Shown in pieces: positions 1 through 64,000 of a DNA stretch of 64,000 bases. The DNA comes from Eledone cirrhosa. Its lineage: Eukaryota. The stretch spans positions 151,838,001-151,902,000 of the forward strand of contig OZ024742.1 of the NCBI GenBank assembly GCA_964016885.1, written 5' to 3'. The first letter of the stretch is position 1. Each line of letters opens with the position of its first letter. A program made the position numbers and the translations under genes. Below the pieces are notes generated by a model, which was not told the DNA's origin, searched no databases, and saw nothing but the letters and a program-made list of their open reading frames with translations.

Positions 1-1000
1 CCCTTTGTTCTTTTTCCTCAGCACCAGGGTTTCACTTGCTTTCGCCACTGCATTGGTGAAGTGCCCGTACCTCCTCGTCACACTCTCCTCAGTCCATCCA
101 ATCTCTCTCTCCTCTGACTCTCCACACAGAGCACTAAACCTGTTTCTCACTTCCACTGTGAACCTCTCCTGTAGCTTATCATCTTCCTTGAAAGCTCCCC
201 AGTCATAGATTGTTCTCCGGGGCTGAGCCTTGCTCTTTCTTAAGCTCACGCGGACCTCACTTATAACAAGCCGGTGGTCACTACCCAGTGTACTGAAATA
301 GCTGTATGGTTCCGTGTTCAGAACACTATTCCGCCACTTTTTCTTCACCAGAATGAAATCAATCTGGGACTTGGACAGGTGCATATCTGAGATGTAGGTC
401 CACATCTTCCCCAGATTCTTCCTAAACCTTAGGTTGGTCGCCATCAAGTTCGCCTCCAGCAGGGTGTCTCTCAGTAGTCTTCCATTTCGGTTGGTGTTGT
501 TATGGAAGTACCAGCAAGGATCTTCAGTGCCCTCCTTACTCAGATGTGCATTGAAGTCCCCCAAAACAAGCAGGATATTGTGTGCCTGAGTGGTGTTGAG
601 AGCTCTACACACCTCATCATGGAACTCCTAGGCATTCACATCACTGTCCCCCTCGGTTGGACTATAGGCTGAGATGACTGTCAGTCTTGGGTTTCCATTG
701 AAGGTCACCCTCAACACTCGCGGGGAGATAGGCATTATTTCCCTCACCAACAGATTGGTTTTTGCACTGAACACGAAACCCACTCCTCCTACTGCAGCAT
801 TTGTTGTGTTCTTCACTGCCGATGTAGTGATGAGCTGGCTCTTCCTCCCGATCATCACACTCCTCACGGGCTCATCGTGTAGAATCCTGTGTTCTTGGAT
901 CGCAAGTATCTGTATACCACTCTCCTCGAACAGATGTCCCAACTCCTCTCTCTTCTCCAGCGTTCGAATAGTCCTCACATTCAAAGTGCCCATTTTGATG
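1..1000 (-). pseudogene. LINE APE endonuclease with an in-frame stop
   Basis: APE motif series interrupted by a single TAG at 628-630. Confidence 0.8.
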
Positions 1001-1380
1001 GCTCTTCTGCAGGACAAAACTGCATTCTTTATATTTGTCTCAGAGACAGCTGATCCATCATCCACTGGCCCTCTCTGTGGCTCTAAGCCAGCAGAGTCAT
1101 AACGACCAGGCTTCTCCTTGACAGTGTAATTAGGGGCTCTAACCCTAGTGCTGTTAGATCGACTCTCCATATTTCTTTTCAATGGCTGACAATACCTTAC
1201 CGGCGCCACTCGAATAAGGTAGTTATTTAACTCATAAATGGAGCCCTAACAAGTACTACCACCCCGGGCCAGGGCAGACCTGGGAGTCATGACAACTAAG
1301 GGGTAACTCCACATTCCCCACATCTCCTGAACTCCCGAACTGGAGCCTTGCCACTGGATGTAGTTTAATGTCATACCCAG
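1..1380 (-). mobile_element. 5' part of an RTE/RTEX-like LINE (5' UTR plus APE endonuclease), runs off the window edge
   Basis: ORF 628-1209 has GTLNVRT, ILAIQEHR, GGVGF and SAYSPT. Reading through the TAG at 628-630 continues with GDFNAH, SQIDFIL and GSDH, the APE motifs. Confidence 0.85.
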
Positions 1381-1382
1381 GC

Positions 1383-1416
<34 letters not shown>

Positions 1417-1448
1417 GTATATATATATATGCATATATATATAAATGC

Positions 1449-1525
<77 letters not shown>

Positions 1526-1570
1526 TATACATACACACATATATATATGTGCATATGTATATATATATAT

Positions 1571-2167
1571 GCACCAACCGGAGGTATATATATGGTCTTT
1601 AAAGCGATGAAATACCAATGAAGGTTGGAAGATCACTGATGAAGGACTAATTTATTCATATGTAACACATTTGCAACCACGCAGCACCCCATGTTTTCAT
1701 ATCAATATATAATTCCCTCCGCTGTGACCCGTCTGTTTCTTTCTTACGGCTTTCCCTTTTCTCTGTATCTCTCACTTCCTTCTACCCCTTCTAACAGTCA
1801 CTCTCTGTTAGCCTCTTCCTCACACTTTCAGTCACTCACTCTCTGCTACTACCTCTACTAATTCCTCCCATTTGACCTGTGCGAGATTCTTTCCTCACGC
1901 ACACTTTGACAAGGTCGGATGGTCTTTATTCTCTCTCGTCTACGATTTCACAGAACTTATGTTCATCGATTTCAGGGACTTAACTCCTTCTTCCTCACTT
2001 TTCGTTGCATTACCATCTTTGATTGTTTACTGTCTCACCCGTTCCCCTTATATACGTGTCCCAACGACTTTCATTAGCCGTTGCTCGCACCAACCGGAGG
2101 TATATGGTCTTTAAAGCGATGAAATACCAATGAAGGTTGGAAGATCACTGATGAAGAACTAACTTTA

Positions 2168-2172
<5 letters not shown>
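1571..2172. repeat. Unclassified dispersed repeat, about 516-bp unit plus about 85-bp terminal redundancy (copy 1)
   Basis: gcaccaaccggagg...ctgatgaag.actaa.tttattcat occurs at 1571 and again at 2087; second copy at 6769-7350. Confidence 0.8.
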
Positions 2173-2225
<53 letters not shown>

Positions 2226-2337
2226 AATAAGATATATATATATATATAAATAATATATATATATAATATATAATATATATATATATATAATATATATATA
2301 TATAATATATATATATATAATATATATATATAGATAT

Positions 2338-2370
<33 letters not shown>

Positions 2371-2573
2371 ATATATATATATATATAATATATGTATATA
2401 TAATATATATATATATATAATATATATATATAAATAATATATATATATAATATATATATATATATATAATATATGTATATATAATATATATATATATATA
2501 TAATATATGTATATATAATATATAAAATAAAGTTAAATAAAAGTCAAATGATTAAAATTTAGCTTCGTTTATT

Positions 2574-2628
2574 ACTGCTATATATATTTCAGTGACAGCC
2601 ATCTTTGGCTGTGACCTCTTCAGGCAGT
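2574..2628 (-). ncRNA. Type I hammerhead ribozyme (inverted copy)
   Basis: Reverse complement of 5335-5391 with a slightly shorter TA stem III. Confidence 0.75.
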
Positions 2629-3364
2629 TTGAATTAGTATGGTATAGACAAGTACATATGTTGTTTAGGTGTATGATATTGTCAATACTCTGATATGCCC
2701 AGTTCCTTGCTGGGTTGTTAATTCACTGGGGAACTGGAGTCATATGAATTCAAACAAACGAATTTTCGTGTCACAGGTCCCCTTCTCTGATATGCCCAGT
2801 TCCTTGCTGCGTTGTTAATTCACTGGGGAACTGGAGTCATATGAATTCAAACAAACGAATTTTCGTGTCACGGGTCCCCTTCTCCCCTAACATATAGTCC
2901 GAAAAGCCGGGAGGTGGATAGTCCAACAGACACCCACAACCGCGTTACCAGAGGGGGGAGGGCGAACCCTAACAATACAGGCAGAGCAAAATCGAATAGG
3001 CACCATGTACCAGACACCACCACACGGGCGGTGGGGACTAGTGCGCTTGACCACGAGATGGAGCACAATATGAGTAGCAGTCTCAGGCGTGATGCTAACT
3101 ACCCCCCAGGACGGACAACCCCAACCGCAGGACACGTGGGGGGGGGGAGGGAGGAATCGGGCGACCACCCCACGATGGATCTCCCGGGGCAGACAACAAC
3201 CACCCCACAAATCCGGGCCGTGAAGATAACAGAAAGTATAGAGCCCAAAAGGGAAGCAACAGTGCGGAAACCACCAGCAAACCAACAAATCTCCAACAAA
3301 TCACGAAGCCCCCAACCCACACATATAGGAGGAGACACCGACAAATCACGTGGTACAACCCACC

Positions 3365-4158
3365 CTACTCAGCGGCCCTAAAGAAAAGCTTGGCCCGATT
3401 GTTCTTTGGAGCACTTGACAAATGCTTCCCGAGGGACCACAGATACCACAGGATCTTCAACAGACACACTGTGAAGCTTTCGTATTCCACCACGAGAAAT
3501 TTGGCCCAACACATAGCTAGCATCAACAGAAGTAGGCTTAAAAACCACACACAACCAGAAGATGGAAATACAAACACTCAGCAGAACCATGTGAAAGGAG
3601 GGAAGGGGGGACCCAGAGCCCACCCAAGAAACACAAACAGACCCAAGGACCCCCCCACCGACCATGGGGGAAGACCAACATGTAACACATAATGAGAACC
3701 CTAATCTAAGCACGCAGAGGCCGCCCACCCTCTGCAACTGTAGAAACCCCGAATCATGCCCCCTTGGTAATGAATGTCTCAAGAAGAACATAGTGTACGG
3801 TTGTAGGGTTAAAACCCCCAACTCCGAACACCTCTACATAGGAGCCACATCAACGAGCTTTAAGGACCGCTGGTACAACCATCGCCATTCATTCAAGAAG
3901 GAGGCCAAAAGGAAAAGCACAGCTCTCTCCGACCTGATCTGGAAGCTTAAGCTGGACAGGACCCCATACTCTCTGGCCTCGTACATAATCAGGAAAGTAC
4001 CACCCGATAAAGGGGGATCTTGCATATGCAAACTATGCCTGAACGAGACCCTCGAGATACTAAGAGGTGGAAGCAGCCTGATAAACCTCAGAACCGACTT
4101 CTTCGGGACATGCAGACACCTTAGAGCCGGGACCTTTCTCAAAATATATGGACAGTAG
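3365..4158 (+). pseudogene. PLE RT thumb-linker and GIY-YIG endonuclease (frameshifted)
   Basis: CNC..CPL..C..NIVYGC..YIGAT..FKDRWYNH..CKLCLNE..CRH. Confidence 0.85.
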
Positions 4159-5334
4159 CAACACAAGAAGATGTGAACTCCCCTCAAGCTATAGGGACTT
4201 CTACAGAACATGAAAACACCTCTCGGCCAGACCTCCCTCAAGCTATATGGACAATTACAACACCCTAGGTTGTGAACTCCCCTCAAGCCATAGGGAACAA
4301 CCCAGGCGGAGCAGACACCATGATAGCCTAGAGACAGAATCGGACACAGCCATAATAATCTGGCCAACATCTATAACACAAACACTTTTAATTTACCAGA
4401 TTTCTGACTTTAAAGTTCCAATCTTAAATCTTGATTTCTCTATATTAATTTGTTATTTGTTTTCTGCCCTCTTCACTGTATAACCTTATATTTATTTTAA
4501 GTTGAGATAGATTATAACACAAACACATTGAATATCTCATCTTAACATCTTGTATCATACCAATCTATCCAACATATTCTGACCTTGAGATTGGTTATAG
4601 CACACACACACTTTATCCTACATTATTTCTCACTTCTCCATATACATTATCATTACTTTTTCACCAATCTCTCATTTACTCTTTATTCTTTATTCTCTAT
4701 TTATTTATTTATTTTCAAATTACACAAATTATATTAATTATTTTATTTTATTATATTATTTATTTATCTTCTGTTTTCTTCATTTATTGCCTTATATTTC
4801 TTCATATACATGAAACCCCCCCCCCCCCCACCACCACTACGATGGTGGCGGGTGGGATGAAGAGAAAACACAAACTGAATACTTCTAAATTGTTAGCAGC
4901 AGCAAGATATAAGCTGACCACTACAACAACAACAGTACCAAAATAATGGTGGAGGTCAAATGTACTGAACAATAGCAGGCATAAACACTACAGGGAGCCT
5001 CACCCCAGAAAAAATTCTATAGACTTCTGACTGAGGAATGCTCTCAGAACTGAACAATGGGAAGTTTGACACATTTTTTGATATTTTGTTCCTTCAACAC
5101 CTTGTCCCTTCTACCATTTTATCAATTTTTAAGCTAACTCCAACAATGACAACACTAATAACTGAGCAATGAGAGGAGAAGGGGACCTGTGACACGAAAA
5201 TTCGTTTGTTTGAATTCATATGACTCCAGTTCCCCAGTGAATTAACAACCCAGCAAGGAACTGGGCATATCAGAGTATTGACAATATCATACACCTAAAC
5301 AACATATGTACTTGTCTATACCATACTAATTCAA

Positions 5335-5391
5335 ACTGCCTGAAGAGGTCACAGCCAAAGATGGCTGTCACTGAAATATATATATAGCAGT
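5335..5391 (+). ncRNA. Type I hammerhead ribozyme
   Basis: actgc-CTGAAGA-g.tcacagcc/ggctgtca.t-GAAA-tatatata-TA-gcagt; stem I actgc/gcagt. Confidence 0.8.
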
Positions 5392-5579
5392 AATAAACGA
5401 AGCTAAATTTTAATCATTTGACTTTTATTTAACTTTATTTTACACTACTCCGGAGTAACCAAACCAACCTGCGCACTTCGTCGAGTGCTCCAGCCTGCAT
5501 ACTGTGGTGTTGGTATACAACCAACATAAACTCAAAATCTATATATAATATATATATATAATATATATATATAAATAAT

Positions 5580-5638
<59 letters not shown>

Positions 5639-5735
5639 AGTGTAACTTGCAGTTACTGTAGATTCACTCGGGTGAGCACTCGATGTTTAGGTTCACTTCT
5701 GTGTCGAGGTGTAGAGCTATACAGAGTGTATTATA

Positions 5736-5950
5736 TTGAAAAGATAACAAGGGCGATTGGTTACTCCTTCATTACATTTATTGGTAGATGACGCACGTTT
5801 CTACTAGCATTTTAAAGGGTCCGTCGAGCTGCGAATTATAGAGTCGAGTAAGATCGATACAGATTTAACCTTGAGCTGATCAGTGGCGAAACGCGCGTCA
5901 CCTACCAATAAATGTAATGAAGGAGTAACCAATCGTTCTTGTTATCTTTT

Positions 5951-5954
<4 letters not shown>
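5736..5954. repeat. Fold-back remnant (about 65-bp inverted arms), likely a PLE pLTR end
   Basis: 5736-5801 is complementary to 5888-5954; contains GAAAcgcgcGTC and AATAAA. Confidence 0.6.
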
Positions 5955-6021
<67 letters not shown>

Positions 6022-6024
<3 letters not shown>

Positions 6025-6098
6025 GGTGTCCGCCTAAAAAGTAGACACATTTGAGTTATCTGTTGTTGAAGTGTGTATACATTTTGTGGAACACCCTG
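6022..6098. mobile_element. Tc1/mariner-type MITE
   Basis: TIRs CAGGGTGTCC...GGAACACCCTG with internal complementarity, in TA context. Confidence 0.7.
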
Positions 6099-6560
6099 AA
6101 TATATATATATATATATTCATTTTATTAAAGCTAAATAGTAAGTCTTGTTGCTCTGGAGTTTCGCCTGTTTATGATAGGTTCATCAAAAAATGACTAACG
6201 TTTCAATAGGGGACGTAGTTTAAATAAAGGAAGAATCGAAGTGAGGAGGGGGTTTTAAAGGAGGTGAGGTGGTGGTGGTGGTAGGTGGAGGATAGGACTG
6301 TATGATGAAGAAGATGATAATGGGGGATAATGAACATAGCTATAAAATTAATTATAAACGACATCGATATATAACCTTTACTCATTCCCACTACACCAAC
6401 ACCACCATCGTCACCCATACTGTCCCTCACCATTCCCCACAATACAATATTCACACACCCACTTGCCCATCGTGTGCATGCATTGGAATTTGTATGTTCA
6501 TAATCATATGTATATGTGAGTATGTATATACACATATGTGTGCATGTGTATATATATGTA

Positions 6561-6640
<80 letters not shown>

Positions 6641-6768
6641 CTTTCTTTGTTTCAGAAGATCCCGTTAAGGGTGAAAGCAGCGATTCTTTGCTTAAACTTT
6701 AATCTGTTATTTTAATAAATATATATATACACACATATATATATATGTGCATATGTATATATATATAT

Positions 6769-7350
6769 GCACCAACCGGAGGTATATGGTCTTTAAAGCG
6801 ATGAAATACCAATGAAGGTTGGAAGATCACTGATGAAGGACTAATTTATTCATATGTAACACATTTGCAACCACGCAGCACCCCATGTTTTCATATCCAT
6901 ATATAATTCCCTCCGCTGTGACCCGTCTGTTTCTTTCTTACTGCTTTCCCTTTTCTCTGTATCTCTCACTTCCTTTTGTCCCTCTAACAGTCACTCTCTC
7001 TGTTAGCCTCTTCCTCACGCTTTCACTCTCTCACTCTCTGCTACTCCCTCTCCTACTTCCTCCCGTTTGACCTGTGCGAGATTCTTTCCTCACGCACACT
7101 TTGACCAGGTCGGATGGTCTTTATTCTCTCTCGTCTACGATTTCACAGAACTTATGTTCATCGATTTCAGTGACTTAACTCCTTCTTCCTCACTTTTCGT
7201 TGCATTACCATCTTTGTTTGTTTACTGTCTCGCTTGTACCCCTTATTTACGTGTCCCAACGACATTCTTGAGGCGTTGCTCGCACGAACCGGAGATGAAA
7301 TACCAATGAAGGTTGGAAGATCACTGATGAAGGACTAAATTTATTCATAT
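6769..7350. repeat. Copy 2 of the 1571-2172 repeat
   Basis: Highly similar sequence with the same start and end points. Confidence 0.8.
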
Positions 7351-7370
7351 ATATATATATATATATAGGC

Positions 7371-7431
<61 letters not shown>

Positions 7432-8207
7432 TCTATATGTATATATATATATGTATTTATATATATTTTATATATGTATATATATATATATCGTAAAACA
7501 TGTCATTAGAATCACTAGATATAATATATACCATTTCCTCTCCCAATTAGCATAATTAACCATATAAAAAATCAATTAGCCCAAGCTATAAGAATAAAGG
7601 CTCCTATGAAGAAATCTCCGACAAATAACCGAAAGCAGCCCCTTCGCGAAGTTTGATTTTACACCTAATTGTGTTTGGTTGACTGTATATCTGGTCGATT
7701 TCTACATGCTGTCGAAATGTTCGATACATACTCCATCGTAGCCACCGCGAAGGGGCTGCTTTCGGTTATTTGTCGGAGATTTCTTCATAGGAGCCTTTAT
7801 TCTTATAGCTTGGTCTAATTGATTTTTTTATATGGTTAATTATGCTAATTGGGAGAGGAAATGGTATATATTATATCTAGTGATTCTAAAGACATGTTTT
7901 ATGATATATAGCTCTGATTATTTAATTTATTAATTCTTCATTGAGCCACAACGTGACCTGTTGCAAAACACATATATATCTATGACTTTATATATATATG
8001 TAAACCTTTATATGTAATAATCTCCCGTTAGGTTGAGATACAATTTGGCTAGATTGGGCCGCGCTTTCGAGCAATAAGCCTATCCGCACTAAGCAACTAA
8101 TCACATCCTTTCTAACTTGGCCGCTGCCACGTCATGATTCGTAGCCATTTTTGAATGTATTTTTGGCGCGATCACTTTGGAAAATTAAATGTCTAATTTT
8201 GAGTTCA

Positions 8208-8281
8208 CTCCTGATGAATCCGAAGCTCTAGACATTCCCTGTTGTCAGAAGTCTTAAAATACGCATGAAACCATGGTAGAG
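8208..8281 (+). ncRNA. Type I hammerhead ribozyme with a long stem II loop
   Basis: ctc-CTGATGA-atccg...cgcat-GAAA-ccatgg-TA-gag. Confidence 0.65.
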
Positions 8282-8577
8282 GTAATTTGGTACGTACGCA
8301 TTTATTCTAAGTTTGATTTTACACCTAATTGTGTTTGGTTGACTGTATATCTGGTCGATTTCTACATGCTGTCGAAATGTTCGATAAATACACCATCGTA
8401 GCCACCGCGAAGGGGCTGCTTTCGGTTATTTGTCGGAGATTTCTTCATAGGAGCCTTTATCCTTATAGCTTGGTCAAATTGATTTTTTATATGGTTAATT
8501 ATGCTAATCGGGAGAGGAAATGGTATATATTATATCTAGTGATTCTAAAGACATGTTTTATGATATATAGCTCTGAT

Positions 8578-8765
8578 GCGGTGGATTGGCAGTATCGGTA
8601 GAGGGCCGGACGCCATGCTTTGACGCATAGAGTTACGTCCCTTGCCATTCTGAGTTCAAATCCCGCCAAGGTTAACTTTGCCTTTCATCCTTACGGGGTC
8701 GATAAAATAAAGTACCAGTAATGCACTGGGTAATTCCTGGCCTTGTGCCTAAAGTAGAAACAATT
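8578..8765 (+). mobile_element. tRNA-derived SINE
   Basis: B box GAGTTCAAATCC and central domain ctttgcctttcatccttacggggtcgataaaataaagtaccag; absent from the paralogous site at about 7918. Confidence 0.85.
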
Positions 8766-8896
8766 ATTTAATTTATTAATTCTTCATTGAGCCACAACGT
8801 GACCTGTTGCAAAACACATATATATCTATGACTTTATATATATGTAAACCTTTATATGTATGTATGTATATATATATATATATATATGTGTATTTA

Positions 8897-8950
<54 letters not shown>

Positions 8951-9182
8951 ATTTATATATATAATATATATATATGTATATATGTATATGCCTATATATA
9001 TATATATATATGCATATGCATACATATACATAGGCACATATATATATGTGTATATATATGGGTATATATATGCATATATATATGTGCATATATATGCATA
9101 TATATATATATATATGCATATATATATGCATATATATATATACACATATATATATGTGCATATGTATATATATATATATATA

Positions 9183-10388
<1,206 letters not shown>

Positions 10389-11039
10389 CGGTATTCTAAT
10401 CCTATTGTATCTCTCTCAGTTATTTACCATGCGACCCTCAGTTCCTACCCCCCCTCTCTATGCACTTCTTTAAGGCTTACTACCCTGTCTTTAACCTAAT
10501 TCATTCAATCTGAAAATATTGAAGAGATAAGACACTTTCCCATACTTCTCTGCTAAAATGTATCACTAGAGTTGATTCCAATTTTTCCAGGCATCCATCT
10601 AATCTACGAAGGTATTTTAGCCTACATATTGTCGTTAATATTATGATGTTCCCTGCTGTATTAGCGTTAAATTTTCCCTGCTGTATTAGCGATGAATTTT
10701 CGAGGGTTTCTCTTAGTAGTTTTTCATGACGTTATTATTGTTAATTTTACTGATGTAGTATTAACTTGGATATTTACCATGCGACCCTCAGTTCCTACCT
10801 CACAATTTCCCTCCCCCCCACCCCCACACACCACCATAGTCTATTCGACCAATCAAACCTAGCATGCCATTTCCACTGCTGCTGCTACTACCTGCCTAAC
10901 TAACTCTCTCCTCCTCTGGCGCATCCCAACACACCCTGCCATTACCCCACCACCACTGTTCTTCTAGCCCTCAATTTTCCCACCGTTATGGATGGATGAG
11001 CTGGGAATACACGAGCAACTCTGAATCAATAGATGAAAT

Positions 11040-14000
11040 ATGAATCTGCGAGCTACCAAGCACCCACGTGAAGCGCCAACCCAGAGACCCTCCCCTACGA
11101 GTGTCGACAAATGCCCAAAACTCCGAGTTGGTACCATCAATGTAGGCTCAATGAAAGGAAGAGCAGGAGAAATCGTAGAAATGCTAGAGCGAAAGGAAGT
11201 TGATGTATGCTGTGTGCAAGAGACTAGATGGAGAGGAGGGTCTGCTAGAGTCCTTGTAGGAAAAAGCCAGTGCTACAAATTTTTCTGGGTGGGAAATGAC
11301 GATGGGATGGGTGGTGTAGGTATACTATTAGCTGACAAGTGGGTAGATAAAGTAATCTCAGTGTACAGGGTAAATGCAAGAATCATTAAACTCAGACTAG
11401 TCCTGAATAAGACAATTACCACAATAATATCAGCTTACGCACCCCAATCGGGGCTGCCAGACGAACTTAAGGATAGGTTTTACGAGTCCCTAATACACAC
11501 TACTGCTCTATCAGACGACAAAGACTTCCTAATCATTGCAGGAGATTTTAACGGACACGTAGGTAAACACTGCGACGGCTTCAATAGAGTACATGGAGGC
11601 CATGGAGTTGGCACAAGGAATGAGGAAGGATTCAGACTTCTAGAATTCTGCGACGCCAATGACATGTCGATATGTAACACAAACTTTAAAAAACCCGACA
11701 ACCACCTGATCACCTATAGATCATGGGAGCACTCTAGTCAGTTAGATTTTATCCTCATCAGAGGACGTGACAGATGGACGGTCGTAAACACAAAAGCCTT
11801 CCCTAGTGAGGAATGTACATCCCAACATAGCTTAGTTGTCAGCGACCTCACGGTCAGAACTAGACGAGCCCTGAAACAGAGGCCAACCTGGAGAAGAAAG
11901 ATCTGGAAGCTGAAAGTCCCCTCAACCAGTAACAGATTTAAAGATATTTTACTCAACGCCTACGACAGTAAAGAAGAACAGATATAGACATTTAACGTAG
12001 AAGAGAACTGGGAGTTCCTAAAAAATAACTTACTAGAGTCGACGGATGAGGTTTGTGGCTGGAGTAAGACCTCAAGCAGGAGGAGAGTGACTTGGTGGTG
12101 GAACAATAAGGTAGATGAAGCAGTCAAGGCCAAGAGACAGGCATGGAAAGAATGGAAGAACGGGGGGAGCAGGGTACATTACATAGAGACCAAGAGGGAA
12201 GCTAGGCGACAAGTATACTTAGCTAGGAGGGAAGCAGAGGATAGAAAATTCAAGCATGTTTTACAACGTGAGGACCAGAAACAGGAGGTATTCAAGATTG
12301 CGAGGCAGTTTGTCAGAGATAGTTGTGATGTCATTGGAGAGAAGTGTATCCGGAATGATAAAGGTGAGCTTGCCCTCACAAGTGCTGAGAAGAAAGATGC
12401 ATGGAAGAGTCATTATGATAGATTACTAAATGAGGAGAATGCATGGGAAGAAGAGACCCTACCCCACGTAGACCCTATAGAGGGACCAGCAGTACAAGTC
12501 AGCGGCAGCGTAGTAAGTAAGGCAATCAGAGATATGAAGATAGGGAAGGCAACCGGTCCATCGGGTATAGCTGCCGAGATGCTGAAGGCATCTGGGTCTG
12601 TAGGTCACACTATAACCACACGTATCGTTAACCAGGTAATACTAGAGGGGGCCATACCAAAAGATTGGTGCAGTAGCATCATTGTCAACTGCTACAAAGG
12701 TAAAGGCGATGCACTAGATAGAGGAAACTATAGAGGTATAAAGTTGATGGACCAGGTCATGAAAGTAACAGAAAGAGTTATAGCACAGCTGATTAGGGAC
12801 CGGGTGAATATAGACGAGATGCAATTTGGGTTTGTACCAGGGAAAGGCACCACTGATGCCCTCTTCCTTGTGAGGCAATTACAGGAAAAGTACCTAGCTA
12901 AAAGTAAGCCACTCTACTTGGCATTTGTCGACCTTGAGAAAGCCTTTGACAGAGTTCCACGTGCAGTAATCTGGTGGGCTCTTAGAAAACTAGGAGTAGA
13001 TGAATGGCTTGTGAAAGCGGTACAAGCCATGTATAGGGGAGCAGTCAGCAAAGTTAGGATTGGCAATGAGTATAGCGAGGAATTTAGCGTACAGGTTGGG
13101 GTCCACCAGGGCTCTGTTCTTAGCCCTCTCCTGTTCATCATAGTCCTGCAGGCAATAACGGAGGAGTTTAAGACCGGATGCCCATGGGAACTCCTGTATG
13201 CTGATGACCTCGCACTCATAGCTGAATCTATGGTAGAACTAGAGAATAAATTCCAAACCTGGAAGCAGGGACTAGAGAGAAAGGGCCTCAAAGTCAACAT
13301 GACAAAGACTAAGGTCCTTATAAGTAGACGAGAAAACAGAACCCAGATCCCCTCAGGGAAATGGCCTTGCTCAGTATGTAGGAAAGGTGTAGGTAGGAAC
13401 TCCATTCTCTGCCCCAAATGCAAACAATGGGTACACAAGAGATGTAGCGGGATCTCAGGAAGCTTAATTAAGAATGTAGGATTCACATGCAGCAGCTGTG
13501 CTGAAACAGCAAGCAAACAGCCACAAGAAACAAGTACCACCAATCTCTGGGAGGGCCCTGTAGAAACAGTAGACAGCTTCTGCTACCTAGGTGACCGAAT
13601 TAGCAACGGAGGTGGGTGCTCAGAAAGTACAATAACTAGGGTAAGAACGGGATGGAAGAAGTTTAGGGAACTACTACCACTGCTAGCTGCAAAAGGCTTC
13701 TCCCTCAGAATGAAAGGCAGACTGTATGATGCGTGTATCCGAACAGCGATGTTGCATGGTAGTGAGACCTGGGCGCTGAAGGTGGAAGACTTACGTAGAT
13801 TAGAGAGAAACGAAGCCTGCATGCTCCGATGGATGTGTAACAGTAATATACGTGAACGACAAAGCATAAAGGAATTGAGAGAGAGACTGAGCATAAGAGG
13901 AATCAAATGCTGCGTGCAGGAGAGGCGGTTACGCTGGTATGGACATGTGATGCGTATGAAGGATGACAGCTGCATAAAAAGGTGCAGAGCACTAGAAGTT

Positions 14001-14159
14001 GATGGAAACCGCGGAGTGGGGAGACCCAAGATGACTTGGGATGAGGTGATAAAAGCCGACCTTACCCAACTACACCTCTCAAAGTCAATGACACACGACC
14101 GTGACTTCTGGCCTCACGCAGTAATACAGGGTACCCGACCTCCCATGGGTACATGCTGA
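11040..14159 (+). pseudogene. APE-RT polyprotein with one nonsense codon (11985-11987) and a PHD-like finger inserted in the RT
   Basis: GTINVGS, QETRW, GDFNGH, LDFIL; NYRGIKL, FVDLEKAFDRV, QGSVLSP, YADD, FCYLG; both ORFs are in the same frame. Confidence 0.9.
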
Positions 14160-14463
14160 AGCATATAAACAATATGCCCCCCCCCCCCACCGCAAGGTGG
14201 TCGTGGAGGTGCCACGGCAAAAAAGCACCCAGCCCACACTGTAAAGTGGACGTGTAGGCGCCACGAAAAAGCACCCAGCACTCACTGTAAATGAGGTTGG
14301 TGTTAGGAAGGGCATCCAGCTGTAGAAATCAAGCCAGATCAGTTCCTGTATGAGCAAGGCATGGTCAGCCGACCAGACACTGCCCACAACAGGACAACCC
14401 GTCTAGCCCATGCTAGCGTGGAAGAACGGACGTAAAACGGTGATGATGATGATGATGATGATG
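11040..14463 (+). mobile_element. Near-full-length RTE-clade LINE
   Basis: APE + RT in one frame; 3' UTR ends in a (TGA)n tail at 14440-14463. Confidence 0.92.
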
Positions 14464-14506
<43 letters not shown>

Positions 14507-14700
14507 CATACATATATATATATATATACACACATACACACATACATACATACACATACACATATACACACACATACGCATGCATATATATATACATATA
14601 TATATATACATATACATATATATATACATATATATACATATATACACATATATACATACACACACACACATGCACACCCACACACACATATATACATATT

Positions 14701-14773
<73 letters not shown>

Positions 14774-14886
14774 ACCCATACACACACATATATATATACA
14801 TATACACGTATGTATGTATATATATATACATATACATGTATGTATGTATATGTATGTATATGTATATGTATATGTATATATATGTG

Positions 14887-14919
<33 letters not shown>

Positions 14920-14920
14920 A

Positions 14921-14961
<41 letters not shown>

Positions 14962-15070
14962 ATGTATGTATGTGTATATATGTGTGTGTGTATGTGTGTG
15001 TATATGTGTATATATAATATGTATATGTGTGTGTGTAAAAATATATGTATGTATATGTGTATGTATGTGT

Positions 15071-15120
<50 letters not shown>

Positions 15121-15275
15121 GTATATATGTATGTACATACGTGTATATATGTGTGCATATATGTGTTTATATGTATGTATGTGTATATGTATGTTTGTAT
15201 GTGTGTTTGTATGTGTATATATATATGTATATGTATGTGTATGTGTGTGTGTATATATATATATATATGTGTATA

Positions 15276-15318
<43 letters not shown>

Positions 15319-15528
15319 GTGTGTGTGTGTGTGTGTATGTATGTGTGTGTATATTTTTTTATGTATATGTATATATTTGTGTGTATGTATATATATATAT
15401 ATATGTATATACATATGTATATGTGTATGTGTGTGTATGTGTGTGTGTGTATATGTATATATGTATATGTGTGGGTGTGTGTATATATGTGTGTATATAT
15501 GTGTGTATATATGTGTATATATGTGTAT

Positions 15529-15588
<60 letters not shown>

Positions 15589-15752
15589 ATATGTGTGTGT
15601 CTGTATGTGTGTGTATATATATATGTGTGTGTGTATATATATATGTATACATATATATATATATATGTATGTATGGTGTTCTTTCTTTATATTTGTGTAT
15701 GTATGTGTATGTGTGTGTATGTGTGTGTATATATATATGTGTGTGTATGTGA

Positions 15753-15790
<38 letters not shown>

Positions 15791-15795
15791 GTATG

Positions 15796-16397
15796 TCAGG
15801 TCACCACTTGGTGCTACTGGTAACATGTATCCCAGTACAACCTGTTTCATGGTCGGGTCGTTGGCGACTAAACTGGCAACCCCACCAAGGTTTCTTGGTG
15901 AGGAGGGTGACTTTGGACATCCTGCAGGACTAAAAACAAAACCTGTCAAAGGGCAAAGGAGCTCTTAAGAGTCAATGGCCATCCAAAATCACTGGGAGAG
16001 ATGACCCCTTAGCCTTTGTCAAGGCAGAATTCTAGGAGAAGGAAAACTCTGATATAACACCTGCAACCCTGATGGTATCCAATGATGTTGACTTGTTCTT
16101 CTTTTTGGTAAATATCATCTTGGTTAAGAGAGTGGGACTGGCTTTGTGCAGTGCCTTTGCTCACTATAAAAGCTTCACGGCACAGGCATTGCTTTATATC
16201 TGGAGATCTCTCTGCACTTGCCGTCACATGGTACCATGGGCCCAGCACTATGTGTCAATAATTGTCACAAGTGTAGTGTTTGTACCAGAGTTTTCGCTGG
16301 CTGGACTAAAAAGTCACACTCGTTCAGCGCATCGGTAGGGGTTCTCCTACATGGATATAAAGTAGTGGCCGTACTCGAAAACGAGTTGGCAGCCACC

Positions 16398-16400
<3 letters not shown>
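15796..16400 (+). mobile_element. Non-autonomous bipartite RTE derivative (5' UTR joined to 3' end)
   Basis: 15990-16192 resembles RTE 5' UTR 50874-51096; 16263-16338 encodes LAGLKSHTRSAHR* versus LAGLKSHIRSQHC*; tail 16365-16399 resembles 55197-55231. Confidence 0.8.
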
Positions 16401-16471
<71 letters not shown>

Positions 16472-16499
16472 AAATGCTCTGAAATAGCGATATATATGT

Positions 16500-16772
16500 G
16501 AAGATAGACATAGAATATTCGAAAATATTCTGTATGTTTATAATAAACATTTTGAAGACCTAATCGCTATAGAATAGAATACGTCATTCTCGATAAAAGT
16601 ACTGGATATGTAATCCTGAAGATTTCTAATAAGAATGAAACGCGTAGGTTACTTCCCTTGCTTTTATCGAGAATCTAATTGTAATACGTGACGTATTCTA
16701 TTCTATAGCGATTAGGTCTTCAAAATGTTTATTATAAACATACAGAATATTTTCGAATATTCTATGTCTATC

Positions 16773-16776
<4 letters not shown>
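16500..16776 (+). repeat. Fold-back element with a central HHR
   Basis: 16500-16586 is complementary to 16689-16776. Confidence 0.8.
16610..16652 (+). ncRNA. Minimal type I HHR
   Basis: gtaatc-CTGAAGA-t ttct aata agaa t-GAAA-cgcg-TA-ggttac. Confidence 0.8.
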
Positions 16777-16827
<51 letters not shown>

Positions 16828-17018
16828 ATGTATGTATGTGTGTGTGTGTGTTTGTATGTGTATATATTTGTTTATGTGTGTGTATGTGTATGTATGTATA
16901 TGTGTATGTGGTTATATATATGATTGTATATATATATATGTATTTGTGTATATATACATGTGTGTGTGTGTTTGTGTGTATGTGTGTGTATATGTATATA
17001 TATATGTGTGTGTATGGT

Positions 17019-17092
<74 letters not shown>

Positions 17093-17257
17093 GTGTGTGT
17101 GTGTATGTATATATGTGTATATATGTATATATATGTATATATATATGTATATGTATATATATATATGTATATATATATGTATGCGTATGTGTGTGTATAT
17201 GTGTATGTGTATGTATGTATGTGTGTATGTGTGTATATATATATATATATATGTATG

Positions 17258-17314
<57 letters not shown>

Positions 17315-17485
17315 ATATATATATATATGTATGTATATATATATATATATTTGTGTATGTATATATGTCTATGTGTATTTGTGTGTATATACATGTATAT
17401 TTGTGTTTGTATGTATGCGTGTGAGTGTATTTATTTGTGTATATATATGTGTGTGTGTGTATGTATGTGTATGTGTGTGTGTGTA

Positions 17486-17522
<37 letters not shown>

Positions 17523-17551
17523 GTGTGTGTGTATATATGTGTATATATTTT

Positions 17552-17585
<34 letters not shown>

Positions 17586-17589
17586 TATA

Positions 17590-18556
17590 TAATAAAAAAT
17601 TGAACAGGGACAGAACAGAGAGGCAGTACGACAAATGTTTATTAGATTCACGCTCAGGAGAGTGGGGGGTAGGTGGAGGACGACGTTTCGGGCATAAGCC
17701 CTTCTTCAGGTAAGAGTTCAAAAGGTGTGTAGGCGAGTGGTGGAGAGACATATAGCGAAAGGAAACGGTGCGAATGAAAAATTAACAAATAAAGACAAAA
17801 ATATAATAAATAATAAATAAAAATAAAGCATGATCAAAATACAAGGAATGAGAACATTTAAAAATAAAGGCATGATCAAAATAAACTGAAATTAAAAGGG
17901 GGGTAAACAGGTGGTGGAAGGGTGTGGGGTGAGTAGAGGTGGAGGCGGGTGGAGTGGGGAGAGGGAGACGGGGTGTCCGAGCGAGGAGGGCTGAAGGTGG
18001 TGTGTGTGGTTAGGTGTGCGTGTGTGTGTGTGTGTGTGTGTGTATGTGAAAGTGAGGGTTGGGGGAAGAACGGGGTTGCATGTTCAGGAAGGTGTGTGTG
18101 GGGGGGTGGTTTTGTGTGTCGGAGGGTCTGTGCGTGTGTGGATAGGGGGTGGGGGGAGAGGAATCAGGGGGCTGAGGGTGTAAATATGTGGTGGGAAGCA
18201 CGTGTGTGTGGTTTAAGCGTGTTGTGGGTGTGGGTGGCGTGTGGATAAAAAAATTTGTTTTGGGATGTGTGTGTGGGTGAGTTATATAGGTGATGGTGTT
18301 AGAGGATGGTTGAAAAGTGGTAAGTTACACGGATGTATGGAGATTTTGGTTGGAAGTCAAAACGCGTGTGGGTAATCCAAGAAGCGGTGGTCGGAAGAGG
18401 AGAGATGTGGGGTGCGCGCGCAACAGGAAGTGGTCAGCAGTGGGAGTGCTGTGGTCAGTGGGTGCTGAGACAGTGGTCGGAAAGGCATAGCAGCAGTCAG
18501 CGGAATGGTAGGGAGGCGAGGATGGGTAGGTGTGAGAGTTGGAGTGAGGAGGGTGT

Positions 18557-18594
<38 letters not shown>

Positions 18595-19295
18595 TAGTAG
18601 GGGTGTTAGTGGGATGAGTTAGTGTGGAGTGGGGAGAGAAGGGTGTGTGTGGTTCTATGGAGGGAGTGTGGTGTACTGGTGTGTGTGTAGTTTGGTGAGG
18701 AGGTGTTAGTGGGTGTCAGTAGACGGGAGGTGGGGAGGGGTGGAATGCAGGTGTGAGTGGGGTTAGTGGGGGTAGGGTGTGTAGAGTTGGTGGTGTACGA
18801 GGGTGTGTGGGTACGTGTGCGTGGGGTTGGAGGGTGTTAGTGATGTTAGTTGCGTGTGGGGTGGGTGGTGTAAGTGTGTGCGTGTGATAAGGAGGGGGGA
18901 GGAGGAGAAGAGGGGAGGGAAGGGATGTTAGTATGTTAGTTGGGGAAGGGTGGTTAGATGAGGGGTGGAGTGGGGGTGCTAGTATTGTTAGTGTGGGGTG
19001 GGCGGTGAAAAGGAGGGGTGTGTTAGTGGTGTTAGTGGGGGATAAGTGGGGGAGGGGGGCGGTCGAACGCTAAATGAATAAGGGTGGGGAGTTCAGGCCG
19101 GGGGGGGGGGGTCTGTAAGATGAAGATAGTACGTTGTTCGACCGTGAGGCGATGGGCGGGTGTTCCGTGGCACTGGAGTAGGCCACAGACTGTGAGATGG
19201 TGTGCGGAGTGTCCAGGGCCACCAAAGTGGCGGGCGATGGGGGAACTGCCCCCGAGACGAATGTCCCGGAGGTGCTCCGTGACTCGGTCCGCCAT
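17590..19295 (-). mobile_element. 3' fragment of a Neptune-type PLE (GIY-YIG C-terminus, 3' UTR, pLTR)
   Basis: RVTEHLRDIR..PIARHF...RLTVEQRTIFILQT; HHR and AATAAA near the end. Confidence 0.8.
17680..17712 (-). ncRNA. Minimal HHR with short stem I
   Basis: ac-CTGAAGA-a gggc ttat gccc-GAAA-cGTC-gt. Confidence 0.65.
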
Positions 19296-20010
19296 ATATA
19301 TATATATGTATTATATATGTATGTGTGTATGTATGTCTGTATGTACGTGTGTGTACATGAATATATATTTATATATTTTTTTTATATATATGTGTGTGTG
19401 TTTTTATGTGTGTATATGTCTTTGTGTGTGTGTTTCTGGTTGCGCGTAAGTGTGTGAGTGAGTATGTGTTTTTTTGTTTTTTTGTGAATGTGTCTGTTGA
19501 TTTTTGGCATATAGTTGATTAGTTTAAGAGAGGTTCGAAGATAATAGTAAGATATGCACTCAGTATTTTGAATCTGTCTGCAGAATTCTCTAGACCTTTG
19601 TCACTTAGTAGAACCTTAATGACTTTAGCTTTTAAAGAATCTCCCTTTTCTTTAATTCTATCGACTATGACTGACCCCCCACTGATTTTATAGACATCTG
19701 TTAGCTTAAGAGAAACTTATTGACAAGGTATGGTAGGCCATCCGGAACCTGTTTATAGAATTCTGTCTGCCCGTGTTACTCTAAAAACATAAATAAATAA
19801 AAATAAAAATAAAAATAAACTATAGCTTTGTAGAATTAGCTTTTAATGAATTCCCTTTTCTATCAACCAATGACCTGCACCCATCCCACTCCCCACCCTC
19901 TCCTACCACTTGTAGAGACCTATAAATACCATATTTATTTTTTGATACCCAGATTCCTGATGATTTCAAATGAATGAAACAGTTCTAGTCCTGTAGAATA
20001 TCTTCTATAT
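19295..20010 (+). repeat. Family A pLTR (sense) with HHR at 19951-20001
   Basis: Near-identical reverse complement of about 9355-10040. Confidence 0.85.
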
Positions 20011-20253
20011 ATATACATATATATATATATATAATATATAAATGCATATATATATATATAGTAATATATATGTATACAAAACACAGTAAATCTAGTGTCT
20101 AAAATTACGAGGGTATAAGATACCACTAGATTGAGTGGGATAAGGCTATTATTTCTAGCGTAACAACTCATACCACGTATAGCGTGCAGACCACGAGGGA
20201 CATATCTTTGGTCCTCAGATTGGTGTTAGAGGTGTTTTGTTTCATTTGATCTA

Positions 20254-20342
20254 TCTCTCGTTGATGATAGCCTACAGATTATCTGTTACAAACATAATTT
20301 TTTCAGGGCGAAACAGATTGAGTCTAAAATTTGTCCGAGAGA
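20254..20342 (+). ncRNA. Type I HHR with U at core position 3, inside a fold-back repeat (about 20060-20490)
   Basis: tctctcg-TTGATGA-tagcc...ggc-GAAA-caga...tttg-TC-cgagaga; perfect 7-bp stem I. Confidence 0.65.
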
Positions 20343-20494
20343 TGAAATGCGTTTGATACGGTCAGTATAAAATTAATATATCATACTGTATGGTTAAGAT
20401 TAAATTTTTAAAACATTAGTGGTATCTTATACCCTCGTAATTATAGATACGAGATTTACTGTGTTTATTTACACATATATATTACTATATAATT

Positions 20495-20781
20495 ATTTCT
20501 ACTTTTGGCACAAGTACAGCAATTTTTCAGTGCATTACTGGTACTTTATTTTATATATATAGGAAGACGATCGACTTTCGTCAAATCGGACCGAGGGAAC
20601 AATGTTTCCGTTGGTCTTTCCAATTGCTAATACTATCTATCGGTCGCAACTCCAGGTAGAAGGAGCAACGTGAAATAAAGTGTCTTGCTCAAGGACATAA
20701 CGCATCGCCTGGTCCAGGAATCGAACTCACAACCTTACGATTGCGAACCCAATTCTCTAACCACTCAGCCACACGCCTTCA
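20495..20781 (-). mobile_element. tRNA-derived SINE fragments
   Basis: Minus-strand A box TGGCTGAGTGG, B box GTTCGATTCC, then tgtccttgagcaagacacttt; 20495-20555 matches the tail of the 8578 SINE. Confidence 0.8.
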
Positions 20782-21029
20782 CTAAATATATATATATTAC
20801 TATATAATGCTCGGTATTTATACTTTGAGCTTGTTTTAATTGCAGGGTACCTATATGAGCTAATAACTTTATATTTTATTTTTTATTTGTATATATATAT
20901 ATATATATATACATATAGATGCATATAAATATATATGTATATATATATATATATATATATGCATATATATATATATATGCATATATATATATATATATAT
21001 ATATATGCATATATATATATATATATATA

Positions 21030-21071
<42 letters not shown>

Positions 21072-21115
21072 TATATATATATATATATATATGCATATAT
21101 ATATATATATATATA

Positions 21116-21169
<54 letters not shown>

Positions 21170-21207
21170 ATAATAACAAATGGAAACTATATTTATAAAA
21201 CCATATT

Positions 21208-21273
21208 TATTTCATTATACATATTTCAAGGGCCACCAGAGCAAACTATGGTGCGCTTTCCTCAGATAAAATA
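21208..21273 (-). ncRNA. HHR family B
   Basis: tattttat-CTGAGGA-aagcgcacca..tggtggccctt-GAAA-tatgta-TA-atgaaata. Confidence 0.75.
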
Positions 21274-21321
21274 TAATATAGGTTAGTTTTATAAATAAAT
21301 ATTGATATACCCTTAAAAATG

Positions 21322-21357
<36 letters not shown>

Positions 21358-21629
21358 TATATATATATGCATATATATATATGCATATATATATACATAT
21401 ATGTATATATGCATATATATATATGCATATATATATATATGCATATATATATATATATATGTATATGCATATGCATATATATATATGCACATATATGTGT
21501 ATATATATATGCATATATATATGCATATATATATATGCATATATATACATATGCACATATATATATGTGTATATATATATGCATATATATATGCATATAT
21601 ATATATATGCATATATATATGCATATATG

Positions 21630-22909
21630 CAAAAGTTCTATTTAAAATTGTTGGGATACAACAAGTAAATATTTTATAACTGATATAAAGCACTCGACAA
21701 GTTTTTGGAGTAGATATACGATATTAAATATCGTGATGACATGCTTTTACTTATAGAAAATAATAGCTGTGAACTAAATAGAAAAAGAAAACAAATTATA
21801 CAATTTTTTAATTACCTTAATCTAAAAATAGAAATAGAGAATAACCATAGAATAGTCAATTTTCTGGATGTAACACTAAATCTCAACACATGTCTTCATT
21901 ATCCATTTCACAAACTAAATGAGAACTTGAATTATGTCAATTTTAACTCTAATCACCCCAGATCTGTTAAAAATACTATAGTGAACTCTGTTCAAGAACG
22001 AATTTCAAGAATTTCATCTAATAAAAATATTTTTGATGAAAAAGCGCAGTATTACAATGAAGCGTTAGCTAGAGCAGGATATAGAGATAAAATTAAATAC
22101 ATCGATAATAATAATAAGCAAACTAACCAAAATAATAACAATTTTAATTACGGTAACAACTTTAACAACTATAATAGAAAACATTACAATAATTCCAAAA
22201 GCCGAAAAAGAAATAGAACTAGAAATATATTATGGTTTGCCCCCCCCCCCCCCCCTTCTCACTAAATATTAAAACCCATATTGCTAAACTATTCTTTAAT
22301 GCTCTTAACAAACGCTTCCCTAGAACACATAAATATCACTCAATTTTTAATAGACACACTATAAAATTAACTTACTCGTCCACCAAAAATTTAGCACAAA
22401 ATATTAACAGAATTAATAATAGGAATTTAAAACCTAACCAAAATACCAATAATAACCAAAACAATATTCAATTAAATAACTGTAACTGTAGAAATAAATC
22501 TAACTGTCCGTTAAATAACAACTGCCTAGCTAAAAATGTAGTGTACAATTGTAATGTTAAAACTAATTTAAATTCTTTCAACTATGTTGGTTCCACCTCG
22601 ACAGAATTTAAACTTCGCTTCAATAATCATAAGAATTCTTTCACAGATCCAAACCAAAAATCCTCAACTTCGCTATCTAGCTTACTCTGGCACCTTAAAC
22701 GAGATAATATTAAATATTCGATGATTTGGAATATTGTCTCAAAAGGTACTCCTTTTAATTCCTCTTCAGAAAGTTGTGATCTTTGTATAGAAGAAATATT
22801 CTTTATGTTAAAGTCCAAAAATTCCCTTAATTTAAGGAGCAATTTATTCAGTTGCTGCAGACATAGATTGAACTCAACGTTTAAATATAAATATAAATTT
22901 AAAATGTAG
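21630..22909 (+). pseudogene. PLE RT C-terminus plus GIY-YIG
   Basis: ORFs 21741-22265 and 22232-22909. Confidence 0.85.
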
Positions 22910-24337
22910 TATAATTAATTAAGAAATTTAGTTAATATATGAAACCTGACGATAAATCATTAGATTCCTTCACCTTTTTCATTTTAAACTTTCTTCCTAA
23001 ATATAAACAAGGATATAATAAACTACTCTAAAATGTATATGCTCTCAATGTATTAAATAAAATAAAATATACGTAAGATAAATTTCTATACTAAATATAA
23101 GGGTATCCGTAGAATCACTGGGTCTTCTAAATCTTTTAAATTATTTTTATTTTTTTTATTTGTTTTGACTCTGATAGCTTCTAATAACTTTCATATATCT
23201 ACCCGTGCAATATCTTGTTTGAGATATAGGTAGGATAAATTTCTATAATAAATATATAAAACATATTATTTTAACTTGAGATACTCTATAGTGTTTTATA
23301 GATATTTAATGCTTTGATATTTCTATATTAATATATTGATATTTGATTATCTCTATACAAAGGCCATATGTGTGTATTAACATGCATATAAAAGTTTTAT
23401 CGGGTCTATTTATGTGTTTGTATATATGTCTGTATATATACATAACGGTGCTGGAAGACTCACGCAGATATTTATTTATACATATGTATGTGTATATATG
23501 TGTGTGTGTATATGTTGATGTGTGTTGCAGATATGCATAATATTAAATACATGAACGGTAATCATATATATGAGGACATGATTATTAATCGTATATTATG
23601 TATATATACTGTGAAATTTTTATAACACAAGAAATGTATAGAAGTGATCAAGTGAAATCATTTGTGTGTCCATATTATTGACTTGAGTAGACATAATTTC
23701 TTTTTTCAGGACGTACATATGTGTGTATATATATATACATATTTGTATCCGTATTTTTATAAATAGGGTATTTTTTGAAGGTTTTAACTCAGATTTTGGT
23801 ATATTGACCTCAAGGTTTTAAACTAAACATATGGTCATTATTGAACAATGTTATTTTCTCATATTATATATCTATGTCCCATTCATGAATATTGATATTT
23901 ATATTTTTATTATTCATTTCATATGAATTGTTAACTCAACTTAATATGACATGACGTAAAGTTGTCACTATATACCCTCTCTCTTGAGTTTTTCTATCTG
24001 TATGATGAATTATTATCTCTCTGTTGCTTTCTTTTGTTTTTCTTATTTCTTCCTTTTTTCTTTCTTTTTTATTTCTTACTATATATTTATATCTTTCTTT
24101 TCTACATACGTTTCTCTCTCTCCGGTATTTCTCCAGGTTTTCTTTTTCTCTCTCTCCTTCTTTTTCTCTCTCCTTCTCTCTCTCCGTTTTTTCTTTCTCT
24201 CAGTCTTTTTCTAACTGTGCTTAACACTATAACTAATAAAATAATTATAAACATCTCACTATCCAGACAGCTTCCAAAAATAATGGTTGCATCTAATAGG
24301 GTACGTCAAAATTATTTATGAAACTGTTTATATATTG

Positions 24338-24402
24338 TATTTTGTCTGATGAAGGCATACCATATTTTAATTTGGTATCCCTGAAATATGTATAATGAAA
24401 TA
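24338..24402 (+). ncRNA. HHR family B
   Basis: tattttgt-CTGATGA-aggcatacca..tggtatccct-GAAA-tatgta-TA-atgaaata. Confidence 0.8.
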
Positions 24403-24463
24403 AATATGGTTTTATAAATATAGTTTCCATTTATTTAATATCGTATATGCATATATATATATA

Positions 24464-24526
<63 letters not shown>

Positions 24527-24553
24527 TTGATGGTGTTGGGGATGACATCGTTT

Positions 24554-24590
<37 letters not shown>

Positions 24591-24592
<2 letters not shown>

Positions 24593-27092
24593 CTGTTTAG
24601 ACTGTCGGAGAAATGGGCCAACGCTGGCTGCCAAATTATTTTCCTGAAACGCTGTCTAAAAAACGATGTCATCCCCAACACCATCAAGAACATCCGCTTA
24701 CCAGTAAGCCTACGTACACCAGCCTTCCAAAACACCACTAACCGCATACATCGCAGTGTATTAAACAGATCCTGAGACATCTCAACCGCCAATTACACGT
24801 CCATAAGCGGACACATCGACTGCCAATAGCACCCGGAGACTTGCTCCTAAAAATCACTAAAGCTATCGACCAGTGCTACCACTCCAGAGTCCAATACGAG
24901 AAAAAACAGCTCAAGCGAAAATATGAGTGGATCTTGTCGAAACGCCACAACGAGAACATCGACACTAACGAACAGACGGACCAGAACCACGTGGAAAACA
25001 ACAACTTAACAACTGCCACCGCCGCAACCACCAACACCGAGCCATACCTCAACGATGCGACGCACCTGGTCACCGACCTAACCGGCACTCTCACGAGCGA
25101 CGAGCTGAAACTCCTACACCTCGGACCTAAGTTCATCGTCACACAACGTCTCGACGACAGACTCAAACTCAACATCGAGCCCAACTTTTGTCGAGCCGCT
25201 TACCAAATTAAATGGGTGACCGCTATCAACAGCGCCGACACAACCCACCCCAAGTTCCCCACTTACCACCCCCACCCACCAACCACGACCTCGACACTAA
25301 ACTCATCAGGCTAAAACACTCCATCTCGGATATACTTCACAAACACAAACACACACGCACAACACATAACCTCACCAAATCTCAACTCACCACTCTCTCC
25401 AACCTAAAATCGAAGAACCTAATCTATCTCCCCTCCGACAAGGGAAAAGAATTCTGCGTCATCAGCAGAGAGGCCTACAACACCCTGACCCTCCAACACC
25501 TTGACGATGACAACCTCTACTCCAAGGTCACGGGAATCACTCCCGCGCAGATAGAAGAACACATCAACTCCGCCTGGACCAACATCTGCGACCGGCGGAA
25601 GCTCCCGAAGAAGCTGAGATACAACCTCCTCACGAGGAACAGCAGACTATCCGCCTTCTACCACCTCGTGAAAACACACAAACAGGGACGCGACCTGAAA
25701 ATCAGGCCCGTCGTATCGAGCGTGGTGGGACCACTCTACAAAATGTCATGGCTCCTAGCCAGAATACTCAAACCCATCTTAGACACCTTGCCGGGACACG
25801 TTAACAGCTCCGAGGAGGTGTTGAAGCGCCTGCATCAAATGGATCCCGACACCAGAAGGAATAACAGATATGCCTTCAGCCTTGATGTAGTCGCTCTCTA
25901 CACCTCGGTCCCGGCACTCCCGGCCGTCAATATACTAATGGAACGCGTCCAATCCACCGACCTACACTGCTTCGGGCTCACCACCACTGACATCCACCAA
26001 CTCCTATCCATCGTCATCGACAACACCTACTTCGGATTACTTGACCAAATATACCAACAAACCTCGGGATTGCCCATGGGATCAAGCCTATCAGGTGTGC
26101 TAGCGATCTCCTACATGGACAACCTCGAACGCAAGGCACTCAACGCCTGCTACCCCAAGGCCGTAGCCTTTTTCTCAAGATACGTGGACGATATCCTCAT
26201 CCTCACATCTTGCCAAGACACGGCGAACAGAATCTATGAGACGTTCAACAACACGGACGAGAACATTGACTTCAGTGTTGAACACCCCAACGAAGACGGG
26301 TCACTTGCCCTCCTCGACTTCCGAATCAACATCATGGAACAAGGAGGGATCCACTGCAACTTCTACAGAAAGGCAGCCCGCAGGGACCTATTCGTTCACT
26401 ACAAGTCCGCCCTCCCTAACAGTGCCAAAAGAGGATACATCGCGAACGAGATCGCGCGAATCAAAAACAGATGCAGCGATCCCGCGAGTGGTGTCACTCA
26501 TACCAAGCGATTCCTCGAGGTGCTGGAGACGAACGGGTACCCTAACTCGATCACAGACAGAATAGGAGACACCAGACGCAAGAGACAGAGAAGCACCCAA
26601 GGCAAGTGCTTCCTTAAAATGCCACACCTGGGCGAGAAAACCACCAACGCTATCCGCAAGGCTATACGGAGGGAAGGACACGACATCCACCTGGCCCACT
26701 CGGGCCCCTCCCTGCGAAGATGCCTCTCCAGGAAACCCGAAAAATCTACTGACGCATGCTCCTTCAGAGACTGCCTGATACGCCATGCTAACTGTTGCCT
26801 ACGCACATACGTCGTGTATGAGATAGAATGGGACAGGTGCAACCAATACTACATAGGTAGCACAATTCGACCTTTGCACAACCGGATCAAGGAACACACT
26901 AAAACCAGGGCCTCGTCTTTCCGGAAACACATAGACAAATGCGGAAAGAAAGACGGAAGGCCCATTGTCACAATTCTAGCGACTGAAAGAAACGTCGGCA
27001 CGTTACGTATCAGGGAAGCGCTTTTTATCAAACGACTGCAACCGCAAATAAACAACCGATCAGAGAGAAGCGAAATGAAATGGCTGGTTTAA
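24591..27092 (+). pseudogene. RT-GIY-YIG polyprotein with at least 2 frameshifts
   Basis: Segments at 24593-about 24830, 24841-about 25270 and about 25270-27092. Confidence 0.85.
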
Positions 27093-27745
27093 GTTAACAA
27101 GCGATGCAACAACACACAACACACGCACACACACACGCACAAGCAAACGAGACAACTACACACACACACGCACACACACACAGTAGCATTCCACCATACG
27201 AACATACTACACTGCCAATACAGATGAACAAGGAAACAACACACACACACAACACACACACTCAGGCGAGACAACAACACACGCACACACACACACAGTA
27301 ACATTTAACAAACAGGCAGAGAATGGACTGACAGCTAGCGCCATCCCACTCCCACATTCGGCCGCTGACCACTGTACGACCGACCCCATTTCACGCGCAC
27401 GCGCGCTCTGCCGAATACCTCACATATTCAAAACAACAAACAGCGAAAGACGCGTTCCGGACTTGTCCGACAGACAACCTTTTCCCCCAACCCGGAAAAA
27501 ACCCCAGTTGATGGATGTGAATCCGAAATATATAGGGACTATTAAATCTCTCCCAAGGTAACTCTCTCTTGTGTTGTTATTTTTATTTTTATACTTTATA
27601 CTCTTCCCTTCATTCTACACATCTCACACATCTTATACACACCACGCATCTCAACGTACACCCACTTACATCTATCTCTCCACCACCGGACCTTGTTACC
27701 CGGAGATTTACCCATTTGCATTGTCGAGGCTTCCAAACGACTTAA

Positions 27746-27748
<3 letters not shown>
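24591..27748 (+). mobile_element. Penelope/Poseidon-type PLE, unit length
   Basis: FLKRC..IP N-terminus, LGPKF, PSDKG, IRPVVS, SLDVVALYTSVP, GLPMGSSLS, YVDD, VVY..YIGST..LN. Confidence 0.9.
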
Positions 27749-27776
<28 letters not shown>

Positions 27777-27777
27777 A

Positions 27778-28920
27778 CGAAGGTAATGTGGTGAGGAACC
27801 AGATGGACCATAACGCACCTAAGTACTCAATACTTAGGGTAGTAGACTGGGTAATAGGAACGAGTAGGATCCCGACGGCTGAGCTCAAGCCGTTTCGACG
27901 GCTAATTCTGGACCAAATGAACATTTTTATCCTGGTACATGAATAGCCGAGCTTCTCAGGGGGTAATTCCATATATGGTAAAAGTGATTGTCACAATGAT
28001 TGGTCAAAAGTTTGTTGTTGAGACACATAATTCTATCATGGCATTTTGTGGAAGGAAGGGGTAGCTGAACTTGCCAGTAGAAGAAAAAGGGAGAGCGAGT
28101 GGAAGAAAACCAATTGTGCGTTGATAGTGCCAACTACAGCAGGATCCTAAGGATAAGAGGTCAAGAGAAGTATACTAGGGAGTGGAAGGAAGTCGAAACA
28201 ATAAGTAAATTAATATGGAGTAAATATATAGAAGAATAATAAGAATGTTAAAAATATAAAAAAAACAATTTCTGGTTACTTTACCCCTACCACAATCATC
28301 AAGTCTCTCACTGGTACTCCTAAACTATAGAAAAGTTTAATAGGTGGGACGGAATACTAAATACGAAATTGTAGTGAAAGAATTTTATGAGTTAGTAGTA
28401 ATCGTCCAAATCTATCTTACAGTGATAGGTCAACAAGTAGGGGGCCAAAATACTAAAGAAACTACTACGAAATAATAATTCAGAGACCCGAAAATAATAC
28501 GAAATAATAATTCAGAATCCCGAAAATGAATACTAATACGATATATATGAGTACCGCTACAATACATACATTCTAATACAAACTACATAAATGCTCGTAC
28601 GATATATATGAAAAATTTAATACGAACAATTAATTTAGAATCCCCCCACCCCAAAAAAACAAAAATATAAAATACTGATATACTCCCTCTCCCTCTTTCT
28701 TCTACTGGCAAGTTCAGCTACATCTTCTTTCCACAAAATGCCATGATAGAATTATGTGTCTCACCAACAAACTTTTGACCAATCCTTGTGACAATCACTT
28801 TTACCATATATGGAATTACCCCCAGTGAAGCTCGGCTATTCACGTACCAGGATAAAAATTTTCATTTTCTCCAGAATTAGCCGTCGAAACGGCTTGAGCT
28901 CAGCCGTCGGTGTCCTACTC
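27778..28920. repeat. Family D pLTR-like repeat with inverted arms and atypical HHR
   Basis: 27863-28093 is complementary to 28689-28920; homologous copy at about 57737-58630. Confidence 0.75.
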
Positions 28921-28923
28921 CTT

Positions 28924-28974
<51 letters not shown>

Positions 28975-28976
<2 letters not shown>

Positions 28977-29324
28977 GAAAATGGACATAGCCATAAAATT
29001 TTAATTGGTCACTTGGAAATAGCTGATGACTGTGAAGGTGGTTGTATAGGGGTGTATGGAAAAGGTTGTGTGATTGGCAGAATGCAGTGGTGGATGAAAT
29101 ATACATATGTATACAGTTACATATGTACGCACAAATACATTAATATACATACGAAGGTGCTTACATATATGTAAATAAATACCTATGTTCACACAAACAT
29201 GTCTGTAAAAAGACGTATGAGAAAATATATTTTTAAATATTCAAAAAACTTCTCAAAAAAAATATATATACACATATGTATACAAAATACATATACGCTC
29301 ACATAAATCTAAACATATACATAC

Positions 29325-29330
<6 letters not shown>
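28975..29330. repeat. Inverted arm matching about 34990-35398; the Gypsy element sits between the arms
   Basis: Reverse-complement similarity, e.g. ctgccaatcacacaac...ccatacacccctatacaaccaccttcac. Confidence 0.75.
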
Positions 29331-29390
<60 letters not shown>

Positions 29391-29417
29391 GCATATATAT
29401 ATATAGATATGCATATA

Positions 29418-29449
<32 letters not shown>

Positions 29450-29450
<1 letters not shown>

Positions 29451-29947
29451 GGAGCGACGTGGTTAGTCAGTCTGGTCACTACTTCTGATCAGATCCGAGA
29501 ATAGCCCTTAGAAGGACTGTTATCGCATACGGTCTGATCAGATCTGAAGATAGCACTTAAAAGAACTGTTGTCGCATATAGCCCTTAAAAGGACTGTTGA
29601 GGATGGACAGACGAAAGCACAAGTTGAAAGGACGTAGCAAGGCGAGATGTAAATTCGATCAGCTATTTATTTTCACATGAAGCGACGATACAAGGTACAA
29701 GGCGTGTGTGAGTAACAAAGCGTGGCAGAGTAAAGGAACAACGATGCGTTAGCTGACTCTGCCAAAAGTCGACTGGCGAAGTGTTTGGAACCACTCTATT
29801 TATACAGAAATAATCGTTTGATATTTAGCCGCTGTGTAGGCGTTTATTCTGCTAGTTTCTAAGGGCTGTTTGTTTCACGGTGAGGTAGCTAGCTAACATG
29901 TAGATGGCGCTGTATATTTCACAGATGTTATTTCCAGTGGCTGTACA
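29450..29947 (-). repeat. 3' LTR
   Basis: TG...CA termini; PPT ggcagggggataa at 29948-29960 (minus). Confidence 0.9.
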
Positions 29948-30874
29948 TTATCCCCCTGCCAGATCTTTTGTACAACAAAAGAGCGAAATATCGTATAGTA
30001 ATGGGCCAGTCATGCATTTGTCATGACAATATCCCCAGGAGTGTCCAACACGTTGTGAAATTTTGTGATCATCGAGTACAGGACAGAGTCGATGTAGAGA
30101 TGATATGGCAAGATGTGTGTGTCAGGAAGAGAGAAAAGAAATAAATTATAAAATGACTTTGACCAAATTTATGCAGGCGTGATGAATGAGCCTGTTGCAA
30201 TTTGGGTTGAGCTGTCTGTGAATTGTGTGACAAAAAGTCTAAACGGGCAGTGAAGATAACCGTAATGTGTGACTGAATGGCCGTAAGCATGCTGCCTAAA
30301 AGTAATAGTTTGCTCCACAGCATATGACTTGAGCGAATGCATGTGGTAAAAAAATAGCGAGGCATTCTCGAACTATTGAGTGAATGTGTACGTGAAAAAA
30401 GAAGGCCAGAGTTTTGAGGATGTGATTTGTGAAATGCGTGATCAAAGAGAAAACATTTTGTAGTGTAAGAGTTAGAGGGACACAAATATCTATTGCTCCG
30501 TGTATGAACCAAAAGGTGAAACAAACGTGGTTTTGTAGTGTGCATGAAAAACAGAATATGTACACGCCTTGTATGTATATAAAAATTATGTCAATTACGC
30601 AATCAATGTTACAGAACAAGAAAAATAAAATTTTTGCAATATAAGAGAGAGAAGAAAAAAATGTGATACACAATGATATACAATGTTTGTTCTTAAATAG
30701 TGTTTGTAATAAATAATGTTCATAATAAATAATGTTCTTCGTGACATGAGCACATGGTCACTAAAAATTACAATTGTTCAAGCAGAAAGTTCATTGTATT
30801 TGAAACTGGAAATAGTAAACTCAAGAAAAATGGAAATGTTTTGCACGAAGAATGATTAAGAAACTCACTTGAGG

Positions 30875-33800
30875 TTAACGGGAATTCACATATTGTGCCA
30901 ACTTGGCGGGCCAATGGACGCGTCGTCCACTTCTCGTGACTGGAGATGAAACAGGTGGCTCACTGGGACAGCAATCTGTTGGAGTTTCTGGTGTAGAGAC
31001 TGTAACAGTATCCATGATGGCTTTTTTTAATCTGTTCACGCTGACAGAATTCTGTTTACCATCTAGATCGAGAATAAAACATTTCGGATATTTTTTTAGA
31101 ACACGATAAGGACCAGAATATGGAGGTCGAAGATGAGCTGAAATGGTGTCGTTTCGAACGAAAACGTGTGTCCAATCTTTAATGTCTGAAGGTACGTGTG
31201 TGGCCGTGTTCTGTTGACGGGTGCTTGCAGGAGCAAGGTGAGACATATAGTGTCGAAGACGGTGTACGTATGATCCTGGGTCTGGAACATCCTGAGGAGA
31301 GATGGGAGCAACCATCTGACCAGGTAGATCCAGGGTGGTGCCGTACACTAATTCTGCAGGTGTGTGTCCGAATTCCTCCTTAACGGTGGATCGAATGCCC
31401 AGAAGGACGAGTGGTAAGTATTCAAACCAGTGGGTCTTGTCTGGATATGCTTTTATTGCAGCTTTCAATTGGCGATGGAATCTTTCCACGAGACCATTAG
31501 CTTGCGGGTGATAAGCTGTCGTGCGGATGTGTTTACATCCTAACAGGCGAGTCAGTTCCCTGAAGAGGTGGGAGTCAAATTGGCGTCCTCTGTCCGTTGT
31601 TATCTTCGCTGGGGCGCCATAACGTGATACCCAGTGTAAAACCAAAGTTTTAGCGATTGTTCCCGCTGCGGTATCATTTATGGGAAAAGCCTCAGGCCAA
31701 CGAGAAAATCGATCTATGCAGGTGAGCAAGTGTGTGTAGTTCTGTGATGGTGGTAGAGGTCCGACGATGTCGATATCCACATGATGAAAACATGCATCAG
31801 GTTGCGCGAATGTGCCGAGTGGAGTTTTGATGTGACTGTGGAATTTGGCTTTCTGGCAGGCAATGCAGCTCCTGGACCAGTCGCGCACGTCCTTGTTAAT
31901 GTTAGTCCACACAAAACGAGCAGAGATGAGTTTCTGTGTAGCCCGGATTACCGGGTGAGACAAGCAGTGTAAAGCAGAAAAAACTTGTCGACGATCCATC
32001 TGTGGTACGTACGGTCGTTCATGACCGGTAGAAAAGTCGCACCAAATTTGTCCCCGGGAAGAAGGAATGGAAACTTGCTGAAACTTGAGGGATGGCGAAT
32101 CTCAGAGCTTGATAAACTCTTCGTCAGTCTCTTGGTCAGCTGCGATCTGTTGAAGGTCGATGCCTGAATGCACATGTATTGAGTTCAGCTGTATTCGGGA
32201 CAGGGCATCGGCTGCTACGTTGTCTGATCCCTTGATATGCCGAATATCAGTTGAATATTGGGAGACAAAATCCAGGTGTCGGAATTCTCTCGGTGAATAA
32301 CGGTTAGGATTGGTACGGAACGCATAAACTAGTGGTTTATGGTCCGTGTAGATCACGAAATCTGATCATTCGAGCATGTGCCGAAAATGCTTAACCGAAA
32401 GATAGGTTGCCAAGAGTTCGCGGCCAAAGGTACTGCATTTCGTTTCTGCCGGTTGCAACCGCTTAGAAAAGAAGGATAAGGGCTGCCACACGCCGTCGAC
32501 ATGTTGTAAAACGCCTCCAACCCCCGTGTCTGATGCGCCAACTAGCAGCGAAAGAGGAACGCCAGACCTGGGGAAAACAAGCATGGAAGCGTTTGCCAAT
32601 ATTTCCTTCAGGCGGTTAAAAGATGTTAATTCTTCCTCGTTTAGAGTGATCTCTTCGTTTTTGCGAGTCCGGTTACGAAGAAGGTCCGTGAGGAGTCTGG
32701 CTGCGTCGGAACAATGAGGGATAAAACGCCTATAAAAATTCACCAGAGCGAGGAATTCACGCAGTTTCCGAAGTGATGTAGGTGCGGGAAAACTGCGGAT
32801 AGCTTCTACTTTCTCGGGAAGTGGACGAATGCCGTCTTTATCGATGATGTGCCCAAGAAAGGACAGTGAAGGAACGCCGAGAAGGCACTTGCTGGGGTTG
32901 TTGATGATACCGTACTCAGCCAAACGTTGGAAAAGGAGATCTAAGTGCTTCTCGTGTTCTTGCTCGGAAGTACTTGCTACCAGCACGTCGTCAATATACG
33001 CGTATACGAAGGGTAGATCGCGTAACACGGTGTCAATAAACCGCTAAAAAGTTTGTTCAGCGTTGCGCAGACCGAACGGCATTCGTAGGAATTCGAATAA
33101 ACCGAACGGCGTTGTGATTGCGGTCTTCGGAATATCTGCAGGCTCCATAGGTAAGGTATCTGGTTGTATGCACGCACCAAATCTATCTTGGAAAAGGTGC
33201 GTGCGCCTTGCAGAGAGGCAGAAAAATCGTGCAGGTGAGGTACAGGGTAATTATCGGGCACTGTAGAGCTGTTAAGTGAACGATAATCCCCACATGGTCG
33301 CCAATCATTCTCGTTTTTTTAGGAACAAGTTGTAGAGGTGCAGACCAGTTGCTGGAGGAAGGGCGAATGATTCCGAGGTCCAGCATGTGTTGGAACTCCT
33401 GCTTGGCGATTCTCAATCGGTCTGGAGGCAGTCTCCTTGGTCGGGCAGCTGTGGGTGGTCCCCTTGTCTCGATGTGGTGCGTGACACTATGCTTAATGGG
33501 ACCATCCTTAAATACCGGGCGAGTGATGTCTGGGTATTTCTGGAGAATGCCGTTGTACCGCGAAGGCTCTGACTGGCAAATTACGGGGCTCACTGTGGAT
33601 TGCCTGGTAAATATACCTCTCACAGTGAGGTTTGTGGTGGTGTCGATAAGCCTCCGGTTCTTCATATCCACCAGAAGGTTGAAGTGGTGGAGAAAATCGG
33701 CTCCTAGGATAGGGGTCAGCAAGTCTGCCACGACGAACACCTATTGATTGTGGGTCAGTAATTTTTCCCCGAAAGTCGGAATTGACGATCGGTTCACTGC

Positions 33801-34238
33801 CTGCAGAAAGGACGTTGGTTGGGTATCTTTTGCCCGAGATTAGTGAAACAGGAATAACACTAACCTGGGCTCCTGTATTCACGAGGTAACGGATGCCTGT
33901 CGCCTGGTCGTTAATAAAAAAGACTTTTCTTTTCAGTAGCAGGGTGAACGTCGTCGCTAGGCCCTGGGTGTATTCTGGAAAGAGCACGGGGATTTGCACT
34001 TAGATGCCTATGCGCCGAAATTTGAGTGATACCAGCAGAGGTTGCCAGGCACACGATTTTGACTGGGACTTCTGGATCTTCGACTGTGAAAAGGCCTGGA
34101 TCGACTGTTGCTGCGTCGCGCGTGTGTTTGAAAGTTCTCTACTTGATTCGAGAGGGCTTTAATTTGAGCAGCCCGCTCTCTGATCATAGCCCGCAGCTCT
34201 AAAATCTCGGCCTCTGTCGTTGGTTGCGACATGTCCAT
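30875..34238 (-). pseudogene. Gypsy gag remnant plus pol (protease, RT, RNase H, integrase) with multiple frameshifts
   Basis: LCWYH (gag end), YLVNTGAQVS (Asp to Asn), [53 protein letters not shown]. Confidence 0.92.
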
Positions 34239-34278
34239 GTTGGTATCTTCTTAGGTGCTGTCTGGTTGCGCGTTCGAC

Positions 34279-34295
34279 TCACGTCCGGCTCACCA
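34279..34295 (-). promoter_or_regulatory. Primer binding site, probably tRNA-Trp
   Basis: TGGTGAGCCGGACGTGA, 2 nt from the LTR; two mismatches to TGGTGACCCCGACGTGA. Confidence 0.65.
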
Positions 34296-34297
34296 AT

Positions 34298-34795
34298 TGT
34301 AGCGACGTGGTTAGTCAGTCTGGTCACTACTTCTGATCAGATCCGAGAATAGCCGTTAGAAGGACTGTTATCGCATACGGTCTGATCAGATCTGAAGATA
34401 GCCCTTAAAAGAACTGTTGTCGCATATAGCCCTGAAAAGGACTGTTGAGGATGGACAGACGAAAGCACAAGTTGAAAGGGCGAAGCAAGGCGAGATGTAA
34501 ATTCGATCAGCTATTTATTTTCACATGAAGCGACGATACAAGGTACAAGGCGTGTGTGAGTGACAAAGAGTGGCAGAGTAAAGGAACAACGATGCGCTAG
34601 CTGACTCTGCCAAAAGTCGACTGGCGAAGTGTTTGGAACCACTCTATTTATACAGAAATAATCGTTTGATATTTAGCCGCCATGTAGGCGTTTATTCTGG
34701 TAGTTTCTAAGGGCTGTTTGTTTCACGGTGAAGTAGCTAGCTAACATGTAGATGGCGCTGTATATTTCACAAATGTTATTTCCAGTGGCTGTACA
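34298..34795 (-). repeat. 5' LTR
   Basis: TGT...ACA termini, direct repeat of 29450-29947. Confidence 0.92.
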
Positions 34796-34863
34796 TATAT
34801 ATATGCATATATACATGTATCTATATGCATGTTCGTATATATATATATATATGTATATATATA

Positions 34864-34940
<77 letters not shown>

Positions 34941-34943
34941 GTA

Positions 34944-34994
<51 letters not shown>

Positions 34995-35585
34995 GCATAT
35001 ATATATGTATGCATATGTTTCGATTTATTTGCGCGTATATGTATGTTGTATACATATGTGTATATATATATATTTTTTGAGAATTTTTTGAATATTTAAA
35101 AATATATTTTCTCATACGTCTTTTTATATACATGTTTGTCTGTACATAGGTATATATTTATATATATGTAAGCACCTGCGTAGGTATATTTAGTATGTAT
35201 ATATGTGTACGGACATTTATATGCATGTATGTATATTTATGTATTTGTGCGTACATATATAACTCTATACACATGTATATTTCATCGACCACTTCATTCT
35301 GCCAATCACACAACATTTTCCATACACCCCTATACAACCACCTTCACACTCATCACCTACTTCCCAGTGACCAATTAAAATTTTATGGCTATGTCCATTA
35401 TCGCCCATTAACTTCTTCACACAACCTAATCCTTCCTTCCACCCCATCTTAATCACCCCTCCTCAATTAAATCTCCCCCACCTCGATTCTTCTTTTATTT
35501 ATACTGTGTCTTGTATTCAAACACTAGTTCCTGTCTGGTGACCCTTCGGTATTAAGTACTCTTTTCTCTCAGCCGTGACCCGCAT

Positions 35586-35648
<63 letters not shown>

Positions 35649-35667
35649 TATATAGATATATATGCAC

Positions 35668-35713
<46 letters not shown>

Positions 35714-35778
35714 GTATGCATATATATATATATATGCATATATATATATATATATGTATGCATATATATATATATATA

Positions 35779-35893
<115 letters not shown>

Positions 35894-36032
35894 AGTGTAA
35901 TTTTCTACACAAAACGAAGGTTATAGAGAAAATTGAGGTTGGTAATGGCACATGGAATATATAAGAGACAGAATACTTTTTTGTGAAAAAACATAATTTT
36001 ATAAGGTAAGGAAATAATAAAGGGTATAAAAA

Positions 36033-36074
36033 ATGACCGGTTTCGATGGGTCTGCAAAAGCCATCTTTTCAAAT
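36033..36074 (-). ncRNA. HHR, U3-A8 variant
   Basis: Inverted copy of 37817-37858. Confidence 0.65.
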
Positions 36075-36349
36075 GTTGATTAATATTAAGAAAAATTAAT
36101 AATACGAAGAGTTAAAATTTGAGACTTGAAAATTCAAGTATAAAATTCATTGTGGGATTTCATAGCAGTTTTCATCTAGGTAGCAACAACAGGTTGACTG
36201 CTGTGTCCCTTTCTGGTAGTGAATGAGAAGTTATTTGGGGTGTGGGTTATTTTATAAAGGTCAGATTTAGCAATAGCCAGCTGCTGGTCAGTGAGGGGGT
36301 GGAAGCAATATACACACACATACCTTCATCCACACATACACACACATAC

Positions 36350-36398
<49 letters not shown>

Positions 36399-36467
36399 CA
36401 CACATACATACACACACACATACATATACATACACACATACACACACACACACATATATATACACAT

Positions 36468-36522
<55 letters not shown>

Positions 36523-36553
36523 TATATATACATACACATACATCCAGATACAC

Positions 36554-36634
<81 letters not shown>

Positions 36635-37229
36635 AATTTAACAAATTTAAACCAAAACTAAACGGGTTATCACCCCAATAGAATTGTCATAAAATATAAA
36701 CACACATACGCACGGAATCACTACTATTAAAGACCAGAGACCAATTCTGTAGAATCAGGTTTATTCATTGACAGACCATGCCTTTGTGTGACCAACACAT
36801 CCATGTTAAACCCTGCACGTGCACACACGTATATCTATATATATATGCGCACACAGAATTATTTTAATTTCACTGCCCCAACTTCTTATATTATGGAAAA
36901 AATATGTCTGTATGTATATATATGTATATATATTTGAAGGCCATTTCTCTGTGTGTGGGTGTATGTATGTGTGTGTGTGTGTGTGTGAGTATGTGTGTGC
37001 ATGTGGATGTATGTATTGTGTGTACGTGTGTGTGTGTGTGTGTGTGTATGTATGTGGGTATCTGGATGTATGCGTATGTGTATATATATATATATATGCA
37101 TGTGTGTGTGTGTGTGTGTGTATATATATGTGTGTGTATGTGTGTATATATATGTGTGTGTGTGTGTGTGTGTATGTTTGTATGTGTGTATGTGTATATA
37201 TATATGTGTGTGTGTATGTATGTGTGGGG

Positions 37230-37323
<94 letters not shown>

Positions 37324-37354
37324 GTGTATCTGGATGTATGTGTATGTATATATA

Positions 37355-37409
<55 letters not shown>

Positions 37410-37494
37410 ATGTGTATATATATGTGTGTGTGTGTGTATGTGTGTATGTATATGTATGTGTGTGTGTATGTATGTGTGTGTGTATGTATGTGTG

Positions 37495-37541
<47 letters not shown>

Positions 37542-37816
37542 GTATGTGTGTGTATGTGTGGATGAAGGTATGTGTGTGTATATTGCTTCCACCCCCTCAC
37601 TGACCAGCAGCTGGCTATTGCTAAATCTGACCTTTATAAAATAACCCACACCCCAAATAACTTCTCATTCACTACCAGAAAGGGACACAGCAGTCAACCT
37701 GTTGTTGCTACCTAGATGAAAACTGCTATGAAATCCCACAATGAATTTTATACTTGAATTTTCAAGTCTCAAATTTTAACTCTTCGTATTATTAATTTTT
37801 CTTAATATTAATCAAC

Positions 37817-37858
37817 ATTTGAAAAGATGGCTTTTGCAGACCCATCGAAACCGGTCAT
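37817..37858 (+). ncRNA. HHR, U3-A8 variant
   Basis: at-TTGAAAA-gatgg..ccatc-GAAA-ccgg-TC-at. Confidence 0.7.
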
Positions 37859-38030
37859 TTTTTATACCCTTTATTATTTCCTTACCTTATAAAATTATGT
37901 TTTTTCACAAAAAAGTATTCTGTCTCTTATATATTCCATGTGCCATTACCAACCTCAATTTTCTCTATAACCTTCGTTTTGTGTAGAAAATTACACTTTT
38001 CATATATACTAACCTACGCAAATCCGGAAA

Positions 38031-39296
38031 ATGGCACTGGAACAAGACAACACCACTTCAAACTCCAATATCAATGAGGAAATCCTGAAAATCCTAAAAG
38101 AGATAAATGGAAAACTCACCATTCTGACAAAAAAACAGGATATACCCCAAACCACCACACCGACTGACAACCAAATTTATTTAAACGTTCAAAACGTATG
38201 CAACTCCATCGAAAAACTTATGAATACCAACACAGAACAAACGACATTGCTCCATATCAAAAACCAAATGGGACACCTCTGGAAAAAACATCTAAAAACC
38301 AGAAAATTCACTTTCTGGAATATGATAAAAAACCTCAACAAAGCTGGAATTTACCAAAAATGGATTAACTCAACACCGATAGTTTTACCACGTAAATTCC
38401 AAATAAAGCATATTACAAACGAACCTGAACCAGAAAGAAAACTCCGTGAACAAATGTCACTCAACAGGATAAACATGGAAATAGAACTCCTAAAATTAAG
38501 GGCCACCTCAAACGAGCAAGAGTATAAGGATACTGATAAAAATATGGAGGAAGAATGCACTAAAAAGGCCGAGGGAACAACCCTACAAAATTTAATCAAA
38601 TCGTGGAAACAGGACTGCGAGAATGCAGAAACTATTTCCCTTAAACGGTGGGAAAAATCCGAAAACTGGTTCCTCAAATATGAAGATGACTTTAAAAGGA
38701 CGCACCAAACAGGTAACCCCTTTATAAAGCATTTGAACATAACAAGAACTACAACAGACACATTTACACCACCAAACCCAACACACACTAACCACAGGCA
38801 CATCCCCCACCAACACAAACCAAATACGGCCAACTACACCAAAAGAAACACACCCAACCACCACAACACAGGTTTCCGTAGAAATGCCCCCTACATAAAC
38901 CAACGACGAAATAACATAGATCCAACTCACAACACACACACCACATTCCTCAGAAGAAATCCACCCAGGCCACTTGAAATCACAACAGAACTTACCCACA
39001 ACCACACCAGACATCACCCTCAATCCAACAAAAGACAACCCCCCAGCCTCAACACTCTGTACCACAGAAATAACGCACCCAGACCACATGAACCAACAAC
39101 AGAACCCTTGCTCATCAACAACCACAACACATACCACCCCCACCATCACATTCACCCTCATGAAACAACAAGCTACAGACCCACACGCAACAGACCAACA
39201 AAATATAATCACACACAAAACTACATTCCTTTTTTAGGGAAAAGCCTGAAATACCAGGATACTCGATGGCCCCCCCTCAGGAGAAACCAAAAATAA
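38031..39296 (+). CDS. PLE ORF1, 421 aa; helical/coiled-coil-like N-terminal half and basic H/N/T/P/R-rich C-terminus
   Basis: Uninterrupted ATG-started ORF just downstream of the pLTR; overlaps ORF2. Confidence 0.8.
   Translation: MALEQDNTTSNSNINEEILKILKEINGKLTILTKKQDIPQTTTPTDNQIYLNVQNVCNSIEKLMNTNTEQTTLLHIKNQMGHLWKKHLKTRKFTFWNMIKNLNKAGIYQKWINSTPIVLPRKFQIKHITNEPEPERKLREQMSLNRINMEIELLKLRATSNEQEYKDTDKNMEEECTKKAEGTTLQNLIKSWKQDCENAETISLKRWEKSENWFLKYEDDFKRTHQTGNPFIKHLNITRTTTDTFTPPNPTHTNHRHIPHQHKPNTANYTKRNTPNHHNTGFRRNAPYINQRRNNIDPTHNTHTTFLRRNPPRPLEITTELTHNHTRHHPQSNKRQPPSLNTLYHRNNAPRPHEPTTEPLLINNHNTYHPHHHIHPHETTSYRPTRNRPTKYNHTQNYIPFLGKSLKYQDTRWPPLRRNQK
39230..39281 (+). promoter_or_regulatory. Candidate -1 programmed ribosomal frameshift signal
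   Basis: T TTT TTA heptamer in ORF1 register, 8-nt spacer, then stem cctga..tcagg. Confidence 0.7.
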
Positions 39297-41542
39297 TCAA
39301 CCTCTCAAAGACACCTCTAACCAACACACAAATCAACATTTTAAGTAAGGGCCTGAAATTTACACCTACACCACGTAAACCAAACTTCCCCGAAATGAAG
39401 GATGACATCATGGAATACTGCCGAAAGCTGCGACTAACGGAATTCTTCCACAACGACACCAACACTGAAGACGAATCACTGGTTAGAAATAAAAGCAATT
39501 TCTGCCCACAAAAGGGAAGAAATAAAGCACTGGACACGTACTGCGAACACATCACCAACTTTCCCTATGAAACAATTACAAATAAACACACGAAATCAAA
39601 CCTATCTACACACGAATGGGAAGAATTATTCACACTTAGAAACAACCCTGAGATAACTATCAAAGAAGCCGATAAAGGCAGTACTGTTGTGATTATGAAT
39701 ACGGACTACTATAGGACCCTCGCACTTAACATTTTAGAAAACAACACATACTATGAAAAAACAGAAAACTACAAACACACCAAAACAATGGGGAACCTTT
39801 TGACCTTACTGAATAAATACCGCAACAGCTTAACCACAAAAGAGTTTAACTATATAAGCCACTTCAAATGCAATACAAGCTCTTTTTACGGCTTACCGAA
39901 ACTTCACAAATGTAAACCCATAAACGATGCATGTGACACCTCAACCAACAATTACATTGAACTAACACCACCAGAAGACCTAAAACTCAGGCCAATTATA
40001 GCAGGCCCTACATGTGAAACCCACAGACTTAGCAACTTTCTGGACATCCTACTGAAACCCTTTCTACAACATATACAGAGCTACATACGAGATGACCTTG
40101 ACATGCTGAAACACCTCCCTAAAACAGTAAGTGCAAATACAATTCTTGTCTCCTTTGACGTAATAAACCTCTACACAAACATACCCCACAACTATGGAAT
40201 AACAGCAGTCCAATACTGGCTTAACACACACCCATCAGAAATACCGACACGCATCAACACAGATTTTATCACTGACGGACTCCGCTTTATCCTACAAAAT
40301 AACTACTTCACGTTCAATGGTTCAACATACAGACAAGTATCAGGTACGGCAATGGGCACGAAAGTAGCACCCACATATGCCAACCTAGTCATGGGATTCC
40401 ATGAACAACAAATATACAGTCAGTCCCTTCTCTTATTTGGAGACTCTTTCCACACACACCTCAAAGCCAATTGGAAAAGATATCTAGACGACTGCTTTAT
40501 CCTATGGCAAGAAGACATGAACTCACTTACTACGTTTAAAAACATGATAAACAACATAGATAATAACATACAATTCACAATGGAATCCAATCCTAAGGAA
40601 TTAGCCTTCTTGGATATTCTCATCTCTGTAATAGACGGGAAATTAGATACAGATATATTCTATAAACCCACAGATTCCAAGCAATACCTCTTTTTCACAT
40701 CAAGTCACCCAAAACATACAAAACTTAACATTCCTTACAATTTGGCCAAACGTATATGTACCATAGTATCAGATCCACCTAAACGGGAGCAAAGACTAAA
40801 GGAACTAAAAGACACCCTTATCTTAAGAGCCTTTCCACTTGAAATAATCAACAATGGAATAGACAGGGCAAAACACCTAAATCCCCATCAACTTAACAAT
40901 CCAAAACAGAAAACCACACTCAACACCCTGCCATATGTATCCACTTTCAACCCCAGAAATACCGAAATGTTTGATCACCTACACAAAAACCTCCCCATCC
41001 TACTTAAAGATGTAAAAATGAAGTCTATTCTTGAAACACACAAGATCCTTAAAAGTAAAAGACAACCCAAATCACTTAAACGCATTCTCACTGGACCAAA
41101 TATACCCAAACCAATCCTCAACCCTACAGTTACCAAATGTGGTAGAACAAACTGTGGAACGTGCCTCTACCTCACTGAAGGACAAACATTTACATTCAAA
41201 GATGGCCAAACATTTACAGTAAAAAACAATTTCACCTGCAACTCGGAGAACTTGATTTACGCAATAACTTGCGGTGGGTGCAAACACAACTACATAGGAC
41301 AGACGGGCACCTCATTACGCAAAAGAATGACCATCCACCGCCAACAAATCCGGGACGCTAACACAAGAAAAATCCCCTTGAGCAGCCATATTGCGAACTG
41401 CGCAGGAATGACACTACCCAACTTTAAAATCTTCCCCTTCTACAAGTGCTCAGATTCGTTCACACAACAACAAAGAATAAACAAAGAAAATCTATTCCTT
41501 AACAAATTTAAACCAAAACTAAACGGGTTATCACCCCAATAG
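39266..41542 (+). CDS. Neptune RT, Cys linker and GIY-YIG endonuclease (758 aa; possibly made as an ORF1 fusion)
   Basis: IINLS, LSKGLKFTPTP, ADKG, LRPII, FDVINLYTNIP, GTAMGTKVAP, YLDD, CGRTNCGTC, LIYAITC..YIGQT, LN. Confidence 0.93.
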   Translation: MAPPQEKPKIINLSKTPLTNTQINILSKGLKFTPTPRKPNFPEMKDDIMEYCRKLRLTEFFHNDTNTEDESLVRNKSNFCPQKGRNKALDTYCEHITNFPYETITNKHTKSNLSTHEWEELFTLRNNPEITIKEADKGSTVVIMNTDYYRTLALNILENNTYYEKTENYKHTKTMGNLLTLLNKYRNSLTTKEFNYISHFKCNTSSFYGLPKLHKCKPINDACDTSTNNYIELTPPEDLKLRPIIAGPTCETHRLSNFLDILLKPFLQHIQSYIRDDLDMLKHLPKTVSANTILVSFDVINLYTNIPHNYGITAVQYWLNTHPSEIPTRINTDFITDGLRFILQNNYFTFNGSTYRQVSGTAMGTKVAPTYANLVMGFHEQQIYSQSLLLFGDSFHTHLKANWKRYLDDCFILWQEDMNSLTTFKNMINNIDNNIQFTMESNPKELAFLDILISVIDGKLDTDIFYKPTDSKQYLFFTSSHPKHTKLNIPYNLAKRICTIVSDPPKREQRLKELKDTLILRAFPLEIINNGIDRAKHLNPHQLNNPKQKTTLNTLPYVSTFNPRNTEMFDHLHKNLPILLKDVKMKSILETHKILKSKRQPKSLKRILTGPNIPKPILNPTVTKCGRTNCGTCLYLTEGQTFTFKDGQTFTVKNNFTCNSENLIYAITCGGCKHNYIGQTGTSLRKRMTIHRQQIRDANTRKIPLSSHIANCAGMTLPNFKIFPFYKCSDSFTQQQRINKENLFLNKFKPKLNGLSPQ

Positions 41543-42141
41543 AATTGTCATAAAATATAAACACACATACGCACGGAATCACTACTATTAAAGACCAGAG
41601 ACCAATTCTGTAGAATCAGGTTTATTCATTGACAGACCATGCCTTTGTGTGACCAACACATCCATGTTAAACCCTGCACGTGCACACACGTATATCTATA
41701 TATATATGCGCACACAGAATTATTTTAATTTCACTGCCCCAACTTCTTATATTATGGAAAAAATATGTCTGTATGTATATATATGTATATATATTTGAAG
41801 GCCATTTCTCTGTGTGTGGGTGTATGTATGTGTGTGTGTGTGTGAGTATGTGTGTGCATGTGGATGTATGTATTGTGTGTGCGTGTGTGTGTGTGTGTGT
41901 GTGTATGTATGTGGGTATCTGGATGTATGCGTATGTGTATATGTATATATATATGCATGTGTGTGTGTGTGTGTGTGTATATATATGTGTGTGTATGTGT
42001 GTATATATATGTGTGTGTGTGTGTGTGTATGTTTGTATGTGTGTATGTATATATATATGTGTGTGTGTATGTATGTGTGGGGGTGTGTGTGTGTGTGTGT
42101 GTATGTATGTGTGTATCTGGATGTATGTGTATGTATATATA

Positions 42142-42196
<55 letters not shown>

Positions 42197-42590
42197 ATGT
42201 GTATATATATGTGTGTGTGTGTGTATGTGTGTATGTATATGTATGTGTGTGTGTATGTATGTGTGTATATGTATATATATATATATATTATATATATATA
42301 TATATATATGTATATGTATGTGTGTGTATGTGTGGATGAAGGTATGTGTGTGTATATTGCTTCCACCCCCTCACTGACCAGCAGCTGGCTATTGCTAAAT
42401 CTGACCTTTATAAAATAACCCACACCCCAAATAACTTCTCATTCACTACCAGAAAGGGACACAGCAGTCAACCTGTTGTTGCTACCTAGATGAAAACTGC
42501 TATGAAATCCCACAATGAATTTTATACTTGAATTTTCAAGTCTCAAATTTTAACTCTTCGTATTATTAATTTTTCTTAATATTAATCAAC

Positions 42591-42632
42591 ATTTGAAAAG
42601 ATGGCTTTTGCAGACCCATCGAAACCGGTCAT
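42591..42632 (+). ncRNA. HHR, U3-A8 variant
   Basis: Same motif as 37817-37858. Confidence 0.7.
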
Positions 42633-42739
42633 TTTTTATACCCTTTATTATTTCCTTACCTTATAAAATTATGTTTTTTCACAAAAAAGTATTCTGTCTC
42701 TTATATATTCCATGTGCCATTACCAACCTCAATTTTCTC

Positions 42740-42770
<31 letters not shown>

Positions 42771-42771
42771 T

Positions 42772-43732
42772 TATATATAAATGAAAGGTATAGAAAATAT
42801 TGTAGCAAAAAGCCAACAGTATTCAATAATATAAGTGACTATAGCGTCAAAATGGGAAAAATAGTTAACGTAAGATGTGGGAAAAACAATTCAAGCTCAA
42901 CTCAAAAAGAATCAGGATATAGATTCATCCAACAGAATTTAGTGAAATCCAGGGAAAAATCAATAGACCCTTAACTCATGATAAAATAAAGTTTAAAATA
43001 CTCAGCCTTCAATCTGGAAAAACTTCAAATGCTCTGTATAGTCTTGAAGACTATTTCACAAAAACTTTCAGTGGAGATGATGACGGTTGAAACCGATCCT
43101 CAGCAGAGCTCAACTCGATAACCAAAATTTCTCACTGATTAATATGCCAAAAAGGGAATTTAAAAGCAGGCTAGTTCACCATCATGCGTGATTATGAAAA
43201 TAAAACGCACATATGGAAAGACAGGGCTGGTGACGTCAGAATGAGACGAATGTTTGTTTACAAGAAACAACAGTCAAAAACATATCGAAAAAACTCTACA
43301 ATAAGGAGTTCAGCAAAAAGTAATATTATCGCGGTTTTTTCATATAAAAATACCGGGATTAGTCACAAATAATTTAAGCACTCTAGGAAAGAAATCCGAG
43401 TATATATAAATGAAAGGTATAGAACATATTGTAGCAAAAGCCAACAGTATTCCATAATATATAAGTGACTATAGCGTCAAAATGGGAAAATAGTTAACGT
43501 AAGATGTGGGAAAAATAATTCAAACTCAACTCAAAAAGAATCAAGATATAGATTCATCCAACAGAATTTAGTGAAATCCAGGGAAAAATCAATAGAGCCT
43601 TAACTCATGATAAAATAAAGTTTAAAATGTACATCCTTCAATTTGTAAAACTTTAAATGCTCTGTATAGTCCTGAAGACTATTTCACGAAAACTTTCAGT
43701 GGAGATGGTCACCGTTGGAAGTCGATCCTCAT
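42772..43732. repeat. Non-coding tandem unit of about 630 bp (about 1.5 copies)
   Basis: tatataaatgaaaggtatagaa...gatcctca at about 42772-43101 and 43402-43731. Confidence 0.8.
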
Positions 43733-43737
43733 ATATA

Positions 43738-43799
<62 letters not shown>

Positions 43800-44431
43800 G
43801 TTTTAATATAGATGACATTCTACAGGACTAGAACTGTTTCATTCTTTAGAAATCATCAGGAATCTGGGTATCAAAAAATAAATATGGTTTTTATAGGTCT
43901 CTACAAGTGGTAGGAGAGGGTGGGGAGTGGGATGGGTGTAGGTCATTGGTTGATAGAAAAGGAATTCATTAAAAGCTAATTCTACAAAGCTATAGTTTAT
44001 TTTTATTAATTTTTGTTTTTAGTAACAAAGGCAGACAGAATTCTATAAACAGGTTCCGGATGGCATACCATTCCTTGTCATTAAGTTTCTCTTAAGCTAA
44101 CAGATGTCTATAAGATCAGTGGGGGGTCAGTCATGGTAGATAGAAATAAAGGAAAGGGAGATTCTTCAAAAGCTAAATTCATTAAGGTTCTACCAAGTGA
44201 CAAAGGTTTAGAGAATTCTGTAGACAGATTCAAAATACTGAGTGCATATCTTACAATTATCTTCGAACTTCTCTTAAACTAATCAACTATATGCCAAAAA
44301 TCAACAGACACATTCACAAAAAAACACACTCACTCACACACTCGCGCGCAACCATAAACACACATACACATACACATATACACACATAAAAACACACACA
44401 CATATATAAATATATTTATATATATATATAT

Positions 44432-44508
<77 letters not shown>

Positions 44509-44706
44509 AACACACACACACATATATACACATATATATACACTCACACACATACATACATACACACAGATATACATGTGTATACAAATACATACATATA
44601 CACATACATATATATATATATATACACATATATATATATATATATATAATACATACATATACACACACATATATATATATATACATATACACACACATAC
44701 ACACAA

Positions 44707-44759
<53 letters not shown>

Positions 44760-45069
44760 AACAAATATATACATATACATACACACACACACACACACAT
44801 ACATATATATATACACACACACACATACACATATATAAGGAAAAAGCACCATACATACATATAGATATATATATATATATATATACACATATATATACAC
44901 ATATATATATATATATATATACAAATATACATATACACATATATATACACATACACACACACACAATATATATACACATATATACATATACACACACACA
45001 CATACATACACACATACACACATACATACATACATACATATACAAATATATATATACATATATACATAT

Positions 45070-45124
<55 letters not shown>

Positions 45125-45409
45125 CAAATAACGAAACGAAATTAAATTTCGTTTCGCTTCTAACTCACTTTTGTATGACTGACGCTTAAACAATTAAGTT
45201 AAAGTGTACATCTACATATGTATACGGAAGTATTAGTATGCATATAAATACACACATGTATACATATGTACATGTACTCAGCTTTTCACTAGACACTTTA
45301 CAGTGAGTGTCAGCTAGTCTGTATGTAACCACACAGACGGACCGGGTTTTAGAGTCATACGGGTTTTCAAGGAAACACATTTCCTCTATTCTCCAGAGGG
45401 CCAGACAGG

Positions 45410-45454
45410 AATATTGGACTAGTTTCGATGTTATTACATCTCATCAGCAATATT
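45410..45454 (-). ncRNA. Canonical minimal type I HHR
   Basis: Reverse complement of 46083-46127. Confidence 0.9.
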
Positions 45455-46082
45455 TACCCATCTTCCGGCTTCTCTTGAGAATTGTAAAAGCACATATCGT
45501 TATATGCTTTTTCTATGAAAATTATTAGTGGGTAGACTAATTTGCATAGAACGTGAGTCATTGTACGCACCGGTTCAGCGGAAACGATAAAAACAAATAA
45601 CGAAACGAAATTAAATTTCGTTTCGCTTCTAACTCACTTTTGTATGACTGACGCTTAAACTGTCTGGCCCTCTGGAGAATAGAGGAAATGTGTTTCCTTG
45701 AAAACCCGTATGACTCTAAAACCCGGTCCGTCTGTGTGGTTACATACAGACTAGCTGACACTCACTGTAAAGTGTCTAGTGAAAAGCTGAGTACATGTAC
45801 ATATGTATACATGTGTCTATTTATATGCATACTAATACTTCCGTATACATATGTAGATGTACACTTTAACTTAATTGTTTAAGCGTCAGTCATACAAAAG
45901 TGAGTTAGAAGCGAAACGAAATTTAATTTCGTTTCGTTATTTGTTTTTATCGTTTCCGCTGAACCGGTGCGTACAATGACTCACGTTCTATGCAAATTAG
46001 TCTACCCACTACTAATTTTCATAGAAAAAGCATATAACGATATGTGCTTTTACAATTCTCCAGAGAAGCCAGAAGATGGGTA

Positions 46083-46127
46083 AATATTGCTGATGAGATG
46101 TAATAACATCGAAACTAGTCCAATATT
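46083..46127 (+). ncRNA. Canonical minimal type I HHR
   Basis: aatattg-CTGATGA-gatgt aata acatc-GAAA-ctag-TC-caatatt. Confidence 0.92.
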
Positions 46128-46373
46128 CCTGTCTGGCCCTCTGGAGAATAGAGGAAATGTGTTTCCTTGAAAACCCGTATGACTCTAAAACCCGGTCCGT
46201 CTGTGTGGTTACATACAGACTAGCTGACACTCACTGTAAAGTGTCTAGTGAAAAGCTGAGTACATGTACATATGTATACATGTGTGTATTTATATGCATA
46301 CTAATACTTCCGTATACATATGTAGATGTACACTTTAACTTAATTATATATATATACATACACATATATATAT

Positions 46374-46404
<31 letters not shown>

Positions 46405-46759
46405 CATACACATATATACATATACATACAAAAATTAATAAAAATAAACTATAGCTTTGTAGAATTAGCTTTTAATGAATTCCTTTTCTATCAACCAATG
46501 ACCTACACCCATCCCACTCCCCACCCTCTCCTACCACTTGTAGAGACCTATAAAAACCATATTTATTTTTTGATACCCAGATTCCTGATGATTTCTAAAG
46601 AATGAAACAGTTCTAGTCCTGTAGAATCTCATCTATATTAACACTTTTATACTCTGCAATGTATTGAGTACCTTACTTACTGTGTTTACCTCCGATTCAA
46701 CCCGGAATAACGAACTTTTTAGCACTCTCTGTGCCCCTTATAACCATCATCAAGAAACC

Positions 46760-48908
46760 ATGCTGACCAAACTCGACCTTGATATTTCCTTGAAGAACAT
46801 CCCTATCCCTCCAAGGAAACTATACTTAAAAACACTCATCAGACGTACCGACGAGTTCATCAAGCGAATTAGATGGAGGGCCTTCTTCCTCGACAACCCT
46901 GATGTAGCATCTACCAATGATGAAAAGTTCGGCTTCAAAACGAATAAGACACCACCCACCAACAGCCTACTCCAACCATTTGAAGAAGACCTCTTCAAGA
47001 TGATCAAGGATATTAAATTCCGTAGAGCCACCACACCATTCCAGGCCTACTTAAATGCCGAATTACGGAATATAAAAAAATCCCCTAATCTTTATGTCTC
47101 CTCCGATAAAACCAAAAACGTTTATGAGGTAGACCCACAGACCTACAATAAGCTGGCAAAAAATACCATCACGACCACCTACAAAAAGGTAATAGAGAGG
47201 GCACTGACTGAGACAAACGCGGCCGGAAAAGAAATCGCCAAGTCCCTTAAATTACACGACCGAACCGAACCTTTAAGGGTAAAGACCCCGCACTTTACCC
47301 TGAAGGACCATAAGGGAAACTTCCTCAACAAACCATCAGTCAGACTTATCAACCCCACTCGTTCTGACATCGGCTCTATCAGTAAGAAGATCCTGGATAG
47401 AGTTCTACCATCATTGCGGGCAGCCTCACCACTTCCACTCTGGAGCAGAACATCTGAGGCAATATCATGGTTCCAAAAATTACCCGACAAACACCACACT
47501 CGCTTCCTGCAACTCGACATAGAAAACTACTATGCCTCTATCTCGGAGCCCCTCCTGAAGGACGCAATTAACTGTGCCAGGAATTTTACCACCATTACCG
47601 ATGCTAAGCAAGTTGTTATCCTCCACGCTCGTAAGACCTTTCTATACCACGATGGATCTTACTGGATCAACAAGAAATCTCAGACCCCATTTGACGGAAG
47701 CATGGGGGCGAGTGACTCGGCTGAAATTAGCGACCTTGTGGGCCTATACATCCTACATCACCTGAAGAACCTCTTTACCGGCCTAACGGGAGGTTTATAC
47801 CGAGACGACGGCCTCTTCGCCCTGCATAAGGTTAACCCCAGAACCACCGATGGGTTTCGGAAAAACTTAAGCTCTTTCTTCTCTAATCTAGGATTTAGTA
47901 TAACTATAGAATCTAATTTGACTAGGGCCAACTTCTTAGATGTCACTCTCGACCTAGATACTTCCCTCTATTACCCGTACCACAAACCTAACGAACGAGT
48001 CCCTTAAATATATTAATGTTAATTCAAACCACCCCCAAAACAACACTGATAACCTAGTAAAAAGCGTCTCTATTAGAATATCTGGCCTCTCCGCCAACAA
48101 AGATATTTTTAATGCATCTGCCTCTTACTACAATGACGCCCTCGCCCGTAGCGGATTTAAAGATAAGATAACTTACCTAGAAACCACCGCAAGATTGCAG
48201 AGGAGGAATAGACATAGGCAGATTAGCTGGTACAACCCTCCATTCAATAGAGAGGTATCTACTCCGATAGCTAGGATTTTCTTCACTTTGCTGAAATTAC
48301 ACTTCCCCATACAACATAGGTACCACACCATCTTTAATAAGAACACAATAAGACTGTCTTACTCCACCACACCTAACCTAGCTAGGAATATAGCCAACCA
48401 CAATTCTAAAAAATTAAATAAGCCAACCACCTCCGAACCCAATCCCCGGACTGGGGCTCTATGTAATTGCCTAAATAAGGAAGCATGCCCACTTGAAAAC
48501 AAATGCCTCACAAATGATATCGTATACAAATGCGATGTCATCTCAGGCACCGAGGATTGCAAAAAAACTTATATCGGCATGACCTCCAACAACTTTAAGA
48601 CCCGTTGGTATGCCCATACCCACTCCTTCAGGGGACCGGACAAATAAAATCAGACAACACTCGCCTCCTACGTTTGGGACCTCAAAAGGAACTCCACCCC
48701 CTTCACGCGTAAATGGAAAATACTCCAGAAAGCGCGCTCTTACAACGGAGGATACAAGGGCTGCGACCTTTGTATTTCAGAGAGCTACGAAATTTTATTC
48801 GCCAAGGGCCCGCTACTGAACAAACTCTCTGAACACTGCCCGAACTGCATGCACAAGAACTTTGCAACTTTCAAACACTTTAAGCCAGTGTTAAAGCCCG
48901 ATGGCTAA
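46760..48908 (+). pseudogene. Naiad RT-GIY-YIG with a frameshift (about 48000) and a TAA stop (48645)
   Basis: SLKNIPIP, FIKRIRWRAFF, FGFK, SDKT, RLINP, DIENYY, MGASDSAE, YRDDG, FLDV, CNC..CPL, IVYKC..YIG. Confidence 0.9.
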
Positions 48909-49201
48909 AAACGACCTCCCCCTATTGGCCCCTATACCTCCTTCCCACCATACCCCCACTCTTCCTCAATCTGAAATACGGCCACTATGGTTATGTGAGT
49001 ACCTCTTTCCTATCTACATATTCTGCCTGTAGAGGTGTTTTTATGTGCCTGCGTATATGCGTATATTTATTGAGTACTTATTTATTTGTATGTGTATATA
49101 TTTGTGTGTATGTGTGTATATGTATGTGTATGTATATATATATATCTATGTGTGTATATGTGTTTTATGTGTGTATATTTATGTATGTATATATATGTAT
49201 A

Positions 49202-49290
<89 letters not shown>

Positions 49291-49340
49291 ATATATGTGT
49301 ATGTATGTGTATGTGTATATATATATGTGTGTGTGTGCAG

Positions 49341-49491
<151 letters not shown>

Positions 49492-50321
49492 CGTGAGAGA
49501 GAGTGGGTGTATATATATTTGTGTGTGTGTGTGTGTGTATGTGTGTATGCGTGTATATATATATATATATGTATATATGTTTGTATATATGTGTGTATAT
49601 GTATATATGTATATATATCTACAGAGAGGGAGCTTATAGATAGGACAACACACGCTGTCTCTTCGTGGGGTAAGTTTTTAATTAATTTTTGTATTCTGAA
49701 ACATCAAAATACAACAATTTGTTGGTTACTGGACTCGGGAATGTCACGACAGAAGTTTGTGGAAGTTACACAAATATTTTAGTATATTTTAGCAGAGCAA
49801 TCCTTATTTATATTTTACATTTACTTACATCTCAATATAACATGGCTAGAATTCAAATTTTGCTAAGAGAAGAAAACGGTCAAATGAACTAGATACATCT
49901 CACTGTCCACACCACCACAATAACGTCTACACTCTCTCCCCACCATCACATGTCATTACCATACCATACCCTATCGAGACTAAAGTCATCGACCTGTTGT
50001 CAAACTCTCTACTCTCTGATGAATGTATATATATATATGTATATGTGTGTGTATGTATGTGTGTGTATATACATCACTCAGTCAAACAACCAGATTTCAA
50101 CCCCAACATCTACAACAACAACAACACCGGCACTAATGTTTACAGCAACAACAGCTTCAGAATGAACTGAAATGAACATTTACAACAATTACAACAACAA
50201 CAACAACAGCGGCATCAAAACATAAAAAAAGGAAGGGAAAAGAAAAAAGAAAAGGGAAGGGGAAAAAAAAAAAAAAAAAAGGAGAAAAAAAGAAAGGAAA
50301 AAAAAAAAAACTCAAAATAAC

Positions 50322-50358
<37 letters not shown>

Positions 50359-50822
50359 CAGAACAACAACATCAACTGCCACCACCACCACCACCGCCAC
50401 CGCCGTCGCCATCACCATCACCAGCGACCTTAAGAACAACTTTAATAATAATTTTTCTGCTTTTGGCACGGATCCAGCGACTGGCCAGCGCATCACTGGT
50501 ACTCTCTTTTGTTGACTCCGTGGAGAGCCATAACTCTATGCTGTAAAGCAATTATAGTAATACTGGACTGTAATACGATCGGCTTCAACTATACAAACTC
50601 TTGAAAGTCAACAGTTGACATAATCTGGTAATCTTGTATCAGTAATGACGGTAATATATATATATATATGTGTGTGTGTGCGTGTAAGTGAGTAGAGTAG
50701 CGTGTGTGTGTGTTTGTTGTGTGTGTGAGTGTTGCTGTGTGCACGCACATGTATGCGTGTGTGTGTATGTCGTACGTATAAGTGTCAATAAGTAATTTTT
50801 TTTTTTTTTTTTTTTTTTTTTT

Positions 50823-51125
50823 GCGCGGGGACATAGAAATAATCGGGCTGGATGCCCGATCGCGCAGTTAAACCACTGGGAGTGAAGAACCCCTAGCCCA
50901 TGTCAGGGTATTCTTCTAGGAGAAGGCATCTCAGGAAACTGGGTTAACTCCGATATAAAACCTGCGGCTCAGTAGTTACCGATGATGTTGATCTTTTCTT
51001 CTTTTCGGGTTATAGCTACTGTCGCTCAGAGAGTGGGATTGGTTCAGTGCACAGTCTTTCCTCACTTTAAAAATATTCGTCACGCACAGGCATTGCACGA
51101 GTGCATTAATAATTATTAATAGTGT

Positions 51126-51160
<35 letters not shown>

Positions 51161-54100
51161 TATTATTACTTTTTTTTTTTTTTTTTTTTTTTCCAATTCA
51201 ATGATGTTCCAGAACAATGTAAACGAGATAATTGCCAATTTGGGTTCTGGAACAAAAAAGATCATTGGCAATAAGGGCAGGGGCCCCAAGTTATCACAAC
51301 CTGGGCCCGCCCGTCATCGTGCCATTGTAATAGAGCCAAACAGGGCATTTAGTCTTGGCTGCTGGAACGTACGGACGCTGCTTGACAGGGATTCTTTGGA
51401 GCGTCCTGAACGAAGGACCGCTCTTGTTGCGAAGGAGCTTCGACGTTACGATCTTGACATCGTGGCTTTGTCTGAGACGAGGTTAGCTGGAGATGGTCAT
51501 CTTACGGAATTTTGTGGAGAATATACATTCTTCTGGAAAGGAAGAGATGAAGGAACCAGAAGAGAGGCTGGGGTAGGATTTGCTGTTAAGACTGTACTGG
51601 TGAATAAATTAGAAGAATTCCCAGTGGGGATTAGTGAGCGTCTTATGTCCATGAGAGTTCCGCTGGACAAGGGAAGATATGCTACCCTGGTGAGTGTGTA
51701 TGCTCCAACTATGAATTCTGTCGATGAAGAAAAACTGTCCTTTTACCATGCCTTGAAAGGTGTTTTAAGAAATATCCCTCAGGCAGACAAAGTCATCGTG
51801 CTTGGTGACTTTAATGCTAGAGTGGGTAGGGATTTTAACACATGGAATGTAATCGGAAGGCATGGGGTGGGAAAGTGTAACAGCAATGGTATGCTCTTGC
51901 TGCAGATGTGTGAGGAGCTGGATCTGTGTGTTACCAACACCATGTTCCAACAAAAGAACAAATTCAAGACCACATGGATGCATCCTGCATCTAAGGAATG
52001 GCATCTTTTGGACTACGTCCTAGTCAGGATGCGTGACAGACAGGATGTGCGGTGTGTTCGTGTTCTTCGTGGAGCTGAGTGCTGGACGGACCACCGCCTG
52101 GTACGCGCAAAAGTGAATCTAATCACCAAACGTAAAATCCGGGCTCCTGGTGTTACCCTGCCCAAAAGATTGAATGCTGCTCGTCTTAAGGATAAAAATG
52201 TGAAGAGGACATTGGAAGAAGAGATGCAGGCTGCAGATCTTGGTGAGGATTGGCCGACCCTTAAAAAGTCGGTTTATGATGTAGGCAGACGTGTTCTGGG
52301 ATTGGTGCAGAGAAAACATCAGGACTGGTTTAATGAGAAAGATGTGCATATAGATGACTTGTTGGCTGATAAGAGGCGCGCTCTGTCACGCTACTTGACG
52401 GCAAGACCACAGGAGAGGAATACGTTGCATGAGGAGCTCAGGGATGTAAAATCACGTGTTAGGCGGAGTCTTTCTCAGATGAAGGATCAGTGGTGGAGTG
52501 AGAAGGCTGGTGAGATACAAACTGCGTCTGATTGCAATAACACAAAGCTGTTGTACAGTCTCTTGCGTGAGGTTTATGGACCGTCTTCTTCTCTGGTGAC
52601 ACCGATTCGCAGCAAGGATGGCAAAGAACTTCTTCGTGACTCACAGGGAATTCTACGAAGGTGGCGAGAGCACTTTGATGATCTTTTGAATCAGCCGTCT
52701 GTCGTCGGTGAAGATTTCCTCAATCTCATTCCGGAAAGTCCTGTGAAAGTAGCTCTCGCAGAGCCTCCGACACTTGTGGAGGTTGCAGTGGCTATTTCGA
52801 AGCTGAACAGTGGAAGATCTCCAGGTATGGATGGCATACATGCTGAGCTCCTACAATATGGTGGTGAGAGACTCCTGCAACATCTTCACTCTCTGTTTGG
52901 AAGGATATGGGCTAATGAATCCGTGCCTGAGGACTGGAGAGATGCAGTAATGGTGGTCTTGTACAAGGGAAAGGGTAACAGGAATGATTGTGGGAACTAC
53001 AGAGGTATATCATTGCTTTCTGTCGTGGGGAAAGTTTTATGTAGGGTGCTTCTGGACCGTCTGCTGACACACATTGCAGATTGTGTCCTTCCTGAAAGTC
53101 AATCTGGTTTTCGTGTTGGACGCGGCACTACTGATATGATCTTCTCAGCTAGACAGCTCCAGGAGAAGTGCATTGAACAGGGCTTGGATCTGTATCAGGT
53201 TTTTGTCGATCTGACAAAGGCTTTCGATACTGTCAACAGAGATGCATTATGGAAGGTTCTCCAGAAACTTGGTTGCCCTGATAAGTTCCTTGCTTTAGTT
53301 AGGTCTTTCCATGACGACATGAAGGCTTGGGTTAATGTCGGAGGTAACATGTCGGAGCCTATCTCAGTAAAAAATGGAGTGAAACAGGGGGATATTCCAG
53401 CACCGACCCTGTTTGCCATATACTTTGCAATGGTTTTCTGTATTGCATTCAGGAATTGCGAGCATGGTGTTTACATCCGATATCGAACCTCAGGCAGCAT
53501 ATTTAACATCAGGCGCTTTGCTGCGAAGACAAAAGTATTTACATCAGTCATAAGAGACCTCTTGTATGCAGATGATTGCGATCTTGTAGCGCACACAGAG
53601 AGTGATATGCAGCACATTTTGAATGTATTTTCTGACGCTTGCACTGCCCTGGGTTTGACTGTCAGTCTCAAGAAAACCGTCGTCATGTACCAACCTGCAC
53701 CTGGTAGGCAGTACACTGAACCAAACATCTATGTGTATGGCAAACGACTTGGAGTGGTTGATCAGTTTGTCTACCTGGGAAGCACTGTCAATCGATACGG
53801 CAACCTTGACAGTGAAATCTCACTTAGGATTAGGAAAGCAAGTGATGCTTTCGGAAAGCTAGAAAGGCGACTCTGGGGTCGGCGAGACATATGCAGGAGG
53901 ACAAAGGTAAGGGTGTACAGGGCATGTGTACTCTCTTGTCTTCTTTATGCCTGCGAGACCTGGGTCACATATCGACGCCACCTTAAGCAATTGGAGCGTT
54001 TCCATCAGATGTGTCTCAGACGGATACATGGCGTTCACTGGAGGGACCACATCAGTGATGTCGAGATTTTGGAAAGCTCTATGTGTGACAGTATAGAAGC

Positions 54101-54754
54101 TCTTGTGCTTAAGCAGCGACTCCGTTGGAGTGGTCACCTTGCCAGGATGAAGGATTCTAGAATACCAAAACAACTCTTCTATGGAGAGTTGGTTAAAGGA
54201 AAACGACCGCCACATAAACCAAAAAAGAGGTATAAGGATTCCTTGAAGGCCTCTCTGAAAGACGCTAACATCTCTGCTGATACATGGGAAAATATTGCTG
54301 CTGATCGTAATAAATGGAGAAAGACTGTATATGAGGGAAAAGTTGCCTTTGAGGCATCTCGAATCGCACACGAGAAAGTAAAGCGGGACGTGAGGAAGGG
54401 TATTGCTGTTGCACTTCCAGACGGCGAGGGTCCTCCTATGTTTCTGACATGCAGCGTCTGTGCGAGACTCTGCCTAAGCAAAGCTGGACTCGAAAGTCAT
54501 CTTCGCAGTCATAAAGTAAGACCAGTGGTTGACTACCAGGCTGCTGTTGGAGATGCTACTCATCATGCTTGCCAAACATGTGGTAGAGAATGTAAATCAG
54601 CAGGAGGACTCAAGCGACATGCAAAAGTACACGAACTCCAACCACAGCCGACTATTCCCAGTAAATGTTTTGGTTGCCGACTCTGTGCAAGACATTTTGG
54701 ATCATTGGCTGGGCTAAAAAGCCACATTCGATCGCAGCACTGTTAGTTGCTATC

Positions 54755-54792
<38 letters not shown>

Positions 54793-54871
54793 GCTTATGT
54801 GCGTGCGTGTGTGTGTATATATATATGAATATGTATATTATTATTGTTGTTGTCGTTATTATTATTATTGC

Positions 54872-54929
<58 letters not shown>

Positions 54930-55051
54930 GTTATTAATGTATGTGTGTATATATGTGTGAGTGTATGTGTATGTATGTGTGTGTGTATATATGTATGTAT
55001 GTGTATGTATGTGTGTGTGTATATGTATGTGTATATATATATATATGTATA

Positions 55052-55084
<33 letters not shown>

Positions 55085-55107
55085 CTTTTTTTTTTTTTTT
55101 TTTTTTT

Positions 55108-55149
<42 letters not shown>

Positions 55150-55231
55150 TTATTTATTTATTTATTTATTTTTTTTTTTTTTTATTTTATTGTGCAATGG
55201 CCATACTCGATAACGAGGGGGCAGCCATCAT
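50823..55231 (+). mobile_element. Full-length RTE (BovB-like) LINE; 5' boundary uncertain
   Basis: 5' UTR, single ORF, microsatellite-rich 3' UTR ending gcagccatcat. Confidence 0.9.
51201..54746 (+). CDS. RTE APE-RT polyprotein with three C-terminal C2H2 fingers (1181 aa, open)
   Basis: WNVRTL, PERRTALVA, SETR, GDFNARVG, TDH, NYRGISLL, DLTKAFD, QG, YADD, YLGS; three CxxC..H..H fingers. Confidence 0.93.
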   Translation: MMFQNNVNEIIANLGSGTKKIIGNKGRGPKLSQPGPARHRAIVIEPNRAFSLGCWNVRTLLDRDSLERPERRTALVAKELRRYDLDIVALSETRLAGDGHLTEFCGEYTFFWKGRDEGTRREAGVGFAVKTVLVNKLEEFPVGISERLMSMRVPLDKGRYATLVSVYAPTMNSVDEEKLSFYHALKGVLRNIPQADKVIVLGDFNARVGRDFNTWNVIGRHGVGKCNSNGMLLLQMCEELDLCVTNTMFQQKNKFKTTWMHPASKEWHLLDYVLVRMRDRQDVRCVRVLRGAECWTDHRLVRAKVNLITKRKIRAPGVTLPKRLNAARLKDKNVKRTLEEEMQAADLGEDWPTLKKSVYDVGRRVLGLVQRKHQDWFNEKDVHIDDLLADKRRALSRYLTARPQERNTLHEELRDVKSRVRRSLSQMKDQWWSEKAGEIQTASDCNNTKLLYSLLREVYGPSSSLVTPIRSKDGKELLRDSQGILRRWREHFDDLLNQPSVVGEDFLNLIPESPVKVALAEPPTLVEVAVAISKLNSGRSPGMDGIHAELLQYGGERLLQHLHSLFGRIWANESVPEDWRDAVMVVLYKGKGNRNDCGNYRGISLLSVVGKVLCRVLLDRLLTHIADCVLPESQSGFRVGRGTTDMIFSARQLQEKCIEQGLDLYQVFVDLTKAFDTVNRDALWKVLQKLGCPDKFLALVRSFHDDMKAWVNVGGNMSEPISVKNGVKQGDIPAPTLFAIYFAMVFCIAFRNCEHGVYIRYRTSGSIFNIRRFAAKTKVFTSVIRDLLYADDCDLVAHTESDMQHILNVFSDACTALGLTVSLKKTVVMYQPAPGRQYTEPNIYVYGKRLGVVDQFVYLGSTVNRYGNLDSEISLRIRKASDAFGKLERRLWGRRDICRRTKVRVYRACVLSCLLYACETWVTYRRHLKQLERFHQMCLRRIHGVHWRDHISDVEILESSMCDSIEALVLKQRLRWSGHLARMKDSRIPKQLFYGELVKGKRPPHKPKKRYKDSLKASLKDANISADTWENIAADRNKWRKTVYEGKVAFEASRIAHEKVKRDVRKGIAVALPDGEGPPMFLTCSVCARLCLSKAGLESHLRSHKVRPVVDYQAAVGDATHHACQTCGRECKSAGGLKRHAKVHELQPQPTIPSKCFGCRLCARHFGSLAGLKSHIRSQHC

Positions 55232-55369
55232 ATGTATATATGTATATATATTTGTATATGTATGTATGTATGTGTGTATGTGTGTATGTATGTGTGTGTG
55301 TATATGTATATATGTGTATATATATTGTGTGTGTGTGTATGTTTATATATGTGTGTATATGTATATTTG

Positions 55370-55461
<92 letters not shown>

Positions 55462-55774
55462 TAAACGGAATAGAAAATGCTGACAAATTGTACACAGTTG
55501 AAAAATGGTTTAATTAGGAATAAAAGAGTATTAGTGATTGTATGGGTTAGTATTCAGTTGGGGTTTTAAGTTTTTAAGTTTTTACCGGTTGCACATTTCT
55601 AAATGCTTTTCAAAAATAATTTTGAGATAGAGTGTCCGTGCTGTTTGCTATATATATATATATATGTATGTATGGTGCCTTTTCCTTATATATGTGTATA
55701 TGTGTGTGTGTGTGTGTATATATATATGTATGTGTATGTGTGTGTGTGTGTGTATGTATATGTATATATTTGTT

Positions 55775-55817
<43 letters not shown>

Positions 55818-55872
55818 TTGTGTGTATCTGTGTGTATATGTATCTATATATATATATGTGTGTATATGTATG

Positions 55873-55926
<54 letters not shown>

Positions 55927-56051
55927 ATATATATATATGTATGTGTATATGTATGTATTTTTATACACATGTATATTTGTGTGTATGTATGTATGTGTGA
56001 GTGTATATATATGTGTATATATGTGTGTGTGTGTGTGTGTATATATATTTA

Positions 56052-56096
<45 letters not shown>

Positions 56097-56801
56097 ATAT
56101 GTGTGTATATATATATATATATAAATATATTTATATATGTGTGTGTGTTTTTATGTGTGTATATGTGTATGTGTGTTTATGGTTGCGCGCGAGTGTGTGA
56201 GTGAGTGTGTTTTTTTGTGAATGTGTCTGTTAATTTTTGGCATATAGTTGATTAGTTTAAGAGAAGTTCGAAGATAATTGTAAGATATGCACTCAGTAGT
56301 TTGAATCTGTCTACAGAATTCTCTAAACCTTTGTCACTTGGTAGAACCTTAATGAATTTAGCTTTTGAAGAATCTCCCTTTCCTTTAATTCTATCTACCA
56401 TGACTGACCCCCCACTGATCTTATAGACATCTGTTAGCTTAAGAGAAACTTAATGACAAGGAATGGTATGCCATCCGGAACCTGTTTATAGAATTCTGTC
56501 TGCCTTTGTTACTAAAAACAAAAATTAATAAAAATAAACTTTAGCTTTGTAGAATTAGCTTTTAATGAATTCCTTTTCTATCAACCAATGACCTACACCC
56601 ATCCCACTCCCCACCCTCTCCTACCACTTGTAGAGACCTATAAAAACCATATTTATTTTTTGATACCCAGATTCCTGATGATTTCTAAAGAATGAAACAG
56701 TTCTAGTCCTGTAGAATCTCATCTATATTAAAACTTTTATACTCTGCAATGTATTGAGTACCTTACTTACCGTGCTTACCTCCGGTTCAACCCGGAATAA
56801 C

Positions 56802-56850
<49 letters not shown>

Positions 56851-56964
56851 GTATATATATATATATATATATATATATACGTATATATATATATATATAT
56901 ATATACGTATATATATATATATATATATATACGTATATATATATATATATATATTTAGATATAC

Positions 56965-57053
<89 letters not shown>

Positions 57054-57103
57054 CATATATACATATATATATATATACATACACACACACATATATATAT
57101 CTA

Positions 57104-57167
<64 letters not shown>

Positions 57168-57174
57168 CGATATT

Positions 57175-57735
57175 AACAAATGGAAACTATATTTATAAAA
57201 CCATATTTATTTTATTATACATATTTCAAGGACACCACGTTAAATTATGGTGTGCTTTCATCAGACAAAATACAATATAGATCAGTTTTATAAATAAATA
57301 TTGACATACCCTTAAAAATGCAACCATTACTATTGGAAGCTCGCGGATAGTGGAGTTGTTTACTTATATTATTATTAGTATTGGATATTTTTATTTTTAA
57401 AATAAGTCGTTGGGTTACAGAGAAAGAAAAAGAAGGAGAGAGAGAGAAAAAGAGAGAAAGAAAGAAAAAAGAAAAAAGAGAGAAATGAGAGAGAGATACC
57501 AAAACAACAGAGAGAGAAAAATATAGAGATAGAGAGGAGACAGAGAGAAGGGGAGAGAACGAAAACACTAAGTCATATCTTGTTGAGTTAACTTAACAAT
57601 TGAGATGAAATGAATAAATATAATTAGAAATGTTAATAATCATGAATGGAATATACATATATAATATGAGAAATTAATCATCGTTGAAATATGATTAGAT
57701 GTTTAGTTAATCATTTAAAAATTGAGATCAATATC
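57175..57735 (-). repeat. Family B pLTR/3' UTR fragment with HHR at 57208-57272
   Basis: tattttgt-CTGATGA-aagcacacca..tggtgtcctt-GAAA-tatgta-TA-ataaaata. Confidence 0.8.
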
Positions 57736-57736
57736 G

Positions 57737-58630
57737 AAGGAAATGTGGTAAGGAGCCAGATGGACCATGACGCACCAAAGTACTGAATACTTAGAGTGGA
57801 AGAGTGGGTAATAGGAACATGTATGACCCCGACGGCAGAGCTCAAGCCGTTTCGACGGCTAATTCTGGACTAAATAAGAATTTTTAGCCTGGTAGATAAA
57901 TAGCCGAACATCTCAGGGGGTAATTCCATATATGGGAAGATAGTAATTGTCAAAAGTATTGGTCAAAAGTTTGTTGTAAAGACAGATGAATCTATCATGG
58001 CATTTAGTGGGAGGTATGGGTAGCTGAACTTGCCGGTAGAACAAAGAGGGAGTGGGGGAAACCCAGTCAAGAGTTGAAAGTGAAATCTATACAGCAGATT
58101 CTAAGGATGGTGTATAAAAAGGTCGAAAAAAGTGTACTGGAGAAGGGGAAGGGGGGAGTTGAAAGAATAGGTAAATCGAAAGGGAGTAAAGAAAAAAGCC
58201 ACTATAAAAATGCGGAAATAAATATATAAAAAACAATTACTGGCTACTATTCCATCCCCACAATCACCAGATCTCTCATTGGTATTGCTAAGCTATAGAA
58301 AAGTTTAATAGGTGGAGGAAAATGCTAAATACGAGATGTGAAGAATTTTATAAAGTGAAGAATTTTATAAAGCCATTTTTACAGGGGGTCTAACACCACC
58401 GCTATAGTTAGTAGTAATCAGCCAATACCATCTTACAATGACAGGTTAATAAGTTGAGGACAAACATACTAAAAAACTAATACGAAATATTAATTCAGAA
58501 TACTAATACATAAATACTAATACAAGAATACTAATGCAAAAATACCACTAAGAAATTTAGAAATCACGGAAATGGAGCAGCAACCAGAAAGGAAGCAATT
58601 ATCTGGGGTCTAACACATCTGCTATAAAAA
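57737..58630 (-). repeat. Family D repeat, second locus; HHR-like motif at 57827-57920
   Basis: Homologous to 27778-28520. Confidence 0.75.
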
Positions 58631-58689
58631 GCGTAATCGGCCACTTCTATCTTAAAATTAGGGGGGTGGGGTACTGACGCTACAGAGGA

Positions 58690-59390
58690 CCGATGGGCTG
58701 CATCAGGGTGGGCGAAAAGGTGAAAAAAAGACAATGTTTACCATTGACTGACCAACGGTCAAAAATACAGATATAATATAGATATAAACACATATATATA
58801 GTCTAACAAAGTTCTTTCGTTGCACATCTGCAGCATCGTCAGTGGTATTATTATGTTCCTCCTGTTGTATTGTATATCTACGCCATTTTTATTTTATCTG
58901 TTTATTTATTTTTGTCTCCTTCTCTGCGCATGCGTTTTCGTGTATGTATAGTGTTTGGTGTGTGTTCGCGTTTGGCTGACTCTGTTTTGGTTATTGTATT
59001 CTATCTTAGTTTACTAGTGTGTGTTTATATGTATTTGTTGTTATTGTGCTTTTGTATATATTTATTTATTTATTTATATTTCTCTTAAGTCAGTATTGTT
59101 TGTTTGGGTGTTGTTGTTATTCCATTCATTTTTTCTGTTTAGCTTTGGCCTTCTAAGTTCTATTTCACTTGCCTCTCTGATTTGCCTATCTGCTGAGTCA
59201 TTTGTATGTTTAGATATTATTTTAATTTCTATGTTGTCTATGTTACCGTCATGTTGTTGTCTGGCGTGTTCGTATAGTACTGAACCGTTTTTCCGTCCTT
59301 TTAATATTGTTGTAATAATATTGGCAGAAATAATAACAGAACACACTCACTGTTTGGTTGATTTTCGCTTCTGTATCTTTTATATCTCCA
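58690..59390 (-). mobile_element. PLE 3' fragment (GIY-YIG C-terminus) with a degenerate HHR at about 58803-58848
   Basis: SVLYEHARQQH..DRQIREASEI..PKLNRKNEW; CTGACGA..GAAA. Confidence 0.7.
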
Positions 59391-59612
59391 TATATATATA
59401 TATATATATATGCTAGAAAGAGTCGGGGCCCAATGGTTGAGCTCTCTTGCCATTTGGAGAACTAATTCCGGAATTAGCTGTTGAAACGGCAAGAGTTCAC
59501 CCGTCGGGCAACGAGTCTTTCTAATATTGTCACACTCTACTATCCCACGTATCGATCACTCTGTTGGTCTCACTAGTTTAAAACTGGTTAAATCCTTACA
59601 CACACATATATA

Positions 59613-59713
59613 CAGGTTGTCCCCCAAAATTGTATACACACTTTGATTACCTGTACAGGCAATATTTATTAGAATGCTGTTAAAGTGTGTATACATTGTT
59701 TTGGGACACTCCG
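59613..59713. mobile_element. Tc1/mariner-type MITE related to 6022-6098
   Basis: TA-CAGGTTGTCCC..tgtatacacacttt / aaagtgtgtataca..GGGACACTCCG-TA. Confidence 0.7.
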
Positions 59714-59794
59714 TATATATATATACATGTATATATATATAATATATATATATTATTATACTTTGGGAGGGTCATGCTGTCAAAAAAACACTTA

Positions 59795-60226
59795 TATATA
59801 TTTATAAAGTTGAAAATACACGGAAGTATATTTAAAGATTATTTTTTTCTTTAATCCGACAGAATGAATAATTTTATTACTGTTGCATTAAATATAACCG
59901 GTTTCGATTGGTATAACAATATTATCAAATATTAAATACTGAATATAAAAAAAAATGGTTTTCCATGTGTTCTGTGATGTATTCGAACTGCTCAAAGAAC
60001 ACCCGAAAAAACATGTTTTTACCTATTCAATAGTTAACTCCTAATATTTGATCAGATTGTTATACCAATGGAAATCGGTTATATTTAATGCAACAATTAT
60101 AAAATTATTCATTTTCTCGGATTACAGAAAAAATATTTTAAAAATATACTTCTGTGCATTTTCACCTTTTACTTTTTAATTATAACCTTCGTTTTGTGTG
60201 GAACATTGCCCCCTTTTTCAACTCAT
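59795..60226. repeat. Fold-back pLTR of a second Neptune-like family with two HHR copies (59891-59933 minus, 60043-60085 plus)
   Basis: Inverted arms; the end taaccttcgttttgtgtggaa resembles Neptune pLTR end 37968-37988. Confidence 0.75.
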
Positions 60227-60233
60227 ATATATA

Positions 60234-61528
60234 TGAGGTTTGTCCCAGACGTATGGGTACTGAGGTCGTTTTTAAATGTATATTAGACGTACATGAAATT
60301 ATAAATCATCTCCTTCAAAATACGACCGTCGGGAAGTTACATAGTGGTTCCAACATTTTCCCATTGATCATAACATTACCGTAAGTCCTTTTCTGTGAGT
60401 GTCCTTAGCTAGTTGGTTACAATTTTTTTGTATGTTTACCACCGTCCTAAAGTGATGATCCTTTAACTTCGATTTCAGCTTAGTGAACAGGTTGAAATCA
60501 CACGGAGCTAAATTTGGGCAGCAAGGAGGATGAGGAAGCGTGGAAACGTTTTTATTCGCCAGAAAATCTCTAATTAAAAGTCCCGTGTGAGCAGGTGCGT
60601 TAACGTGGTGCAGTACCCAATTTTTTGCAATGTCCTTTCGGACTCGCTGAAACCGTTTTCTAAGTCATTCCAGGTCATCTTTGTCCTGGAGGTAAAAAGG
60701 CTTTATGAACAATCACATGGCTGTCGAAAAAAATTATAAACATTGTTTTCACCCTTGATCTGTTCATGTGTGAATTCTTCGGATAAGGGGAATTTTTAAC
60801 GTGCCACTCCTCACTTTGCCATTTTTCTCTAGAATATATAAAAAAAAACCTCTGATTCATCCTCGGTTATTACTTTATCCAATACATTTGGCTCGATTTC
60901 TAGTCTTTCTAACAAATCCTGACAATTTCCAACCGGTTCCTTTTTTTGCCCCACAGACATTTGCTTGGGCACTTGGATAAATCTTTCGCATGTGAAAATG
61001 GTCTGATGAAATTCTGTGAACTGGATTTTGTTTAGCTAAGCCCGTTTCTTCGGCAATCTTCCTAGCTCTTCCTAACTAGACGATCTTTTCCCTTCGCCGC
61101 TAGCACCGGTTCCACATTTTTTTTTATTTGTTGACGAAGTTGGCCTTCGAGAACGAGGTTCGTCTTCAACATTTTCTCGTCACTCTTTGAAGCTTTGTGT
61201 TACTTAATAAAACATTACTTCTTGATAGAATGGTATCTCCATAAGCTTGTGTTAAAGAATTAAATGTTTCGGTGGCAGATTTGAACTTCCCACAAAATTT
61301 GATTGCTTCCTATTGTTCGAGATTTTCCTGCATCACAAACATTATAGAGGTCATAAACACATCCGTACATAATCAGCAATAACTCACGACTGACTCATTC
61401 GATTATGTGGAAACAAGTATGTACGTGCAGCCAAGCTCATAACAAACACGCCCATATACATTAGCGATGTGATGCGTTACCAGGTCGTACGTAGGAAAGT
61501 CGGTTCTCTTACTTTTGGGAAAAACCTC

Positions 61529-61529
<1 letters not shown>
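60234..61529 (-). mobile_element. Decayed mariner transposon
   Basis: TIRs (C/T)GAGGTTT.TCCCA.A.GTA flanked by TA; transposase remnants RSRVKTMFIIFFD..IVHKAFLPPGQ and HPPCCPNLAPCDFNLF (YSPDLAP motif). Confidence 0.88.
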
Positions 61530-61575
<46 letters not shown>

Positions 61576-61578
<3 letters not shown>

Positions 61579-62587
61579 GTAGAACACTGGAAGGTAATAT
61601 CCGTAGTGGTAGAACACTCAGTCCATGGGACGAGTTAGGTAGAAATGGTTACATAGAAACAGTTAGTTCACCATACCGAGAACAATTGTTTCACCTTAGC
61701 GGATCCTCAGCTCGTAATGGGCATGGTTATACGGATCAAGAAGGACAACCGTACGAACGCGCATGCGCAGAAACCCTTCACTTCACACAGGCAATACTAA
61801 AATGAGTGCGAGAGGTGTAAAGGAGATAACTGCGAAAGTACAAAACGTTTTTAGTTGATAAGAAAAAATATTGATGTTGTTACAATAATTCATTCAATCC
61901 GGAGCCTTATAGTTATGCAATATGTGTTTTGAGACGTGTGGACAACGTGTGAAAAATTCATTTCTCGTGTTCAGGCAATCACTATTGCATAATCTCTTTA
62001 GAAATACTTATTCGTTCGTCAATACACAGTCCTCACGACGGATTTCTCCTTGTGTATGGCTTGGACTTAGTGATGGCTTTCCATTGAATGGAGTAGTCTA
62101 TACTTGAGTCCTTGAGGGACCATACGTGGCTCGCGAGTTTCGTGGATGAACGTCTGTCCGGGTACATAAAGGTCGACTGATGGTTCAGGAAACGTTCCTT
62201 AAATCGTCCCTCTGCCATGCCCACATAGGATTTGACCTCCTGTGGTTGGTTTGGTCGGTTGGAAGTGACCACAGCTTCATAAATTACAGCTGGTCTGTTG
62301 CATTGCTGTTGAAGGGGGAAAGCTTCGGGCTTACGGCAAGAGCACCCTGGTGGGGTGTTGCTCCTAGGGCTGCTGGTGATGTGGGCCTTCATGTTCTTAG
62401 CGCAGGAGTATCCTAGTTTTACTTTGTGTCGGTTAAAGATAGAGCGGTATTTATGACCTATGGGAAAGTGTCTATCTAAGAGGGCTAGAAATAGACAAAC
62501 TATCTGGTTCTCTCCTCCCGTCTCACTCAACGTTAAAACCAATGTAGGCAAAACATGTCTAGCCCTCTTAGATAGACACTTTCCCAT
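61576..62587 (-). mobile_element. 5'-truncated Naiad-type PLE (GIY-YIG) with a short 5' inversion
   Basis: HKYRSIFNRHKVKLGYS, AVIYEAVV..YVGMA..FKERFLNH; 62460-62488 is inverted at 62559-62587. Confidence 0.85.
61677..61714 (-). ncRNA. Minimal type I HHR
   Basis: cgag-CTGAGGA-tccgctaaggt-GAAA-caattg-TT-ctcg. Confidence 0.75.
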
Positions 62588-63134
62588 ATATATATAAACA
62601 TAATCCTGCTACCTATGAAGACTGAGAAGTAAGTGGTTTGAAATGTCCAAATGTAACTGATAACCTTTATATGTTGTGATGTCAGAAATATTAGCTGTCG
62701 TCTATTTTTTAAATTGTGTTTACTGTAATTCCCCCTGTTGCAATTTCAAAACTCATAGTGTCCGCATTACATGTTTATAACTCCTAGGCTGCAAAATAAA
62801 AAAGAATGTACTAGCAATATAAGTTGATTAATTTCATCGACTGTCGTTTCTTTACGTTAATGCCTGCTCTCATACTCGATGACAATTCAAACATTCGTTC
62901 CACATTGGAAAGGTTTAATATGTTTAATACGCCATCGTTCTCTTGATTATTTGTCATCTCTCTCCCAACATTACTTTCCTGTATTTCAATCTTAATAAAG
63001 AAATTATTTTACGCATTTGTTTTAAAAGCCACTTCAAATATAAACGAAGGGACGAATTTACTCAAGTATTCATAACTTATAATCGATTCATAAATTAGCC
63101 ATGCAAAATATATTACGATTATATTTTGCAAATG

Positions 63135-63135
<1 letters not shown>

Positions 63136-63223
<88 letters not shown>

Positions 63224-63306
63224 ACACCCACACACACACACACACACTCAATCACTGACTCACTCTCTCGCACACACGCGCACACACACAGACACACACA
63301 CACACA

Positions 63307-63348
<42 letters not shown>

Positions 63349-63361
63349 CACATACACGCAC

Positions 63362-63396
<35 letters not shown>
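63136..63396. repeat. (CA)n microsatellite, representative of dozens of (TA)n/(CA)n/(TATG)n/(ATT)n tracts in the window
   Basis: Direct reading. Confidence 0.95.
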
Positions 63397-63401
<5 letters not shown>

Positions 63402-64000
63402 ATAAGGATATAAATGAGTGCGTTTTGTTTGCCGAAAGCTGGTCAGCTGCCTGTTTAAGGTTCCTTTTAGAATGTAAAATATAATGAAGCAGAGTTTTAA
63501 ATAATGGTTATTTTAAAATGCTGCTTTAATCTCACTACCTTGCAATAATTTAGTTCGTTTGTTTTCTTTGCCAACTCACAAACCTTCGTTCCTTTCCTTT
63601 GATAAGTTGAGCGTACGATAATCAAGACTTTCACATAAACCAACCAATCAAACAATCTCACCGCTTCTGGACTTGTGTAGCCATTTTAATTTACGTCGTC
63701 TATAAACTAGGTCAACATTAAGTCGGTAATCAGACTATGTATAGTAGGAAGGTCCAAAAATCGATGCAGTAAATTTGTTTGATCGCCGCTGCAAATAGCC
63801 TTTTAGCAACATCTACGTACATTAGTATGGAAATTCGATCACACGCTTTAAGACTCGAACAAAAAAGAAGTGTATTGACGTTTAATTATTTACGAAGTTA
63901 AACAAACGTGACCGACCCTTTTAAAAACTACAATTGAAATTTAACTAAATTTCATAAGCTATGATGTTTTTCAAAAGCACGAGGACCAATTTGCATATGA

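Follow-up and report, generated by a model that had tools for sequence, protein, structure and literature searches.

A two-ORF Neptune-type Penelope-like element of Eledone cirrhosa with a probable −1 frameshift between ORF1 and the RT-endonuclease

Endonuclease-bearing (EN+) Penelope-like elements (PLEs) have been described, and studied biochemically, as single-ORF polyproteins. Canonical EN+ PLEs are likewise single-ORF elements in the available text of Craig et al. 2021 (PMC8557442), where the Fig. 1 legend describes a PLE ORF1 as separable by a frameshift with a pseudoknot and uses CC for coiled-coil. As far as that legend goes, a frameshifted ORF1 in PLEs is already published, with no clade given in its text, and it may already cover Neptune. 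The frameshifted ORF1-RT layout reportedly refers to EN-minus Athena/Terminon elements. Outside PLEs, the −1 frameshift of HIV-1 gag-pol occurs at a slippery site given as UUUUUA in the available text of PMC12086091. Furthermore, in Escherichia coli reporters in which a heptad precedes a stop codon without RNA structure, −1 shifting was maximal at a heptad-to-stop spacing of nine codons, according to the accessible part of Smith et al. 2019 (PMC6815119).

Structure and class of the element

The following features were located in the window, by which we mean the whole stretch of DNA analyzed (64,000 nucleotides).

35883–36640, minus strand: inverted partial 5′ UTR/pseudo-LTR (pLTR) copy (reverse complement of 37243–38008), starting in a (TA)n tract
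36638–38008, plus strand: 5′ pseudo-LTR, a partial tandem copy matching 41499–42743
37568–37986, plus strand: candidate 5′ UTR intron, by prediction only (donor-like AAG|GTATGT at 37568; pyrimidine tract and TAG ending at 37986)
38031–39296, plus strand: ORF1, 421 aa from the ATG at 38031, ending in Phe-Leu plus 19 residues
39206–39208, plus strand: TAA shutting the −1 frame, 7 codons upstream of the slip site
39209–41542, plus strand: ORF2, RT-endonuclease, 777 aa stop to stop, in the −1 frame relative to ORF1
39230–39236, plus strand: slippery heptamer T TTT TTA, followed by G (X XXY YYZ when read in the frame of ORF1)
39245–39281, plus strand: hairpin proposed in the initial annotation; present, weak, and not conserved
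39266–39268, plus strand: first ATG of ORF2; family B has GTG here, and family C and six outside loci lack it
39270–39276, plus strand: C7 run, which expands in inserted copies and is the origin of fused single-ORF copies
39294–39296, plus strand: ORF1 stop TAA, 19 codons past the slip-site Leu codon
41499–42743, plus strand: 3′ pseudo-LTR, with a (TA)n tract at its end

On recheck, the overlapping ORF1 and RT-endonuclease frames, the TAA at 39206, and the heptamer all lay where the initial annotation had placed them. ORF1 reads CCT TTT TTA GGG AAA at 39228–39242, and the predicted ORF1-RT-EN fusion is 1170 aa, with the junction YIPFL/REKPEIPGYSM. The 5′ pseudo-LTR holds the last ~45 nt of ORF2 and then 3′/5′ UTR with an internal (TG)n/(TA)n tract; the pseudo-LTRs are in a partial tandem/inverted arrangement, as in EN+ PLEs. 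Copies of the element are spread along many contigs of the host genome.

Judged from its sequence, this mobile element belongs to a young, high-copy Neptune-type PLE family and is intact, and the assignment of ORF2 to a Neptune-type RT-endonuclease in the initial annotation is supported. ORF2 carries the N-terminal motif IINLS...KGLKFTPTP; the RT motifs LYTNI, GTAMG, and YLDD (40481), with an RVT_1 match; a linker finger CX4CXXC at 41138–41164 (CGRTNCGTC), which fits the CX2-5CXXC trait that Neptune has in common with Nematis; and, from 41252, a GIY-YIG endonuclease with CCHH (motifs LIY..C..C...YIGQT and H..H). Its relatives carry PF01541, named GIY-YIG by their sources. By eye, the RT and EN segments look like the Neptune rows in Figs. 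S1/S2 of PMC8557442; the RT motifs (LYTNI.H..G..A..YWL; GTAMG...APTYAN) and the long stretch between finger and GIY agree with those rows better than with the Nematis ones. No hammerhead (E ≤ 1) and no frameshift element were found with Rfam in 35500–43000, only sub-threshold miRNA look-alikes driven by microsatellites, and an exact pattern for the canonical hammerhead core CTGANGA..GAAA had no match in the pLTR. The Athena/Terminon traits, lack of an endonuclease and a telomeric position, do not apply: an endonuclease is present and copies lie on many contigs. A scan of viral contigs found no relative. The single-ORF trait of canonical EN+ PLEs is likewise missing, since 183 of 190 junctions separate two ORFs; because exceptions are already in print, we treat this layout as a variant that does not exclude the element from EN+ PLEs.

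ORF1 has a predicted N-terminal coiled coil (about aa 15–100), a conserved predicted helical domain (about aa 60–236), and a basic, low-complexity tail rich in N/T/H/P/R. The lineage is large, with 520 ORF1 clusters at E ≤ 0.001; we used 150 relatives, one per 50% cluster, including 77 with at least 330 aa. The initial annotation had called ORF1 "gag-like," which fails as a statement of homology: a CCHC knuckle (CX2CX4HX4C) occurs in 0 of the 77 long relatives and not in the window protein, Pfam gave no consistent family for the 77 sequences and no Gag match for the window ORF1, and a PDB search returned generic coiled-coil matches and no Gag. A homologous-protein search with the full ORF1 gave one match, and the ESM Atlas search gave no usable match. 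By these predictions and searches, ORF1 belongs to no Pfam family, lacks a gag knuckle, and is a predicted coiled-coil protein. Neither ORF2 nor the extended N-termini of 38 single-ORF PLE placements matched the ORF1 profile, so the idea that ORF1 is the split-off N-terminus of a usual PLE is unsupported.

The ORF1-ORF2 junction in the host genome and in distant relatives

The exact junction 29-mer occurs 183 times in the host genome, and 190 matches are obtained when any 3 to 12 nt replace the T run, compared to 0 for a reversed-pattern control. Six of the seven junction variants are listed, comprising five substitutions and one T5; because none of these six has T7, T7 is present in at most 1 of the 190 junctions. 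A seventh T in the consensus, which would join the frames and which the initial annotation named as a refutation, is accordingly not the family's condition. Within the host genome, three additional groups keep the same heptamer and −1 offset: an older subfamily, intact in 9 of 11 copies, and families B (12/12) and C (9/9). Mutual identity among these groups is 36–45% for ORF1s and 56–58% for ORF2s. The overlapping two-ORF layout is therefore the state of the family, neither a sequencing slip nor one copy's mutation.

Fused copies do exist. The length of the C7-run segment is altered in 53 of the 100 listed copies, and C-run expansion fuses the frames in 19 of the 100; among the copies fetched, three (L061, L062, and L063) are fused and fully open, and therefore could supply enzyme without frameshifting. 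One might then take the fused 1170-aa form for the active element and the two-ORF copies for defective passengers. That reading is largely refuted, and we give it almost no credence: the fusions have varied lengths (+1, +4, +7, +10, +13, and +16), the altered copies are spread over the frames without bias (19/21/13), no variant common to at least three copies groups the +1 copies, and C-run-altered copies are more diverged (median of 8.2 versus 3.9 substitutions/kb; 21 versus 18 copies, P = 0.007). Moreover, no C7 run is present in the older subfamily, and the distant families have two ORFs. These data indicate that the fused single-ORF copies arose by later expansion of the C7 run. Contigs of three sequencing runs also align to the element but are not counted as support, since the runs may include the source sample and the sole contig bridging the junction is gapped.

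Outside loci were found via the ORF2 alignment, the ORF1 alignment being too divergent for seeding locus scans. Six outside metagenome loci have the heptamer in register, five as T TTT TTA and one as T TTT TTG. An in-frame TTTTTT[AG] ahead of the RT N-terminal motif was present in all 6 placements that had an ORF1 match and in 1 of 59 control placements without one; in that single positive control, the contig end truncates an upstream ORF. Among the long ORF1 relatives, 64 of 77 have FL, the translation of the heptamer, in their last 45 residues, and 13 lack it; two control windows gave counts of 2 and 4. The residue before FL is Q, E, K, M, or W, whose codons cannot end in T, in 0 of 64 relatives (21% background), and G follows the heptamer in 42 of 64 (19% background). 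These relatives are phylogenetically linked, and the heptamer and FL counts overstate independence. In 10 of 10 DNA junctions, the −1 frame opens just 0 to 22 codons ahead of the heptamer.

The excess of G after FL is also what a splice acceptor would require, and TTTTTTAG could be read as a 3′ splice acceptor, with a spliced RNA (donor at 37568 or in ORF1) reaching ORF2 and the Phe-Leu arising as a by-product. PLEs have spliceosomal introns, according to the available text of PMC8557442; a pyrimidine tract plus AG stands at the site in 9 of 10 DNA junctions; and a donor-like site lies at 37568. Yet an acceptor requires no ORF1 register, whereas the run invariably sits in the T TTT TTA register; the codon after FL cannot begin with G in 22 of 64 relatives, and locus L195 shows TTTTTTGT. 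Moreover, with a simple pattern, the only donor-like match in 36638–39300 is the one in the UTR, and splicing from there would leave no ATG ahead of the conserved motif in 8 of 10 families. We regard splicing as improbable.

Separate translation of ORF2 from the ATG at 39266, by leaky scanning, reinitiation, or an internal promoter, would make the heptamer idle. This start would yield a 758-aa product with all conserved motifs; in the window family it precedes the conserved ORF2 motif, and it is retained in the older subfamily. However, it is GTG in family B and is not conserved in family C or the outside loci, the first ORF2 Met lies downstream of IINLS in 8 of 10 junctions, an ATGA stop-start overlap occurs in 0 of 10, and called starts are scattered among the best 120 ORF2 relatives. 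Nor would such a start explain the conservation of the heptamer. Independent initiation, another of the refutations named in the initial annotation, is thus very improbable. Those 120 relatives measure 633 to 803 aa, and none is fused, in a search that admitted up to 1344 aa.

Stuttering of RNA polymerase II (or RT) on the T6 run could add one U, so that a small share of the mRNAs would be fused with no slippage by ribosomes. Its product would be identical to that of a frameshift, and the element's homopolymers are unstable, as the C7 run illustrates. Polymerase slippage is indifferent to codons, however, yet the run is held in X XXY YYZ register, and it stays constant at six T, T7 being so rare in inserted copies even though these are copied through RNA. 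We consider stuttering hardly credible.

Altogether, the junction has an X XXY YYZ heptamer set in the ORF1 frame and an ORF2 in −1, with evolutionary conservation of both heptamer and offset. Programmed −1 frameshifting at U UUU UUA is likely, and would yield an ORF1-RT-EN fusion beside free ORF1. Ribosomes would slip back one base at this site and enter the RT frame, presumably by tandem slippage of tRNA-Phe and tRNA-Leu, as at the HIV-1 gag-pol site. Excess ORF1 may serve as an oligomeric RNA-binding/RNP protein, in a role akin to LINE ORF1p or Gag without homology, and the fusion may carry the enzyme into the ORF1 RNP. Annotation from the first ATG would give ORF2-type enzymes a wrong N-terminus, which matters for reconstituting PLE retrotransposition.

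RNA fold and ribosome queue as candidate stimulators

Without a stimulator, U UUU UUA shifts weakly, and the heptamer alone may have a low slip rate. The initial annotation proposed a downstream hairpin as stimulator. Both of its pairings, cctga/tcagg and cctg-aaatac-cagg, are present as written, but at chance level (−8.5 kcal/mol, z of +0.82, equaled by 165 of 200 shuffles), with z values of +0.8 to +1.0 for the window junction. Of the features whose conservation the annotation proposed to check, the heptamer and frame offset persist, whereas the stem is broken to 3 bp in the older subfamily, without compensation. Folding better than shuffles was seen in only 2 of 10 junctions (z of −4.1 and −3.1), and a strict H-type pseudoknot scan was negative for nine junctions, its one match, in the remaining junction, being at chance level. 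The stem-loop or pseudoknot 5 to 9 nt downstream that is expected of a frameshift site is accordingly not supported at the window junction.

The distance to the ORF1 stop offers another candidate. The gap from slip site to stop is exactly 10 codons in 24 of 64 relatives, a spacing retained despite high sequence divergence, and is never shorter among the 64; it is 10 codons in family C, 19 in the window family, and 20 in family B. Termination at the ORF1 stop could turn a ribosome into a roadblock, so that the next one collides precisely over U UUU UUA and slips to the RT frame; the 19 codons of the window family would correspond at best to a two-ribosome queue. We tentatively raise the possibility, which we consider doubtful, that a widespread EN+ PLE lineage uses a natural, structure-free −1 shift driven by collision with terminating ribosomes, with 10 codons as the one-ribosome and 19/20 codons as the two-ribosome form. 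The protein set has no peak at the two-ribosome spacing (tail length of 21 in 0 of 64, 22 in 2 of 64). Were the collision reading true, enzyme output would scale with ribosome load on ORF1. The relatives offer a natural series to test stop-codon collisions in eukaryotes, with gaps of 1, 10, 12, 17, 19, and 20 codons, with and without hairpins; locus L125 pairs a hairpin with the gap of 1. The 12-residue tail had also prompted us to consider ATGA stop-start coupling, which is ruled out, the overlap being found in none of the 10 junctions.

Comparison with known systems

As described in the available text of PMC8557442, the Neptune group resembles the window element in its tandem/inverted pLTRs, RT, CX2-5CXXC finger, C-terminal GIY-YIG with CCHH, and (TA)n flanks; unlike the canonical single-ORF EN+ PLEs of the same source, the window element has a separate 421-aa ORF1, with ORF2 in the −1 frame. 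It shares with the frameshifted ORF1-RT PLEs of the Fig. 1 legend a coiled-coil ORF1 and a probable frameshift joining it to the PLE RT, but it has an endonuclease and genome-wide copies, and we found no pseudoknot or conserved stem. Upstream ORFs are also present in killifish Neptune repeat.CL27 (PMC12602865), where ORF1 is 420 nt and non-overlapping; in esterase-bearing Neptune-like PLEs (PMC5408684), where it encodes an esterase; and in Chara Chlamys (PMC8557442 supplement), where it encodes a gag-like zinc-knuckle protein. The accessible portions of these sources describe no frameshift signal for these EN+ PLEs.

HIV-1 gag-pol has the same heptamer followed by GGG and a structural-type ORF ahead of an enzyme ORF; however, it has a strong downstream stem-loop, whereas the window element has none, and the window ORF1 is not Gag and comes with no protease for enzyme release. 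The E. coli collision reporters, as far as the available text of PMC6815119 covers them, likewise place a heptad before a stop without RNA structure, with a peak at 9 codons compared to 10 in 24 of 64 relatives, but they are engineered and use a slow UGA, while the present case is natural and eukaryotic, with mostly TAA stops and a gap of 19 in the window element itself. In that text, collision-driven frameshifting at stops has so far been shown for engineered bacterial reporters. The window element stands for a large lineage whose separate ORF1 is undescribed and in which the ratio of ORF1 to RT-endonuclease would be set in a retrovirus-type way.

Anatomy of the element and its surroundings

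The element is Penelope-like in its anatomy: it has pseudo-LTRs (pLTRs) and an inverted partial copy of the same unit, and each end carries a (TA)n tract. The features are as follows.

35883-36640, minus strand: inverted partial copy
36638-38008, plus strand: 5' pLTR, repeated at 41499-42743
38031-39296, plus strand: ORF1, ATG 38031 to TAA 39296, 421 aa
39209-41542, plus strand: ORF2, open, in the −1 frame relative to ORF1
39230-39236, plus strand: slippery heptamer T TTT TTA, in the ORF1 register
41499-42743, plus strand: second pLTR copy, a repeat of 36638-38008

On translation, a −1 shift at the heptamer yields a predicted 1170-aa product; the ORF limits, frame offset, heptamer position, and fusion of about 1170 aa in the initial annotation were all exact on recomputation. 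ORF2 encodes a reverse transcriptase (RT) and a CCHH-bearing GIY-YIG domain, with a CX4CXXC linker finger between them. Compared by eye, its motifs look more like the Neptune than the Nematis rows of the supplement to Craig et al. 2021 (PMC8557442). Close ORF2 relatives occur in bivalve-symbiont assemblies. The E. cirrhosa genome is 3.0 Gb and rich in microsatellites.

The first 100 residues of ORF1 match generic coiled coils among PDB sequences; after them come a predicted helical domain, which is conserved, and a basic low-complexity tail. ORF1 was previously described as gag-like, which holds as an analogy of role but not as homology, as no Pfam family, CCHC knuckle, or Gag match was found. 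Among 50%-identity clusters, 520 ORF1-domain relatives were recovered at E ≤ 0.001, the best 150 of which are all ≤546 aa. Upstream of ORF1, 37568-37986 is a possible 5' UTR intron spanning the pLTR boundary, as in Penelope: a donor-like AAG/GTATGT is followed by a pyrimidine tract and a TAG acceptor 45 nt before the ATG, with TACTAAC just downstream of the acceptor (38006-38012). Its counterpart was not obvious in families B and C, two further groups in the same genome.

Other repeats lie in the window. A repeat of ~629 nt, present in two copies (42850-43657), directly follows the 3' pLTR. Another, of 469 nt and carrying a long inverted arm (45118-46350), adjoins PLE-like ORFs at 46625-48647. 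These ORFs, together with 25212-27092 and 22223-22909, are further PLE pieces comprising a 626-aa RT and GIY-YIG ORF and PLE-like remnants without Pfam hits. Two LINE sequences lie on the plus strand: 51123-54746 is an open AP-endonuclease-RT ORF of 1207 aa bearing a C2H2 finger at its C-terminus, and 11037-14159 encodes an RT whose RT domain is followed by an inserted PHD finger. The minus strand carries gypsy-like RT/integrase remnants, recognized by eye (30875-33043). Animal PLEs also appear in bacterial MAG or symbiont assemblies (loci L195-L241 on GTDB MAG contigs; proteins P0164, P0194, P0197, P0206, P0252, and P0265), annotated as bacterial GIY-YIG proteins; these are likely host contamination.

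Conservation of the heptamer and frame offset

The candidate frameshift signal is real as a sequence feature, family-wide, and deeply conserved. Both heptamer and −1 offset, whose conservation the initial annotation had left to be checked, were kept in 9/11 copies of an older subfamily (one of the others has T7 and one is mutated), 12/12 of family B, and 9/9 of family C; identity among these families and that of the window element (family A) is 36-45% in ORF1 and 56-58% in ORF2. Among six loci from metagenomes or MAG contaminants, the heptamer is T TTT TTA in five and T TTT TTG in the sixth. The control compared placements with and without an ORF1-domain hit: an in-frame TTTTTTA/G preceded the RT N-terminal motif in 6/6 of the former (5 loci) versus 1/59 of the latter, many of the 59 being near-duplicates. 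The sole exception was locus L122, where the contig end truncates the upstream ORF.

Phe-Leu (FL), the heptamer's translation in the ORF1 register, lies in the last 45 residues of 64 of the 77 relatives of at least 330 aa among the best 150 ORF1-domain relatives, versus 2 and 4 in equal upstream windows. Moreover, a residue whose codons cannot end in T precedes FL in 0/64, against a 21% background. In five ORF1 relatives (P0051, P0064, P0148, P0012, and P0144), F-R or F-P occupies the corresponding position, a hint of different heptamers.

In all 10 DNA junctions the −1 frame opens merely 0-22 codons before the heptamer, and in 8 of them the first Met lies downstream of the conserved IINLS motif. 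This combination is predicted by a programmed −1 shift and not by separate initiation or polymerase stutter. Initiation of ORF2 at ATG 39266 is thus highly improbable given the late Met, and the called starts of ORF2 relatives (633-803 aa, best 120 of 874) are scattered; transcriptional slippage, which does not predict the conserved heptamer, offset, and late opening together, is more improbable still. The best of the rivals, a splice acceptor at TTTTTTAG, is itself very unlikely: in its favor are the introns known from PLEs and a G after the site in 42/64 relatives; against it, G is impossible there in 22/64, the AG is missing from L195, and this reading leaves the fixed ORF1 register unexplained. 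We consider a programmed −1 frameshift likely on this comparative evidence; ribosomes would shift at T TTT TTA to produce an ORF1-RT-endonuclease (EN) fusion.

Genomic copies with a single open frame

In the genome, 183 junctions match the 29-mer exactly, and the count rises to 190 if the T run may be any 3-12 nt. Of the seven variants, the six listed are five substitutions and one T5, so the seventh T considered in the initial annotation occurs in at most 1/190 copies. Family A is young, as the 30 best-matching loci, chosen for likeness, are 98.7-100% identical to the window element.

The ORF1 search also found copies with a single open frame of ~1170 aa, three of them fully open. In the fused copies examined among 20 long-frame loci, the bases were added in a C7 run at 39270-39276 (+1, +4, +7, +10, +13, +16), and the T run was not the source. 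Of 172 matches that cover the C7 run, the first 100 comprised 47 unchanged and 53 changed copies. The changes showed no bias toward any frame: 19 fuse the ORFs, and 21 and 13 fall in the two classes that do not. Furthermore, changed copies were more diverged than unchanged ones (medians of 8.2 and 3.9 substitutions/kb, P = 0.007) in a comparison of 39 copies from the first 40 listed, and the +1 copies were not grouped by any variant common to at least three copies. Although three are fully open, the fused copies are therefore best read as decay after insertion, which makes a single-ORF master element extremely improbable.

After insertion, instability of the C7 run is striking: changes in its segment reach +21 and usually remove the G just 5' of the run, and short-read contigs also show a poly-C loose end. 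By contrast the T6 run, at a distance of 35 nt, hardly varies. One fused copy of family C, L104, is likewise due to a +1 C.

Candidate stimulators and published PLE layouts

The downstream stem of the initial annotation lacks support as a stimulator: at −8.5 kcal/mol it was matched by 165/200 shuffles, and both its versions are down to 3 bp in the older subfamily, with no compensation. Of the ten junctions, just L122 and L125 have significant hairpins (z = −4.1 and −3.1), and a strict H-type pseudoknot scan of the ten found none above chance.

From the Leu codon to the ORF1 stop, the gap is exactly ten unconserved codons in 24/64 FL-bearing relatives and shorter in none; a random stop (0.076 per codon in the ORF1 frame) would be expected closer than ten codons more than half the time. 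When mapped onto a quick tree (72 rows), the ten-codon gap clusters (19/22 in one 30-row group including the window element; 10 changes versus 19 shuffled), so that it is mostly one inherited state kept along long branches rather than 24 independent events. The eukaryotic ribosome covers about one codon more than the bacterial one. In E. coli reporters with a structure-free heptad, −1 shifting was maximal with nine codons to a slow stop, via trailing-ribosome collision, according to PMC6815119. A ribosome terminating at the ORF1 stop might similarly cause a trailing ribosome to collide over the heptamer and slip, a suggestion we regard as tentative and rather doubtful. Several points weigh against it: the window element's own family has a gap of 19 codons, not ten (B, 20; L195, 19; L121/L129, 12; L122, 17; L125, 1); a second peak near 20 is absent from the 64 FL-bearing relatives; most ORF1 stops are TAA; and the pattern would be identical if the ORF1 C-terminal peptide were constrained in length. 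Our literature search, with most subscription journals outside its coverage, found no natural stop-collision frameshift in eukaryotes.

Upstream ORFs are mentioned for several EN-bearing (EN+) PLEs: killifish Neptune (PMC12602865), esterase-bearing Neptune-like elements (PMC5408684), and Chara Chlamys. Craig et al. 2021 (PMC8557442) call EN+ PLEs single-ORF, and their Fig. 1 legend describes an ORF1 separable by a frameshift with a pseudoknot, the clade being unnamed. Within the same journal coverage, we found no description of a slippery-site frameshift in an EN+ PLE. The legend probably refers to the Athena elements, which are EN-minus.
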